Shown: positions 1 through 64,000 of the stretch, piece after piece
Layout of the letters: every line of letters starts with the position of its first letter
Position numbering within the stretch: the first letter of the stretch is position 1
Source of the DNA: SAR116 cluster bacterium AG-447-C21
GTDB lineage: Bacteria; Pseudomonadota; Alphaproteobacteria; Thalassobaculales; Thalassobaculaceae
NCBI GenBank assembly: GCA_003212315.1
Contig: QCQB01000010.1
Location: forward strand, 1,486-65,485
Direction of reading: 5' to 3'
DNA length: 64,000 bases
Notes under the pieces: generated by a model
Told to the model about the DNA's origin: nothing
Seen by the model: the letters and a program-made list of their open reading frames with translations, nothing else
Databases searched by the model: none
Program-made: the position numbers and the translations under genes

Positions 1-1414
1 AAAAAGGCATAGGATAGATTCCCATCAAAAGAATCAAGCCAATTAAAGGTGACAATACCCCTAAATCCCGAAGGGACAAATCTCTCATGTTAATTGTATT
101 GTGGTTCAGAATTTTGCCAAACAAAACACGTTTGTATACGCATAGCAAGCAAGTAAGTAATAGCATAAAAAGCGCAAAAACAGTTATCAAAGTAAGGAAA
201 CTGTGTTCAATCACTCCAAGAATTATTGAAAGGTTTGCGATAAAACTTGCAGTTCCGGGAACCCCTATAACGGCCAATAAAATAAACACATGTATTATCA
301 AAAACGTTGGAATACCATTCATCAAGTGACCGGGCTCCGCCTTGAGGCGATCGCTAAAAATTTTTATACAAATTATTAGACCAGCCCCTATAAAACTATG
401 ACTCAACATCGCAAAAACACCACCCCGTATCCCGTGTTCACTCAAACTAAATACTCCAATCGTTATCAATCCCATTTGAAAAATTAGTATTAACAAGACA
501 AAACTTTTAAAGTTCTTATAAATCATCAAAATAATTACGGCATACACAGCTATCACTATTGCGAAAACTAACATGTAGGGCGCGAAAAGATTGGTCGCAA
601 CTGGAAAAAGGGGAATGGAAAAACGCAAAAAACCATACACGCCTATCTTGGTCGAAATACAGGTGAGCATAATAAGTGTTCCTATTTCACCATCCTCCTG
701 TTGACTCAGAATTCTTTTATGAAAAGGAAACAACGTCATAATAGTCATAAACGGTATAAAAAAAGCGATAAAAAGCCAGATCTGGTTATTCCTCGAAAAA
801 TTGGCATTGTTGAGAATTATTAAATCAGTAGTATTTTTTGATTCGTAAATAAATAGAACTGCCCCCAAGAGTGGAATAAACATGAGAAAAATATTAATAC
901 CAAAATTGAAAAACGCATGATGTCTGCTATTTTTATTCCACATACCAACCATCAGATGCAAAGGTATAGATGCAGCGATCACAAAACAGGCAAAGAGAAA
1001 AACATCTAAAGCACAAAAACTTCCTATTAATGTAGTTTCTAAAACTAGCAATACGATCATATGCTCTCGCACACGGCTTTTTATGCTTTTCCAGGTAGCA
1101 AAAATACAGATTGGCGTTAAGAGTGCTGCGCAAATTATCAAAAACATTGAAATACCATCTATGCCCAATTGATATTTAATACCAATATTCGAAATCCACG
1201 ACGCCTCTTCTAACATTTGAAAACCGCTACGACTGCGATCAAAATTCACCCAAATAAGAAGGGATACGATTAATGTTGGGATAGTGGTCCATAATGCTAG
1301 ATGCCGACAGCTTCTGCCAACAGCTTCATCTTCACCACGGGTCAACATGATGAAGAAGCATCCAGCCAGTGGAAGAAATGTCACTATAGATAATACTGGC
1401 CAATCATTTGTCAT
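1..1414 (-). CDS. NuoM/ND4-like antiporter-type membrane subunit, divergent; C-terminus runs off the left window edge
   Basis: Not in the supplied ORF track because there is no stop inside the window. I hand-translated the minus strand from ATG (1414) down to nt 2 and found 471 codons with no stop. The N-terminus is MTNDWPVLSIVTFLPLAGCFF. Segments ALWTT, GFQMLEEASWI, GIDGISMFLI, VLETTLIGSFCALD, KIGVYGFLRFSIPLFP and MLSHSF resemble alphaproteobacterial NuoM. The gene starts 10 nt after the NuoL-like stop. Confidence 0.8.
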   Translation of the reverse strand, partial: MTNDWPVLSIVTFLPLAGCFFIMLTRGEDEAVGRSCRHLALWTTIPTLIVSLLIWVNFDRSRSGFQMLEEASWISNIGIKYQLGIDGISMFLIICAALLTPICIFATWKSIKSRVREHMIVLLVLETTLIGSFCALDVFLFACFVIAASIPLHLMVGMWNKNSRHHAFFNFGINIFLMFIPLLGAVLFIYESKNTTDLIILNNANFSRNNQIWLFIAFFIPFMTIMTLFPFHKRILSQQEDGEIGTLIMLTCISTKIGVYGFLRFSIPLFPVATNLFAPYMLVFAIVIAVYAVIILMIYKNFKSFVLLILIFQMGLITIGVFSLSEHGIRGGVFAMLSHSFIGAGLIICIKIFSDRLKAEPGHLMNGIPTFLIIHVFILLAVIGVPGTASFIANLSIILGVIEHSFLTLITVFALFMLLLTCLLCVYKRVLFGKILNHNTINMRDLSLRDLGVLSPLIGLILLMGIYPMPF

Positions 1415-1424
1415 AGCGTTAGCC

Positions 1425-3344
1425 CTATAAAGAGTAACAATGATATAAAATGAATACGATACTCCCAAATAGCATCGCGGTACCGTAATAGCTGATAAAC
1501 TGATGTTTAGTGCCAGTAAACAGGATTTTTATTTGTTTGATATTTTTATGCAAACTGCATTGGCACAATAAACCCGATATGACGGAATAAAGTTCATTAT
1601 AAGATCGGAGATGAGTACGAGAGACAGCATATGATATAACCATCTTATAGAGTTTGTCATAAGGGTTTTTAGCACGACTTCTCGCCAATAACGTTTGGCA
1701 ATTGTCAAGTAAACCAATCCGTAACTCCGGTTTTAAAACATATAAAAAATAAGCTATCACTACCCCACAGAAAAAACTGATGACTAGAGGAACATTAAAT
1801 CTTGTTAATTTTTCTATGTTTTTCCAATCTGTCTCTAGTCTCATTGGACTTGGGATAACGTTGCCCCAAAATGTAGAAGAAATATCTCCAAATACAGTAT
1901 TAAACCCTATCATTCCTGCAAATAAAGTAAGAAAGCTTAAGAAGATTAATTTAACTTTAAATACCCAAGAGACTTTATTTATTTTTGTCTTTACCTCCTT
2001 TTTGTTTCCATGTGCCTTGCGCCAAATAATAAATAAAATCTTGAACCCAAGGAAAGCTGTCATAGCAATCACTAGTAAACTGGCGTAAAACACAAAAGTA
2101 CCAATCGAGGTATTTTGGCGCAGCGATGCTTCTAATATTATTATTCCTGAATAATATGCAGATAAAAATGGAAATCCGGTTAAACTCAACACCCCTAGAC
2201 TGGCTGAAATATAGAAAATAGGCGGCCAGTTCTTGTACTCTACCGGTTGTCCTTTAACAATATTGGAAAAAATACACGGGTTTAATGCGCCACTTGAAAC
2301 AAGTAAAAGTGCCACAACAACTATGACGTTTAAGAAATGAAAAACTCCTCCAATGTATGCAGAGGATCCGCAAGCCACAAAAATGTATCCTAATTGGGAA
2401 AAAATTAAACAAAGTATCATGCGTCCCAAGTCATGGCATAATAAAGCCCTAACAAGTAACAGACTAGACACAAGTAGACCAACAATGGAGAGACTGATTA
2501 AAATATTTGGTGTCCGCTCTATCATTGGAGAAAAACGTATCAGAATGAAAACACCCGCCAAGCCCATACTCACCAGATGGATGAAGGTAACTAACGCAGG
2601 ATTGATCAAAGGTTCCTTTATAAACCATCTTTGAAAACTAAGTTGGGCGCATTTTGTAATGGCAGCAAAAATCAACAAAATATTTAAAACAGTTAATGCA
2701 TCTAGACTACTTCCTAAAAGTTCTAATTTAACATTCTGAGTGATAGAGATGACATAAAAGATTTCATCAAATATTATGGTATCATATGATATGTACGCAG
2801 CCACTAAAACAAACAGGAGAGCGAGGTTGCCTACTCGGTCAACAGCAAACATTTTGATTGCCATTGCCCGGGATAAATCCTTCCTTGACGATATTAAGAG
2901 AAGAGAGGAAATGACTCCAATAAGCTCCCATCCCAAATATAATTGCAGGAAATTATTAGCAGATAAAAATAAAAATACTGCGATAGTAAGAACCGGAAAA
3001 TAAAACAGCAAATTTTTGGTATAGCATCCACTAGTTTTTTCCCAAATTAAATGTAGGTGAATAAACATCAATGCTAATGAGAAAATCGATATCATCAACA
3101 GTGTTAAACTATCAAATCTTAATAAATAGTTTGCAACGAAAGAGCCTGTTTTTATCCATGTGATTATCTGGATGCTTTCGAACCCTTGGTTGTAAATCAT
3201 TTCAATCATGCCGCCAAGGCTTAAAGAAAGCATAGCCACCGCGAGTCCACAGCTAACGCCGTGAATGACTCGTCGAGTAAAAAATCGTGACCTCAAGAGA
3301 AAAATCGATGCTAATAATGGAGCAACAAAAATGCATGCATACAT
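1425..3344 (-). CDS. NuoL/ND5-like antiporter-type membrane subunit, divergent
   Basis: 639-aa polytopic ORF. It contains LYLGWELIGVISSLL (cf. GWEGVG), TKCAQLSF, FIHLVSMGLAGVFILIRFSP and FSQLGYIF, plus a C-terminal long helix and final TM (NPYDKLY ... YYGTAMLFGSIVFIL), as in NuoL. Its position in a J-K-L-M gene order supports the call. Confidence 0.8.
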   Translation of the reverse strand: MYACIFVAPLLASIFLLRSRFFTRRVIHGVSCGLAVAMLSLSLGGMIEMIYNQGFESIQIITWIKTGSFVANYLLRFDSLTLLMISIFSLALMFIHLHLIWEKTSGCYTKNLLFYFPVLTIAVFLFLSANNFLQLYLGWELIGVISSLLLISSRKDLSRAMAIKMFAVDRVGNLALLFVLVAAYISYDTIIFDEIFYVISITQNVKLELLGSSLDALTVLNILLIFAAITKCAQLSFQRWFIKEPLINPALVTFIHLVSMGLAGVFILIRFSPMIERTPNILISLSIVGLLVSSLLLVRALLCHDLGRMILCLIFSQLGYIFVACGSSAYIGGVFHFLNVIVVVALLLVSSGALNPCIFSNIVKGQPVEYKNWPPIFYISASLGVLSLTGFPFLSAYYSGIIILEASLRQNTSIGTFVFYASLLVIAMTAFLGFKILFIIWRKAHGNKKEVKTKINKVSWVFKVKLIFLSFLTLFAGMIGFNTVFGDISSTFWGNVIPSPMRLETDWKNIEKLTRFNVPLVISFFCGVVIAYFLYVLKPELRIGLLDNCQTLLARSRAKNPYDKLYKMVISYAVSRTHLRSYNELYSVISGLLCQCSLHKNIKQIKILFTGTKHQFISYYGTAMLFGSIVFILYHCYSL

Positions 3345-3352
3345 CGGTTAAA

Positions 3353-3670
3353 TCAGTCGTTAATTAAGTTTTGGTCTTCAAAAATTCGAAGACCTTTTTT
3401 TCGAAACGCTGCTATCACCAGAGCCAAACCAATAACGGCGCTGACAGCCGTAATTATTAAGATATAAAAAGTAAATGCTTGTCCATCTAAACTTTTATTG
3501 AAAAAGGAAAACGCAATGAAAGTTATGCATATCGCCACTATCATCAACTGAACCGAAATAAAGATATTAGGTACACTTTTCGGTTTAAATATAAGACCGA
3601 GAGCCCCTAATATGAAGATCCCAGATGCTAACGACAAGTAATGTAATAAGGATATTTCGAACATCATCAA
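3353..3670 (-). CDS. NuoK/ND4L-like small membrane subunit, divergent (both conserved Glu replaced)
   Basis: 105 aa with three predicted TM segments. LLHYLSLASGIFILGALGL and AVIGLALVIAAFRK match the NuoK pattern. It overlaps the upstream J-like gene by 4 nt and lies 8 nt upstream of the L-like gene. Confidence 0.75.
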   Translation of the reverse strand: MMMFEISLLHYLSLASGIFILGALGLIFKPKSVPNIFISVQLMIVAICITFIAFSFFNKSLDGQAFTFYILIITAVSAVIGLALVIAAFRKKGLRIFEDQNLIND

Positions 3671-4293
3671 CTACTATCGGTGTTACTATGATTCTGCTCT
3701 AAGCTTAGGATATTTTTATCTCTTCGCAGAGTTTCGCGTTTCTTTATCGTCAACACCACAAAGCCAATAACAGTAACTAACAGGATCAACATAGTCCCTT
3801 GTGAAATATAAAAATAATCCACGTATAATTTCTCTGCCAATGTATGTAATGATGAAAAAGAGAAAGCGTTAGCACTCAATAGTGCTGAATCTATTGACGA
3901 TAATCGAGAAAATAAATAGGCAACAAACCAAACAGATAATTCTATAAGTAATATTAAAGTAACACTTGCGCTAAGTTTTGAATATTGCGCTACAACTTTG
4001 CGCATTTGATATAAATTCAAATCGAAAATTAATATGCCACAAAAAAATAAGCCAGTTGATATCGTCAAATACAGTATTAGTAACGTCACCGAAATCAGTA
4101 TTGCATCAAGCAAAACAAAAAGCGCCGCCACATTAAACATAATCGCGAATAAGAATATAACAGAACGAATGGGGTCACGTGCCGTTATTGAAAGAACCGA
4201 AAATGCCACAATAATAGAAGCTAAAAGAAAGAAAGTGAGTGCATTGGTCATTGTACATAGCCCTGAACCAGGAATAACAAACTTAAGACTCAC
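3667..4293 (-). CDS. NuoJ/ND6-like membrane subunit, divergent
   Basis: 208 aa. LTFFLLASIIVAFSVLSITARDPIRSVIFLFAIMFNVAALFVLL resembles the NuoJ N-terminus (..V..RNPVHS.L.L....). The real start may be the internal Met at 4251 (MTNALTFF). Its position before the K-L-M-like genes supports the call. Confidence 0.7.
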   Translation of the reverse strand: MSLKFVIPGSGLCTMTNALTFFLLASIIVAFSVLSITARDPIRSVIFLFAIMFNVAALFVLLDAILISVTLLILYLTISTGLFFCGILIFDLNLYQMRKVVAQYSKLSASVTLILLIELSVWFVAYLFSRLSSIDSALLSANAFSFSSLHTLAEKLYVDYFYISQGTMLILLVTVIGFVVLTIKKRETLRRDKNILSLEQNHSNTDSS

Positions 4294-4379
4294 TAATTAC
4301 GAAGTTAAGTCTTCCAATTATAGGCAACTAACTTTCGCTACTAAATCTCTTTTTATGAGACATTCTGACTTGTTTTATA

Positions 4380-4417
4380 CAAGATCATCTCTTGTTCGTC
4401 AAAAAGAGATGATCTTG
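4380..4417 (-). promoter_or_regulatory. Perfect 14-bp stem hairpin in the nqrF to nuoJ-like spacer (possible attenuator, processing site or weak terminator)
   Basis: caagatcatctctt (4380-4393) pairs perfectly with aagagatgatcttg (4404-4417) across a 10-nt loop. The stem is AT-rich. On the transcribed (minus) strand there is no clear U-tract after it. Confidence 0.4.
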
Positions 4418-4495
4418 CCGGTTTAAAAGAGAGTGATACTATAAATACTGATGGAATAGATAGGTAATGTATTCTTGATCAAAAGCGCACAAACA

Positions 4496-5716
4496 CTATC
4501 CACCAAAGTCATCTAACATAATGTCTTCACCATCAACTCCAAGATCTAATAACATGTTGATACACGACTGATTCATCATCGGTGGACCACACATATAAAA
4601 CTCACAGTCCTCAGGAGCTGGATGATCTTTTAAATACTCGTCAAACAGAACATTATGGATAAATCCTGTATGTCCGGTCCATTTATCCTCTTCCACCGCA
4701 TCCGATAACGCTACGTGCCAGGTAAAGTTCTTATTTTCTGCTTGTAATCTGTCAAAATCATCAACATAAAACATTTCGCGCTTTGAGCGGGCTCCATACC
4801 AAAAAGTGATTTTTCTATCAGTTTTGATCCGGTCTAGCTGATCAAGAAGATGACTACGCATGGGTGCCATCCCTGCCCCACCGCCAATAAAAACCATTTC
4901 TTTCTTAGTTTCTCGGGCAAAAAACTCGCCGAACGGTCCCGAAATAGTAACTTCATCACCGGGCTTCAGATTAAAAATGTAGGATGACATCTGCCCAGAG
5001 GGAATACCAGTTGATCCTGGCGGCGGTGAAGCTATGCGAACATTTAACATGATGATGCCCTTTTCTTCAGGGTAGTTGGCCATCGAATAAGCTCTTTCTA
5101 CTGGTTCTGTTACCTCTGAATTAAAGTCCCAAATTTTAAACCGGTCCCAATCCTCATGATATTCTTCGGCTACATCAAAATCTCTGTAAGAAAGTGAATA
5201 TGCTGGTGCTTCTATTTGAATATACCCGCCTGCCCTGAAATCAACATCCTCTCCCTCAGGGAGTTCTAGAACAAGTTCCTTTATAAAAGTGGCGACATTC
5301 TCGTTACTACGAACCCTGCAAACCCACTTCTTTACCCCAAAAACTTCCTCAGGAACCTCAATCTCCATATCCTGTTTAACTGCAACCTGACACGATAGGC
5401 GATCACCGCATGCTGCATCCCTTTTTGTGATATGTCCCTCCTCAGTAGGCAGAATGGAACCGCCACCAGAATGTATTTTTACTCTACACTGGGCACATGT
5501 TCCCCCGCCACCGCAAGCAGACGGAACAAACAGTTTCTCTGTAGCTAAAGTTTGGAGCAACTTGCCACCAGCTGGAACACTAACAGTTTTTTCTCCATTA
5601 ATGGTAATATTTACGTCGCCGGTAGAAACTAGTTTATTCTTAGCGAACATTATAACGGTCACCAGGGTGATTACTATCATCGTAAAAAAAACGATACCTA
5701 GTGTAAAAGTTTCCAT
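4496..5716 (-). CDS. nqrF: Na+-translocating NADH:quinone oxidoreductase subunit F
   Basis: 406 aa with an N-terminal TM. It has the 2Fe-2S ferredoxin motif [14 protein letters not shown], an FAD/NAD-binding C-terminal region ([17 protein letters not shown]) and ends in DDFGG. Confidence 0.95.
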
Positions 5717-5729
5717 ATCTTACTTTCTC

Positions 5730-6338
5730 CTATAATTTCACACCGGAAAAACACATAAACCCCATAGCCATAAGGCCAGCTGTGATGAAAGTTATACCGA
5801 GCCCTTGCAGGCCATCTGGTATATCACTGTATTTCAATTTCTCCCTAACTCCTGCCATTGTTGCAATTGCTAAGGCCCAACCAAAGCCGGATGCCAACCC
5901 ATACGTTGTGGACTCGGCAAAGTTATAATCCCGCTCAACCATAAATAACGAACCACCAAGGATCGCACAATTAACTGTGATAAGTGGTAGAAATATACCC
6001 AAAGCGTTATACAGTGGGGGGAAATATTTATCCAAAGTCATCTCAACAATTTGGACCATAGCAGCTATAACCCCTATATACGAAATGAGCCCAAGAAAAG
6101 TTAGATCAACATCCGGAAAGCCTGCCCAAGATAAAGCCCCTGGCTTCAGAAGATAAGTCAAAATTAAATTGTTTGCCGGCACTGTAATAACTTGCACTAC
6201 CATAACCGACAATCCCAAACCGATAGCCGTCTCTATCTTCTTTGAAACAGCTATGAACGTGCACATACCCAGAAAAAAGGATAGGGCTAGATTTTCAACA
6301 AAGATCGCTTTAACGGCCAGAGAAACAAGATCGCCCAT
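5730..6338 (-). CDS. nqrE: Na+-NQR subunit E
   Basis: 202-aa polytopic protein in the RnfA/NqrE family pattern ([16 protein letters not shown] ... [10 protein letters not shown]). It sits at the expected position in the nqr operon. Confidence 0.9.
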
Positions 6339-6991
6339 TAATGCTCCTCCACCACCTGGATCTTAAACTCTCTTTCCTCAACCTGGGCCGGTTTCCATGT
6401 TCGCGCCGCCCAGATTAGCAATCCAATGATGAAAAACGCTGATGGGGGGAGTAAAAGCAACCCGTTTGGCACATACCAGCCGCCATTATTTACCGACTCC
6501 AAAATTGTTATCCCGAACAGCGAGCCTGATCCAAAAAGTTCGCGCACAACTCCAACCAGCATCAACAACAAGCCATAACCCAACCCATTGCCTATACCAT
6601 CTAAAAAAGAAGCTAGTGGAGGGTTTTTCATCGCAAATGCTTCCGCCCTGCCCATTACAATACAATTAGTAATAATTAATCCTACGAATACTGATAAGGT
6701 TTTTGAAATCTCAAAAGCAAAAGCTTTAAGTATCTGGTCAACAAGTATTACAAGCGAGGCAATTATGACCATTTGCACAATGATACGAATGGAACTAGGG
6801 ATGTAATTTCGAAGAAATGATATAGACATTGACGAAAAACCACATACCGCAATCACCGCTATTGACATCACTAATGCAACCTGAAGAGAAGACGTCACAG
6901 CCAAGGCTGAGCAAATCCCTAAAACTTGTAAGGTTATTGGATTATTATCAACTAGTGGATCTACCAATAGTTCTTTTTTTGTTTGTGCCAT
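6338..6991 (-). CDS. nqrD: Na+-NQR subunit D
   Basis: 217 aa in the NqrD/RnfE pattern ([18 protein letters not shown] ... [13 protein letters not shown]). Its ends share 1 nt with the neighbouring genes. Confidence 0.9.
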
Positions 6992-7797
6992 CAGGCTGCT
7001 CCTGCCTTTAAATTAGATATGAAAGCCGCGAAACCAGATTTACCCATCCAAAATTTTACTAAATTATCGACCCCATCTGAAGTCAATGTAGCACCAGCAA
7101 GTGCGTCTATGTGATGTTCTTTTACCTTTGCCACCTTTGCAACCTGTATCATTAGGTTACCCGCCTCGTCTCGCAGTTTTTTCCCTTGCCATTGGGCTTT
7201 CCATCTAGGATTGTCGACTTCGGCACCCAACCCGGGTGTCTCGGCATGATCATAAAATTGGAGGCCAAATATATCATTTCCATTTTCCTCTAACGCTATG
7301 AATCCATAAAGCGTAGACCAAAGTCCATATCCGTAAATCGGCAATATTATTTTATCCAAAGATCCGTCTTTATTTTTGAGGAGATAAACAGTGGTGAAGT
7401 TTGGTTTACGACCTATTGATGCAGGGTCTTCTTGTAATTCCGAACTCATGCTTGGGTCTTTTGCTGCGGCACGCTCATCAAAACTTGCAATATCTATAGC
7501 GTCGGTGAACTTGCCCGTTCTCATGTCAACTATACGAGGCTCAAATGAAGAAAAAACCGCCCCCACATCAACGCCCTCTTTGTAAAGGCCCGCTACTTGC
7601 AGGATATTAACTTTTTTATCTAGAGCTTTATTATATACCTGAATAGGACGCAGGTTCACCGCCGCGAAAGCAACTATCATGGAACAAAAAAGGCAGAGTG
7701 TAACAGCTACGAATATTGTTTTAGGAGTACTGTCAACAGGCAAAGCAATTAATTTACCCCACAAAGTACTGGGTTCTCTATCAGGCATTTCGCGCAA
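6991..7797 (-). CDS. nqrC: Na+-NQR subunit C (FMN-binding)
   Basis: 268 aa with a single N-terminal TM. The covalent-FMN attachment motif is present as [12 protein letters not shown]. Confidence 0.9.
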
Positions 7798-8989
7798 TCC
7801 TCCGTTTAATATTGGCTTGAACCACGAAATAATCGATTAATGGCGCGAACATATTTGCGAATAGGATAGCTAACATCATTCCCTCAGGGAAAGCCGGATT
7901 TAGCACTCTTATCATGACAACCATAAAACCAATCAACGCGCCATAGAAGTAACGTCCGACATTAGTATGACTAGCAGATACAGGCTCGGTCACCATAAAA
8001 CAAAGTCCAAATGCATAGCTACCTAAAACTAAATGCCAGTACCAAGGCATAGCAAACATAGGGTTAGTGTCAGACCCTATCCAATTAAGCAATAAAGAGA
8101 ACCCAATCATTCCACCTAGGCAACCAACTACCATCCGATAATTAGCTATTTTTGTAACCAACAGGAATGCTAAACCAACAAAACAAGCTAATGTAGATGT
8201 TTCACCAAGCGAACCTTGGATTGTTCCATAGAAAGCATCCCACCACGTTATGCCTTCTATCGCGAGGCTTTCAATCCCTCTGGCAGCTGACAAACCCAAA
8301 GCTGTAGCCCCAGAGAACCCATCCACCGGCGTCCATATCGCATCTCCCGACATATTTGCAGGATACGCAAAGTATAGGAAAGCCCTGCCTGTAAGAGCGG
8401 GGTTTAGGAAGTTTTTCCCTGTTCCTCCGAAAACTTCCTTTCCGATAACTACACCAAACGCTATTCCTAATGCCACCTGCCATAGTGGCGCTGAAGCCGG
8501 CATCGTAAGAGCAAAGAGCATAGAGCTAACCAAAAACCCTTCGTTAACTTCATGACCACGTACTGTGGCAAAAACTACTTCGCAAATTCCTCCTGCCACC
8601 AGCGTTACTATATATATTGGCATGAAATAAAGCATTCCATGTAACATATTACCCAGTATGCTATCCGGATTAAGGCTGACCCCTAACATCTTTATTACAA
8701 AGATTCTCCAGCCAACGTGGCTGGTATCACCTAGTTCCGCTAATCCAATATTTGTTTGCAAACCAGTATTATAAAAGGCCCACAATATGCACGGGATCGT
8801 TGATATCACGACATAAGTCATGATGCGCTTCATATCTACAAAACTTCTGGCATGGGGCGCTGCTTTGGTTACAGATTTACCGGTATATAAAATAGTCTCT
8901 ATCATTTCATAGATTGGATAGTACTTCTCGTATCTTCCGCCCTTTTCAAAATTCGGTTCAATGTTATCGAAGAAACTACGTAATCCCAC
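7781..8989 (-). CDS. nqrB: Na+-NQR subunit B
   Basis: 402 aa. The N-terminus MGLRSFFDNIEPNFEKGGRYEKYYPIYE is typical of NqrB. It has the FMN-attachment region DGFSGATALG and is polytopic. Confidence 0.9.
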   Translation of the reverse strand: MGLRSFFDNIEPNFEKGGRYEKYYPIYEMIETILYTGKSVTKAAPHARSFVDMKRIMTYVVISTIPCILWAFYNTGLQTNIGLAELGDTSHVGWRIFVIKMLGVSLNPDSILGNMLHGMLYFMPIYIVTLVAGGICEVVFATVRGHEVNEGFLVSSMLFALTMPASAPLWQVALGIAFGVVIGKEVFGGTGKNFLNPALTGRAFLYFAYPANMSGDAIWTPVDGFSGATALGLSAARGIESLAIEGITWWDAFYGTIQGSLGETSTLACFVGLAFLLVTKIANYRMVVGCLGGMIGFSLLLNWIGSDTNPMFAMPWYWHLVLGSYAFGLCFMVTEPVSASHTNVGRYFYGALIGFMVVMIRVLNPAFPEGMMLAILFANMFAPLIDYFVVQANIKRRIARNA

Positions 8990-8992
8990 TTC

Positions 8993-10354
8993 TTAACCCT
9001 CCTTTTCAATCTTTAGAAGGCTATCACGCAAAGCCTGACCATATTCATACTTCGCCGGACACGAAAATGTGCAAAGAGCAAGATCTTCTTCATCTAGCTC
9101 AAGTGCTCCCAGGGATTGAGCAGCGTCGGTGTCCATAACCAATAACGATCTCAGTAGCTGAGTTGGAAGGAAGTCTTGGGGCATTAAGGTTTCAAAAACA
9201 CCCGTTGGGACCATTGCTCGCCTTCCACCATTTAGATTTGAAGTAAAATTAAATAGTTTTGAACGCCGGAAAGCTGACGCCAAAACTGGCATCGCGGCGA
9301 ATTTATTAGGTTGCGGTCTAATCCATCCAAAAGGAATCTGTTCGGTATCTTCTTTTATTAGGGTGACTTGTCTAGAAAATCTACCCAAATATGCCAGAGC
9401 CCCTTCCGCCACACGCCCACTCAGGATAGAGCCCGAAATTATCCGACAAGGAGCTTGTGGATCGAATTCATTTTCGACTAAATCGTCTAAAGAGGCTCCC
9501 GAGATAGTTTTCAATAACCTAGGGTTGAGAGCTAATGGACCTGCCAAAGAAATTACACGTATAGGATTGATGTATCCTGAACGCATCAAATGGCCAATTG
9601 CTATGACATCCTGATATCCAATCGACCAAACCACATTATTAACAGATGGTGGGTTAAGAAAATGCATATGCGTTCCAGCCAATCCTGAAGGGTGCGGCCC
9701 GTCAAATTTATGACTTTCTGCATTTGCAACCCCGGTTACATCACCAATAGTCCCATTCGAAGCCTTACAAATATAGACTTTGCCATCCGTCAACGTTGCA
9801 ATCGAACTTACGCCAAGATTAAACGCCTCCTGTTCTTGACTTACGACAACAGATGCGTCAGGAGCAAGAGGTTCAGTCTCCATCGCAGTGACAAAGATAG
9901 CAGACGGCACATCCTCTTCTAAGGGCATCTTGGAATAAGGTCTGGTTAGAAACGAAGTCCAGAGCCCTGAATCAAATAGGATTTTTTTTACTTTATCCCT
10001 CTGAAACCCGTCTGAACCGATGGCGCCAAAATTCACTCCCTTATCGTCAATATCATCAACGTCTATAATGACACTTTGCAAAACTCGTCGTGCCCCACGC
10101 ATGACCCCTCGAACTCTTCCTTTGCAAGGAGAAACAAACATTATGTTCGGTGCTTCTTTATGAGAAAAAAGAGGCGTTCCTCTGACGACTTCATCGCCCT
10201 CTGCAACTAGCATTCTTGGTTTCAGGCCATTATAGTCACTTCCTACGACGGCAACGCTCTTGGGAGTGGCGCTTTCGTGAATCGTTTGTTGCGGTATTCC
10301 GTTTATTGGAAGATCCAGCCCTATTTTAAGCCGAAATTCTGACATTAGTAACAA
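8993..10354 (-). CDS. nqrA: Na+-NQR subunit A
   Basis: 453-aa soluble-type protein. The N-terminus ..KIGLDLPINGIP is typical of NqrA, and it is the first gene of the nqrABCDEF order. The true start may be the Met at residue 4. Confidence 0.9.
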   Translation of the reverse strand: MLLMSEFRLKIGLDLPINGIPQQTIHESATPKSVAVVGSDYNGLKPRMLVAEGDEVVRGTPLFSHKEAPNIMFVSPCKGRVRGVMRGARRVLQSVIIDVDDIDDKGVNFGAIGSDGFQRDKVKKILFDSGLWTSFLTRPYSKMPLEEDVPSAIFVTAMETEPLAPDASVVVSQEQEAFNLGVSSIATLTDGKVYICKASNGTIGDVTGVANAESHKFDGPHPSGLAGTHMHFLNPPSVNNVVWSIGYQDVIAIGHLMRSGYINPIRVISLAGPLALNPRLLKTISGASLDDLVENEFDPQAPCRIISGSILSGRVAEGALAYLGRFSRQVTLIKEDTEQIPFGWIRPQPNKFAAMPVLASAFRRSKLFNFTSNLNGGRRAMVPTGVFETLMPQDFLPTQLLRSLLVMDTDAAQSLGALELDEEDLALCTFSCPAKYEYGQALRDSLLKIEKEG

Positions 10355-10637
10355 TTCCCCTGGCGCGTTACATTTTAGGCAAAGCAGATGCGAACAATTA
10401 TTTAAATGTGTAATTTACAGGTAGACAAATTTCCCGTCTTAAACTCTACGTTATTTACCAAGTAACATATTAATTTTTACCATTATAGCAATCTCTTAAC
10501 CAAGAAAAATTACTATATTTTTATGATTCTTTTGAGGTTCATGCTATTTTTTTATAAATTAGGGCTTGGCTTATTGGTAAAGGCAACAGTTAACGCATAT
10601 CAACCGGTCAACCCACTACCCGAAATGGTAAAATTTC

Positions 10638-11675
10638 ATGGTTATCAATTTTAAATCCACATTGAGTATTTTGATGTTGTTTATTCTAATCGGATGCTTT
10701 GGAGACCAGAAAGAACCATCGCCTGTTTCTATAAGTGGCCAAACCATGGGCACTACATACAATGTAACCGTGGTTGATAATCCATTAAGCTTATCTAAAG
10801 AAGATCTGAAAAAACGAATAGAAGAAACACTCAATGACGTAAACGAAAAGATGTCCAACTGGTACGAACAATCTGAAATAAGTACAATCAACAATGATAA
10901 GAGAGGGAAACCTATTGATTTATCCCAAGAACTTTTCGACGTGATCAATATATCAACAGACATACATAACAGAAGTAACGGAGCTTTTGACATAACGGCG
11001 GCACCGCTCATAAACCTTTGGGGGTTCGGGCCAAATAATTCTGAGAGGGAAATACCATCCGTGTTAGAGGTAAAAGCTGCTCTAGAACTGGTAGGACAAA
11101 CCAAGCTGTTGAAATTGATACCAGGCTTAAACCAATTAAAAAAACGAAATCCAGAAGTTTTGATAAATTTGTCAGCAATAGCTAAAGGGTATGGTATTGA
11201 TAGGGTTGCCAGCACTCTGAAAGAACAAAAAATACAAAATTTTCTGGTGGAGATCGGCGGTGACCTAATAACGTCAGGCACCAACAAAAATGGAAAGTCA
11301 TGGTCGATTGGTATAGAAGCACCCAAGATAGAAAGTCAGATTGTTCAGTCTGTAATAAAAATTAAAGATCAAGCCATGGCCACTTCGGGAGATTACAAAA
11401 ATTTCTTTGAGAAAAATGGAATTCGATACTCTCATATAATCGATCCTAAAACCGGTTATCCTATTCGACACAAAACATTGTCTGTAACCGTTTTGGCTGA
11501 GAGCGCTGCACTTGCTGACGGCTGGGCAACCGCTATGTTGGTATTAGGAAACAACGATGGGATGATTGTAGCGAACAAACTTAACATACCCGTTTTTTTT
11601 ATTTCAAGTCATGAAGAAACGTTTATAACTTCAGGTAGCGACGAGTTTAAAAAAATTGTTGCAGGGAAACATTAA
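10638..11675 (+). CDS. apbE: FAD:protein FMN transferase (flavin transferase ApbE), lipoprotein
   Basis: 345 aa with a signal peptide and lipobox LILIGC. It shows the ApbE family pattern (GAFDITAAPLINLWGFG, AIAKGYGID, ATSGDYKNFF, YSHIIDPKTG). It is divergent from nqrA. Confidence 0.9.
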   Translation: MVINFKSTLSILMLFILIGCFGDQKEPSPVSISGQTMGTTYNVTVVDNPLSLSKEDLKKRIEETLNDVNEKMSNWYEQSEISTINNDKRGKPIDLSQELFDVINISTDIHNRSNGAFDITAAPLINLWGFGPNNSEREIPSVLEVKAALELVGQTKLLKLIPGLNQLKKRNPEVLINLSAIAKGYGIDRVASTLKEQKIQNFLVEIGGDLITSGTNKNGKSWSIGIEAPKIESQIVQSVIKIKDQAMATSGDYKNFFEKNGIRYSHIIDPKTGYPIRHKTLSVTVLAESAALADGWATAMLVLGNNDGMIVANKLNIPVFFISSHEETFITSGSDEFKKIVAGKH

Positions 11676-11709
11676 AGATCATAACTACAAAAAGATCGGA
11701 AATATCTAA

Positions 11710-11934
11710 TTGGAAACTTTCGTTTTTACTTTCTTTATCCTTCTAATATTGATGCTCATTATGTCATTAGGTGTGTTATTAATGGGGAAGAATATAAAAG
11801 GAAGCTGTGGGGGATTAAACGCGATAACTGGAGCAGACAAATGTGTGGTTTGCAAAAAAGATATAGATCCTAATAGCCCTCTTAATGAAAAATTGAGATG
11901 TCACCGGGCCCAGCAAATAGTTCGCGAATTTTAA
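11710..11934 (+). CDS. nqrM: (Na+)-NQR maturation protein NqrM-like (DUF539)
   Basis: 74 aa with one N-terminal TM followed by a Cys-rich tail (GSCGG ... KCVVCK ... RCH). It lies directly after apbE. The start is TTG in the ORF track. Confidence 0.7.
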   Translation: METFVFTFFILLILMLIMSLGVLLMGKNIKGSCGGLNAITGADKCVVCKKDIDPNSPLNEKLRCHRAQQIVREF

Positions 11935-12014
11935 TACTCAATTCCTTCATTATGTGTATACGTTTTATAGAACCGTAAATTACCGAAGGATTGACTTGAA
12001 ACGTAAATAGGTTG

Positions 12015-12194
12015 TTAACTGGGCATATCTAAAGGGACAAATGCGACTACAACAAAGGACAAAAACGCCAGAGAACCATACACCCAAGCTCTTTTAACCC
12101 AGCCAGCTTCCTGACTCACCCAGTTTTGACGAAAGACCTTTCCACAATAAATCATGGCAACCAATAAAACCGCCGCCAGCAAAGGATCCAGCAA
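12015..12194 (-). CDS. Possible small two-TM membrane protein (hypothetical; start uncertain, TTG 12194 or ATG 12155)
   Basis: Hand-translated frame, bounded by an in-frame TGA upstream and TAA at 12015-12017: (M)LDPLLAAVLLVAMIYCGKVFRQNWVSQEAGWVKRAWVYGSLAFLSFVVVAFVPLDMPS. It is below the ORF-track length cutoff. I recognise no family. Confidence 0.25.
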   Translation of the reverse strand: MLDPLLAAVLLVAMIYCGKVFRQNWVSQEAGWVKRAWVYGSLAFLSFVVVAFVPLDMPS

Positions 12195-12357
12195 AATGTA
12201 CCTGCCTTCCGATCAGTATATCAATGATATATATAACATATGTGACAAAATTAAATTGACCGATTTTTTGCTCAATATACCTCAAAAAGAGCTAACTAAT
12301 AAAAGTTTAGTTTCGGCACTATTATTTTCAAGATCTTTCGAAAACTAAATCCCAACA

Positions 12358-12434
<77 letters not shown>

Positions 12435-12533
12435 TGATCTTGGGGCACATTATATTATTTACCGTCCCTAATTAGTCCCTTAGCAATACACACGCAATAA
12501 AAAACCACCTGTTCTGGTAAAAATATACTTCTG

Positions 12534-12609
12534 TGGTGGGCGCTGACGGGTTCGAACCGCCGACCCTCTCGGTGTAAACGAGATGCTCTCCCAACTGAGC
12601 TAAGCGCCC
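12534..12609 (-). tRNA. tRNA-Val (anticodon UAC)
   Basis: The reverse complement reads GGGCGCTTAGCTCAGTTGGGAGAGCATCTCGTTTACACCGAGAGGGTCGGCGGTTCGAACCCGTCAGCGCCCACCA. The anticodon loop is TTTACAC and CCA is encoded. Confidence 0.95.
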
Positions 12610-12627
12610 TTTATGAAATACTCTACT

Positions 12628-12665
12628 CAAATCAAAAGCACCGAACCTTAAACTGATTCGGCACT
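12628..12665 (-). terminator. Probable rho-independent terminator of hupB
   Basis: The minus-strand RNA reads AGUGCCGAA-(11-nt loop)-UUCGGUGCU followed by UUUGAUUU. The 9-bp stem includes two G-U pairs that form only in the minus-strand orientation. Confidence 0.5.
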
Positions 12666-12682
12666 CTTAATATTTAAGTCTT

Positions 12683-12955
12683 TTAATTCAATGAGTCTTT
12701 CAAGCCTTTACCTGCCTTAAACTTCGGCTGCTTTGAGGCTGGAATATTAATTTTTTCGCCTGTTCTGGGGTTACGGCCTTCGCTTGCCGCCCGGTCAGAT
12801 ACACTAAACGTACCAAATCCGACTAACCGCACATCATCGCCTGCCTTTAGAGCGCCAACTATTGATTCTATAACTGAATCGACGGCACTTCCCGCATCAG
12901 TTTTGGAGAGCCCCGAACTATCGGCGACTTTTGTAATTAGTTCGTTTTTATTCAC
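12683..12955 (-). CDS. hupB: DNA-binding protein HU
   Basis: The sequence (M)NKNELITKVADSSGLSKTDAGSAVDSV ... GFGTFSVSDRAASEGRNPRTGEKINIPASKQPKFKAGKGLKD is canonical HU. I prefer the GTG start at 12955 (90 aa) over the track start at 12994. Confidence 0.9.
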   Translation of the reverse strand: MNKNELITKVADSSGLSKTDAGSAVDSVIESIVGALKAGDDVRLVGFGTFSVSDRAASEGRNPRTGEKINIPASKQPKFKAGKGLKDSLN

Positions 12956-13162
12956 GCTATGCCCCTTCCAGTATCCTAAAGTAATTGAGCCCACTAAAAC
13001 AATTTTCAGCTGGCTAACTACGTCAGTCTAAATCGGTGGGTAGCCTTGCGTCAATGTAAGTATAGAAGAATTTCTAATTTTTTTGTCCTTCTCTGTGTAA
13101 AAACAATGCGTCTTTAAAAATAGATAGGCTTTAGTGCCCAATCTTTAGCCCTAAAACTGATT

Positions 13163-15562
13163 TTAATGTTTGACGACCTCCTCCTGCACGATATCTTCAG
13201 GCTTATTAATAGGAGCACTAGGATCACCTTCTCCCAGGCTAACTGGGACTGGCTCAGCGGCCAAAGCGTGCGATATAACCTCATCAGCAACAGTAACAGG
13301 AATTATCGTCAAGCCCTTCTTGACGTTATCCGGAATATCCGCGAGATCCTTCTCGTTATCCTTTGGGATAAGAACTGTTTTTAGCCCTCCCCTCAGCGCA
13401 GCTAATAGTTTTTCCTTTAGCCCCCCAATTGGCAACACCCTACCTCTAAGAGTTATCTCACCGGTCATAGCAACGTCGCGTCTCACGGGTATTTCTGTAA
13501 GAACTGAGACAATCGACGTAACCATGGCAACTCCCGCAGATGGACCATCTTTAGGTGTTGCTCCTTCCGGTACGTGCACGTGAATATCCTTATCCTCTAG
13601 GATTTTTGGGCTTATGCCGAATGAGGCAGCGCGCGATTTAACAAAACTCTCCGCCGCTTGCACAGACTCTTTCATTACATCGCCAAGCTTCCCTGTTGAT
13701 GTTACTTTTCCCTTGCCCGGGACTGTAACTGACTCTATTGACAGGAGTTCACCGCCCACCTCTGTCCAAGCTAGGCCAGTAGTGACTCCAACCAAATCAC
13801 TGTCTTCTGTTTCGCCAAATCTAAACTTTTTCACTCCCGAGAATTTCTCTAAATTTTTCTTGGTAATTTTTAATTGCTTAACTTCCGTCATCAGTATTTC
13901 TTTTACTGACTTCCTTGCTAGATTAGCAATTTCCCGCTCTAAATTGCGGACTCCGGCCTCTCGAGTATAATAGCGAATTAAGTCTCTTAAGGCATCATCC
14001 GATATACTCCATTCGGTATCTAGCAACCCGTGCTGATGCCTTTGTTTCCCTATCAGATGTTTTTTCGCAATCTCAACTTTCTCATCTTCGGTATAACCAG
14101 ATAGCCGAATTATCTCCATACGGTCCAGTAATGGCTGCGCCATCCGCAATGTATTGGCTGTTGTTACGAACATAACATCCGAGAGATCGTAGTCCACTTC
14201 AAGATAGTGATCCTGAAAACTACTATTCTGCTCTGGGTCAAGAACTTCTAAAAGCGCCGAGGACGGATCGCCCCGGTAATCATTTCCTAACTTGTCTATC
14301 TCATCTAATAAAAATAACGGATTCGATGTTTTAGCCTTTTTCATCCCTTGAATGACTTTTCCGGGAAGCGAACCAATGTAAGTTCGTCTATGCCCTCGGA
14401 CTTCAGCCTCATCTCGAACGCCGCCCAATGACATTCTAACAAAGCTACGCCCTGTTGATTCTGCAATAGATTTTCCAAGTGAAGTTTTACCAACACCTGG
14501 GGGACCAACCAAGCACAGTATTGGGCCTTTAACCTTACCTGTTCTAAGCTGGACCGCAAGATATTCTAATATACGCTCTTTCACTTTTTCGAGACCATGA
14601 TGATCACGATCTAGAATATTCTGAGCAACCGTAAGATCTTTTTTCACCCTCGACCGTTTTTTCCAAGGGATACTGAGCATCCAATCGAGATAATTACGGA
14701 CGACCGTCGCCTCTGCTGACATTTGGCTCATATTCCTAAGTTTCTTCAACTCAGCCATAGCCTTTTCTCGAGCTTCTTTAGAGAATTTTGTTTTTGCGAT
14801 TTTCTCTGATAGTTCCGCTAATTCATCCCCACCATCTTCATTATCACCCAATTCTTTCTGTATCGCTTTCATTTGCTCATTGAGATAGTATTCCCTTTGA
14901 GTTTTCTCCATTTGTCTCTTGACGCGGTTTCGAATTCGCTTCTCAACCTGCAAAACGCCAATCTCACCTTCCATGTGACTGAAAATTTTCTCTAATCGAG
15001 CTGACACTGAGCTCAATTCGAGAAGTTCCTGTTTCTCCTGAATCTTCACTGCAATATGAGAAGCTATGGTATCCGCCAATTTACTAACATCATCGATCTG
15101 GTTAACTGATACTAATACCTCTGGAGGGATTTTCTTATTCAACTTTATATATTGCTCAAATTGTGTCACAACCGCTCGTGATAAAGCCTTTTGTTCCTGA
15201 CTATCGTCATGGCTTTCCTCGACTTTTTCCGCTTCAGCCTCGAAAAATTTGTCGTTATCTAGATATTTTTTGATCTTTGCTCGATGCGTACCCTCCACCA
15301 AGACTTTGACTGTACCATCCGGTAACTTTAGCAATTGAAGTATAGTTCCGATTGTTCCTATCTGGAACACATCGTCAAAATTAGGATCGTCAACGCCAGC
15401 ATTTTTTTGGGTGGCCAAAAATACCTGCTTGTCCTCTTGCATCACGTCTTCCAGCGCATTTATTGACTTCTCTCGGCCAACAAATAAAGGAACTATCATG
15501 TGCGGGAATACTACGATATCGCGTAAAGGTAAAACGGGATAAGTCGAGATTTCTTCAGTCAT
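13163..15562 (-). CDS. lon: ATP-dependent Lon protease
   Basis: 799 aa with the N-terminus [27 protein letters not shown]. It has Walker [10 protein letters not shown] and the protease Ser motif PKDGPSAGV. Confidence 0.97.
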
Positions 15563-15695
15563 AGGATCAACGGCCCTTTTTCTAGCTTCTAATAGGTGAT
15601 TTCAAGTTTCGCAACCTGATCACACTAGATATTTGGCCTCGTCTTGGCAAAAAATCAAGATCTAGAAAAACTTTCTGTAAAAAAATATTTAGCGC

Positions 15696-16976
15696 CTATG
15701 CACTTGTCTCAATTTCTTCGCGGCGTTCCGAGTGAACAGAGATTGGTTTTGAACCATGTTCAACTACGTCAGAGTTAATAATAATCTCTTCAACATCACT
15801 CTTTTCGGGCAATTCAAACATAGAATCGAGAAGTATAGCCTCTAAGATAGACCGCAGGCCGCGTGCTCCAGTTTTTCGTTCAATAGCTTTAACCGCTATG
15901 CTACGCAACGCATCATCTCTAAACTCTAATTTCACCTCTTCCATCTCAAACAAACGTTGATATTGCTTTATCAAGGCATTTTTTGGTTTGCTCAATATAT
16001 CGACCAGAGCATCTTCATCTAAATCTTCCAAGGTTGCCAAAACTGGCAGCCTTCCGACGAACTCTGGTATCAAACCAAATTTTAAAAGATCCTCTGGTTC
16101 CACATCCTGTAAAATTTCGCCTGTTTTTCTATCATCTGGTGAACTTACATCTGCATTAAACCCTATTGACGAACCTTGCCCACGATCGGCGATAATCTTA
16201 TCCAGACCAGCAAACGCACCGCCACATATGAATAGAATGTTAGTTGTATCAACCTGCAAGAACTCTTGCTGAGGATGCTTGCGTCCACCTTGGGGTGGCA
16301 CACTAGCGATTGTTCCCTCCATTATTTTCAGTAATGCTTGCTGGACGCCCTCCCCCGAAACATCTCTTGTAATCGATGGGTTATCTGACTTACGACTTAT
16401 TTTATCAACCTCATCAATATACACAATGCCTCTCTGCGCCCTTTCCACATTATAATCTGCCGCCTGAAGAAGCTTAAGAATTATATTTTCAACATCCTCA
16501 CCTACATACCCGGCTTCTGTGAGAGTTGTTGCATCAGCCATAGTAAAAGGAACATCTATTATTCTTGCTAAAGTCTGTGCCAGAAGGGTTTTTCCACAGC
16601 CTGTCGGCCCAACTAAAAGTATATTAGACTTCGCCAATTCCACATCGCCAGCTTTTTGATCATGGGCCAATCTTTTATAGTGATTGTGAACTGCTACCGA
16701 TAAAATACGTTTCGCAAAGGGTTGTCCTATAACATAATCATTCAGGACATCGCATATAATTTGCGGAGCAGGTACCCCATCCTGTTCTCTCACCAATGTC
16801 GACTTATTTTCTTCGCGGATTATGTCCATGCATAATTCAACACATTCATCGCAGATAAAGACCGTTGGTCCAGCAATTAACTTTCGAACCTCATGCTGAC
16901 TTTTTCCACAAAACGAGCAATACAGTGTATTTTTTGAGTCCCCACCGTTATTGCTAGTAGTATTCGACTTATCCAT
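15696..16976 (-). CDS. clpX: ATP-dependent Clp protease ATP-binding subunit ClpX
   Basis: It has the zinc-binding N-terminus [11 protein letters not shown]...CDEC, Walker A GPTGCGKT and IGF-loop-type regions. The start is chosen at the Met of MDKSNTT (426 aa); the track ORF begins 18 nt upstream. Confidence 0.95.
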
Positions 16977-17120
16977 TTTCCAGATCCGCAACAATTCCTT
17001 TATCAGTCAATTATCAACTGATAATTAATTTTAAACAAGGCCTTTAATTTGATTAGCCAATAATCGGCTATTTCTCAATTAGAAATAATTCAAGGTGCGC
17101 ATTTAATAGATCACTAAAAT

Positions 17121-17762
17121 TTACTCCCCCGTTTCGACTGGTCGTTTTTCAACGACCTCGTCAATCAATCCAAATGATTGCGCCTCTTTTGGAGTTAGAA
17201 AATTATCGCGTTCCATCGCACTTTCAATTTTACTAATTTTTTGACCGGTATGCTTGACGTAAATCTCGTTAAGCCGGGCACGCGTTGAGAGTATTTCTTT
17301 AGCGTGTATTTCAATATCTGTGGCTTGACCTTGGAAACCACCTGATGGTTGGTGGATCATAACCTTTGAATTAGGGAGAGAATATCTCTTCCCTTTAGCG
17401 CCTGCTGTCAACAGTAGCGAACCCATTGATGCCGCTTGTCCGATACATACTGTCGATATGTCTGGCCGAATATACTCCATAGTGTCATACATGGCTAATC
17501 CCGAGGTTACGATACCGCCTGGGGAATTTATATACATAGAAATATCTTTTGTAGGGTTATCTGCCTCCAAAAAGAGTAATTGGGCACAAACTACGCTGGA
17601 TACAGAATCGTCAATTGGACCAATCACAAAGATGATTCTCTCCTTTAATAGGCGCGAGTATATATCAAATGCACGCTCTCCGCGATTGGTTTGTTCAACA
17701 ACCATAGGGATCAAACTACTCATCTGTAACTCCTGGGAATTGGACATTCTAACGAATCTCAT
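17121..17762 (-). CDS. clpP: ATP-dependent Clp protease proteolytic subunit
   Basis: [37 protein letters not shown] (catalytic Ser) and MIHQPSGG are all present. The true start is probably an internal Met (17747 or 17723). Confidence 0.95.
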
Positions 17763-17811
17763 TCATCAATTAACCGGTTCATGTTCTTCTCGGTTGAGAG
17801 AAAATCAATGA

Positions 17812-19242
17812 TTACTTCTTATCTTTTTTCGCTTCTGCTACCTTTTTTTTAGGCTTTGCTTTTTTTACTGGTTTTTTCTTTGGCTTATCCAACGGCTGAT
17901 CAACAGCTTCTTCTTGTGGCGACATTAATTGTTCCGAAGAAACTGTCTTTTCTGTTACTGTCGCCATTTCTGTGATAAAATCGACGATTTTATCCTCAAA
18001 TATAGGAGCCCTAATACTTGCCATGGCCTCAGGGTTTTTCTGATATAGTTCCATTATTTGTTGTTCTTGTCCTGGGTAGCGCGATACTTCTTTAAATAAG
18101 GCGCCTTTAACTTCTTCCTCAGTGACCTCTATGTTATTCAGCCTACCGACTTCCTGCAGCAACAAACCTAACCTAACTCGCCGTTCGGCAATTTTCCAAT
18201 ATTCCTCTTTATCTTCGTCCGATAGGCTCGCATCCGGTGCAGTTTGTTCTTGAGCTTCTTCTTGAGCTTGTTCGGCTGGGGGTTGATTTATGGCCCGACA
18301 AATAGATTCGTACTCCTGATCAGCCATCCCCTTTGGCACATCGAAGGTTTTCCCTTCTTCTAGTATATCGAGAAGTTTCCGTTTGAGTTGAGCTCTAGAG
18401 GCCTGACTTAGTTCTTGTTCTAATTGCCCCTTCAAGGCGTCTTTTAAAGCTGCTAGGTCTTCCAAGCCAAAAAGTTTGGCGAATTCATCATTTATTTCAA
18501 TGGGTGATGGTTCTCTGATCTCAATTAACTTAGTGTCAAAAACAGCATCCTGCCCCGCCAAGGTTGGCTGACTATATGGTTCAGGAAACGTCACTTTCAC
18601 TTTAATAGATGAACCTGCCTTTTTTCCGACCAATTGCTCTTCAAAACCAGGGATAAATTGATTCGAACCTAATTCTAGCTGGTGTCCTTCTGCGCTACCA
18701 CCATCAAAAGGCTCTCCTTTGACTGAGCCTTTGAAGTCAATTACTACAATATCGCCAACTTTAGTCGCTCGTTTGGTTTTTATCGGCTCCGACCCTTTGT
18801 GCTGGTCTGCTAATTTTTCCAAAGCTTCATTAATCTCTTTATCGCCCGGGGTCGCCACTAGCTTTTCTAAAGATATCGCTGAAAAATCAATAGGATCAAT
18901 TTCTGGCATCAATTCCACGGTCAGACTGAATTCAAGATCTTTACCCTCTTCGAAAGAAGTTACCTCAATCGATGGCTGCAACGCAGGCCGCAATCCCCTA
19001 TCATCCAAAGCTTTTTGAGACGAATCGTTTACTGATTTTTCCAAAACCTCGCCTAATACAGATTGCCCAAATCTCTTTTTCACTAACTGCGTTGGAACTT
19101 TTCCCGGTCTGAAACCTGGCAATCTTAGAGTAGGAGCAAGCTCACTTAAACGTTCATTTATTTTTGTGTCTATATCATTAGCCGATATAACTACTTTGAA
19201 TTCGCGCTTTAAGCCCTCAGTGAGCGTCTCTGTAACATTCAT
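17812..19242 (-). CDS. tig: Trigger factor (with an unusual Lys-rich C-terminal tail)
   Basis: 476 aa. It has the ribosome-binding motif GFRPGKVP and an FKBP-type middle domain (GDIVVIDFKG ... FIPGFEEQLVG). It lies upstream of clpP-clpX-lon. Confidence 0.95.
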   Translation of the reverse strand: MNVTETLTEGLKREFKVVISANDIDTKINERLSELAPTLRLPGFRPGKVPTQLVKKRFGQSVLGEVLEKSVNDSSQKALDDRGLRPALQPSIEVTSFEEGKDLEFSLTVELMPEIDPIDFSAISLEKLVATPGDKEINEALEKLADQHKGSEPIKTKRATKVGDIVVIDFKGSVKGEPFDGGSAEGHQLELGSNQFIPGFEEQLVGKKAGSSIKVKVTFPEPYSQPTLAGQDAVFDTKLIEIREPSPIEINDEFAKLFGLEDLAALKDALKGQLEQELSQASRAQLKRKLLDILEEGKTFDVPKGMADQEYESICRAINQPPAEQAQEEAQEQTAPDASLSDEDKEEYWKIAERRVRLGLLLQEVGRLNNIEVTEEEVKGALFKEVSRYPGQEQQIMELYQKNPEAMASIRAPIFEDKIVDFITEMATVTEKTVSSEQLMSPQEEAVDQPLDKPKKKPVKKAKPKKKVAEAKKDKK

Positions 19243-19363
19243 TTTCTTATTCCGATCTTATTCACACTGACCTCTATGGAAAAGGCTATCATACCCATGC
19301 AGTTAATTAATATTCCATGTGTTGTTTCACGATTAACACAGAATTAAACTAACCTATATATCT

Positions 19364-19448
<85 letters not shown>

Positions 19449-19563
19449 ACATAACACACTGTCACCTGTTTTACTTGCAAAAACACCTGACGACAACTAG
19501 TTAGATATCCGGCATGGCTAACGGATGCTTACTGATACGTCAATAACTGTTGAAAAAAAAAAT

Positions 19564-20982
19564 CTAACCGCGAAGAATCGAACGCACTGACGTCGACTGA
19601 GCCACCATTTTATCAGACTCATAGGAAGCACTATTGTCTTTGATATCCCGCAAATTATACAAATAATTTACCATTAAACCAAAAGACTGCTCTCTTCCCC
19701 TTGCTGAATTGTCCGCATCCCAATTAATTCTCTCTATTCGGGCGCCATTTGATAGATGAAAATGGCCCACCGGATCACGGACCCTTCCATTCTTTCCCTT
19801 TGCAGTGACCAAATAAATCGCTGCTAATTTAGTAAAAAAGTCGTTAAGCTCTTTATCTGTGTCAGAACCATCGCTTGTCTTTTCTTGTATATGGGCAAAA
19901 ACATCAGTCAGAATTTCTTCATCTGTCTGGGCATCGCTGTACGGGATCAGTTTTTTCTTATCAATCTTTGTCAACAACCCACTAGCATTTTCCTTTATTT
20001 GACTGGAAAACCATTTCGAAAAACCTGGTATTGGAGAAAGTGTAGAGAAAGTTTTCAGATTAGGAAGTTCTTTACTGAGCTCTTCAACCACCTGTTTTAT
20101 CAAAAAATTACCAAAGCTAATGCCATCTAAACCTCGTTGGGCATTTGATATAGAATAAAAAATTGCTGTATTTGCCTCTGTAGGGTCTACGGAAGGCTTA
20201 GTTTCATCTAGCAACTCCGAAACGTTCTGCGAAATTCCGTCAACGAGCGCCACTTGAACAAAAATCAACGGTTCATTGGGCATATTAGGATGAAAAAATC
20301 CATAACAACGACGATCCACGTCGAGCCTATTCTTCATGTCATCCCACGACTTTATAGCATGAACAGACTCGTAGGCTATCAGTTTTTCCAAAAGAGACGC
20401 TGAGGAATCCCAGTCGATACGCGCTAATTCCAATAAACCAATATCAAACCAAGCCGATAGCATGAGTCTTAAATCACCTGATAAATAGGTCAACGCCTCT
20501 TCTTTCGGTTGCAATGAGAGTATTTCAGCTCGCATATCAACTAAAAATTTAACTCCCTCTGGAAGTGTGGTGAGTCTCCCTATTAAGCTGCGCCATCTGG
20601 GCTCTAGAGCTCTGCGCAGTTTTTCCTCTGCTGATGATCTTTCCGGCTCTGAGCCACCTGCTTGCTTGATAGAGTCAATTGACGCGTCAACCTTCTGTCT
20701 ATCTACGCCATACCTCTTGCCCAACTCGACTAGAAAGTTACGGCGTCCATCCTTATTTAACGTGATATAAACTTGGCCAATCTGGGCAGCTTGACTTCTT
20801 AATGAGGCTTCGTCACCGATCCCATCAATACATTTATCAACTTTGTCGAATACCTTTTCCAAATCTTCCGGCGGCAAATCAGGTCGCGGGCCAGAATGAA
20901 GATAGCTAAGTGTCGAGTTTGAAACCCCTCCCCAGACGCGCCACAAATTATTAATTGTACGATCTAAAATACCAGCTTTCAT
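19564..20982 (-). CDS. Malonyl-CoA decarboxylase family protein
   Basis: 472 aa with the MCD-family pattern: LEPRW..L, LPEGVKFLVDMRAEIL, AIFYSISNAQRGLDGISFGNFLIKQVVEEL, FSTLSPIPGFSKW. Confidence 0.8.
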   Translation of the reverse strand: MKAGILDRTINNLWRVWGGVSNSTLSYLHSGPRPDLPPEDLEKVFDKVDKCIDGIGDEASLRSQAAQIGQVYITLNKDGRRNFLVELGKRYGVDRQKVDASIDSIKQAGGSEPERSSAEEKLRRALEPRWRSLIGRLTTLPEGVKFLVDMRAEILSLQPKEEALTYLSGDLRLMLSAWFDIGLLELARIDWDSSASLLEKLIAYESVHAIKSWDDMKNRLDVDRRCYGFFHPNMPNEPLIFVQVALVDGISQNVSELLDETKPSVDPTEANTAIFYSISNAQRGLDGISFGNFLIKQVVEELSKELPNLKTFSTLSPIPGFSKWFSSQIKENASGLLTKIDKKKLIPYSDAQTDEEILTDVFAHIQEKTSDGSDTDKELNDFFTKLAAIYLVTAKGKNGRVRDPVGHFHLSNGARIERINWDADNSARGREQSFGLMVNYLYNLRDIKDNSASYESDKMVAQSTSVRSILRG

Positions 20983-21110
20983 GATATCAAAACCCTAGAC
21001 ATGATCACAACCTTCATAGTGCCCGAATATAATAGGAATACTTGCTTAGAAAGTCAGAGTAATTACAAAAGGCATAAAAAAACTATCCATTTAATTTTTG
21101 ATCAAAAAAA

Positions 21111-21188
21111 TGGGGCGAGTGATGGGACTTGAACCCACGGCTTCCAGAATCACAATCTGGCGCTCTAACCACCTGAGCTACACCCGCC
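21111..21188 (-). tRNA. tRNA-His (anticodon GUG) with encoded G-1 and C73
   Basis: The reverse complement reads G-GCGGGTGTAGCTCAGGTGGTTAGAGCGCCAGATTGTGATTCTGGAAGCCGTGGGTTCAAGTCCCATCACTCGC-C-CCA. The anticodon loop is TTGTGAT, and the extra 5' G can pair with C73. Confidence 0.9.
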
Positions 21189-21227
21189 ATAATTTAATCT
21201 TTTAACTAATAGACCTTCTTACCTCAG

Positions 21228-22388
21228 TCAACCAAAATGGGTGGCTAACCTAGAAGCCGCCTCATCCAAAATAGAATCTTTTTTTGCAAAGCAAAACCGT
21301 ATGAAATTTTTTGGAGCATTAGACTGGAAGAACGCGCTCACTGGAACAGCTGTCACACCTGCTTCAGTCGTTATATACTTGCAAAAATCTATGTCCGTAC
21401 CCTTGAACCCCGTGTCGGCAATGTCAACAAAAAGAAAATAAGAGCCCTCGCAAGTAACGGGCTTGAACCCGGCAATTTCATGCAGAGAATTTGTTAATCT
21501 ATCGCGTTTGGCTTTCATTTCGTCATTTAAATTTTCAAAATAGTCGTCATCTTGATTTAAGCCAAAAGCAACTGCCCTTTGTAAATTTGGGGCTGTTGTA
21601 AACACCAGAAACTGATGCGCTTTTGCTATAGCTTTTATTAATTCATGGCTACCTGTTAGATAACCTACTTTCCATCCAGTCAAAGAGAATGTTTTTCCAG
21701 CTGAACTTATTCGTATTGTTCTATCCCTCATCCCTGGAAGCGCCATGAGAGATATATGTTCGTTCCCGTCAAACACCATATGTTCATAAACTTCGTCACA
21801 AATAGCGATTGCATTGAATTCTTGCACCAAACCAGCAATCAATTTCAACTCGTCAAAGTTATAAACCTTAGAAGCCGGGTTTTGAGGCGTATTAAGCAAA
21901 AGCAATTTAGTTTTTTTAGAAAATGCAGCACGAAGCTGTTCAGGATCTAAGCTCCAGTCGGGAGGCCTTATTGTAACCATCTTTGGAATACCCCCTGCAC
22001 GCTTTATAATGGGCAAATAACAATCGTAAAGCGGCTCAATCAATACCACCTCATCACCAGGGTTAAGAAGTCCAAAAAAACAGGCCGCCAAGCCTTCTGT
22101 TGCTCCTGTGGAAATCATAGTCTCGGTTTCCCAGTCGACGTCTATTCCATAAAAACGCTTATTGTGACGGGCAACTGCTTGCCTTAATTCTGGCACTCCC
22201 ATCATCGGAGGATACTGGTTTGGTGGGGAATAAAGCGAATTTGCCGCCTTTTCTAAAACACCTTTTGGTCCAACCCCATCAGGAAATCCCTGCCCTAAAT
22301 TTATAGAATTGTGCTCTATTGCCAAACGCGACATGACCTCAAAAACGGTCGTCCCAAATTGTCCCAGAATATTATTTTGTAGGTTCAT
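21228..22388 (-). CDS. Class I/II PLP-dependent aminotransferase (YbdL / kynurenine-oxoglutarate aminotransferase-like)
   Basis: 386 aa containing NLGQGFPD, NQYPPMMG and the PLP-Lys motif SSAGKTFSLTGWKVGY. Confidence 0.8.
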   Translation of the reverse strand: MNLQNNILGQFGTTVFEVMSRLAIEHNSINLGQGFPDGVGPKGVLEKAANSLYSPPNQYPPMMGVPELRQAVARHNKRFYGIDVDWETETMISTGATEGLAACFFGLLNPGDEVVLIEPLYDCYLPIIKRAGGIPKMVTIRPPDWSLDPEQLRAAFSKKTKLLLLNTPQNPASKVYNFDELKLIAGLVQEFNAIAICDEVYEHMVFDGNEHISLMALPGMRDRTIRISSAGKTFSLTGWKVGYLTGSHELIKAIAKAHQFLVFTTAPNLQRAVAFGLNQDDDYFENLNDEMKAKRDRLTNSLHEIAGFKPVTCEGSYFLFVDIADTGFKGTDIDFCKYITTEAGVTAVPVSAFFQSNAPKNFIRFCFAKKDSILDEAASRLATHFG

Positions 22389-22511
22389 GACTCTTATCCA
22401 AAAAAAAAATTAAAATTGTTACCGCTTTGTGACGAATCAGGTAAACGGATCTTTTTAGGAAAATAACTTGAGAAAAGAAGTTAGACACTGTTTGAAAAAA
22501 ATAAAGCTTTA

Positions 22512-22940
22512 TTGCAAGTCGCGGCCATTCCTTTCAAGTATGAAAATGATTGCCTGAAAATATTATTGTTAACCACTCGCAAAAAAAGAAAGTGGATTGT
22601 ACCCAAAGGATGGCCTGTTGACGGCTTAAGTTTTGATGAGTCAGCGAAAAAAGAAGCAATGGAAGAGGCAGGAGTGAGTGGTTTAATTTCAAAAGCACCC
22701 ATTGGTGACTTCATTCATAATAAGACGATATCAAGAGGACAGAAAACTCCATGCAAAGTCATAACTTATAGCCTCCTTGTTACTGATCAGCTTTTAGATT
22801 GGGAAGAGCAAAAAGAGAGAAGTAGACGGTGGTGCTCAATTTCAAAGGCCGCGGAAAGAGTGAGTAATCGAGGCCTTAGTAAAATGTTAAGAATTATTTC
22901 TGAAGACCCAGGAATTTTAACGCGGTTAATTGGGAAGTGA
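22512..22940 (+). CDS. NUDIX hydrolase
   Basis: The Nudix box is present as PKGWPVDGLSFDESAKKEAMEEAGVSG. The track start is TTG and is uncertain. Confidence 0.7.
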   Translation: MQVAAIPFKYENDCLKILLLTTRKKRKWIVPKGWPVDGLSFDESAKKEAMEEAGVSGLISKAPIGDFIHNKTISRGQKTPCKVITYSLLVTDQLLDWEEQKERSRRWCSISKAAERVSNRGLSKMLRIISEDPGILTRLIGK

Positions 22941-24441
22941 AAAGGCTACAAAAGTTATGAAATCCAACAAAAATACACTCGATAAAGATCTCGATAAGAT
23001 ATTTCGCCTGGAAACAGCCACCAAGACAGTTTCGAGTGGCCTCATGGCCCACACTTCAGCCCTAATATTTTTAATTGCAGCTGGTTTTTTAGGAGCATTT
23101 TTTGCAGGGATCGAAACCGAGACGACAATAATTGTTTTTGCTGCCGTACTCGGTGGCTATATGGCTTTAAATATCGGCGCTAACGATGTAGCCAACAATG
23201 TAGGACCAGCGGTGGGCTCAAAAGCCATGAGTATATTTGCGGCACTACTTATGGCTGCAGTTTTCGAAAGCGCCGGTGCATTGTTAGCTGGTGGAGATGT
23301 TGTTTCAACAATTTCCAAGGGGATTATCGATCCAAAGCTAGTTCCGGATAACAAAATCTTTATAAACGCTATGATGGCAGCACTTTTAGCTGCGGCAATT
23401 TGGGTAAATCTCGCCACTATTCTTGGAGCGCCGGTCTCTACCACCCATTCTGTTGTTGGAGGAGTAATGGGGGCTGGAATTGCAGCGGTTGGGTTCCAAC
23501 TCGTTAACTGGAACACGATGGCAGCAATCGCGGCTAGTTGGGTCATATCCCCTGTCTTGGGGGGTATTATTGCAGCTTCATTTCTTGCATTTATAAAGAT
23601 CAATCTTATTTACAAAGAAGACAAAATTGCTGCAGCAAACCGCTGGATACCAATGCTAGTAGCAATAATGGCATCCGCATTTGCTTGTTACCTTTCCATC
23701 AAGGGACTGAAGCGCATATGGAAGCCAGAATTAGAAATAGTAGCCTTGGTTGGCATCATTACATTTGTTGTGGTTTGGCTGATAATGAACCCGCTCATAA
23801 AACGACAATCAGATGGAATGGAAAATAGAAATCGTTCCTTAAGAACCTTATTTAAAATACCGTTGATTTGTTCTGCCGCATTGTTGTCATTTGCGCATGG
23901 AGCAAATGATGTTGCCAACGCCATTGGTCCATTGGCAGCAATTCTACATAGTGTTGAAATGGGCACGATAACGGCAAAAGCGTTGATACCGAATTGGGTA
24001 ATGATAATAGGAGCTTTTGGAATTAGCTTGGGCCTGTTTTTATACGGCCCCAAACTAATCAGGATGGTTGGCAACCAGATCACCAAAATGAATCCCATGC
24101 GGGCTTACTGCGTAGCCCTTTCAGCGGCAATCACAGTAATTATCGCCTCTTGGCTTGGGCTACCCGTTAGCTCCACTCATATTGCCGTAGGAGCCGTCTT
24201 TGGAGTTGGTTTCTACAGAGAATATTTTATACGGAATAGTAAAATCAGAAAGAAAATTGTCTCCAAAACAACTGCTTCAAACACAACACAAAAAGAACAA
24301 CCAACACCAAGTGATATGAAATATCGAAGATTAGTTAGACGATCGCATTTTCTCACCATTATCGCTGCATGGGTAATTACCGTTCCCGCGGCAGCAATAC
24401 TTTCGGCACTTATCTTTTTTGGAATGGCAGCAATTAATTAA
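22930..24441 (+). CDS. pitA: Inorganic phosphate transporter, PiT (PHO4) family
   Basis: Polytopic protein with duplicated GANDVAN(N/A)(V/I)GP signature motifs and SSTH/STTHS segments. The likely true start is the ATG at 22957 (MKSNKNTL). Confidence 0.9.
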   Translation: MGSEKATKVMKSNKNTLDKDLDKIFRLETATKTVSSGLMAHTSALIFLIAAGFLGAFFAGIETETTIIVFAAVLGGYMALNIGANDVANNVGPAVGSKAMSIFAALLMAAVFESAGALLAGGDVVSTISKGIIDPKLVPDNKIFINAMMAALLAAAIWVNLATILGAPVSTTHSVVGGVMGAGIAAVGFQLVNWNTMAAIAASWVISPVLGGIIAASFLAFIKINLIYKEDKIAAANRWIPMLVAIMASAFACYLSIKGLKRIWKPELEIVALVGIITFVVVWLIMNPLIKRQSDGMENRNRSLRTLFKIPLICSAALLSFAHGANDVANAIGPLAAILHSVEMGTITAKALIPNWVMIIGAFGISLGLFLYGPKLIRMVGNQITKMNPMRAYCVALSAAITVIIASWLGLPVSSTHIAVGAVFGVGFYREYFIRNSKIRKKIVSKTTASNTTQKEQPTPSDMKYRRLVRRSHFLTIIAAWVITVPAAAILSALIFFGMAAIN

Positions 24442-24638
24442 TAGTTCGGCCAATAATCAATTAAACTATTCAAACTACATCACTGTATTTTTTTAGCTGC
24501 GCAATCTTTAATAATGCTTTCTTTAAGAACTTGCAGTGAACCGAAGAGAAACCAAGTAATTCCAAAAAAACAATATACCAAGAAACCTGAGTGCTATATT
24601 ATTTTTAAAACTAACTTGTTAATAAATGGAAGAAATAG

Positions 24639-25805
24639 ATGGCTATATTAGCTGACCGCATGAACCATCTTGGCACAGAAACAGCATTTGAAGTTATGGC
24701 GCGCGCCAATGCACTTGAGGCGGAAGGTAGAGAAATTATAAATTTAGGGATAGGTCAACCTGATTTCAAAACGCCAGAACACATCGTTGAGGCTGCTGTT
24801 AAGGCACTTCACGATGGACATCATGGTTACACGCCAGCTAACGGTATCCCTCGTTTGAGAGAAGCGGTTTCTGCAGATCTGCATAAACGTTACGCGATAA
24901 ATATACCAGAGCAACAGATCCTCATAGTTCCAGGCGGAAAAGTTACAATGTTCCTGGCAATGATGATATATGGCGAGCCAGGTTGTGAAATTCTTTATCC
25001 GAATCCAGGTTTTCCTATCTACGAATCTACCATCCGATTTTCTGGAGCTACTCCGATTCCAATAGCGCTACGTGAGGAAAATGGATTTGCTTTCTCCGCA
25101 GAGGAGGTTTTATCTCAGATTAATGATAATACGCGATTGATAATTTTAAACAGCCCTGCAAATCCAACGGGAGGAGCTGTTCCTAAAAAAGAATTTGATA
25201 CACTAGTTCAGGGCCTATCCAATTGGCCAAACGTGGCAGTGATGAGCGATGAGATATATGGCCAGATGCTTTACGATGGACGAGAGCATGTAAGTCTCCT
25301 TCAGTATCCTGAATTGCACGATCGTCTAATTTTGCTAGATGGGTGGTCTAAAACATATGCTATGACTGGTTGGCGATTGGGGTACAGTATTTGGCCCAAA
25401 ACCGTTGTCAATCAAGCTGAAAAACTTTGTGTTAACATTCATTCATGCGTCAACGCTTCCGCACAGTTTGCGGGAATAGCGGCTCTAGAAGGTAATCAAG
25501 ACCCGGTAAAATTTATGGTCTCTGAGTTTGATGCCAGAAGAAAGATAATAGTTGATGAGCTAAACCAAATCCCTGGATTTAGCTGCATTGAGCCAGGCGG
25601 AGCTTTTTATGCGTTTCCAAATATTACAAAAACGGGTATGAGTTCTCAAAAGCTTCAGGAAAAGATTTTGGAAGAAGCGGGAGTAGCCGTTATAGCTGGA
25701 ACAAGCTTTGGTGTTCACGGAGAGGGTTTTCTGAGGTTTTCATACGCCAATTCGATTGAAAATATTCAGAAGGCGTTAAAGAAAATTGCTAGATGCGTTG
25801 CCTAA
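24639..25805 (+). CDS. Aspartate/aromatic-type class I aminotransferase
   Basis: 388 aa containing INLGIGQPDF, NSPANPTGG and the PLP-Lys motif DGWSKTYAMTGWRLGY. Confidence 0.85.
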   Translation: MAILADRMNHLGTETAFEVMARANALEAEGREIINLGIGQPDFKTPEHIVEAAVKALHDGHHGYTPANGIPRLREAVSADLHKRYAINIPEQQILIVPGGKVTMFLAMMIYGEPGCEILYPNPGFPIYESTIRFSGATPIPIALREENGFAFSAEEVLSQINDNTRLIILNSPANPTGGAVPKKEFDTLVQGLSNWPNVAVMSDEIYGQMLYDGREHVSLLQYPELHDRLILLDGWSKTYAMTGWRLGYSIWPKTVVNQAEKLCVNIHSCVNASAQFAGIAALEGNQDPVKFMVSEFDARRKIIVDELNQIPGFSCIEPGGAFYAFPNITKTGMSSQKLQEKILEEAGVAVIAGTSFGVHGEGFLRFSYANSIENIQKALKKIARCVA

Positions 25806-25909
25806 CAATTAATCAATTGCAGCCTTTTTTTTAGTCATCCGTCTATTTTTTAATCATGTCTACAATAACGAAATATTAACGTCTTCTTTTAACCCTATGA
25901 TTTCAATGA

Positions 25910-26332
<423 letters not shown>

Positions 26333-26404
26333 GATCGCTTTAAAGTAAAAAAATAGAAAATTATTATAGCTAATTGAAAAGAAATAATTATTGGAAGGAA
26401 AATT

Positions 26405-27814
26405 ATGTCAAATACAAGTTCAATTATGGAGATGATCAAAGAAAATGATATTCGTTTTGTTGACCTCCGATTCACAGACCCTCGTGGTAAGTGGCAGCAC
26501 CTAACGCAAGCCATAGTTACGGTAGATGAGGAATCACTGAAAGAAGGTTTCATGTTTGACGGTTCGTCAATCGCAGGCTGGAAAGCAATCAATGAATCAG
26601 ACATGTGCCTAATGCCAGACTTAACAACAGCAACGATAGACCCATTTTTTGCACAAGCCACCTTGGTGTTAGTTTGCGACGTGCTGGAACCAACTACAGG
26701 GAAGCCGTACAACCGCGACCCAAGATCCACAGCGAAGGCTGCCATCGAATATATGTCAAACCAAGGTATTGGTGATACTGCTTTCTTTGGCCCAGAAGCA
26801 GAATTCTTTGTTTTCGACGACGTAAAGTTCGATGTGCAGATGAACCGCGGTTACTATGAAGTTGATAGTTCTGAAGGGCCTTATAACACGGCTCGTGATT
26901 ATGAGGAGGGCAACCCAGGGCACCGGCCGGGTATAAAGGGTGGTTATTTCCCGGTTCCCCCTGTCGACTCAGAGCAAGATTTACGAAGCGAAATGTTAGC
27001 TGTAATGGAAGAAATGGGTGTTGAGGTTGAAAAACACCACCATGAGGTAGCGCCATCACAACACGAACTAGGGATGAAATTTGGTACACTTATTAATACG
27101 GCAGACTCACTTCAGATATATAAATATGTAGTGCACCAAGTAGCATCTTCATATGGCAAAACAGCAACCTTTATGCCAAAGCCAGTCGCTGGAGATAATG
27201 GTTCAGGAATGCATGTTCATCAATCGATATGGAAAGATAACGAGCCAATGTTCGCTGGCTCTGAGTATGCCGATCTATCGGAAACCTGCCTCTTCTATAT
27301 TGGTGGAATAATAAAGCATGCTCGGGCGATTAATGCATTTTCAAACTCGATAACAAACAGTTACAAACGGCTAGTTCCTGGTTTCGAGGCACCAGTGCTT
27401 CTTGCATATTCGGCTAGAAATAGATCTGCTTCTTGCCGAATTCCTTTTGTAAACAATCCTAAGGGCAAAAGAGTTGAAGTCCGGTTCCCGGATGCAGCCA
27501 GTAATCCCTATCTTGCATTTTCCGCGATGCTTATGGCAGGCCTAGATGGAATCAAAAATAAAATTCATCCCGGCGAAGCTATGGATCAAGATTTATACGA
27601 GCTATCTCCGGATGAATTAAAAGATATACCAACTGTATGTGGTTCGTTACGCGAAGCATTAAACGCCCTGGATATAGACAGGGAGTTCCTAACGCAAGGC
27701 GACGTTTTTGATGATGATCAAATAGATGCATATATTGATTTGAAAATGGAAGAAGTCTTGGCATTTGAACAAGCACCACATCCAATAGAATTCAAGATGT
27801 ATTACTCTGTTTGA
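26405..27814 (+). CDS. glnA: Glutamine synthetase type I
   Basis: 469 aa containing [28 protein letters not shown] and [16 protein letters not shown]. The adenylylation-region pattern NLYELSPDE-like is present as DLYELSPDE. Confidence 0.97.
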
Positions 27815-27840
27815 GCCAAAGGGCGAATTAGATGCTTTTC

Positions 27841-27875
27841 AAAGGGGCTGCTATATGAGCAGCCCCTTTCTTTAA
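27841..27875 (+). terminator. Rho-independent terminator after glnA (between convergent genes)
   Basis: The perfect 12-bp stem aaaggggctgct (27841-27852) pairs with agcagccccttt (27858-27869) across a 5-nt loop. The GC-rich core is followed by TTTCTTT on the plus strand. Confidence 0.75.
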
Positions 27876-27897
27876 GAGAATTCAAACAAAATAAATA

Positions 27898-29031
27898 TCA
27901 AGAAATACCCAGAGATTGCTGATAAAAATTGGTCACTTTCAAGCCGGTGCCGGTTAAGATAACTACAGTAGTTTCTTCCGGTTTTATGGTTCCATCATTA
28001 ACTAACTCGTAAAACGCTGCGGCAGCTGTGGCACATGTCGGCTCCGCATAAAGGCCTTTGGCGGCTAAATCGAGTGTTGCCTGTGCAATTGTATTTTCTT
28101 CCAACGCTATAGTACCTCCAGACGATCGTCTGAGAGCATTCAAAACTGAATTTAATCTTATCGGCCGTTTTATGGCGGTTCCCTCTGCTATTGTTGAACT
28201 AAAACTATCTTCAATATGGCTATTCACCCCCGCCCGAAATGCCGTATTTATTGGCGAACAATTTCGCGGTTGGGCGGCAAAAAGACGGGGCAGTTTTCTA
28301 ATTAATCTCATAGCCTTTAATTCCTGAAAAGCAATATCACACCCCAGGACATTACTTCCCGCACCTGTGGGAATAATTACATTGTCTGGCGCCGTAAAAT
28401 TTAGGTCTTCCCACAATTCGTATCCAAGAGTTTTTGTCCCCTGTAAAAAAAAAGGATGCCAATTGTGGCTAGCATAAAAACAATTTTCCGCCATTTTTAA
28501 AGCGGCACTTTCCGTGTCTTCTCTCGTTCCTGGAATTAAATGAATTTCGGCGCCGTATGATTTAATTTGCGCTATTTTAGCCGCTGATGTGGACTCGGGT
28601 GCAACGATATTTACTTTTATCTCTGCCGCAGCACCATACGCAGCAATTGCTGCACCACCATTTCCAGAACTATCCTCAACAACCTCATTAATATTCTGAT
28701 GCTTTAATAAAGACATCATTACTGACGCTCCCCTATCTTTAAAAGATCCAGTAGGCGCAAACCACTCCAGTTTAAACAAAGCATTATATCCACCAAACTC
28801 CATATTAATTAGAGGAGTACATCCTTCGCCTAAGCTCACCTTAGTGGAAATATTTTTTGGAAACGCGTTTCTATAACGCCAGATTGAACGTTCTTTTTTG
28901 TCTATTTGGTACTCCGTAATACCCTGCAAACCCGATATTGAAAGGGGGTTTCTTTCATCAGAACACCACCGAGGCTCATCGATTGAGTATTTAACCCCCG
29001 CCTTCTCGTCAATTAAAATAGGTTCGACCAT
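27898..29031 (-). CDS. Threonine synthase-like fold-type II PLP enzyme
   Basis: 377 aa with the PLP-Lys motif PTGSFKDRGAS, glycine-rich SSGNGGAA and PTGAGSN. The exact activity is not assignable from sequence. Confidence 0.65.
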   Translation of the reverse strand: MVEPILIDEKAGVKYSIDEPRWCSDERNPLSISGLQGITEYQIDKKERSIWRYRNAFPKNISTKVSLGEGCTPLINMEFGGYNALFKLEWFAPTGSFKDRGASVMMSLLKHQNINEVVEDSSGNGGAAIAAYGAAAEIKVNIVAPESTSAAKIAQIKSYGAEIHLIPGTREDTESAALKMAENCFYASHNWHPFFLQGTKTLGYELWEDLNFTAPDNVIIPTGAGSNVLGCDIAFQELKAMRLIRKLPRLFAAQPRNCSPINTAFRAGVNSHIEDSFSSTIAEGTAIKRPIRLNSVLNALRRSSGGTIALEENTIAQATLDLAAKGLYAEPTCATAAAAFYELVNDGTIKPEETTVVILTGTGLKVTNFYQQSLGIS

Positions 29032-29205
29032 CCTACCCCGCTAAAAAAAATACATTATCAAAATTCAGTTTTTATCTGACGCTTAATCGATAATTAACAG
29101 TTGGTAAATAAACCAAAACACCATATGTTGTATTCATATAATATCCAACACACACTTGATAGATGTATACACCATAAAACTGAATTCATAAACTGGAACT
29201 CCAAA

Positions 29206-31215
29206 ATGGCAGATCTTTTCCAAAATGCCCCAGCCGTTACCACGACAAATTATTCCGCTAAAGATATAGAGGTATTAGAGGGATTAGAGCCTGTTCGACG
29301 CCGTCCCGGTATGTATATAGGTGGCACCGATGAGATCTCGATGCATCATTTAGTAGCTGAAGTGCTTGACAATTCGATGGATGAGGCTGTTGCAGGACAC
29401 GCGTCGCGGATAGAAATTTCGTTATCTAAAGACATGGCAATAACAATTTCGGATAATGGAAGAGGTATTCCTATTGATCCCCATCCAAAATTTAAAAATA
29501 AATCAGCGCTAGAAGTTATACTAACAACCCTGCATGCCGGCGGAAAATTTTCCGAAAATGTCTATAGCACCTCGGGCGGATTACATGGTGTTGGAATATC
29601 TGTCGTTAATGCTTTATCAGATTTTTTATGTGTAGAAGTAGCACGAGAGAAGAAGCTATATTCGCAAATGTTTTCCCGCGGAATAGCCGAAACAAAGCTC
29701 CTTGACAAAGGAGATATCAATAATAGACGGGGAACTTCTATCAAGTTTCATCCAGATCCTGAGATTTTTGGTAAGAAGGCGCGTTTCAGACCAAATCTGC
29801 TTTTCCGAATGGCTCGATCAAAGGCCTACCTTTATAAAGGTGTAGAGATACGATGGTCCTGCGACCCAGAACTAGTTATTAGTGATGAAAAAACACCAGA
29901 ATCAGAAATACTGCAGTATCCAAATGGCTTAGTTGACTTTTTGTCAAAAGAACTAGGCGACAGATTAATAATAGGAGAGCAAATCTTTTCTGGCGAAGTC
30001 AAAGCGAATGAGCATGAAAGAATTGAATGGGCTATAGCATGGCCCGCCGACAATGATGATGGCTTTTCAAACACATATTGCAATACAATACCCACGATCA
30101 GCGGGGGCTCGCATGAATCCGGCCTCAGGGCGGCGTTAATGAAGAGTATACGTGCTTACGCCGAGTTGTCTGGAATTGCAAAACGTATCAGTCAATTGAC
30201 TGCTGATGACATTATGACTGGCGCATGCGTTTCACTATCAATATTCATGCGAGATCCGCAGTTTCAGGGACAAACAAAAGAACGTTTAGTAAGTCCTGAA
30301 GCATCAAAATTAGTTGAACAATCCATAAAGGATAGATTTGATCACTGGCTTTCTGGTTCGCCAGAAACGACAAACCTATTAATAAATAGCTTTTTAGAGA
30401 GAAGTGATTACAGACTTCGACGAAAACAAGAAAAAGAAGTCAGTAGAAAATCTGCCACTAGGAAGTTACGGTTACCAGGGAAATTAACAGATTGCAGTAA
30501 AAGTGGTTCAGAGAATACTGAAATATTTATTGTTGAAGGTGATTCTGCTGGTGGGTCAGCAAAACAAGCTCGCAATAGGATGACGCAAGCTATCCTCCCA
30601 CTAAGAGGAAAAATTTTAAACGTGGCGAGCGCCTCAGCAGAGAAACTCAGAGGCAATCAAGAATTAACAGACCTAATTCAGGCTCTCGGTTGTGGTTCCG
30701 GCGATCGATACGATGATGAAGCCCTTAGATACGAAAAAGTTATAATTATGACAGACGCTGACGTCGATGGAGCTCATATAGCGTCTCTGCTCATGACTTT
30801 TTTTTATAAAGAAACGCCACAACTCATTGAAAATGGTCATTTATATCTCGCAATGCCTCCTCTTTTTAGACTAACACAAGGTGGTATGACGTTTTATGCT
30901 CGAGACGAAGATCACAAGACCGAATTAATTGAAAATCACTTTAACAATCGAGGAAAAATAGAAATAAGCCGCTTCAAGGGGCTGGGGGAAATGCCGGCAT
31001 CCCAGCTAAAGGAAACTACAATGAACCCAGAAAATAGGAATCTTTTAAAGATAACGATACCTTCTCAGAATCCCGAAAGCTTCGAATATGCCTATAATTC
31101 TGAAGAAAAACAGCACTTAAAATCCACTGTTGAGACATTAATGGGAAAGAAACCAGAATTGAGATTTGCTTATATTCAGCAAAATGCAAAATTTGTATCT
31201 GAATTAGACGTATAA
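29206..31215 (+). CDS. parE: DNA topoisomerase IV subunit B
   Basis: YSAKDIEVLEGLEPVRRRPGMYIGG, the GHKL ATPase (LHGVG) and the Toprim motifs EGDSAGG and DADVDGAHI are present. At 669 aa from the ATG at 29206 it is too short for proteobacterial GyrB, so I call ParE. Confidence 0.85.
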   Translation: MADLFQNAPAVTTTNYSAKDIEVLEGLEPVRRRPGMYIGGTDEISMHHLVAEVLDNSMDEAVAGHASRIEISLSKDMAITISDNGRGIPIDPHPKFKNKSALEVILTTLHAGGKFSENVYSTSGGLHGVGISVVNALSDFLCVEVAREKKLYSQMFSRGIAETKLLDKGDINNRRGTSIKFHPDPEIFGKKARFRPNLLFRMARSKAYLYKGVEIRWSCDPELVISDEKTPESEILQYPNGLVDFLSKELGDRLIIGEQIFSGEVKANEHERIEWAIAWPADNDDGFSNTYCNTIPTISGGSHESGLRAALMKSIRAYAELSGIAKRISQLTADDIMTGACVSLSIFMRDPQFQGQTKERLVSPEASKLVEQSIKDRFDHWLSGSPETTNLLINSFLERSDYRLRRKQEKEVSRKSATRKLRLPGKLTDCSKSGSENTEIFIVEGDSAGGSAKQARNRMTQAILPLRGKILNVASASAEKLRGNQELTDLIQALGCGSGDRYDDEALRYEKVIIMTDADVDGAHIASLLMTFFYKETPQLIENGHLYLAMPPLFRLTQGGMTFYARDEDHKTELIENHFNNRGKIEISRFKGLGEMPASQLKETTMNPENRNLLKITIPSQNPESFEYAYNSEEKQHLKSTVETLMGKKPELRFAYIQQNAKFVSELDV

Positions 31216-31235
31216 ATTCTATAAATTAATTAAGC

Positions 31236-32240
31236 CTATTTTTCTTCGGCTTCCGCTTCAGCCTCTAACTTGGCATAATCCTTTTCAACACCCTTTGCAG
31301 TTTCCGTCATAGCAGTTTCTCTAGCTTTAACCATGAAAACAAGAGCTTCATTGAAGGGCACAGATATGCCCAGCTTCTTTGCTTCACGAACTAGCGCTCC
31401 ATTTAAAGAATCTATTTCGGTTGGTCGTCCCGCCTCCATGTGTTGTTGCATGGAGGGTTTGTTATAACGCATCCTTGTCAACTTTTTGACGTAACCAACC
31501 ATATCATCGTTATCTAAATTAATTCCTTTGGCCTCAACAACAGACATCACTTCTTCAAGTATTTGAGTTTGCATCTCATCTGCAGACACGTTTCTTGCGA
31601 CTTCTCCCGCTCTTAACCCGGATATTGCGCATACAGGATTTATCCCACAATTGAGTACAAATTTACTCCAAATAGCACCCATTATATCCATCGAAATTTC
31701 TGGGGTAAAACCACTATGTAACAATGTTTCCCTTAAAGCTTCTACTCGACCACTTGGTTCCCCATCGAGCTCACCGAGAAGTGTTTTTCCATGATTTGTA
31801 TGAACGGCATGGCCTGGCGCTTCCAGAGCAGCACTATGATAACTTATTCCACCTACAACTCGACTAGCCCCCAAAACCCGGCCCAATTCTTCTATGTTAC
31901 CGATCCCATTTTGCAAGGATACAGCCCACCCATCCGCCTTTAAAATAGTTGCTGCGGACTTGGCGCCATCAACTGTTCCATTCGTGTGAGTATGAAATAA
32001 TACTACATCGCTGCTGTTAGCCAAATCATCCGGATTTGAAAAAGCTCTGACGGTGAAGGTGTTATCGCCTGTAACGCCTGATAATCTATAGCCGTGTTTA
32101 TTAATAGCACTTACGTGCTCTTCATTTACATCAAAGAAAGTCACAGAGTGGCCAGCGGCGACAAGCCCCAGTCCATATACTCCACCCATAGCTCCAGCAC
32201 CGACAACACAATATTTCATGCTAAGACCCTCCTCAACCAT
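31236..32240 (-). CDS. panE: 2-dehydropantoate 2-reductase (ketopantoate reductase family)
   Basis: It has the Rossmann N-terminus MKYCVVGAGAMGG (likely true start at 32219) and ApbA/PanE C-terminal domain features (PSMQQHMEAGRPTEIDSLNG). Confidence 0.75.
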   Translation of the reverse strand: MVEEGLSMKYCVVGAGAMGGVYGLGLVAAGHSVTFFDVNEEHVSAINKHGYRLSGVTGDNTFTVRAFSNPDDLANSSDVVLFHTHTNGTVDGAKSAATILKADGWAVSLQNGIGNIEELGRVLGASRVVGGISYHSAALEAPGHAVHTNHGKTLLGELDGEPSGRVEALRETLLHSGFTPEISMDIMGAIWSKFVLNCGINPVCAISGLRAGEVARNVSADEMQTQILEEVMSVVEAKGINLDNDDMVGYVKKLTRMRYNKPSMQQHMEAGRPTEIDSLNGALVREAKKLGISVPFNEALVFMVKARETAMTETAKGVEKDYAKLEAEAEAEEK

Positions 32241-32331
32241 TTAGTTCCAACCATTTTAAATCCCACAAATTAATAACAACCCGAATAACTAAAAAATTTC
32301 TACCTTCATTACATATTTAAAACTAATCGGT

Positions 32332-32814
32332 TTAATCTACCCGCAACATTTCAACATGCATAATTCCATCTTCACTATATGGAGCAGAAACGCAACGGTA
32401 TCCAATATCTTCATAAAATTGTTTCAGATAGACCTGAGCATTTAATCTGACTGTTTTAGATTTAAAAATCAGCTCGCATCTTCGGTGCGCCTCGAGCATT
32501 AACTCCCTCGCTAGCCCCCTTCCCCTGAACTCACTCTTTACTAGAACCCGTCCTATTGCTACCTCATTATAAATACTTTGGGGCTTTAGCAATCTACAAT
32601 ACGCATGTAACTCTGAATTAGGGCCATAACCCAGTAAATGCCAACAAGACAAATCATGTTTATCTATATCTGGATAGATACAGGATTGTTCTATAATAAA
32701 GATATTTTGTCTCATTCGGAGCAATTCAAAAAGTTGATCACTCGACATTTCGCCCAAGCACAAACAGGCCCAATCGACTTGAATAACTGACATTGGTTTT
32801 GGGTCACCTTTCAA
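32332..32814 (-). CDS. GNAT family N-acetyltransferase (ElaA-like)
   Basis: 160 aa containing LRMRQNIFIIEQSCIYPDIDKHD and RGRGLARELM (acetyl-CoA binding loop). Confidence 0.75.
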   Translation of the reverse strand: MKGDPKPMSVIQVDWACLCLGEMSSDQLFELLRMRQNIFIIEQSCIYPDIDKHDLSCWHLLGYGPNSELHAYCRLLKPQSIYNEVAIGRVLVKSEFRGRGLARELMLEAHRRCELIFKSKTVRLNAQVYLKQFYEDIGYRCVSAPYSEDGIMHVEMLRVD

Positions 32815-33830
32815 TTTATTTTATCTAATCTTATTTGCGCTATGGTACTCAAAGGAACTAATTGTATTTTTTTCTGTTCCAGATTATGCATCCAATCTTT
32901 CAAGACCCTTAATGTAATTTTTCTAGGATGACCTATTGCTATGGCAGTTCCTGTCTTTTTCGCAATTAATTCTGTCTGAGCTAATCTTAACTTAACCTCT
33001 TTCTCATTATCCACATCATCTAAAAAAATATCTCGGGCAACAACGGGAGCCGCTAACCGCCGTCCTATTCTTAACGCAACAGAACCGCTGGTTGTAACAG
33101 AATCCAAAAATAAGTAACCTCTTTTTTTCAGACTGCTCAGCAGAAATTCCATTAATTTTGAGTTAGAGGTAAAACGACTGCCCATATGGTTATTGATACC
33201 AATGAAGTTAGGAAATTTTTCAAGTGCTAGATTTAACCTCTGCTTCAACTCCATATTTTTCATATCGACTAAAAGAGCTCCTGGACCTGGGTCCTCATCG
33301 CCCAACGGCTCCATTGGCAAGTGAAGCATGAGCTCATGTCCTTTAGAAGATGCCATGGTTGTCTGTTCGATTAAATTAGGAGCATAACTTAAAAAAGATA
33401 ATGTCAGCGGCCTTCTGAATTCGACAACTTCGTTCGATATTTTTCTATTTAAACCCATATCATCAAGCACAATAGCGATATACGAGAATTCAGGCTGTTT
33501 AAAAACAGGAACGGAATTAGCTATCCATTTGGGCAAGTGGTTCTTTTTTTCGAAGTTATTGTTAAGGTTCTGACGACGCAATTCTGCATTAGTTTTTTTA
33601 TTATAATTTTGCTCAGCCTTGGCTATTACTTTTTGAAATGTTTTCGAATACTGAGTTTTTTCATTTATTAAGGAAGAACCAAACTTATTGAATTTTTCTG
33701 ATTTTTTGGATTGTTCTTCAGCCTCTTCATTTTCAGCGAAAAAAATACCGATGCCCAGCCCTAAGCAAAAAATCAAACTGGCAATCATGATTATCAAAGT
33801 AATTTTTTTTATATAAGGAAAGTTTGTCAC
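32811..33830 (-). CDS. Divergent polysaccharide deacetylase family protein (YibQ-like)
   Basis: It has an N-terminal TM followed by IAIVLDDMG, HLPMEP, NNHMGSRFT, FLDSVTT, FLDD and AIGHP, closely paralleling E. coli YibQ motifs. Confidence 0.85.
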   Translation of the reverse strand: MTNFPYIKKITLIIMIASLIFCLGLGIGIFFAENEEAEEQSKKSEKFNKFGSSLINEKTQYSKTFQKVIAKAEQNYNKKTNAELRRQNLNNNFEKKNHLPKWIANSVPVFKQPEFSYIAIVLDDMGLNRKISNEVVEFRRPLTLSFLSYAPNLIEQTTMASSKGHELMLHLPMEPLGDEDPGPGALLVDMKNMELKQRLNLALEKFPNFIGINNHMGSRFTSNSKLMEFLLSSLKKRGYLFLDSVTTSGSVALRIGRRLAAPVVARDIFLDDVDNEKEVKLRLAQTELIAKKTGTAIAIGHPRKITLRVLKDWMHNLEQKKIQLVPLSTIAQIRLDKIN

Positions 33831-34008
33831 TCTATTTTCTAATTTTCAAAATTCATTTTCGATCACTACTACGTTTATGATGTATTTTATGCATTACCCT
33901 AGTAAAAAAGATACCTTGGGATTAGCCTCTCTTTCCCCCAGTCCAGCTAAATGCTATACCACTTAATATGAACTGGTATTCAATATTTAATTCATAAAAT
34001 AGGTCGTC

Positions 34009-34641
34009 ATGTTCCTTTTGATAGATAATTATGATAGCTTTACATACAATTTATGGCACTTCCTGGGACAACTAGGTGCCGAAGTTAAAGTTGTTCGGAA
34101 TGATAAGGCCTCAGTTAAGGAGGTGCTCGCATTAAACCCCGCAGGGATAATTATTTCACCTGGTCCATGTGATCCCGACAAAGCTGGTATTTGTCTGGAT
34201 CTAATAACTTCAGCTCCCGCTCCCACGCCTATATTTGGTGTTTGCCTTGGTCATCAGTGTATTGGTCAAGCATTTGGCGCTAAAATAATCAAAAGCAACA
34301 TTCCAATGCATGGAAAAATTAGCAAAATAAAACACAATAACACCAATATATTTGAAGGTATCGATCAGGATTTTCTTGCTACCCGATATCATTCTCTTGT
34401 GGTCGACAAACAGAGCTTACCGGAAACCCTTATTGTGACAGCAGAGACAAAAGATGGCTTGATAATGGGTTTTAATCATATAGAACGGCCTGTCTTTGGA
34501 GTTCAATTCCACCCAGAAAGTATTGCAACAGACTTCGGTTATAAGATTCTAGCAAACTTTTTGAGAATTGCAGGACTTAAAGATCACTCGGTTGAAAAAA
34601 TTAATATATTACAAGACGAGTTGAGAAAGAATGCAAAATGA
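34009..34641 (+). CDS. trpG: Anthranilate synthase component II / aminodeoxychorismate synthase glutamine amidotransferase
   Basis: MFLLIDNYDSFTYNL, the catalytic Cys in GVCLGHQ and the HPES motif are present. It overlaps trpD by 4 nt. Confidence 0.9.
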   Translation: MFLLIDNYDSFTYNLWHFLGQLGAEVKVVRNDKASVKEVLALNPAGIIISPGPCDPDKAGICLDLITSAPAPTPIFGVCLGHQCIGQAFGAKIIKSNIPMHGKISKIKHNNTNIFEGIDQDFLATRYHSLVVDKQSLPETLIVTAETKDGLIMGFNHIERPVFGVQFHPESIATDFGYKILANFLRIAGLKDHSVEKINILQDELRKNAK

Positions 34642-35663
34642 CCTCTGATGTAGAAAATATAAAATCGCTCATTAGTATTGTAGCCGATGGAGCAACACTA
34701 AACGAATATCAAGCTGAACAGGCTTTCGATATAATTATGTCTGGAGATGCAACACCATCTCAGATAGCGGGTTTTTTAATGGCATTGAGGGTTCGTGGAG
34801 AAACTGTCGAAGAGATAACCGGCGCTGCGAGGAGTATGAGAGCCAAAGCTACTAAGATTATGTCTCCTAAGGGTGCTATGGATAACGTGGGGACAGGAGG
34901 AGACTCTTCTGGAACCTACAATATTAGCACTGCAAGTAGCTTTGTTGTAAGCGCTGCAGGTGTACCTATAGCCAAACATGGCAACCGGGCCCTTTCTTCG
35001 AAAACTGGAGCAGCTGATGTACTTACTCAGCTGGGTGTTAATCTAGATTGTAAGATGGAGCTTGTTCAATCATCCATGAACGAAGCGGGTATCTGCTTTC
35101 TAATGGCACCGCGTCATCACACGGCAATGCGTCATGTGGCTGACACTCGCATACAATTAGCAACACGTACAATCTTTAACTTATTAGGCCCAATCGCCAA
35201 TCCAGCTGATGTAACCCGCCAATTAGTTGGTGTGTTTTCGCAAGACTGGGTTGAACCTGTCGCAAAGGTACTTAAAAGTTTAGGGTCAGAGAGAGCGTGG
35301 GTAGTTCACGGCAGTGATGGTCTCGATGAAATCACTACAACAGGAAAAACTAAAGTTGCTTCACTTGAAGACGGCGCTGTAACCATATTTGAAATACATC
35401 CATCCGAAGCAGGAATTAAGCTCGCGAAACCTGAACAGCTTGTTGGAGGAGAACCCGAAGAAAATGCAAATGCACTGCTATCTATTTTTAATGGTGAACG
35501 AAATGCTTATAGAGATATTGTTGTCCTGAATTCAGCAGCATGTCTAATAATTTCCGGAAAAGCTAAGAACCTGACCGAGGGGGCCTCAATAGCATCCAAT
35601 ATGATCGATAATGGTAAGGCCATGGAAAAACTTGAGGCATTAAAAGAAATTACCAACAGATAG
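34638..35663 (+). CDS. trpD: Anthranilate phosphoribosyltransferase
   Basis: 341 aa containing GFLMALRVRGET, GTGGDSSGTYNIST, KHGNRA and NLLGPIANPA. Confidence 0.95.
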   Translation: MTSDVENIKSLISIVADGATLNEYQAEQAFDIIMSGDATPSQIAGFLMALRVRGETVEEITGAARSMRAKATKIMSPKGAMDNVGTGGDSSGTYNISTASSFVVSAAGVPIAKHGNRALSSKTGAADVLTQLGVNLDCKMELVQSSMNEAGICFLMAPRHHTAMRHVADTRIQLATRTIFNLLGPIANPADVTRQLVGVFSQDWVEPVAKVLKSLGSERAWVVHGSDGLDEITTTGKTKVASLEDGAVTIFEIHPSEAGIKLAKPEQLVGGEPEENANALLSIFNGERNAYRDIVVLNSAACLIISGKAKNLTEGASIASNMIDNGKAMEKLEALKEITNR

Positions 35664-35675
35664 GTTTAAAATATA

Positions 35676-36473
35676 ATGGCCGATATATTAGCTAAAATTT
35701 GCGCAGTAAAACGGGGCCATGTACAGCAGTGTAAAAGTACAGTGCCGCATTCAGAGTTAAAAAAAAGGTTACCCAAGGATTTTGCAGTTAAGAGTTTTTC
35801 CGCAGCGCTTAAAAATAGCTTGAAATCTGGCTATGGATTAATAGCAGAAATAAAAAAAGCATCTCCAAGTAAAGGGCTGATACGCGAAGACTTTTCGCCA
35901 AAAGAGTTAGCCTTGTCCTACCAAAGAGGGGGAGCCTCTTGCCTTTCCGTATTGACCGACGAACCCTTCTTTATGGGTAGAAATGATTTTTTAACTTCTG
36001 TTCGCGAAATTTCATCACTTCCTATTCTTCGCAAAGACTTTATGATTGACCACTATCAGATTACTGAATCACGTGTCCTAGGAGCAGACTGTATTCTTCT
36101 AATTATGGCTGCGCTTAGTGATGATTTAGCGATAGAACTTGAAAACTATGCATTTGATTTGGGTATGGAGGTACTCATTGAAGTCCACGACGAGCAAGAG
36201 ATGGAGCGGGCTCTTCAGTTGAAATCTCCGCTAATTGGCGTGAATAACAGAAACCTGAAAACAATGAAAACCGATCTTGCTACCACCGAACAACTTGCCC
36301 ATCTTGTGCCAATGGATAGAATCCTAATCTCTGAAAGTGGCTTAAATACCGAGGGTGACTTGGCTAGAATGGCAAACGTAGGGGCAAGATGCTTTTTAAT
36401 CGGTGAAGCATTAATGCGACAAGAAAATCTTGAAGATGCCACTCGATCAATACTAAGCAATCCTATAATTTAA
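35676..36473 (+). CDS. trpC: Indole-3-glycerol phosphate synthase
   Basis: 265 aa containing IAEIKKASPSKG, LSVLTDEPFF, LRKDF, IGVNNRNL and ESG. Confidence 0.95.
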   Translation: MADILAKICAVKRGHVQQCKSTVPHSELKKRLPKDFAVKSFSAALKNSLKSGYGLIAEIKKASPSKGLIREDFSPKELALSYQRGGASCLSVLTDEPFFMGRNDFLTSVREISSLPILRKDFMIDHYQITESRVLGADCILLIMAALSDDLAIELENYAFDLGMEVLIEVHDEQEMERALQLKSPLIGVNNRNLKTMKTDLATTEQLAHLVPMDRILISESGLNTEGDLARMANVGARCFLIGEALMRQENLEDATRSILSNPII

Positions 36474-36481
36474 CATCTGGA

Positions 36482-36967
36482 ATGACAAAAATGCCTGAAT
36501 TGACCCATTTTGATAGCAAAGGAAATGCTGTCATGGTAGATGTATCAAACAAACCGGATTCCCCCCGAGAAGCATCGGCTTCCGCATTAGTACTTATGCA
36601 CCCGGCAACTATGCAGCTTATAATAGATAAAGGTGTAAAAAAGGGAGATGTGTTATCAGTGGCACGATTAGCGGGAATTATGGGGGCCAAGAAAACACCT
36701 GATTTAATACCTTTATGTCATCCGCTAGCCCTTACATCTGTTGAGCTTTTATTAACTTGTGATACCAGAAAGAACGCAATTGAAATTGTATCAACCTGCA
36801 AGGTAAATGGGCCTACAGGCGTGGAGATGGAGGCTTTAACTGCCGTATCTATTGCAGCCTTGACTGTTTACGATATGTGTAAAGCGGTAGATAGAGAGAT
36901 GCATATCACAGATATTCATCTTAAAAACAAATCTGGAGGGAAGTCAGGAGATTGGAGTGCCGATTAA
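36482..36967 (+). CDS. moaC: Cyclic pyranopterin monophosphate synthase accessory protein MoaC
   Basis: LTHFDSKGNAVMVDVS, IPLCHPL, GVEMEALTA and DMCKA are present. Confidence 0.95.
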   Translation: MTKMPELTHFDSKGNAVMVDVSNKPDSPREASASALVLMHPATMQLIIDKGVKKGDVLSVARLAGIMGAKKTPDLIPLCHPLALTSVELLLTCDTRKNAIEIVSTCKVNGPTGVEMEALTAVSIAALTVYDMCKAVDREMHITDIHLKNKSGGKSGDWSAD

Positions 36968-38204
36968 ACTCTTAATGAAAGTTGATGAGGCAAAGGAGCG
37001 GGTATTAAGGGCAATGCCAGTTATGCCAGGGGAAGAAATTTCCATAACCGAGGCATTGGGCCGGATCACCTCTTGTGACATTTATTCTAGGCGAACCCAA
37101 CCACCAACGGCCCTCTCTGCGATGGACGGGTATGCTATCCGTTTTTCCGATGTAACAGATATACCATCAGAATTTATACGAGTTGGGACTGCCAAAGCTG
37201 GTGGATCCTATCCAGGAACTTTGAATCAGAACGAAACTGTAAGGATCTTTACTGGGGCACCGGTGCCACCCGAAGCCGATACAATCGTTATTCAGGAAAA
37301 TGTCGATGCAGAAAATGAAAATGATGGCGCACGTATAATAATAAGGCAAAGGCCACAAAAAGGCCGGTATATACGATCCTTGGGGCTTGATTTTAAAAAA
37401 GGAGAACTCGGAATAAGGGTGGGAAAAAAGCTAACTTCCCGAGATATTGGTCTGGCGGCGGCTATGAATATACCGTGGTTGTCTGTTAGACGCAGACCTA
37501 AAATAGCAATTTTGGCAACGGGGGACGAGATTGTACGTCCTGGTGAAAGTATCAACAAAAACCAGATTGTTAGCTCTAATAGTTATACATTGTCTGCTTT
37601 AGTCAAAGCGGCAGGCGGCGACCCCATAGTTTTGGGAATAGCTCCTGACACTATCGACGGCATACAGTCATTTTTTAAAAATACGATGGGTGCAGATTTA
37701 ATAATTACAACCGGAGGTGCGTCCGTTGGACAACATGACCTAATACAAAAAGCATTGGGAAAAGAATCTTTCGGCAAAGATGGATTAGACTTGGATTTCT
37801 GGAGAATAGCGATGCGTCCCGGGAAACCGCTCATTTTTGGCCAAATAAATAATACCCCAATGTTAGGTTTGCCTGGGAATCCTGTTTCAACGATGGTCTG
37901 CGGCGCGGTATTTGTAAGACCTGCAATCGATAAAATGCTGGGTATTTACTCTGATCAAAAATCAGAATCAACAGCTTTACTTGCTGAACCAGTGCCGGAA
38001 AACGATGAACGCGAAGATTATATCAGAGCCATTACTTTCATCAATAAAGAGGGGATAAAGGTAGTAAAAGCCTTTGAACATCAAGATAGTTCCATGATGA
38101 AAGTATTAGCGCAAGCAAATTGCCTTATAATTCGTCCACCATTTGATACAAAGAGAACCATCGGTGATGAAGTGAAGCTTATCGAATTTAAAGACGGTTT
38201 TTAA
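36957..38204 (+). CDS. moeA: Molybdopterin molybdenumtransferase MoeA
   Basis: 415 aa containing SAMDGYA, FTGAPVP, TGDE, TTGGASVG and PGKP/GLPGNPVS. Confidence 0.9.
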   Translation: MPIKLLMKVDEAKERVLRAMPVMPGEEISITEALGRITSCDIYSRRTQPPTALSAMDGYAIRFSDVTDIPSEFIRVGTAKAGGSYPGTLNQNETVRIFTGAPVPPEADTIVIQENVDAENENDGARIIIRQRPQKGRYIRSLGLDFKKGELGIRVGKKLTSRDIGLAAAMNIPWLSVRRRPKIAILATGDEIVRPGESINKNQIVSSNSYTLSALVKAAGGDPIVLGIAPDTIDGIQSFFKNTMGADLIITTGGASVGQHDLIQKALGKESFGKDGLDLDFWRIAMRPGKPLIFGQINNTPMLGLPGNPVSTMVCGAVFVRPAIDKMLGIYSDQKSESTALLAEPVPENDEREDYIRAITFINKEGIKVVKAFEHQDSSMMKVLAQANCLIIRPPFDTKRTIGDEVKLIEFKDGF

Positions 38205-38334
38205 AACAAATCCCGGCATTTTCGCTCATCACACTGATAATTTAAATTAATAAGCTATTTAGTTCAATTGACTGCTAAACAGATATTTTAACAAGATTAG
38301 AATGTTATCTTAAAATGATTAATTTTTCGGAAGG

Positions 38335-39390
38335 ATGAAGATAATGACTAATGAAGGAGAGCTGACCTTAGAAGCACGTATTCCCTCTCCAAATTCTTCA
38401 TGGTTAGCACAGATTTCCGAAGAAATTTTGGAGCCCGATCTTCCTATAATAGATCCGCACCATCATCTCTGGGACATGAAAGGTAAACGATACCTTCTTG
38501 ACGATTTACTCTCAGACTTGAATAGTGGCCACAATATAGTCGCTACTGTTTTTCTTGAATGCGCTTCAATGTACCGAAAAATTGGCCCAGAACACTTAAA
38601 ACCGATTGGTGAAACAGAATTTGTCAATGGCATCGCAGCAATGAGTGCAAGTGGCAAATATGGTAATACAGCAATATGTGCTGGGATTGTAGGCTTTGCT
38701 GATTTAACCATGGGGGCTTCCGTCGAAGAAGTACTCAATCTCCAAACGTTAGCTGGCGGCAGTCGATTTAAGGGTATTCGTTACGGTGCCGGTTATGACC
38801 CAAGTCCACATATAAACAATAGTCATACAAACCCGCCACCTGGGATATATAATAATAAAAATTTTAGGGAGGGATTTGCAAAACTCAAACAATTCGACTT
38901 ATCGTTTGAGGCTTGGCTATACCATCCTCAAATAGATGATGTTATCTCCCTCGCCCGAGACTTTCCCACTCAACCAATTGTACTCAACCATTTTGGCGGA
39001 CCGATAGGTATAGGTCCTTACAAGAATAAAAGGGATCAAATTTTCACCGAATGGAAGCAAGCGATCCAAGCTCTTTCAAAATGTCCCAATGTCTTTGTTA
39101 AACTCGGTGGCCTAGGAATGGTTCTCAATGGGTATCAATTTGAATCTAACTCCACTCCACCATCATCCTTGGAATTAGCAGAATTATGGTCACCATACTT
39201 TGAGACCACGATTGAAGCATTTGGCACTAATCGGTGCATGTTCGAAAGTAACTTTCCAGTAGATAAAGTAACCTCAACTTATGCCGTTTACTGGAACTGC
39301 TTTAAACGTATCGCCCAGAATGCTAGCACTGGGGAAAAACAGCAACTCTTCCATGATACAGCTAAAAGATTTTACAGGCTCCAAGTCTGA
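38335..39390 (+). CDS. Amidohydrolase family 2 (TIM-barrel metal-dependent hydrolase) protein
   Basis: 351 aa containing IDPHHHLWD, LNHFGGP and ESNFPVD, typical of PF04909-type amidohydrolases. Confidence 0.75.
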   Translation: MKIMTNEGELTLEARIPSPNSSWLAQISEEILEPDLPIIDPHHHLWDMKGKRYLLDDLLSDLNSGHNIVATVFLECASMYRKIGPEHLKPIGETEFVNGIAAMSASGKYGNTAICAGIVGFADLTMGASVEEVLNLQTLAGGSRFKGIRYGAGYDPSPHINNSHTNPPPGIYNNKNFREGFAKLKQFDLSFEAWLYHPQIDDVISLARDFPTQPIVLNHFGGPIGIGPYKNKRDQIFTEWKQAIQALSKCPNVFVKLGGLGMVLNGYQFESNSTPPSSLELAELWSPYFETTIEAFGTNRCMFESNFPVDKVTSTYAVYWNCFKRIAQNASTGEKQQLFHDTAKRFYRLQV

Positions 39391-39499
39391 TAAATAAATA
39401 GCCTTGTTGTCAGTACCATTTGTTTGTGATGTAGATTAAATCAAAACGCGTCTCGCCCCATTTCATTTTGGAAATGCCCAAACAATTGACTATTGAAGA

Positions 39500-39514
39500 G
39501 AACTAAAGTAGAAC
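39500..39514 (+). promoter_or_regulatory. Alphaproteobacterial-type SOS box (GAAC-N7-GAAC) upstream of lexA
   Basis: GAACtaaagtaGAAC lies 43 nt upstream of the lexA ATG. A second, imperfect inverted-sense copy, GTTTttgttttGTTC, lies at 39524-39538. Confidence 0.7.
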
Positions 39515-39556
39515 AAAGTAAGTGTTTTTGTTTTGTTCTCAATGAAAGGCGCTTTT

Positions 39557-40276
39557 ATGCTAACAAGAAAGCAACGCGAGTTACTACTATTCATAGAGCG
39601 AAAACTTCAAGATGATCAAGTTTGTCCATCTTTCGAGGAAATGAAAACAGCATTAAATTTGAAATCTAAATCAGGGATACATCGCTTGGTGTCCGCATTA
39701 GAAGACCGTGGATTCATTAGGCGACTTGTAAATAAAGCTAGAGCCCTAGAGGTAATTAAATCAGCATCCGATACGACCGAAAACAAGAATAATTCTCTAG
39801 CAAACGATAGAATAACGACAAAAGGGTTTATTCCCAATGTCATACCAGGAAACTTCCCTCAGTCATCAAACAGAATAACTAAAAAAGCCGAGATGGCTAT
39901 AGAACTACCATTGTATGGCAAAATAGCCGCCGGCCAGCCAATAGAAGCTTTAACCGATCACACCAATACAGTAACTGTCCCAGCTCAGTTGATTGGAAAG
40001 GGCGAGCATTATGCGCTTGAAGTAGAGGGAGAATCCATGATTGATGCTGGGATCTTTGATGGAGATACAGCGATTATAGAGAAATGTGAGACCGCTGAAA
40101 ATGGGAAAATTATAGTAGCATTAATCGATAACACAGAAGTGACGCTAAAACGACTTCGAAAAAAACATCACGCTATTGCACTCGAACCTGCCAATTCTGA
40201 TTATAAAACAAGAATCTTTGGACCCGACCAGGTCCAAGTTCAGGGTAAACTTGTCGGAATAATCCGAAAATATTAA
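39557..40276 (+). CDS. lexA: LexA repressor
   Basis: MLTRKQRELLLFI..PSFEEMKTALNLKSKSGIHRLVSALEDRGFIRRL matches the LexA N-terminus. The self-cleavage and S24 peptidase region contains GKIAAGQPIEA, GESM and LKRL. Length is 239 aa from this Met. Confidence 0.95.
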   Translation: MLTRKQRELLLFIERKLQDDQVCPSFEEMKTALNLKSKSGIHRLVSALEDRGFIRRLVNKARALEVIKSASDTTENKNNSLANDRITTKGFIPNVIPGNFPQSSNRITKKAEMAIELPLYGKIAAGQPIEALTDHTNTVTVPAQLIGKGEHYALEVEGESMIDAGIFDGDTAIIEKCETAENGKIIVALIDNTEVTLKRLRKKHHAIALEPANSDYKTRIFGPDQVQVQGKLVGIIRKY

Positions 40277-40463
40277 ATTTTTTCTGTTTTTGGGCTGTTA
40301 AGGAGCTAATCACAGGACCTACATGTTTTATAATTCTTAGTGTTAAACCCCTAGATTCGCTGGTTGAAAATAACGTTAAATAACCCATTGTTATTTTAAT
40401 AGATGCACTCTTTTGTTATAAACTCCAAGCTCTAAATAAAACTATTAGAAGAAATCATATGTA

Positions 40464-41867
40464 ATGGATATAACAACCCGTTTTGCACCGTCACCCACTG
40501 GTTTTTTACACATTGGGGGAGCTCGCACAGCGCTTTTCAACTTTCTATTCGCGCAACGGTTTGGAGGAAAATATCTCTTGAGAATAGAAGACACAGATAG
40601 AGAAAGATCTACTAAAGCCGCAACCGAAGCTATATTAAACGGCTTGGAATGGTTAGGTTTATCGGGCCAGGAGGAAACTGTTTTTCAACATAAAAATATA
40701 AAACGACATCAAGATATAGCCCAAATACTTCTTGATAATGGATCGGCATACCACTGTTATTGCACTCCCGAAGAACTTCAACAAATGCGTAATAAGGCAC
40801 TTAAAGAAGGAAGAAAGAATTTATATGATGGATCTTGGAGGGATCGCTCTCCATCCGATGCACCAAGCGATATTTCGCCAGTTGTTCGTCTAAAAACAGA
40901 GTTAACAGGCAAGACATCAATAAATGACTTGGTCCAAGGACCAGTAACTGTAGATAATGAAATCATCGATGACTTTATTCTACTTAGAGCCGATGGATCA
41001 CCAACCTACATGCATTCTGTTGTTGTCGATGATCACGATATGCAAGTCAGCCACGTTATAAGAGGAGACGACCACCTCAATAATGCTTTCCGACAAATTC
41101 AATTGTACAAAGCAATGGGTTGGGAAGTACCAGTGTTTGCTCATATGCCTCTAATACATGGGCAAGACGGCACCAAATTGTCGAAGCGTCATGGAGCGAT
41201 TGGAGTAGAAAGTTATCGTGATCTTGGATATCTCCCCGATGCGTTATGCAATTATCTTCTAAGACTTGGCTGGAGCCACGGTGATGATGAAATTATTAGT
41301 AGAGAGGATGCATTAAAATGGTTTGATTTTGATAAGGTTGGACAATCTGCATCCCGATTTGACATCACTAAGCTGGATAATATAAATAGCATTTATATAA
41401 AAAATCTTGATGACGATTATCTAATTAAACTGTTAATGAAGGAATTGGAGAAACATCCAAATTTAATAATCAACTCAACAACGATACAACGTATTAAAGC
41501 AGGAATAAAAGGACTAAAAACACGCGTAAAAACAATAAAAGAACTTGCAGAGATCTCAACTTTTTATATGGCAAAAATACCTTTACAATTAGATCAAAAG
41601 GCAAGAGATATCCTAAATGAAGACGCCATCAAAATTATTAATGGTCTTAGAGAGTCATTGAAAGATCTCGAGAATTGGTCAGAGTCGGCTGTTGAAGCAG
41701 CTATTAAACTTTATGCAGAAAAATATAATTTAAAGTTGGCAAACGTTGCATTGCCTTTAAGAGTTGCTTTGACTGGCACAACTAAATCCCCAAGTATATT
41801 TGAGGTTGCAAGTGTTCTAGGATGGGATGAAGTCGATCTTCGCATCGAGTCAGTTTGCCGAAAATAA
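40464..41867 (+). CDS. gltX: Glutamate--tRNA ligase
   Basis: RFAPSPTGFLHIGGART (HIGH), RIEDTD and KLSKRHG (KMSKS) are present; 467 aa. Confidence 0.95.
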   Translation: MDITTRFAPSPTGFLHIGGARTALFNFLFAQRFGGKYLLRIEDTDRERSTKAATEAILNGLEWLGLSGQEETVFQHKNIKRHQDIAQILLDNGSAYHCYCTPEELQQMRNKALKEGRKNLYDGSWRDRSPSDAPSDISPVVRLKTELTGKTSINDLVQGPVTVDNEIIDDFILLRADGSPTYMHSVVVDDHDMQVSHVIRGDDHLNNAFRQIQLYKAMGWEVPVFAHMPLIHGQDGTKLSKRHGAIGVESYRDLGYLPDALCNYLLRLGWSHGDDEIISREDALKWFDFDKVGQSASRFDITKLDNINSIYIKNLDDDYLIKLLMKELEKHPNLIINSTTIQRIKAGIKGLKTRVKTIKELAEISTFYMAKIPLQLDQKARDILNEDAIKIINGLRESLKDLENWSESAVEAAIKLYAEKYNLKLANVALPLRVALTGTTKSPSIFEVASVLGWDEVDLRIESVCRK

Positions 41868-41943
41868 AATATGTCTGTAGACTAGTTTAAATTCGTAGAA
41901 GTAGAAAACGAAAACTGAATATGCTTAAAAAGGAATACCAGTA

Positions 41944-43245
41944 ATGAACGAGAAAAACTCCGGAACGTTCACTTTAATAAATGATAAAACTGGCGATAAA
42001 TACACGTTGCCGGTTATTGATGGAGCTACCGGGCCCAGTGTTATTGACGTTCGTCGTTTATATGGTGAAACAGATCACTTCACTTTTGATCCTGGCTACA
42101 CATCCACTGGTTCATGTGAATCCGGCTTAACATATATCGACGGCGATAAAGGCATCCTTCTTCACAGAGGTTACCCAATAGAACAATTAGCAGAACAAAG
42201 TAACTTTCTAGAAGTCGCCCATCTGCTTTTGTTTGGCGAACTTCCTAATCCAACAGAATCAGATAAATTTATTCATGATATTACCTACCACACGATGCTA
42301 CATGAACAATTAATGAACTTCTACCGTGGTTTTAGACGAGATGCGCACCCAATGGCGATTATGTGTGGCGTCGTAGGGGCATTATCCTCTTTTTACCATG
42401 ACTCTACAGACATAACGGACCCTCATGCGAGAATGGTCGCTTCATATCGACTTATTGCCAAAATGCCAACTATAGCTGCGATGGCGTATAAATATTCTTT
42501 GGGACAACCATTTAATTACCCCCAAAATAATCTGACTTACGCGGAGAATTTTCTACAAATGCTCTTTGCCGTTCCATCAGAAGAATACATAATGAATCCA
42601 GTATTGGCTCGAGCGATGGATAGACTTTTAATCCTACATGCCGACCACGAACAAAACGCCTCTACATCAACTGTTCGCTTAGCTGGATCATCAGGAGCGA
42701 ATCCATTCGCTTGTATAGCTGCTGGTATAGCTTCATTGTGGGGACCGGCCCATGGGGGGGCGAATGAAGCAGTTCTTAATATGTTAACTGAGATAGGTCA
42801 TAAAAATCGTGTAAGCGACTATGTGAAAAAAGCAAAAGATAAAGATGACCCTTTCCGGTTAATGGGTTTTGGTCATAGAGTTTATAAAAACTACGATCCA
42901 AGAGCTAAAGTGATGATGCAAAGTTGCCATGAAGTTTTGGAGGAGTTAGGTGTTAATGACCCTCTTCTAGAGTTAGCAATGGAATTGGAACGGATCGCGA
43001 GAGAAGATGAGTATTTCATTGAACGCAATTTATACCCTAACGTAGATTTTTACTCGGGAATAATACTCAAAGCAATGGGTTTTCCATCGAGTATGTTTAC
43101 GGTTCTATTCGCTGTCGCCCGAACTACTGGCTGGATAGCTCAATGGAAAGAAATGATTGAAGATCCCTCACAAAAAATTGGTAGGCCAAGGCAGCTTTAT
43201 ACTGGCCCAACTGCGAGGGATTACATGCCCTTGAACAAACGATAG
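41944..43245 (+). CDS. gltA: Citrate synthase (type II)
   Basis: 433 aa containing [26 protein letters not shown] and [14 protein letters not shown]. Confidence 0.97.
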
Positions 43246-43356
43246 TCATTTTCAAAAACATCAAGTCCAACTTTTGAAACTTTCTAACGCAGGATGTTTT
43301 AACGCGGTAAATATGTCACATAGTAACTTTCCCTATCTTCAATAGACGGATGTTCA

Positions 43357-44769
43357 TTGACATATGATGCCAAACCCTTTAGCACAACCAAAATTATTGA
43401 GGATAATAAGCGGTTTGGTCAAAAAATTTTGAGCTTTAATCATTTAGGACTAAGCAAAAGTTTGGTAACTGCTGTCACTGATGCAGGATACTCGACACCG
43501 ACGCCGATACAAGAGCAATCGATCCCCATCGTTTTGACGGGTAGAGACGTGTTAGGTTGTGCTCAAACGGGTACCGGCAAAACAGCGTCTTTTACATTAC
43601 CAATGATAGATATACTTGCGGCTGGCAGAGCAAAAGCGAGGATGCCAAGATCGCTGATCTTATGCCCAACTAGAGAACTAGCCGCTCAAGTTGGAGATAA
43701 TTTCGAGGCTTACGGAAAAAACACAAATCTTACTAAGGCACTGTTAATCGGTGGAGTGACTTTAGCTGACCAAACACAGCGACTTGATCGTGGTGTAGAC
43801 GTACTTATAGCAACCCCAGGCCGTCTATTGGATCATTTTGAACGAGGTAAAATTCTACTAAATGATGTAAAAATTCTTGTAATCGATGAAGCAGATAGAA
43901 TGTTAGATATGGGATTCATTCCAGATGTAGAGCGAATAGTATCCCTTTTGCCAAAAATACGACAAACCTTGTTTTTCTCGGCCACTCTAGACAAGAGCAT
44001 CCGAAAGTTAGCCGATTCATTCCTTATGAACCCCAAAGAAATTTCAGTTGCCCCGTCTGCCTCAACCGCTGATACGGTAATCCAAAAACTAATATACACA
44101 GAAACAAAACAAAAAAGAGAATTATTACGTGCATTATTAGATAACGAGTCGATAAATAATGCTGTCATTTTTTGCAATAGAAAGAGAGATATAGGTGTCT
44201 TGCACCGTTCTCTTCTCAAACATGGCTATGATGCTGTTGAATTACACGGGGATCTTCCGCAAACCGCACGGACGGAGACCCTTTCAAAATTTAAAAATGG
44301 TGATTTTAAACTTTTAATTGCAAGCGACGTCGCCGCTCGTGGCTTGGATATAGAGGGCTTAAGTCATGTTTTTAATTTTGATGTGCCAACTAATGCAGAA
44401 GATTATGTTCACCGGATCGGACGTACGGGCCGAGCAGGGAATGAAGGGCGAGCATTCACACTTGCGGTACCTGAAGATGAAAAATACATACAGGCTATTA
44501 CAAAGCTAACAAAAAAAACTATAGACGTTGTCCATTTAGATATTGAAAGTCAATCTAATGGCAAAAGGCAACCTTCGACCGACCATGATTCTTTAAAGGC
44601 CAAATCAAAACCTATCCGAGGGAAAGCCAAACAATTTAGGCAGCGAAAGTTCGATAAAAAACCGCACGCATCAACCAACAATTATGGGGAACAAATTCCT
44701 CCCCCAGTTAGTCCAAAGTCGCCAAAAGTAGGCATGGGAGACCACGTACCAGCTTTCCTGCTTCGTTAA
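43357..44769 (+). CDS. rhlE: DEAD-box ATP-dependent RNA helicase (RhlE-like)
   Basis: It has the Q-motif region PTPIQ, AQTGTGKT, VIDEADRM (DEAD), SAT and HRIGRTGRAG, plus a basic C-terminal tail. The track start is TTG. An in-frame TTG at 43429 would give MSFNHLGLS, like E. coli RhlE MSFDSLGLS. Confidence 0.9.
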   Translation: MTYDAKPFSTTKIIEDNKRFGQKILSFNHLGLSKSLVTAVTDAGYSTPTPIQEQSIPIVLTGRDVLGCAQTGTGKTASFTLPMIDILAAGRAKARMPRSLILCPTRELAAQVGDNFEAYGKNTNLTKALLIGGVTLADQTQRLDRGVDVLIATPGRLLDHFERGKILLNDVKILVIDEADRMLDMGFIPDVERIVSLLPKIRQTLFFSATLDKSIRKLADSFLMNPKEISVAPSASTADTVIQKLIYTETKQKRELLRALLDNESINNAVIFCNRKRDIGVLHRSLLKHGYDAVELHGDLPQTARTETLSKFKNGDFKLLIASDVAARGLDIEGLSHVFNFDVPTNAEDYVHRIGRTGRAGNEGRAFTLAVPEDEKYIQAITKLTKKTIDVVHLDIESQSNGKRQPSTDHDSLKAKSKPIRGKAKQFRQRKFDKKPHASTNNYGEQIPPPVSPKSPKVGMGDHVPAFLLR

Positions 44770-44821
44770 AATAATAAGAAGTTAGTGATTGGCTACAGAT
44801 CGTAGTTTTGCAACTATTTTC

Positions 44822-45484
44822 TTAATATAGTTGCAGGGTCGTTATGGCTTGGGATACCGCCGCTTGAGCAGGATCAACCACGGCCACTCCCAGAGATTCT
44901 TCAAGCCGTGTCCGATATCTAGCCATTCCTGCACAACCCAATACCAACGTATCAGCCCCCTTGTCTTTTATTAATTTTTTTCCGACTTCTTCTAAACGAC
45001 CAAAAGTCTCTGTTTCATTACTCAGCCCAGTTACCCCTATGCCGATAGCAATATCGCCTGCCAACCTTTGTTCTAATCCCAAGGATCTAATATATCGAAT
45101 ATGGCGAGGGATGGATCTATCTAATATAGCTATAATTCCAAATTTATTTCCTAAGGATAAAGCCGACAGAATACCACTTTCCGCAATACCAAATACTGGT
45201 TTGCTTGTAAACTCTCGAGTACTATTTATCCCAGGGTCGGAGAAGCAAGCAATAACAAAGGCATCCGCTAAGGTCTCTTTCTCCTTGACTATATCTAAGA
45301 CCTGTATTGCGACTGTATCTGCATGCTCCTGAGTCTCAATCCCGGGTGGTCCATATGGGTTAGTGATACTTGTTATTGAAGGGCCAGTTAAATCACGAAG
45401 TGGATCAAAAGCTGCATCCATTGCATTTGTTACTTCTACAGTACTATTTGGGTTAATCACGAGGATGTGCTTTTTCATTTTCAA
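44822..45484 (-). CDS. Asp/Glu/hydantoin racemase family protein
   Basis: 220 aa with two catalytic-Cys contexts, IACFSDPG and LGCAGM, typical of hydantoin racemase-like proteins. Confidence 0.75.
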   Translation of the reverse strand: MKMKKHILVINPNSTVEVTNAMDAAFDPLRDLTGPSITSITNPYGPPGIETQEHADTVAIQVLDIVKEKETLADAFVIACFSDPGINSTREFTSKPVFGIAESGILSALSLGNKFGIIAILDRSIPRHIRYIRSLGLEQRLAGDIAIGIGVTGLSNETETFGRLEEVGKKLIKDKGADTLVLGCAGMARYRTRLEESLGVAVVDPAQAAVSQAITTLQLY

Positions 45485-45488
45485 GATC

Positions 45489-48143
45489 CTAACCTTCGGT
45501 TAACCCCTTTTGAACTATCTCAAAAACATCGGTAGATAGTTTATCTGTATTAATAATACGCTCTAATTGATATTTCATATTCTTTTTTCGACTTTCTATA
45601 TGCGAATGCCATCTCGTTAAAGGAATAGCCAAGCGGGCGCCGACTTGGGGATTAATACAGTTTAATTGAATAACTTTATCCGCTAAAAATTCGTACCCTT
45701 CTCCATCTAAACGGTGAAAGTTTACCGGGTTATTATTTACAAATGATCCCAGCAAAGACCGTACCCTATTTGGATTCAGTATATCAAACTCTTTAGCGCA
45801 AGTTAGGTCTTTTACCGTTTGAAAACTGGTCTCTAATGCCGAAGACGCCTGCAAACTAAACCACTTATCTAACTCGAGAGGCTGTTTATTCCACTTAACG
45901 AAAAAATTATCGAGCGCCTCGTCTCTCTCTTCACATTGTATATCATTTAATGCAGTCAAGGCAGCCACCGTTAAGGTCATTGATTTAGCTGAAATCACCT
46001 GATTGAGTGCAAGTTTTAATGACTCAACGTTTTCCTTGGCCGTTAAATATAATAAACATACAGATGCTAGTGCCCGACGCCCCATAGCTTCCGTTGATAA
46101 ATCCACCGGCGATAAACCATCTAACATCTTGTAATGAATTTCTTGGAATTTCTCCCTTATTTCTTGTCCAATATATTTCTGTATATAACATCGTGCGAAA
46201 TGAATATTATCTACATCAATTACAGCCATTGCTTGCGCCAAATCATTTTCTGAGGGCAATTTTAATAATTCTGCTCTTAATGCTGGTTCCAAAGTATCGT
46301 TTAATAAAATTGCCTCAATGGCCTTTATATAATCTGTATTAATCGTAAAATGTTGTTCATTTTTTTGAGCCTCAACTATTTCAAGAATAATTTTGATAGC
46401 ATACTGTTGTCCAGCATCCCAACAGACAAATGGATCTTTCTCCTGGGTCATTAAAACAAACAATTCTTTGTAGCCCAGCGTTATTTTTAGTTTAACCGGA
46501 GATGAAAAACCTCTCAGTAAAGATGGCACGGGTGCATTATTTATGTCAGTAAATATATATGATTGTTCTCTAACTTCCATTTTTAATAAGGAACTATATT
46601 CGCCTTCCTCATTACTGTTATTTTGCTTTAGTAAATATTCTTTTCCATCATAATCAAGCATGCCAAGCTGTATTAAGATAGGCAATGGCTTCTTTTTCTT
46701 CGCATCTGATGTTGGTGGATTAAATTGTTTAATATTCAGTTCTAACTCATTATTTTGGGGGTCGAATACCATAGAGAACTCCAATTCAGGGGTGCCAGAT
46801 TGAGTATACCATGACAGCATCGAGGATAGGTTCTTTCCAGAGGCATCTTGCATCGCCGATAAAAAATCCTCGCAAGTAGCCGCTTGTCCATCGTGTCTTT
46901 GAAAATATAATTTTATTCCATTTTTAAAATTTTCCAGACCAATATAATTATGAATTAAACGGACTAGCTCTGCACCCTTCTCATAAATAGTTACCGTATA
47001 AAAATTATTTATTTCCACATATGACTCCGGACGAACTGGATGAGACGTAGGACCAGCATCTTCCGCAAATTGAAGAGACCGAAGTAATCTCACATCATTT
47101 ATCCGTTGAACGCCTCGTGAGTGCATATCAGCTGTGAATTCTTGGTCTCTGAAAACAGTTAAACCTTCCTTAAGACTTAATTGAAACCAATCACGACAAG
47201 TCACTCTGTTACCTGTCCAGTTGTGAAAGTATTCATGGGCAATAATAGATTCTATTCTTTGAAAGTCCGCGTCAGTAGCAGTCTCTGTATCGGCTAAGAT
47301 ATATCGACTATTAAAAATATTGAGTCCCTTGTTCTCCATTGCACCCATATTAAAGTGGCTAACCGCAACGACCATGAAAACATTTAGATCATATTCTAGG
47401 CCAAATTTTCGTTCGTCCCAAGCCATAGCATTTTTAAGAGACATCATAGCATGCTGACACCGCTGTTCTTCTCCATGCTCAACAAAAATTTTTAATGAAA
47501 TAATTCTACCAGATATAGTTGTAAAACTGTCTTCCACACAGGCTAAATCTCCTGCTACTAATGCAAATAAATACGATGGTTTTGGGAAAGGGTCTTCCCA
47601 TACCGCATAATGTCTACCGTATTGCAGATCACCAGAGTCGATTAGATGACCATTGGATAATAATACCGGGAAAGCAGTTTTACACGCGATAATTCTGGTT
47701 CTAAATAGAGACATAACATCGGGCCGGTCGGGGAAAAATGTAATCTTTCTAAAACCCTCGGCCTCACATTGTGTGCAATACATTCCTTCCGACAGATAAA
47801 GTCCTTCTAGTGATTTATTATTTTGTGGATAATTTTTACTAATTATAACTAAGCAAAATTCATCGACGATATCAGTTATAATGAGTTTTTCGTCAGTAAG
47901 TTTATATTCATCATCTTTAAGCACACGTCCATTACACTTAATACCCAGCAAAGTCTGACCTTCACCATTGAAAGTTAAAGGTTCGTTGCCAACGATACTT
48001 TTGGGATTTCTATGACCTTTTACTTTTGAGGTCACAACAGTCCACTTATCTTCAATATCAACCTCAAGTTCGATAGATGATACTAAGAAGCTCGGAGGTT
48101 GATAATCTTTAAGATACGTAGTTTGAGGTTTAATTAATGGCAT
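45489..48143 (-). CDS. pepN: Aminopeptidase N
   Basis: 884 aa containing GAMENKGLNIFN, the zinc motif HEYFHNWTGNRVT and the downstream Glu in WFQLSLKEGLT. Confidence 0.95.
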   Translation of the reverse strand: MPLIKPQTTYLKDYQPPSFLVSSIELEVDIEDKWTVVTSKVKGHRNPKSIVGNEPLTFNGEGQTLLGIKCNGRVLKDDEYKLTDEKLIITDIVDEFCLVIISKNYPQNNKSLEGLYLSEGMYCTQCEAEGFRKITFFPDRPDVMSLFRTRIIACKTAFPVLLSNGHLIDSGDLQYGRHYAVWEDPFPKPSYLFALVAGDLACVEDSFTTISGRIISLKIFVEHGEEQRCQHAMMSLKNAMAWDERKFGLEYDLNVFMVVAVSHFNMGAMENKGLNIFNSRYILADTETATDADFQRIESIIAHEYFHNWTGNRVTCRDWFQLSLKEGLTVFRDQEFTADMHSRGVQRINDVRLLRSLQFAEDAGPTSHPVRPESYVEINNFYTVTIYEKGAELVRLIHNYIGLENFKNGIKLYFQRHDGQAATCEDFLSAMQDASGKNLSSMLSWYTQSGTPELEFSMVFDPQNNELELNIKQFNPPTSDAKKKKPLPILIQLGMLDYDGKEYLLKQNNSNEEGEYSSLLKMEVREQSYIFTDINNAPVPSLLRGFSSPVKLKITLGYKELFVLMTQEKDPFVCWDAGQQYAIKIILEIVEAQKNEQHFTINTDYIKAIEAILLNDTLEPALRAELLKLPSENDLAQAMAVIDVDNIHFARCYIQKYIGQEIREKFQEIHYKMLDGLSPVDLSTEAMGRRALASVCLLYLTAKENVESLKLALNQVISAKSMTLTVAALTALNDIQCEERDEALDNFFVKWNKQPLELDKWFSLQASSALETSFQTVKDLTCAKEFDILNPNRVRSLLGSFVNNNPVNFHRLDGEGYEFLADKVIQLNCINPQVGARLAIPLTRWHSHIESRKKNMKYQLERIINTDKLSTDVFEIVQKGLTEG

Positions 48144-48155
48144 CAGTTATCACGT

Positions 48156-48932
48156 TTAATTAGCCATCCACCCGCCGTCCACCATTAAGTTTTCACCTGT
48201 TATAAACGAAGCTTCATCGCTTGCGAAAAAAATTACCGCAGAAGCAACATCCTCTGATCGACCTAATCTGGGCCAGGGAGTTCTATCCTCACTGTAGGAA
48301 ATAGCCTCAGGCGAAATCGCTGCTCCAGTTTTTCCTGTTAAAATTTTGCCCGGAGCCACAGCGTTACAAACAATTCCAAATTTAGCGTAATCTCCCGCTA
48401 TTTGTCGGGTCATATATACAGCGCACGCTTTACTGACCCCGTATGCAAAATCATTGGGGGCACGGATCATTCCGTGCTGCGAAGAGATATTTACTATGCG
48501 GCCTCTAACCTCGCTCCCCTGTCGAGAGTTTTGTTTCAGCATTTGTTCAATCGCATATTTACACCCAAAAAACATTCCTTTGGCCCCGACGGCCATCACT
48601 CTATCCCATTCGTCTTCCGTAGTCTCCAGTAAAGCAGCACGGCCATGCGCCGCAGCATTATTTATGATAACATCAAGAAAGCCATATTTTTTCACGGTAT
48701 TGGAAATCAATTTTTTTACATCATTATCGTTAGTAACGTCCGTGTTCATATAAGTTGAAATGCCACCAGCCATTAGTATTGCATCTACTGTATTTTGGCC
48801 GCCCTCAAGTGGGGTCTCTCGGATATCTGCGACCACCACCCTAGCTCCCTCATTAGCGGCTTTAATAGAAATTGATTTCCCAATACCAGAAGCTCCACCG
48901 GTAACTATTACAACTCGATCCTTTAAACGCAT
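48156..48932 (-). CDS. Short-chain dehydrogenase/reductase (SDR)
   Basis: VTGGASGIGKS, NNAA and the catalytic YGVSK motif are present; 258 aa. Confidence 0.85.
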   Translation of the reverse strand: MRLKDRVVIVTGGASGIGKSISIKAANEGARVVVADIRETPLEGGQNTVDAILMAGGISTYMNTDVTNDNDVKKLISNTVKKYGFLDVIINNAAAHGRAALLETTEDEWDRVMAVGAKGMFFGCKYAIEQMLKQNSRQGSEVRGRIVNISSQHGMIRAPNDFAYGVSKACAVYMTRQIAGDYAKFGIVCNAVAPGKILTGKTGAAISPEAISYSEDRTPWPRLGRSEDVASAVIFFASDEASFITGENLMVDGGWMAN

Positions 48933-48967
48933 AATAATCTTTTTCGACGTTGGAAATAAACACCCAT

Positions 48968-49363
48968 TTAGGCGACCTTATTGCCGCGCTCGTCCTTATT
49001 GCTGCTCGTATATGCTTGATTGCAATGTTCTTCACAATAAGGCCGCCCTTCGACAACCTTATCTCCGCAAAACTTAAAATCTGGTGATCTTGGGTCACCT
49101 ATTGGCCAGCAACATTTGTGTCGATCCCAATCTGCAAAGGTCAAGGGCGATAATTTCCTTCGCTTAGGCTCAAAGGGTTTATCTGATCTTACTATTGGAG
49201 ATTGTCGTTTAGGTAGTCCCATACGATGCACCTTACCAACAACAGCATTTCTAGTTACACCTAACTTCAATCCTATTTGTGTAATTGACAGGCCTTGACC
49301 CCATAGCTTTGTAAGCTCTCCTAAACGTTTCTCATTCCAAACACTGACTACTTCATCGGTCAT
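48968..49363 (-). CDS. gcrA: GcrA cell-cycle regulator homologue
   Basis: WNEKRLGELTKLWGQGLSITQIGLKLGVTRNAVVGKVHRMGL plus the C-terminal CCWPIGDP....FCG....GRPYCEEH motif. The ATG at 49363 is preceded by AGGAGG with a 6-nt spacer (131 aa). Confidence 0.85.
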   Translation of the reverse strand: MTDEVVSVWNEKRLGELTKLWGQGLSITQIGLKLGVTRNAVVGKVHRMGLPKRQSPIVRSDKPFEPKRRKLSPLTFADWDRHKCCWPIGDPRSPDFKFCGDKVVEGRPYCEEHCNQAYTSSNKDERGNKVA

Positions 49364-49517
49364 TACCTGCCTCCTATTCTGCAAACATTTGATGTAGCTA
49401 CTGGCTTTGTTGCGACCTAACCGCTAGATAGAGTATATAATTAACACTCACCCTACTGAATGTTGTATGGTGTTGCAATATACAGGAAAATAAAAAATAA
49501 ACTATTTGCAATTTTTC

Positions 49518-49526
49518 TGTGGATAA
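49518..49526 (-). promoter_or_regulatory. Perfect DnaA box upstream of gcrA
   Basis: The plus strand reads TGTGGATAA, the reverse complement of the consensus TTATCCACA. It lies about 155 nt upstream of the gcrA start codon. Confidence 0.5.
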
Positions 49527-49556
49527 CTCTGGTGCCGTTTACTCAGTAAAGATGAA

Positions 49557-50762
49557 TTAAGAGCGAATTTTTGGTATTAGAACAACTACACTCATAATTC
49601 CTAGGATACCTATAAAAGAAATAATCTTTAAGGCGTTCTGTGCCCCAAAATTGTCTGCCATTAAACCCAGGCTTATTAGACCAATCGGAGCGCATCCAAT
49701 GCACACTGATAGGAGTCCCATCAGTCGACTTCTAGCCTCTTCTGGAGCAAGTAAAAGCACCAAAGTACTCTGCATTGCTCCAAAACCTGCCATTCCTAGG
49801 CCAGATACCAACAATATTGTAACCGCAAGGCCATAGTAAGTAGCAAACGACAAGCAAAAGATGCCAGATAAAAATACCAGAGAACCGTATAGATAGGTGC
49901 GCTTAAAACCAGCCGGTCTGATTACAAATGCTACTATCAAGGCGCCTATAAAAGCACCCGCACCCTCAGCTGCGGAGAGAACACCAATTAATGCTGGCGG
50001 TACTTCGTAGACAGACCTTCCAAGAACTGGCACCATTGAAGCGTAGGGAAATCCGCAAATATTTAAAATTACTGTTATAAGATAAACAGCTATCAACTCA
50101 GGAGAATTACGAACAATTCGAATACCCTCTTTCAACATTTTGAAATACGGCTCTATTTCTCTTTTTACGTATTTTTTTTCAAGAACTAAGTTTGCTGCAA
50201 TAAGAACGCAGATAAAATGGACTGTTGCGGATATTATGAATGCCCCCTCTAGTCCCAAAAGGCCATAAACGACACCTCCGGCAAAAGGACCAATCATCCT
50301 GGTAATATTGTTTGTTGCTGAATCTAAGGAAACACCACGCCCAAGATTTTCTAATCCAGAAAACTCACCTATTAGAGTTCTTCTGACTGGATAATCTAAT
50401 GCCCAACAGGTACCGTTTAGAAAAACGCAAATTAAAATACTCCATATTTCGATGATCCCCCAATTCGCCATTAATGCCATAACAGCACTCGAAATAGCCA
50501 TAGTAGTAAAACCAATAACTAAGAGATATTTTCTATTTGTCTTTTCTGCAATAGGACCTATAAAACTTCCAAATAAAGCCAATGGAAGCTGGCGTGCTAC
50601 TGTCATAATAGCTACAAGTAGGGCTGATCCGGTAATCTCATATACAAAAATTCCGATAGCAAGCATTTCAAGCCACCGCATAGTATTGGCTAGCAGCCCC
50701 ACAGCCCAGACCCTTTTGAATCCTGGGTCTTTTAACAGACTAAGCGGATTATTAGTTCTCAT
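49557..50762 (-). CDS. MFS transporter
   Basis: 401-aa protein with roughly 12 hydrophobic segments and typical MFS loop composition. The substrate is unknown. Confidence 0.75.
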   Translation of the reverse strand: MRTNNPLSLLKDPGFKRVWAVGLLANTMRWLEMLAIGIFVYEITGSALLVAIMTVARQLPLALFGSFIGPIAEKTNRKYLLVIGFTTMAISSAVMALMANWGIIEIWSILICVFLNGTCWALDYPVRRTLIGEFSGLENLGRGVSLDSATNNITRMIGPFAGGVVYGLLGLEGAFIISATVHFICVLIAANLVLEKKYVKREIEPYFKMLKEGIRIVRNSPELIAVYLITVILNICGFPYASMVPVLGRSVYEVPPALIGVLSAAEGAGAFIGALIVAFVIRPAGFKRTYLYGSLVFLSGIFCLSFATYYGLAVTILLVSGLGMAGFGAMQSTLVLLLAPEEARSRLMGLLSVCIGCAPIGLISLGLMADNFGAQNALKIISFIGILGIMSVVVLIPKIRS

Positions 50763-50861
50763 AAAATACTTCTTTAAAATTTCAAAATAAGCGTAGAATG
50801 ATGTAAAACTGGAATTATTAATATTATAGTCTTCTTTAAATCCTATTGATCATTAATTGGC

Positions 50862-52175
50862 CTAGCTACCCAATAACTTTTCTGGAAGCCATAATGCCAG
50901 TTCAGGAAAAACCATAACTAAAACCAAAACTACTAAGTCTAATAGAATAAAGGGGATAACACCCTTATACATATGCGCCAAAGTAATTTCTGGAGGCGCT
51001 ATAGCTCTAAAATAAAATATCGCCCCAGCCATAGGGGGGGTTAAATAACTGGTTTGCTTCACAACTAGAAAAAGAACGGCAAACCATATTGGGTCAAAAC
51101 CAAAACTTTCTACCAATGGGAAGCCTATGGGAACTATTATCAAAATAATAGACAATCCATCTAGCACAAAACCTGCCAAAAAAACTAAACCCAGAATAAG
51201 TATTAAAGTACCCCAAGGGCCCAACTCCCAGAAATTCAGGACCGCTCGCACTGCGTCAAAGCCCCCAGAGGATAAGAAGACGCTTGCAAACATGGTTCCA
51301 CCAACAACAATGACCAAAATCATCGCTGTAACCTCTATAGTTTTTACCATTGCTTCCATCATTATAGCTATCGTAAATGTTCTATAAAAAACGGTTAATA
51401 TAACGGTACCTATTGCTCCGACGGCTGCTGCTTCTGTTGGAACTGCTATTCCCATCATTATACTTCCAAGAACGGAAACTATAAGAATTAATGGAGGAAG
51501 CAAGGCTACACTTGTCAATTTTAATTTCGATGAGAAGGTCATAGTATTGTTAGCCAATGGAATTCTAGGCCCGGCGCTAGGGTCCAGATAACATCTAGTA
51601 ATAATATAGATTACATAGAGGAATGCCATTAGAAGACCCGGTATGAACATCCCAATAAACATATCTCCCAACGACATTTCGGAAACAGCAGCCAAGATTA
51701 TCACAACGACAGAGGGTGGAATTATAGCTCCCAAAGATCCACCAGCCGTTACAGTTCCTGAAATCAATCCTTTATCATATCCATGTCGCAGCATAACAGG
51801 CGTTGCAAGCAATCCAACAACAGTCTCTGTTGCTCCTATTACACCACTGCAAGCAGCAAAAATAACGCACATTGCTATGGTACCTACAGCTAGCCCACCA
51901 GGAAGCCTTTGGGTCCATAAATGAATAGCTTCAAATAAACGTTCCGCTGTACCCGATTTTTCCAGCATATTTCCCATGAAGATAAACAATGGAACCGCGG
52001 CTAAGATCGATGCCCCAGTAATATCATCTACTTTGTGCATGAAAACAAAAAAAGTATTTTCCCCAAACCTCATGATGCCAAAAATGAATGCCGTTGACAT
52101 CAGGGCAAAAGCAATAGGGACACCTAGAAAAATTAGTGTTAATAGAACCGGAAACATCCAGGTGACGATGTCCAT
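50862..52175 (-). CDS. dctM: TRAP transporter large permease (DctM family)
   Basis: 437-aa polytopic protein directly downstream (4-nt gap) of a DctQ-like gene, with a DctM-like sequence pattern (FMGNMLEKSG, GGLAV). Confidence 0.85.
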   Translation of the reverse strand: MDIVTWMFPVLLTLIFLGVPIAFALMSTAFIFGIMRFGENTFFVFMHKVDDITGASILAAVPLFIFMGNMLEKSGTAERLFEAIHLWTQRLPGGLAVGTIAMCVIFAACSGVIGATETVVGLLATPVMLRHGYDKGLISGTVTAGGSLGAIIPPSVVVIILAAVSEMSLGDMFIGMFIPGLLMAFLYVIYIITRCYLDPSAGPRIPLANNTMTFSSKLKLTSVALLPPLILIVSVLGSIMMGIAVPTEAAAVGAIGTVILTVFYRTFTIAIMMEAMVKTIEVTAMILVIVVGGTMFASVFLSSGGFDAVRAVLNFWELGPWGTLILILGLVFLAGFVLDGLSIILIIVPIGFPLVESFGFDPIWFAVLFLVVKQTSYLTPPMAGAIFYFRAIAPPEITLAHMYKGVIPFILLDLVVLVLVMVFPELALWLPEKLLGS

Positions 52176-52179
52176 GGAT

Positions 52180-52698
52180 CTATCTACTATCGTTTTTTGA
52201 ATTTATAGAAAAAGCTAGATAACCTGTTTTTATAGCTTCAGAAATTAATTGTGCTGAGAAGATCACAAAACCAGTAGCTATAGCTGCACGTAAAGGCCAA
52301 ACGAGTGGGTTCCATCCAGATTCTCCAGAAGTCTCACCAATAACCCAGGATCTCCATGCATATTCAACCAAACCTGCAGAAACCCATATAATAAGAGGCA
52401 CCATAAAAAATAACAAAATAGTGAAATCCAAAAAATACTTAATCCGAGCAGGCATCCGCGCATATAAAAAATCGATCCGTATGTGCGCGTTATTGCGTGT
52501 CACCAAAGCTATCCCCAATGCAAAATGAGCTCCCGTAAGCATATAACTTAACTCATATGCCCAAAAAGTAGGCCAATTTAGGATGAATCGAGCCAAAGCT
52601 TCATACGTCATTATCAGCCCTAGCGGGAGAACCAACATAGCAGCCGTCGAACCCACTAAAGTAGATATCCGATCAATAAACAGTGCTATTCTCAACAT
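52180..52698 (-). CDS. dctQ: TRAP transporter small permease (DctQ family)
   Basis: 172 aa with four TM segments, positioned immediately upstream of dctM. Confidence 0.75.
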   Translation of the reverse strand: MLRIALFIDRISTLVGSTAAMLVLPLGLIMTYEALARFILNWPTFWAYELSYMLTGAHFALGIALVTRNNAHIRIDFLYARMPARIKYFLDFTILLFFMVPLIIWVSAGLVEYAWRSWVIGETSGESGWNPLVWPLRAAIATGFVIFSAQLISEAIKTGYLAFSINSKNDSR

Positions 52699-52735
52699 AA
52701 AACAAAATTAGCACATAAAAGATGAGAATTCCGAA

Positions 52736-52769
52736 ATATTTACATATGAGCAAGTTAATATGTAAATAT
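52736..52769. promoter_or_regulatory. Perfect 12-bp inverted repeat (candidate operator) in the dctQ / asparaginase divergent intergenic region
   Basis: atatttacatat (52736-52747) and atatgtaaatat (52758-52769) are exact reverse complements separated by 10 bp. Confidence 0.5.
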
Positions 52770-52799
52770 GGATATTCAAATTATAAAAAGGGGTAATCC

Positions 52800-53807
52800 G
52801 TGTCCAATGTAAAACCCAAGATAGCATTCTTAGGAACAGGTGGTACAATCTCATATACTGGTCGCAATAGTCTCGACGTTTGGGAATATATGGACTTTGG
52901 CACTCGATTAAATATATCGGATATATTGAATCAATTTCCTGAAGTTGAAGAAGCAGCTGATTTTGTTCCCATAAATGTCCGTCAAGTTTCTAGCTCCGGC
53001 ATCATCCCCGATGACTGGTTAGCACTTTCCAAAACAATTCAAGAAGTCGATCAAAGTCACGATGATATTGACGGGATTGTAATTACTCACGGCACCGCCA
53101 CCCTAGAGGAGACGGCTTATTTTATCAATTTGACAGCAAAAACGAAAATTCCAATTGTGATGATAGGAGCTCAACGCCCATCATCAGGTTTTGCAACAGA
53201 TGCTGGGAGCAATCTTTTATCGGCTATACGTGCAGCCGGATCAAAAGAAGCCATCGGCCTCGGTGTCCTGGTGCTATTGAATGAAGAAATACAAGCTGCT
53301 CGAGAAGTCACAAAAACCTCTACGCTGCGATTAGAGACGTTTCAAACTCCAGACTTAGGCATGCTCGGATATGCTGACCCGGATGGCAAAATAGCTATTT
53401 ACAGAAGACCTAGCCGTCCTCACACAATAGATACTGTTTTTGATACAAATCATATTGCTGAATTACCAAGGGTTGACATCGTACCAAGTTACGCTGGCGC
53501 AGATGGAACGGCGATTGAAGCATTTATTTCAGCGGGCGCAAAAGCAATAGTCGTATCCACTCTTGCACCTGGACTGCCTGCATCACCCCAATTGGAAGCA
53601 ATAAAAAAAGCGTTAGAAAAAAATATAATCGTTATTTATAGCACTAGAGCTGGAAGTGGGAGGGTCCTTCGTCGACAGTCAATGATTGATTCTGGGATTA
53701 TTGCCGCAGATAATCTTAATCCACAAAAGGCTAGGGTATTGGCGATGCTAGCACTCACTAAGTCAACCGATACAGAGATCATTCAAAACTTCTTTGATCT
53801 TTATTAA
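52800..53807 (+). CDS. L-asparaginase family protein
   Basis: 335 aa with N-terminal GTGGTISYTG (catalytic Thr motif) and HGTATLEETAYF (cf. HGTDT). It has a GTG start preceded by AAGGGG. Confidence 0.8.
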   Translation: MSNVKPKIAFLGTGGTISYTGRNSLDVWEYMDFGTRLNISDILNQFPEVEEAADFVPINVRQVSSSGIIPDDWLALSKTIQEVDQSHDDIDGIVITHGTATLEETAYFINLTAKTKIPIVMIGAQRPSSGFATDAGSNLLSAIRAAGSKEAIGLGVLVLLNEEIQAAREVTKTSTLRLETFQTPDLGMLGYADPDGKIAIYRRPSRPHTIDTVFDTNHIAELPRVDIVPSYAGADGTAIEAFISAGAKAIVVSTLAPGLPASPQLEAIKKALEKNIIVIYSTRAGSGRVLRRQSMIDSGIIAADNLNPQKARVLAMLALTKSTDTEIIQNFFDLY

Positions 53808-53835
53808 TTAAACATAACTTTTGGGATATTAGAAA

Positions 53836-55521
53836 ATGGAACATCAAACTGCAGCCGCCACGATGGCAGATATGCTCAAGGGTTATGGAGTAACTCATGT
53901 TTTTTACTTACCCGCAGTCTTGCGCAGGATGTTGAGAGAGATAGAAAGAAGAACTTCAATTAAAGGAATCCATGCACATTCTGAGGCCGGCGCAGCATAT
54001 ATGGCCGACGGTTACGCCCGTGTAACTGGACGGCCTGGTATCTGTATGGCACAAATCATTGGTGCCTTAAACTTGTGCGCAGGACTGCGAGATGCTCATT
54101 TAGCAAAAAGTCCTATAATAGCACTAACGGGAGGGCGAGAAGCTAATCATAGAGACCGTTGGGCATATCAGGAAGTAGATGATGTTCCAGCGTTCACTCC
54201 ATACACTAAAATGAATTCAGTAGTTGACGATCCAAAGCGACTACCCGACATGCTAAGGCAAGCATTTAGAGTAGCAACTACTGGAAGCCCAGGCCCCGTT
54301 CACTTGCAATTGGCGGGAAATACTGGACAAGTAATAGAGAATGCTGAGATAGATTTTGACGGTGTGGTTGAGGCACAATACGGTCAAGTTCCACCAGATC
54401 GCCCTCAACCCGATTTAAATAAGGTAAGAGAAGCTGCACAGCGAATATCAGAGGCGCGACGGCCAGTGATTGTAGCCGGTGCAGGAGTTAAATATTCTGG
54501 GGCATATGAAGCTTTAAATCACCTCGCAGAAGCTATGCACGTCCCCGTAGCAACGTCCCTTAACGCAAAGGACGCTATCTTAGATAATAATCCACTTTCC
54601 GTCGGAGTAGTTGGGACATATTCGAGACGATCCGCCAATCAAGTAGTGGCCGAAGCGGATCTTGTAATTTTTGTTGGAACGCGAGCCGGTGGAATGACTA
54701 CTCATTTTTGGACAATTCCAGCAAAGGGAACCTCAACTATTCAAATTGATATAGATCCTCTAGTGAATGGACGCAATTATCCAACCGATGTTTCAATAGT
54801 TGGAGACGCCAGAGTAACACTTGAAAAAATGAATGAGTTAAATATACCGGTCCCCAAAGAACGTGTTGAATGGCTCAAGCAGGTTAAAGCGATTTGCACA
54901 TCGTATAGAATAGACTTCAAAGAGGTTTATGAATCCGATGCTTACCCCATCCGTCCAGAGAGAATAGTCAATGAACTATCCAATGGGATGCCCAAAAATG
55001 CCGTTATAGTCGTAGATACAGGCCATTCAGGAATGTGGATGGGCGGGATGTTTGAAAAAAGACATGAGGGTCAAAGTTATATCAGAAGTGCTGGACATTT
55101 AGGCTGGGCTTTTCCTGCCGCACTAGGTGCTAAATGCGGTGCCCCCCATCGTCCAGTAGTTTGTTTTATGGGGGATTTAGGATTTTGGTACCATATGGCT
55201 GAAGTGGAAACTGCTGTAAGAGCCGGTATAAATACCATCACAATTATTAACAATAACAACTCTGGAAATATGGCAAAAGGCAGTATCTCTGCAATCTACG
55301 ATGATCAACCAACAAAAGAATCACAAGATATCTGGGTACAAAATAAAATAAATTTTGCAAAAATAGCAGAGAATATGGGTGCTATTGGGATAAGAGTTGA
55401 AAAAGCGAACGAAATCGCAACTGCATTTCAAAAGGCCCTAAAACTCGATAAGCCTGTGGTTATCGATATAGCCACAGATATTGAAATAGTAGCCCCAAAA
55501 GCATGGGAGCCAAAGGCGTGA
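53836..55521 (+). CDS. Thiamine pyrophosphate-dependent enzyme (acetolactate synthase-like family; substrate unknown)
   Basis: 561 aa. The N-terminal Pyr domain contains HSEAGAAYMADGYARVTG. The C-terminal ThDP-binding motif reads GDLGFWYHMAEVETAVRAGINTITIINNNN. Confidence 0.8.
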   Translation: MEHQTAAATMADMLKGYGVTHVFYLPAVLRRMLREIERRTSIKGIHAHSEAGAAYMADGYARVTGRPGICMAQIIGALNLCAGLRDAHLAKSPIIALTGGREANHRDRWAYQEVDDVPAFTPYTKMNSVVDDPKRLPDMLRQAFRVATTGSPGPVHLQLAGNTGQVIENAEIDFDGVVEAQYGQVPPDRPQPDLNKVREAAQRISEARRPVIVAGAGVKYSGAYEALNHLAEAMHVPVATSLNAKDAILDNNPLSVGVVGTYSRRSANQVVAEADLVIFVGTRAGGMTTHFWTIPAKGTSTIQIDIDPLVNGRNYPTDVSIVGDARVTLEKMNELNIPVPKERVEWLKQVKAICTSYRIDFKEVYESDAYPIRPERIVNELSNGMPKNAVIVVDTGHSGMWMGGMFEKRHEGQSYIRSAGHLGWAFPAALGAKCGAPHRPVVCFMGDLGFWYHMAEVETAVRAGINTITIINNNNSGNMAKGSISAIYDDQPTKESQDIWVQNKINFAKIAENMGAIGIRVEKANEIATAFQKALKLDKPVVIDIATDIEIVAPKAWEPKA

Positions 55522-56564
55522 GTTTAAATATTCTTTCGTTGACACCATTGCCCGAAGATATCCAAAAGGAGATCACAAAAACAGACCCGTCCATAGAATT
55601 AATAATGGCCCCAGGATGGTTCGATGGCGAAATCCGAGATACATGGCCCAAATTTACTATCGAAAGATATTTAACACCTCACTCCAACAGCCAATCGTCT
55701 AAATTAGAACGTGATAAACTTCTTGGTGTGGCCAATATAATAATTGTTGGTTTTCCTTTTCCGTTAGACATAAAGAGTAGATCACCAAATTTGAAATGGG
55801 TGCACCAAAGACCCGCTGGAAGTTCAAACATGTTACGGGGCGACCTTTGGAACTCAGATGTTTTAGTGACATCCTCGCGTGGTTATGCAAACAACTTACC
55901 AATCGCAGAATACACACTAGCTGGTATTCTGCACTTTGCTAAAGGTATAAATATTGCTAGTACAGAGCGGTTAAACAAAAAATTTGAAGCGCCAAAATAT
56001 AAGCCAATGCTTCTATCGGGTAAAACTATTTGCGTCGTGGGCGTTGGAGGCATTGGGCGAGAAGTGGGACGCGTGTGTTCAGCGGTTGGAATGCGGGTTA
56101 TAGGGACCAGACGCAGTGGTGACGATGCGAATGCGTATTTTGAAAAAATATACCCCTCCCATGACTTACTGAAAATTTTACCCGAAAGCGACTATGTTGC
56201 TATATGTTGTCAATGGACACCGGAGACAGAAAAATTAATCAATAGGGAAGCTTTTAAGGCAATGAAACCGGATGCTGTTGTCATTAACATTGCCCGTGGG
56301 GAAATTATAGACGAAACAGCGTTAATAGAAGCATTGGATGAAAAAGAATTGAGAGGCGTTGTATTGGATGTTTATAGAGGTGAATTTGACCATGCCCCCA
56401 ATTTCCGTTTATGGAATGATAGCCGAGTTCTAATAACTCCTCATATTTCGGCAGCATCCGATATAAACAGCCATAAGGGTAATGAACTGTTCTTAAAAAA
56501 TTTGAACCGGTATCTCCGGAAAGAAGAATTAGAAAATATCATTGACTGGAAGCTAGGTTATTGA
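55503..56564 (+). CDS. D-isomer-specific 2-hydroxyacid dehydrogenase family protein
   Basis: The NAD-binding motif VVGVGGIGREVGR, INIARG and PHISA are present. It overlaps the upstream ORF by 19 nt, or by only 4 nt (GTGA) if the GTG at 55518 is the start. Confidence 0.8.
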   Translation: MGAKGVSLNILSLTPLPEDIQKEITKTDPSIELIMAPGWFDGEIRDTWPKFTIERYLTPHSNSQSSKLERDKLLGVANIIIVGFPFPLDIKSRSPNLKWVHQRPAGSSNMLRGDLWNSDVLVTSSRGYANNLPIAEYTLAGILHFAKGINIASTERLNKKFEAPKYKPMLLSGKTICVVGVGGIGREVGRVCSAVGMRVIGTRRSGDDANAYFEKIYPSHDLLKILPESDYVAICCQWTPETEKLINREAFKAMKPDAVVINIARGEIIDETALIEALDEKELRGVVLDVYRGEFDHAPNFRLWNDSRVLITPHISAASDINSHKGNELFLKNLNRYLRKEELENIIDWKLGY

Positions 56565-56635
56565 TTTGGAAATAGTGTCTATAAACTCACTCGCCTTTTT
56601 CTTAATTCAGTTATTTGATTATACTTTGATATAAG

Positions 56636-57544
56636 ATGAATAATTTCTTTAGAACAGGAATTGATTTAGGTGGGACTAAAATAGAAAGTATCGTATTAGA
56701 CTCTAGTGGGAGCCAGGTTTTTCGGAAGAGAGTTCCGTCACCACAAGGCAGCTATACAGATACTGTTAATGCCATAACTGAATTGGTATTAGAGTCTGAT
56801 AACCACGTTCACGAAATAACAAAAGTGGGGATTGGAATTCCTGGAGCTCTGTCAGAACCAACTGGACTTGTGAAAAATGCTAATTCAACGTGGTTGATTG
56901 GAAAACCTTTAAAATCAGATTTAGAGTATTCTTTAAAGCGCCGCATCAAAATTGAAAATGACGCTAATTGCTTTACTATTTCTGAGGCTGTAGATGGTGC
57001 GGGTGCACAAGCACAAATTGTCTTTGGTGTGATTCTTGGAACTGGAGTTGGCGGAGGCATTACTATAAATGCAAACCCGTTGAGGGGGATAAATTCAATT
57101 ACCGGCGAATGGGGTCATAATCCATTGCCATGGACAAATGAACAGGAATTAAATCAAAATAAGTGTTATTGCGGAAAGAAAGGATGTATCGAGACGTTTT
57201 TGTCGGGTCCAGCTGTTGCAAAAAACTACTATAAAAAAACAGGAAAGGTTTTGAATGTCGAAAATATCCTAGCTTTATCGGAAGCTGGTGATCTAAATGC
57301 ACAGGGCATTTTCAATGAATTTGAAATCCATCTCGCTAGGGGATTGGCACAAATCATTAATATACTAGATCCCGATATAATCGTTATAGGTGGTGGTTTG
57401 TCAAATATCTCTAGATTATATGATAATACTATCAAAATATGGGATGAGTACATTTTCTCTGACCGCATCAACACTAAACTTGTACCAGCACGGCATGGTG
57501 ACGCTAGTGGTGTTAGAGGGGCTGCCTGGCTTTGGAATGAATAA
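56636..57544 (+). CDS. mak: ROK-family sugar kinase (fructokinase/mannokinase Mak-like)
   Basis: GIDLGGTKIE, VKNANSTWL, ENDANCF, GEWGHNPLPW, the zinc motif CYCGKKGCIETFLSG and GVRGAAWLW closely parallel E. coli Mak (YajF). Confidence 0.8.
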   Translation: MNNFFRTGIDLGGTKIESIVLDSSGSQVFRKRVPSPQGSYTDTVNAITELVLESDNHVHEITKVGIGIPGALSEPTGLVKNANSTWLIGKPLKSDLEYSLKRRIKIENDANCFTISEAVDGAGAQAQIVFGVILGTGVGGGITINANPLRGINSITGEWGHNPLPWTNEQELNQNKCYCGKKGCIETFLSGPAVAKNYYKKTGKVLNVENILALSEAGDLNAQGIFNEFEIHLARGLAQIINILDPDIIVIGGGLSNISRLYDNTIKIWDEYIFSDRINTKLVPARHGDASGVRGAAWLWNE

Positions 57545-57606
57545 AAAAATTTTTGAGGCCGATAGAACTAAAACTTACTTTATCAACGCATGTGGTGGTT
57601 GATTTA

Positions 57607-58860
57607 ATGCCTTTATGCAGAGATTGCTTGTCGTGGGACATAACAAAGGAAAAAAAAACGTGTGGGTTTTGCGGTTCTCCCAAACTAATTAACCACGATG
57701 AAATCAATCATCTTAATATCGCACATATCGACTGTGATGCATTTTATGCAAGTATTGAAAAAAGAGACAATAAAAATTTAGTGGATAAACCTCTTATTAT
57801 AGGAGGTGGTTCCAGAGGGGTCGTTGCAACAGCATGTTATATTGCACGTATATACGGAGTGCACTCGGCCATGCCAATGTTTAAAGCTCTTAAGGCATGT
57901 CCAAACGCTGTGGTGATTAAACCGAATATGACCAAATACCTGCACGTAAGTAAACTTATAAGACAAATCATGTTGGAGGCCACTCCTTTAGTAGAACCAA
58001 TTTCAATAGATGAAGCATTTTTAGATTTATCTGGCACGGAACGACTTCATCAATCCTCCCCTGCGGAAACTTTGGTTAGACTTGCTTCAAAAATTCATAA
58101 TGAACTCGGTATCACTGTATCGATTGGACTTAGTTATAACAAATTTCTTGCAAAGGTGGCATCTGATCTCAATAAGCCAAAAGGCTTTAGTATAATAGGA
58201 AAAAAAGAGGCTAAAACTTTTTTGTCCGAACGTTCAATAAGCGATGTCATAGGTGTAGGAAAACAGCTTCAGACAAGATTAAGACGTGATGGAATTTCTC
58301 AAATAAAGCATCTACAGAATAAAGACGTAGCTGAATTAGTCCAAAAATATGGTAAAATAGGAGTTCGCTTATCAAACTTTTCTAACGGGATAGACCCGCG
58401 ACCGGTTAACCCAACATCGATTGTCAAGAGTATATCAACGGAAACCACTTTTGATATTAATATCACGGGATTTAAAAACTTAAAGCCAATACTTTGGGCA
58501 CTATGCGAGAAGCTATCTACAAGAATGAAAAATAAATCAAAAAGTGGAAAGGTTATAACAGTAAAATTCAAAACATCCGATTTTAAAACTTTTACCCGTA
58601 GACGAACATTAAATAACCCTACTCAGTTAGCAGAGATACTATATAAAACAACATTTGGTGTTATTGAACAGGAAGCAGAAAAGAGCTTTCGACTTCTTGG
58701 CCTCAGTGTCAGCGATTTATATGGTGCCGAAGATGGAGACCATAACGACTTTCTCGATTTGAAGTTCAATAAAGCAAAGTCGATTGAAAAAACAATCGAC
58801 AATCTTCGCGCAAAACTTGGTGACGAAATAATAAAAAAGGGTAGAAGTTTAGACAGATAA
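57607..58860 (+). CDS. dinB: DNA polymerase IV (Y-family) with N-terminal Cys4 extension
   Basis: IAHIDCDAFYASIEKRDN, SIDEAFLD and SIGLSYNKFLAKVASD are present. The start is chosen at the Met of MPLCRDC (417 aa) because alphaproteobacterial DinB proteins begin this way; the track ORF starts 54 nt upstream. Confidence 0.9.
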   Translation: MPLCRDCLSWDITKEKKTCGFCGSPKLINHDEINHLNIAHIDCDAFYASIEKRDNKNLVDKPLIIGGGSRGVVATACYIARIYGVHSAMPMFKALKACPNAVVIKPNMTKYLHVSKLIRQIMLEATPLVEPISIDEAFLDLSGTERLHQSSPAETLVRLASKIHNELGITVSIGLSYNKFLAKVASDLNKPKGFSIIGKKEAKTFLSERSISDVIGVGKQLQTRLRRDGISQIKHLQNKDVAELVQKYGKIGVRLSNFSNGIDPRPVNPTSIVKSISTETTFDINITGFKNLKPILWALCEKLSTRMKNKSKSGKVITVKFKTSDFKTFTRRRTLNNPTQLAEILYKTTFGVIEQEAEKSFRLLGLSVSDLYGAEDGDHNDFLDLKFNKAKSIEKTIDNLRAKLGDEIIKKGRSLDR

Positions 58861-58892
58861 ACTGCTGTTGTTTAGAGAAAATCCCTTTTTTT

Positions 58893-59711
58893 TTAGCAAT
58901 AGGGACGGGCTATCTTTTCGACTTTCACTAATTTCATATTTATCGTGAAATCAGAATAATCTAATACTAAATCACCAGCTACTCCATTTTCGTGCAAATT
59001 AATGGTCATTTCGTGAGTTGGCCTTATTGATTTATGCCCCGGGGAGAAGAAAGCCATTCTAATTGGCCAATACTCTCCCGATAATAAAGCGTGCTTTGGT
59101 TTTCTTAGAACCTTTTGCTTACCAATAACAGCGCTTACAGATATCGCTGTTTGTATTTCACTACCGTCGAAAACGGGGACAACTAGAAGTTTTTTTTGGG
59201 CTTTGGCCGCATCCAATAAAAAAAAAGTATGATTCGACGGGAACATCGTGTTGCTTGGTAAATTGTATTTTATTTCTTTCGGGGTTTGGAAAAGAACTGC
59301 CCCACTTCTCGTCTTTGGAGAATAATTAGCCACTCCTTCTATTTTAGATTTTGAATCTGATAATTTATTTTTCACATAGAATTTATACCGCTCTCCATCT
59401 TTATTTTCCCAAGCGCTAAATTCAGTGTCTGTATGCGTTTCATTTCCCTGTTCCCCTTGATAACGCATTACATATCGTTGTTCTACCACCCAAGCATCGC
59501 AGGTTGACCTCCATTCAAAAATCATTCTACCATCAACACCTATTATTCCAGAATTCACCTTCGAAGACCCCATAGTCATTTTGTAGAAAGCTCTATGTGG
59601 TTGGAAATTTTCAGATGCAGTGCCTGCTGATACGCTCTGAGAGAATATTATCAAAACAAATAAAAAAACTAGTTTTTGCAAATTAGGTTCATGCCCAGCA
59701 AATTTTGACAT
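58893..59711 (-). CDS. Secreted/periplasmic hypothetical protein, possibly DUF1849 (EipB-like) family
   Basis: 272 aa with an N-terminal signal peptide (LVFLFVLIIFSQSVSA) and beta-rich composition. The family assignment comes from memory of alphaproteobacterial DUF1849 proteins and is tentative. Confidence 0.55.
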   Translation of the reverse strand: MSKFAGHEPNLQKLVFLFVLIIFSQSVSAGTASENFQPHRAFYKMTMGSSKVNSGIIGVDGRMIFEWRSTCDAWVVEQRYVMRYQGEQGNETHTDTEFSAWENKDGERYKFYVKNKLSDSKSKIEGVANYSPKTRSGAVLFQTPKEIKYNLPSNTMFPSNHTFFLLDAAKAQKKLLVVPVFDGSEIQTAISVSAVIGKQKVLRKPKHALLSGEYWPIRMAFFSPGHKSIRPTHEMTINLHENGVAGDLVLDYSDFTINMKLVKVEKIARPYC

Positions 59712-59883
59712 TCTATTTTTTGGATCCTTACCCTAGAATTGAATACTAACTATTTGTTGCCTGTCCCTAAAACGCACTAGACCGGCCCGCTACAAGTAGG
59801 TAATTCAATCACTTAAATCAAACCATTTTTTTGGCATGACATTTGCTAGTATTCTGTGAGTTATGTTAAATAGGATTGAATAA

Positions 59884-60594
59884 ATGCAAAATTACACAAA
59901 TTTGCAGAACCTTAATGATTTTCCTAAAAAGAAAAAAGATGGTACGCAATATGAATTATCCGCGCGTATCACAGAATTATCAAACCAACTTTCGCCGAAC
60001 CTTAAATCAGAAAATCAACCGTCAACTGATCCCAAAATAAATACTACACTTCAGTTTGCTCTTTTAGCGATGGAAGAGGCCGAAAAAAGAATTAAACGTC
60101 AAGAGACAAGAATAAAACAACTAGAGAGTTTGTCAGTAACTGATGAACTCACACAACTCCTTAATCGCCGTGGTTTCTTGCAGCAGTTTCAGCTTTCTTT
60201 ATCCACTTCCCGACGTAATAAAACCGGTGGCTCACTGATGATTTTAGATTTAGATAAATTTAAGCAGATAAATGATACCTATGGTCACTTGGCAGGTGAT
60301 GAGGTACTAAAAAATGTAGGTATTGCTATATCAACGGTTGTGAGAGAGAGCGATATCGTAGGTAGGATTGGGGGAGACGAATTTTCGATACTTATGCCAG
60401 GGGCAAGTCCCGTGACCGTAACAAAAAGAATTTCAGAAATCCGCTCTGCTATAAGTAAAGTGGAATTTTCTTGGAACCATAAAAACCTTATCATTAACGG
60501 CAGCATAGGCCGGTGTGACTATCTAGGACACGAAAACGAACAAGAAATTTTGAATTTTGCCGACACCAGTATGTATAAACAAAAAGCTTCATAA
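59884..60594 (+). CDS. GGDEF-domain diguanylate cyclase (coiled-coil N-terminus, I-site present)
   Basis: DELTQLLNRRGF, LDLDKFKQINDTYGH.AGD and the active site GGDEF are present. RESD lies five residues upstream of GGDEF (RxxD I-site). Confidence 0.85.
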   Translation: MQNYTNLQNLNDFPKKKKDGTQYELSARITELSNQLSPNLKSENQPSTDPKINTTLQFALLAMEEAEKRIKRQETRIKQLESLSVTDELTQLLNRRGFLQQFQLSLSTSRRNKTGGSLMILDLDKFKQINDTYGHLAGDEVLKNVGIAISTVVRESDIVGRIGGDEFSILMPGASPVTVTKRISEIRSAISKVEFSWNHKNLIINGSIGRCDYLGHENEQEILNFADTSMYKQKAS

Positions 60595-60702
60595 ATTTTG
60601 CGACACTGTGTGGTTTAACTCTCGCCCCGACTCAAGCAAACTAGGCCTTTTAAATTATTTTTTTAATTTTCAAAAATTCATGTTCTCTACTGTTGTTTAT
60701 AC

Positions 60703-61866
60703 GTGTATATGCTACCCATGACGTTAATTACCGAGACAAGTAAACTTATTGACGCGTGTGAGCGATTTTCGCGAGACAGTTTTTTGGCTATCGATACCGA
60801 ATTTATGCGTGAGCGGACGTACTACCCACAGCTTTGCCTAATACAAATAGCTGGGAAGGATGAAGCTGTCACAGTCGATGCACTCGCTACTGAAATAAAC
60901 CTTAATCCAATATTAGACTTAATGGCGAACCATAAGATCATAAAAGTTTTCCACGCCTGTAGACAAGATATGGAAATATTTTTTAATCTAAATCGCCGAA
61001 TCCCTTTTCCTGTGTTTGACACACAAATAGGTGCGATGGTTTGTGGTTATGGAGAATCGGTAGGTTATGATAAACTTGTTCGTCAAATTACCGGGGTTCA
61101 AATAGATAAATCATCTCGGTTTACTGACTGGTCGCATCGACCTTTATCAAAACAACAGTTAAATTACGCATTATCAGATGTTACACATTTGAGAACAGTA
61201 TACGAGTCGCTTCTAAACCAACTTGAAAAAAATGGCCGCATAAATTGGCTTAACGAAGAATTCCAAAATGTACTAAATCCCAAAACTTATGATATTCCAT
61301 TGGATCAAATTTGGAAGAGACTCAAAATTAAAAGCGGTAGACCTAAGTTTTTAATTTTAGTAAGAGAGCTGTGTGCTTTTAGAGAAAAAGAAGCACAAAG
61401 TAGAAATATACCAAGAAATCGGGTTATTCGAGATGATGTTCTTTTAGATATAGCTGCCCGTTCACCAACATCGTCGCTTGACCTAGCTAAAGTCAGAAGT
61501 TTATCCACCCAATTTGCAGAGGGAAGATTAGGAAAAAGTATTCTAAGAGTGGTAGCAGAAGCCTCTAACATTCCTGAATCCGACGCGCCTCAACTCGAGA
61601 ATCTAAATAAAACAAAGCCACAAAAACCAGCGTTAATAGAATTACTGAAAGTTTTGTTGAAGCATAAATCAGAGGACAATAACGTTGCCCAAAAGTTAAT
61701 AGCAAGTACTGCAGACCTAGAAGCGATAGCCGAAAATGATAATGCGAATGTTTTGGCCTTAAATGGCTGGAGAAAAGATGTTTTTGGAGATGACGCTTTA
61801 CTATTAAAATCTGGGAAAATTGCTTTATCTGCTGCCGGAGATCGTATCAAAGTCATACGGATTTAA
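60703..61866 (+). CDS. rnd: Ribonuclease D
   Basis: The DEDDy exonuclease motifs are present (LAIDTEF, KVFHACRQDMEI, YALSDVTHL), followed by an HRDC-like region; 387 aa. Confidence 0.9.
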   Translation: MYMLPMTLITETSKLIDACERFSRDSFLAIDTEFMRERTYYPQLCLIQIAGKDEAVTVDALATEINLNPILDLMANHKIIKVFHACRQDMEIFFNLNRRIPFPVFDTQIGAMVCGYGESVGYDKLVRQITGVQIDKSSRFTDWSHRPLSKQQLNYALSDVTHLRTVYESLLNQLEKNGRINWLNEEFQNVLNPKTYDIPLDQIWKRLKIKSGRPKFLILVRELCAFREKEAQSRNIPRNRVIRDDVLLDIAARSPTSSLDLAKVRSLSTQFAEGRLGKSILRVVAEASNIPESDAPQLENLNKTKPQKPALIELLKVLLKHKSEDNNVAQKLIASTADLEAIAENDNANVLALNGWRKDVFGDDALLLKSGKIALSAAGDRIKVIRI

Positions 61867-61877
61867 CATTAGTTAAC

Positions 61878-63425
61878 TTACTGGGAACTTAAAGATTGAA
61901 GTTCGACACTACAATTGAAGTGTTTTGATAAATTTTCGACCTTTTGTTTAATAACTTCTCTACTTATTAAGATTACTTCTGGAGCATAACGTATCGTAAT
62001 TATCTTCTTATTTTTGACCATTTCGATCTGGTGCAAAAGACCGTCTAACCCAGCACTAAGGGTTATTCCTAATCTAATTGCTGAACCTATTTTTAAAGCT
62101 ATGTCTAAACGTTCGCGAGAAATTACCTCATTCCACTTCTCTAGCTCTAAATCACATAAATTGCCTCCATATCTCACCCAAATTGCGAGAGCCAAAAATA
62201 CTCTGTCATCGTGGGTTAGTCCGATCGCGGGAAATCGCAAAATTCTGAGGAACGCTTGTTCGGCTCTATAGCTCGGGTGATCTACCCAAGCAAAATCAGA
62301 TAATATACAAGCCGCCTTCAGCAATCTTCTATTATGCTTATCCAAGTCCTTAAATAATGGCAACGCCCAATTTTCTAACTCATTGGATGTTAATGTAAAA
62401 CGGCGAGTGCTAGACGCAATTTTTTCGCAGTTGAGTAATAATGGATCTTTTTTCTGTTCTTCTGAGCTCAAATTTTTGAAAATACAACCTTCTCTGATAC
62501 CAAAAGCTGAAAAAATAATAGAGTCATTTTTTCCAAGTTCTAATAGGCTTTTCAAAATACCAGCAGATATAGTTGTCTCTCTAATTCGTTTTTTTGACAC
62601 TCCACCCATCGTTTCTAATTCTTCTAGACTTGAGTGAGTAATTTTTTCTAGAAATAATATAAATGAAGGCGATGCAATTTTGTATCCGTGAATGATGCGA
62701 AGTGGATATTTATTGGCACTCATGTGCATACGCGCTAAGTTTCTCCAAGAACCTCCAACAGCAAAAACTGGGCGTTTATTAAACTTGGAAATCCACGATA
62801 CCCGACTTAATTCGTTCTTTATTATCAGCATTAAAGACGACGACTTGCAATCTTGCACAGTTCGTAACCTCAGAGATCCCAAAGGTAAACTAATTCGATC
62901 ATGGATTTTACCATTTTCTATATTGATTAATTCTAGGCTACCTCCTCCCAAATCAGCGATAACACCATCTAGGTTTGGGAACGCACTTAACACCCCCAAA
63001 GCTGATAAGGTCGCCTCTGACTCACCAGATAAGATATTAACCCGGAAATCAAATCTCCTTTCCAGCTCCGCTGCAAATTCACTCCCATTTATAGCCTCTC
63101 GTAGTGCAGCCGTTGCAATAACGTGACATTCCGATAGCTTGATTCTTTTTACTAGCTTTGTGAACCGAGCGATATTATCAATAGCTATTCTGCAACCAGC
63201 CTTTGAGAGACGACCCGTTTTTTCTAGGTCTTCACCAAGCCTGCATAATACCTTTTCGTTGAAAACTGGTATAGGGACCCTATTCATATCTTTATAAATA
63301 ACTAATCGTATAGAGTTGGAACCGATATCCAAAACGCCAACCTTTTGAGAGTGTGTTTTGGAGCATAGTTGTTTTTTGATAATTTTCTTCACTGGTTGGA
63401 CATCATTCGGATCTCTCCTGCCCAT
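61878..63425 (-). CDS. ppx: Exopolyphosphatase (Ppx/GppA family)
   Basis: [23 protein letters not shown] and a C-terminal HD-like region are present. It lies downstream of ppk and overlaps it by 23 nt. Confidence 0.9.
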
Positions 63426-64000
63426 GGATATTTCGATTCATGACCGCACTTCCCATTCCAGACAAACTAGGGTTTGTCATAAAGTATTTATGCGCGGAGA
63501 AAACTTCTTGCGACCCAACCAAGCGCAAATAAGTTCCATCTTCACAAAGCCTCCACGAGTTCGTATTATCTTTCAGATTACTTACCATTATCTCCTGTAA
63601 GACTTGTCTTCGCACTGTTGAATTTTCAATAGGAATGAAATGCTCCAACCTCCTATCTAAATTACGAGGCATTAAATCTGCCGATGAAATATATATCAAC
63701 GAGTGTTTAGAGGGTAAACTTTCACCATTAGCAAAACAAATAATTCTAGAGTGCTCCAAAAACCGGCCCACCATGCTTTTCACTTCAATATTCTGAGATA
63801 AACCTGAAATACCAGGGCGAAGACAACAGATACCTCTGACGATTAAATTGATTTTTACTCCTGCCGCAGATGCTTCATAAAATAGGTCTATTATTTCTGG
63901 ATCAACAAGCGAGTTCATTTTTGCCCATATAGCTGCTTTTTTACCATCTTTTGCGAAGGCTATCTCTGATTTTATCAACGAGGAAATTCTTTCTCTAGAT
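63403..64000 (-). CDS. ppk: Polyphosphate kinase 1 (C-terminal part only; N-terminus beyond the right window edge)
   Basis: [19 protein letters not shown] and [14 protein letters not shown] are hallmark PPK1 C-terminal PLD-like domain motifs. The reading frame stays open to the window end. Confidence 0.9.

Follow-up and report, generated by a model that had tools for sequence, protein, structure and literature searches.

Orphan nuoJKLMN genes, i.e. a set lacking nuoA-I, have been described in Gilliamella and other Orbaceae, where they are conserved over 95 genomes and are regarded by the authors as probable remnants of genome reduction (PMC11325843). In the marine alphaproteobacterial SAR116 low-GC genera LGC2-C/D, nqr is present in place of nuo and a nuoL gene is located beside nqr (Roda-Garcia et al. 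2021, PMC8547437), the report comprising no analysis of intactness, selection or residues. A further related system is Mrp, in which MrpA-N corresponds to NuoL, MrpD to NuoM/N, MrpC to NuoK and MrpA-C to NuoJ; the residues specific to Mrp are two His of MrpC and the carboxylates of MrpA-C, with E706 corresponding in position to NuoJ Y59 (Steiner and Sazanov 2020, PMC7419157). We found no paper on nqr in Thalassobaculales or OM75, and nothing on truncated nuo operons beyond Gilliamella.

A complex I operon remnant behind an Na+-NQR cassette

Positions 1-4293 of the window, i.e. of the whole 64-kb stretch of DNA analysed here, represent the surviving 3' part of a native complex I operon of alphaproteobacterial type, and an Na+-NQR cassette (a small ORF, nqrM, apbE and nqrA-F) has taken over the place of nuoA-I. 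The remnant comprises four ORFs on the minus strand: a nuoJ-like gene directly after nqrF (3667..4251, 194 aa; 208 aa from an alternative GTG start at 4293), a nuoK-like gene (3353..3664, 103 aa; 105 aa from an alternative TTG start at 3670), a nuoL-like gene (1425..3344, 639 aa) and a nuoM-like gene (1..1414), of which 471 of about 492 codons are covered, the 3' end being located beyond the left window edge. The genes are tightly packed with intergenic gaps of 2-10 nt, and a nuoN-like gene, known from orthologous loci, completes the set just past the left edge. The initial annotation had described four full-length nuo-like ORFs, with a 639-aa L-like and an at least 471-aa M-like product, and these are indeed intact in the window as well as in the orthologues, where the M-like protein has 492-493 aa.

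Pfam and NCBIfam assign the four proteins to NuoJ/K/L/M, with PF00499, PF00420 and PF00361 above their gathering scores, and in the PDB they are best matched by the J, K, L and M chains of complex I (phmmer E-values 1e-14 to 3e-83). Nevertheless, the scores are mostly far under the NCBIfam equivalog cut-offs, i.e. 100.4 vs 154 for the J-like, 244.9 vs 407.5 and 230.8 vs 556 for the L-like, and 375 vs 585 (NF004499) for the M-like protein. The K-like protein scores 66.6 vs 57 for the equivalog NF004320, and at the subfamily level the M-like protein scores 319 vs 263.8 (TIGR01972) and the N-like protein 352 vs 332.6 (TIGR01770). Identity to canonical proteins is 30-41%, compared with 52-83% for canonical pairs among themselves; for NuoK the respective values are 37-38% and, between two canonical alphaproteobacterial sequences, 83%. 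In NCBI, relatives are labelled 'hypothetical protein' or 'proton-conducting transporter membrane subunit'.

The nqrA-F genes, encoding the Na+-translocating NADH:quinone oxidoreductase (4496..10345, minus strand), were identified by the Pfam families NQRA, NQR2_RnfD_RnfE, FMN_bind, Rnf-Nqr (twice) and Fer2/FAD/NAD. The accessory part of the cassette (10638..12194, mixed strands) consists of apbE (10638-11675, plus strand), nqrM (11710-11934, plus strand) and a conserved 59-aa ORF with two TMs (12015-12194, minus strand), an arrangement found identically beside nqrA in a SAR116-type locus (L026). The 59-aa ORF is placed where nuoA would be, but it has no similarity to NuoA and is a member of the nqr cassette rather than a NuoA relic. 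Next to the cassette, tRNA-Asp, tRNA-Val, hupB, lon, clpX, clpP and tig (12358..19242, minus strand) constitute the native anchor of synteny on the upstream side of the former nuoA, the order tig-clpP-clpX-lon-hupB-tRNA also being present in locus L025. On the other side, the nuoN-like gene is followed in all orthologous loci by birA-coaX-rnj-mce-DUF1467, which is also the order 3' of nuoN in canonical operons (L013, L023). Since the nuoJ-like gene follows nqrF inside this tig-clpP-clpX-lon-hupB-tRNA ... birA-coaX-rnj neighbourhood, the nqr cassette replaced nuoA-I in place and left nuoJKLMN behind. This context had been absent from the earlier reading of the four ORFs.

The genes nuoA-I, including that for the quinone-site subunit NuoH, are missing from the operon; tblastn with canonical NuoA-I over all 64 kb returned noise (E at least 0.09), and no relics of nuoA-I were detected in the spacers or elsewhere in the window. 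Likewise, neither the window flanks nor the orthologous loci contain a partner of the DabAB or NDH-1 CO2-uptake type (DabA DUF2309, CupA). The lineage is Thalassobaculaceae-like with 40.3% GC, the best named relatives of Lon being a Thalassobaculaceae MAG (93%) and Nisaea (81%). An assignment to the SAR116 LGC2-C/D lineage (PMC8547437) was rejected in view of these Lon relatives, the GC content (30.55% vs 40.3%) and housekeeping proteins that are only 31-51% identical to those of the SAR116-type locus.

The 245-nt nqrF-nuoJ spacer contains a conserved hairpin (4374..4417, minus strand; stems 4404-4417 and 4380-4393) with a folding energy of -22.1 kcal/mol (z-score -6.2), an invariant loop, UUUGACGAA, and a stem that is preserved via compensatory changes in orthologous loci. 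The hairpin is a candidate terminator/attenuator, RNA stabiliser or promoter. Its loop overlaps a promoter-like match, TTGACG-17 nt-TATAAA, at 4374-4402, but as the conserved TTGACG sits in the conserved hairpin loop the promoter-like appearance may be coincidental. In a scan for consensus promoters and terminators, sites were no more numerous than in shuffled sequence.

Relay residues, fold and selection

Residues were mapped by two methods, phmmer alignment to solved complex I chains (Paracoccus 8qby and plant mitochondria) and an independent MAFFT alignment with the orthologues, and both reproduced every substitution and residue number that had been given by eye. In the K-like protein, Gln41 and Ser77 (105-aa numbering) replace the two membrane glutamates (E. 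coli E36 and E72), which are described as essential for complex I (PMC7419157), and Gln and Ser are invariant at these sites in six orthologues. The M-like protein has Ile146 for the TM5 Glu, Ile225 for the TM7 Lys and Asn for the TM12 Glu, and its WLPDAH motif is gone; TM8 Lys and TM11 His are retained. Together with its orthologues it exhibits Ile/Thr, Ile/Met, Lys and Asn at E144, K234, K265 and E407, respectively, i.e. one of the four is retained. The L-like protein retains TM8 His and H334 in addition to the TM5 Glu and TM7 Lys already recognized in the initial annotation and confirmed by formal alignment (retained residues listed as E140, K231, H256 and H336); at E. coli positions, E144 and K229 are retained and the equivalents of D178, H338, K342 (Val/Leu), K399 (variable, G/E/L/V) and D400 (Ile/Leu) are gone. 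The J-like protein has kept the TM3 Tyr equivalent to Nqo10 Y59 in all five sequences, and Ile/Val is present instead of the Glu in its conserved GAEF motif. The N-like protein, finally, retains E133, K217, K247 and K395, all four canonical charges, in five orthologous loci. As judged from these alignments, the central charge relay is interrupted: both Glu are gone in NuoK, and NuoM is affected at either end and NuoL in its distal half.

The erosion extends well beyond the relay. Canonical-identical columns are retained at fractions of 0.33 in J (22/66 positions), 0.45 in K, 0.39 in L (75/191 canonical-invariant columns), 0.45 in M and 0.64 in N, erosion is about equal over the classes of conserved residue, charged residues being lost no more than others, and invariance within the clade is more frequent among the positions retained. 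Overall, about half of the formerly invariant positions have drifted. The initial notion that most canonical charges are lost is thus true for both NuoK glutamates, three of the four NuoM residues and NuoL K342/K399/D400, but the loss is not charge-specific and spares the NuoN-like protein. Similarly, the architecture had been proposed to be kept including the NuoL lateral helix and the last TM. An AlphaFold2 model of the L-like protein (pTM 0.75; Foldseek TM-score 0.75-0.78 to ND5/NuoL) supports a NuoL fold, although prediction confidence is low for the lateral helix and last TM (residues 553-639).

The four genes have 34-37% GC, slightly more than the originally stated 30-35%, and, as anticipated there, stop codons should be frequent by chance: 7-42 are expected per gene in random sequence of the same composition. 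The probability of finding none ranges from 7e-4 for the K-like down to 2e-19 for the L-like gene, and the longest open run in the shuffled L-like gene is 162 codons vs 639 observed. In 14 other contigs, which include contigs found via birA and hence by a search unbiased with respect to nuo, each copy of J-N is one uninterrupted match with no frameshift or stop. Lengths are constant (K always 103 aa, N always 482 aa, M 492-493 aa) over a dS of about 0.8, and in-frame indels are nearly absent among the orthologues. NuoL-like proteins of 604 aa are not N-terminally truncated, as codons 1-35 are intact and a later start was simply picked in gene calling.

The dN/dS values (NG86 with bootstrap bounds) are 0.16-0.33 for J, 0.07-0.35 for K, 0.22-0.42 for L, 0.17-0.28 for M and 0.13-0.19 for N, the lowest of the five, with bootstrap upper bounds of at most 0.55. 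The neighbouring genes yield 0.004-0.07 (nqr), 0.03-0.11 (coaX) and 0.11-0.19 (birA). In a canonical SAR11 operon that served as control, dN/dS is 0.046 for J, 0.031 for K, 0.096 for L, 0.031 for M and 0.056 for N, i.e. the values here are 3-7 times higher, and birA (0.17) and coaX (0.037) are the same as in this clade. Within the L-like gene dN/dS climbs from 0.16 (TM4-8) to 0.42 (lateral helix and TM16). The continued selection postulated initially is therefore corroborated by a dN/dS of 0.07-0.42 and the lack of frameshifts and stops, but it is relaxed 3-7 fold relative to canonical nuoJ-N. Decaying pseudogenes, for which a dN/dS near 1 with frameshifts in relatives had been named as the hallmark, are rejected on the same grounds, with no interruption in the 14 other contigs and the upper bounds given above. 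An early burst followed by stabilisation is not needed either, as, by a rough estimate, about four crown ages at the rate now seen in the L-like gene would cover its distance from canonical NuoL. Taken together, all five genes are, at the sequence level, not pseudogenes, but open, of constant length and under purifying selection that is several-fold weaker than in working complex I.

A second clade of degenerate, full-length NuoL (638-640 aa) is 33% identical to the one described here. As both clades have non-trivial derived states in common (deletion of one residue and the changes R to N, W to S, G to T and P to L), the degenerate state looks old. In the second clade TM7 Lys and TM8 His are lost, and the TM5 Glu and H334 are the only key residues common to both clades, which argues against a conserved transport path through NuoL.

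Why nuoJKLMN has been retained

We favour the view, with a probability of roughly 0.6, that nuoJKLMN is an orphan 'antiporter module' that no longer acts as a redox-driven pump but is still maintained for a non-essential benefit independent of redox chemistry. A redox-driven proton pump is not expected because there is no NuoA-I/NuoH and hence no quinone chemistry to drive the module. That the canonical complex I mechanism is no longer possible had been proposed initially from the missing relay residues; the lack of nuoA-I including NuoH in the 64 kb, with nqrA-F instead, is the more decisive point. The genes left behind by the Na+-NQR cassette in place of nuoA-I are exactly those for the Mrp-homologous subunits, and in the favoured scenario their five products may still fold and assemble into a membrane-arm-like subcomplex retained for such a benefit. 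The roles suggested initially, i.e. a scaffold, an assembly factor or a repurposed membrane module, are speculative. The constraint looks mainly structural, being strongest on the NuoN-like protein and on TM4-8 of the NuoL-like protein and weakest on the lateral helix, and residual ion conduction, if any, would most plausibly occur via the NuoN-like protein.

The genes might instead be functionless leftovers held open indirectly by their position between a promoter and the essential birA-coaX-rnj, an explanation that we consider less probable. Here, stop codons would cause Rho-dependent polarity, missense constraint would reflect the cost of a misfolded polytopic membrane protein, and deletion as in SAR116-LGC would be the expected end. 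Indeed, the spacer between the nuoN-like gene and birA is short (52 nt), AT-rich and free of terminators and birA appears to be co-transcribed downstream of the nuoN-like gene, so that the pressure against stop codons could be partly indirect. The tight packing of the operon, the 3-7 fold relaxed selection, the even erosion over residue classes and the different key residues retained by the two NuoL clades fit as well, as does the view of the Gilliamella genes as remnants (PMC11325843). Moreover, in the SAR116-type loci (L026/L027) nqrF is joined directly to birA and J-N are absent; as this lineage has the nqr cassette without J-N, the module is dispensable in it, and losing J-N is an end state within reach. 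However, a clean deletion, although evidently viable, was seen in none of the 14 other contigs of the clade, and polarity explains neither a dN/dS of 0.1-0.3 nor the near lack of in-frame indels (K, N and M lengths) nor the fact that about 5.2 kb persisted while two clades diverged to 33% identity. In gammaproteobacterial nuo operons nuoN is generally the last gene, and polarity could therefore not explain the Gilliamella case.

Going beyond mere maintenance, we speculate that the Mrp-derived 'antiporter module' of complex I can outlive the redox module and endure over long evolutionary times as an autonomous complex in the membrane, having taken on a task independent of redox chemistry, e.g. 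cation/proton exchange centred on NuoN in conjunction with Na+-NQR, or a structural role. This generalization is rather unlikely, but if it were true, the independent retention of nuoJKLMN in Thalassobaculaceae-like marine bacteria and bee-gut Orbaceae would reflect function and not accident.

The remnant might also have turned back into, or been co-opted as, an autonomous secondary cation/proton exchanger that would be centred on the intact NuoN-like protein and the proximal half of the NuoL-like protein and might pair with Na+-NQR, e.g. by converting a sodium gradient into a proton gradient. The retained set is the Mrp-homologous module (PMC7419157), and its genes are located immediately downstream of nqr. 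The NuoN-like protein combines E133, K217, K247 and K395 with the lowest dN/dS of the five, and TM4-8, the most constrained part of the NuoL-like protein, harbours its TM5 Glu, TM7 Lys and TM8 His. Single Nuo antiporter-like subunits reportedly carry cations or complement mrp mutants (work by Steuber and Hagerhall). Still, such an exchanger is improbable: the locus lacks homologues of MrpB, E, F and G, the carboxylates and histidines specific to Mrp are missing (Tyr in the J-like, Gln/Ser in the K-like protein), and not a single membrane carboxylate is left in the NuoK-like protein. In addition, TM7 Lys and TM8 His are gone from the second NuoL clade, and SAR116-LGC has the same nqr cassette without J-N.

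A split operon, in which J-N would still be part of a functional complex I and the nuoA-I genes would be located at another genomic site, is highly implausible given that both NuoK glutamates and NuoM E144/K234/E407 are gone, scores are far under the equivalog cut-offs, the 64 kb contain no nuoA-I-like sequence, nqr is located exactly at the expected place of nuoA-I and conserved positions are eroded by 36-67%.

Irrespective of the cause of retention, the locus represents a natural experiment in which complex I has been stripped of its energy-input half and the output half has gone on evolving, revealing which features stay constrained. Kept are the fold, the subunit lengths, the NuoN charge set, the NuoL TM5 Glu and the NuoJ tyrosine; freed are the NuoK glutamates, NuoM Glu/Lys/Glu and the distal NuoL Lys/Lys/Asp. 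Should the module prove to have an activity of its own, this would be a reversal of the evolutionary fusion of an Mrp-like antiporter to a redox module. For annotation, such genes can mimic a 'partial complex I' although the NADH dehydrogenase is Na+-NQR.

Comparison with complex I, orphan nuo genes and Mrp

The locus resembles the membrane arm of complex I in its clear homology (best solved matches being Paracoccus denitrificans 8qby and plant mitochondrial ND6/4L/5/4/2), the gene order J-K-L-M-N, the tight operon spacing and the NuoL fold, and NuoJ TM3 Tyr, NuoL TM5 Glu/TM7 Lys/TM8 His, NuoM TM8 Lys and the four NuoN charges are shared with it. It differs in that no partner genes for NuoA-I or NuoH exist within the 64 kb and in the loss of both NuoK glutamates, NuoM E144/K234/E407 and NuoL D178/H338/K342/K399/D400.

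Gilliamella and other Orbaceae have kept precisely the five of 14 nuo genes present here; these bacteria, however, are gammaproteobacterial, an adjacent nqr replacement is not described for them and the fate of channel residues and selection is not reported (PMC11325843). The SAR116-type locus L026 shares the cassette layout with the window (small ORF-nqrM-apbE-nqrA-F, likewise at birA-coaX-rnj), but belongs to another lineage (30.5% vs 40% GC) and, like L027, contains no J-N remnant.

As to Mrp, the retained J-N set comprises precisely the Mrp-homologous subunits, and neither system includes a redox module. Yet, homologues of MrpB, E, F and G are absent from this locus, which consists of the J-N-like genes flanked by nqrF and birA, the J-like protein contains the Tyr, and the K-like protein has Gln/Ser and no His at the complex I Glu sites. 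Moreover, there are three antiporter-like subunits, just as in complex I, and synteny and best matches make the origin from a complex I operon clear.

Gene context of the nuo-like genes

Four ORFs are tightly packed on the minus strand at 1-4293 (intergenic gaps of 2-10 nt) and are recognised by Pfam and NCBIfam as NuoJ (J-like, 3667-4251), NuoK (K-like, 3353-3664), NuoL (L-like, 1425-3344, 639 aa) and NuoM (M-like, 1-1414, 471 codons, truncated at the window edge), although the scores are mostly far under the NCBIfam equivalog cut-offs. Upstream, the J-like gene is adjoined by nqrF-E-D-C-B-A, followed by apbE, nqrM and a 59-aa ORF, beyond which tRNA-Asp, tRNA-Val, hupB, lon, clpX, clpP and tig are located. 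The order in every orthologous contig is nqrA-F, J, K, L, M, an N-like gene (482 aa) and birA-coaX-rnj-mce-DUF1467; the canonical marine alphaproteobacterial order is nuoA...N-birA-coaX-rnj-DUF1467 (L013 and the SAR11 loci L023 and L024). As nqr lies next to the J-like gene, the flanking order is canonical and a canonical NuoA-I query set gave no match within the 64-kb window, a Na+-NQR cassette has replaced nuoA-I in place. This context alters the initial annotation, which had considered a scaffold, an assembly factor or a repurposed membrane module: the J-N genes are an in-place remnant of the nuo operon. The subunits left are those homologous to the Mrp antiporter, which has no counterpart of NuoH (PMC7419157).

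Orthologues of the L-like protein are 68-96% identical, the next matches being canonical NuoL at 34% or less, and only two GTDB species carry it. Lon is 81% identical to that of Nisaea and 93% to that of a 'Thalassobaculaceae bacterium' MAG, on whose contig the synteny is the same. The GC content of the window-clade loci is ~40%.

Several features of the nqr region may be mentioned. A two-TM ORF of 59-66 aa always adjoins nqrM/apbE (window 12015-12194, minus strand; clade locus L001, 1149-1328; the syntenic contig L025, 13314-13493; the SAR116-type locus L026, 8240-8440). It has no Pfam or NCBIfam match, its identity is 95% within the clade and 37% to the SAR116-type locus, and it perhaps represents a so far undescribed accessory component of the nqr cassette. 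Between the window and L001, dS of nqrC (1.45) and nqrD (0.98), which together lie at window 6338-7797, is 2-3 fold the 0.3-0.5 found for nqrA, B, E, F and the nuo-like genes, which hints at a recombined segment within the nqr operon. Finally, the nqrF-nuoJ spacer contains a strong hairpin at 4374-4417 (-22.1 kcal/mol, z-score -6.2), also present at the orthologous positions of four clade loci (L001, L006, L007, L009). Its stem is preserved by compensatory changes, e.g. GAUC/GAUC vs GACC/GGUC, its loop, UUUGACGAA, does not vary across loci, and loop and 3' arm double as TTGACG-17 nt-TATAAn. Between nqr and the nuo remnant this element may act as an attenuator or a stabiliser; a promoter or a site for protein binding are further candidates.

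Erosion of the J-N proteins

The charge relay is interrupted in K-like, M-like and the distal part of L-like, and the charges of the N-like protein are retained. The substitutions and numbering of the initial annotation were reproduced with high posterior probability when phmmer aligned the proteins to solved complex I chains, and again in a separate MAFFT alignment including orthologues. K-like has Gln41 and Ser77 in place of both NuoK glutamates; M-like has Ile146 for the TM5 Glu, Ile225 for the TM7 Lys and Asn for the TM12 Glu, and keeps the TM8 Lys and TM11 His. These substitutions are clade-wide and fixed or nearly so. L-like retains the TM5 Glu, TM7 Lys, TM8 His and H334 and lacks D178, H338, K342, K399 and D400; the K399 position varies within the clade (G/E/L/V) and is therefore unconstrained. 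N-like, the least changed of the five, keeps E133, K217, K247 and K395. In TM6 of L-like (residues 169-173, window ~2826-2840, minus strand) the canonical motif VNRVGD is VDRVGN throughout the clade. The protein thus lacks the Asp corresponding to E. coli D178 but has a new invariant Asp four residues (one helical turn) earlier, which may be a compensating shift.

The loss is not special to charged residues but general. Of the positions at which Paracoccus or plant mitochondria, L013 and SAR11 agree, the clade has kept 33% (J), 45% (K), 39% (L), 45% (M) and 64% (N). The loss falls in similar proportion on hydrophobic, Gly/Pro, polar and charged residues, and retained positions are more often clade-invariant. 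K-like is 37-38% identical to canonical NuoK, whereas canonical NuoK proteins share 83% among themselves. The AF2 model of L-like (pLDDT 71, pTM 0.75) matches ND5/NuoL along its full length, with low confidence at residues 553-639.

An exhaustive HMMER search revealed a second NuoL-like clade of 638-640 aa in MAGs of 'Rhodospirillaceae' and 'Kordiimonadaceae', which NCBI annotates as hypothetical proteins (the P0361 cluster: MBT5911673.1, MBT7731799.1, MBT5383942.1 and others). Its identity is 33% to the window L-like protein and 25-28% to canonical NuoL; a 214-aa fragment listed with it (P0362) is 58% identical. Of 191 canonical-conserved columns the cluster has lost 123, and the window clade lacks 97 of these 123 as well; a one-residue deletion and the exchanges R to N, W to S, G to T and P to L are among the derived states common to both. 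This suggests an old common degenerate ancestor and that full-length ORFs have persisted for long. The key residues kept differ: the P0361 cluster lacks the TM7 Lys and TM8 His and has K399/D400 conservatively replaced by Arg/Glu, which argues against a conserved NuoL transport path.

Selection on intact genes

The J-N genes are intact and under purifying but relaxed selection. At the composition of the J/K/L/M-like genes (34-37% GC) random sequence would contain 7-42 stops per gene, and the probability of none ranges from 7e-4 (K-like) to 2e-19 (L-like). In 14 other contigs, including ones found via birA, i.e. independently of nuo presence, each J-N copy is a single uninterrupted match, and lengths are steady (K 103 aa, N 482 aa, M 492-493 aa, L 637-641 aa). 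Only one gene among these contigs is broken, an nqrF that a frameshift splits in a metagenome contig (L012, 2167-3386). This is probably an assembly error and indicates the scale of such error. In L010 (~2998-3025) the final 11 L-like residues are unlike all others, pointing to a frameshift near the stop codon.

Values of dN/dS (NG86) within the clade, with a SAR11 pair of the same synteny as control in brackets, are 0.16-0.33 (0.046) for J, 0.07-0.35 (0.031) for K, 0.22-0.42 (0.096) for L, 0.17-0.28 (0.031) for M and 0.13-0.19 (0.056) for N. For J-N the bootstrap upper bounds do not exceed 0.55, which bears out the continued selection proposed initially, although at 3-7 fold relaxation; the neighbours are normal, i.e. 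nqrA-F 0.004-0.07 (absent from the control), coaX 0.03-0.11 (0.037) and birA 0.11-0.19 (0.17). Within L-like, dN/dS rises from 0.16 in TM4-8, the tightest region, to 0.42 in the lateral helix and TM16. Between the near-identical strains of L009 (2049-3974) and L014 (5065-6990) the L-like gene has 37 nucleotide (21 amino acid) differences, clustered in part, whereas only 19 nucleotides differ in the remaining 5.5 kb of the J-coaX stretch; the cause could be local recombination, assembly from mixed strains, or a very weakly constrained L.

Retention of the remnant and related systems

We infer that the J-N proteins still assemble, would not form a redox-driven pump and may be retained for a modest benefit independent of redox. 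The main alternative is indirect selection, i.e. polarity on downstream essential genes together with avoidance of toxic misfolding. The nuoN-birA spacer without a terminator favours it and it accounts for the lack of stops in J-N, but missense constraint, the lack of indels and persistence to 33% identity are not readily explained, deletion being viable. This viability follows from the SAR116-type loci L026/L027 (30.5% GC), which share the cassette layout and the birA-coaX-rnj locus with the window clade, but in which a spacer of only 64 nt (15837-15902) separates nqrF from birA-coaX-rnj-DUF1467, without a nuo remnant; no PF00361 gene was found within 10 kb. Thus, one of two nqr-cassette lineages lacks J-N, and the module is dispensable there. 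A secondary antiporter centred on the N-like protein is a possible but unsupported reading, and a split complex I that still works is very unlikely.

Window clade and SAR116-type locus are 31-51% identical in housekeeping proteins and 64-91% in Nqr proteins, and the comparison shows that a related nqr cassette entered the nuo locus in two distant lineages. For SAR116 LGC2-C/D (30.5% GC) Roda-Garcia et al. described nqr in place of nuo and mentioned an adjacent nuoL (PMC8547437), a remark from which L026/L027 differ. In Gilliamella, exactly nuoJKLMN, without nuoA-I, is present in 95 of 95 genomes and is likewise seen as a remnant by the authors (PMC11325843).
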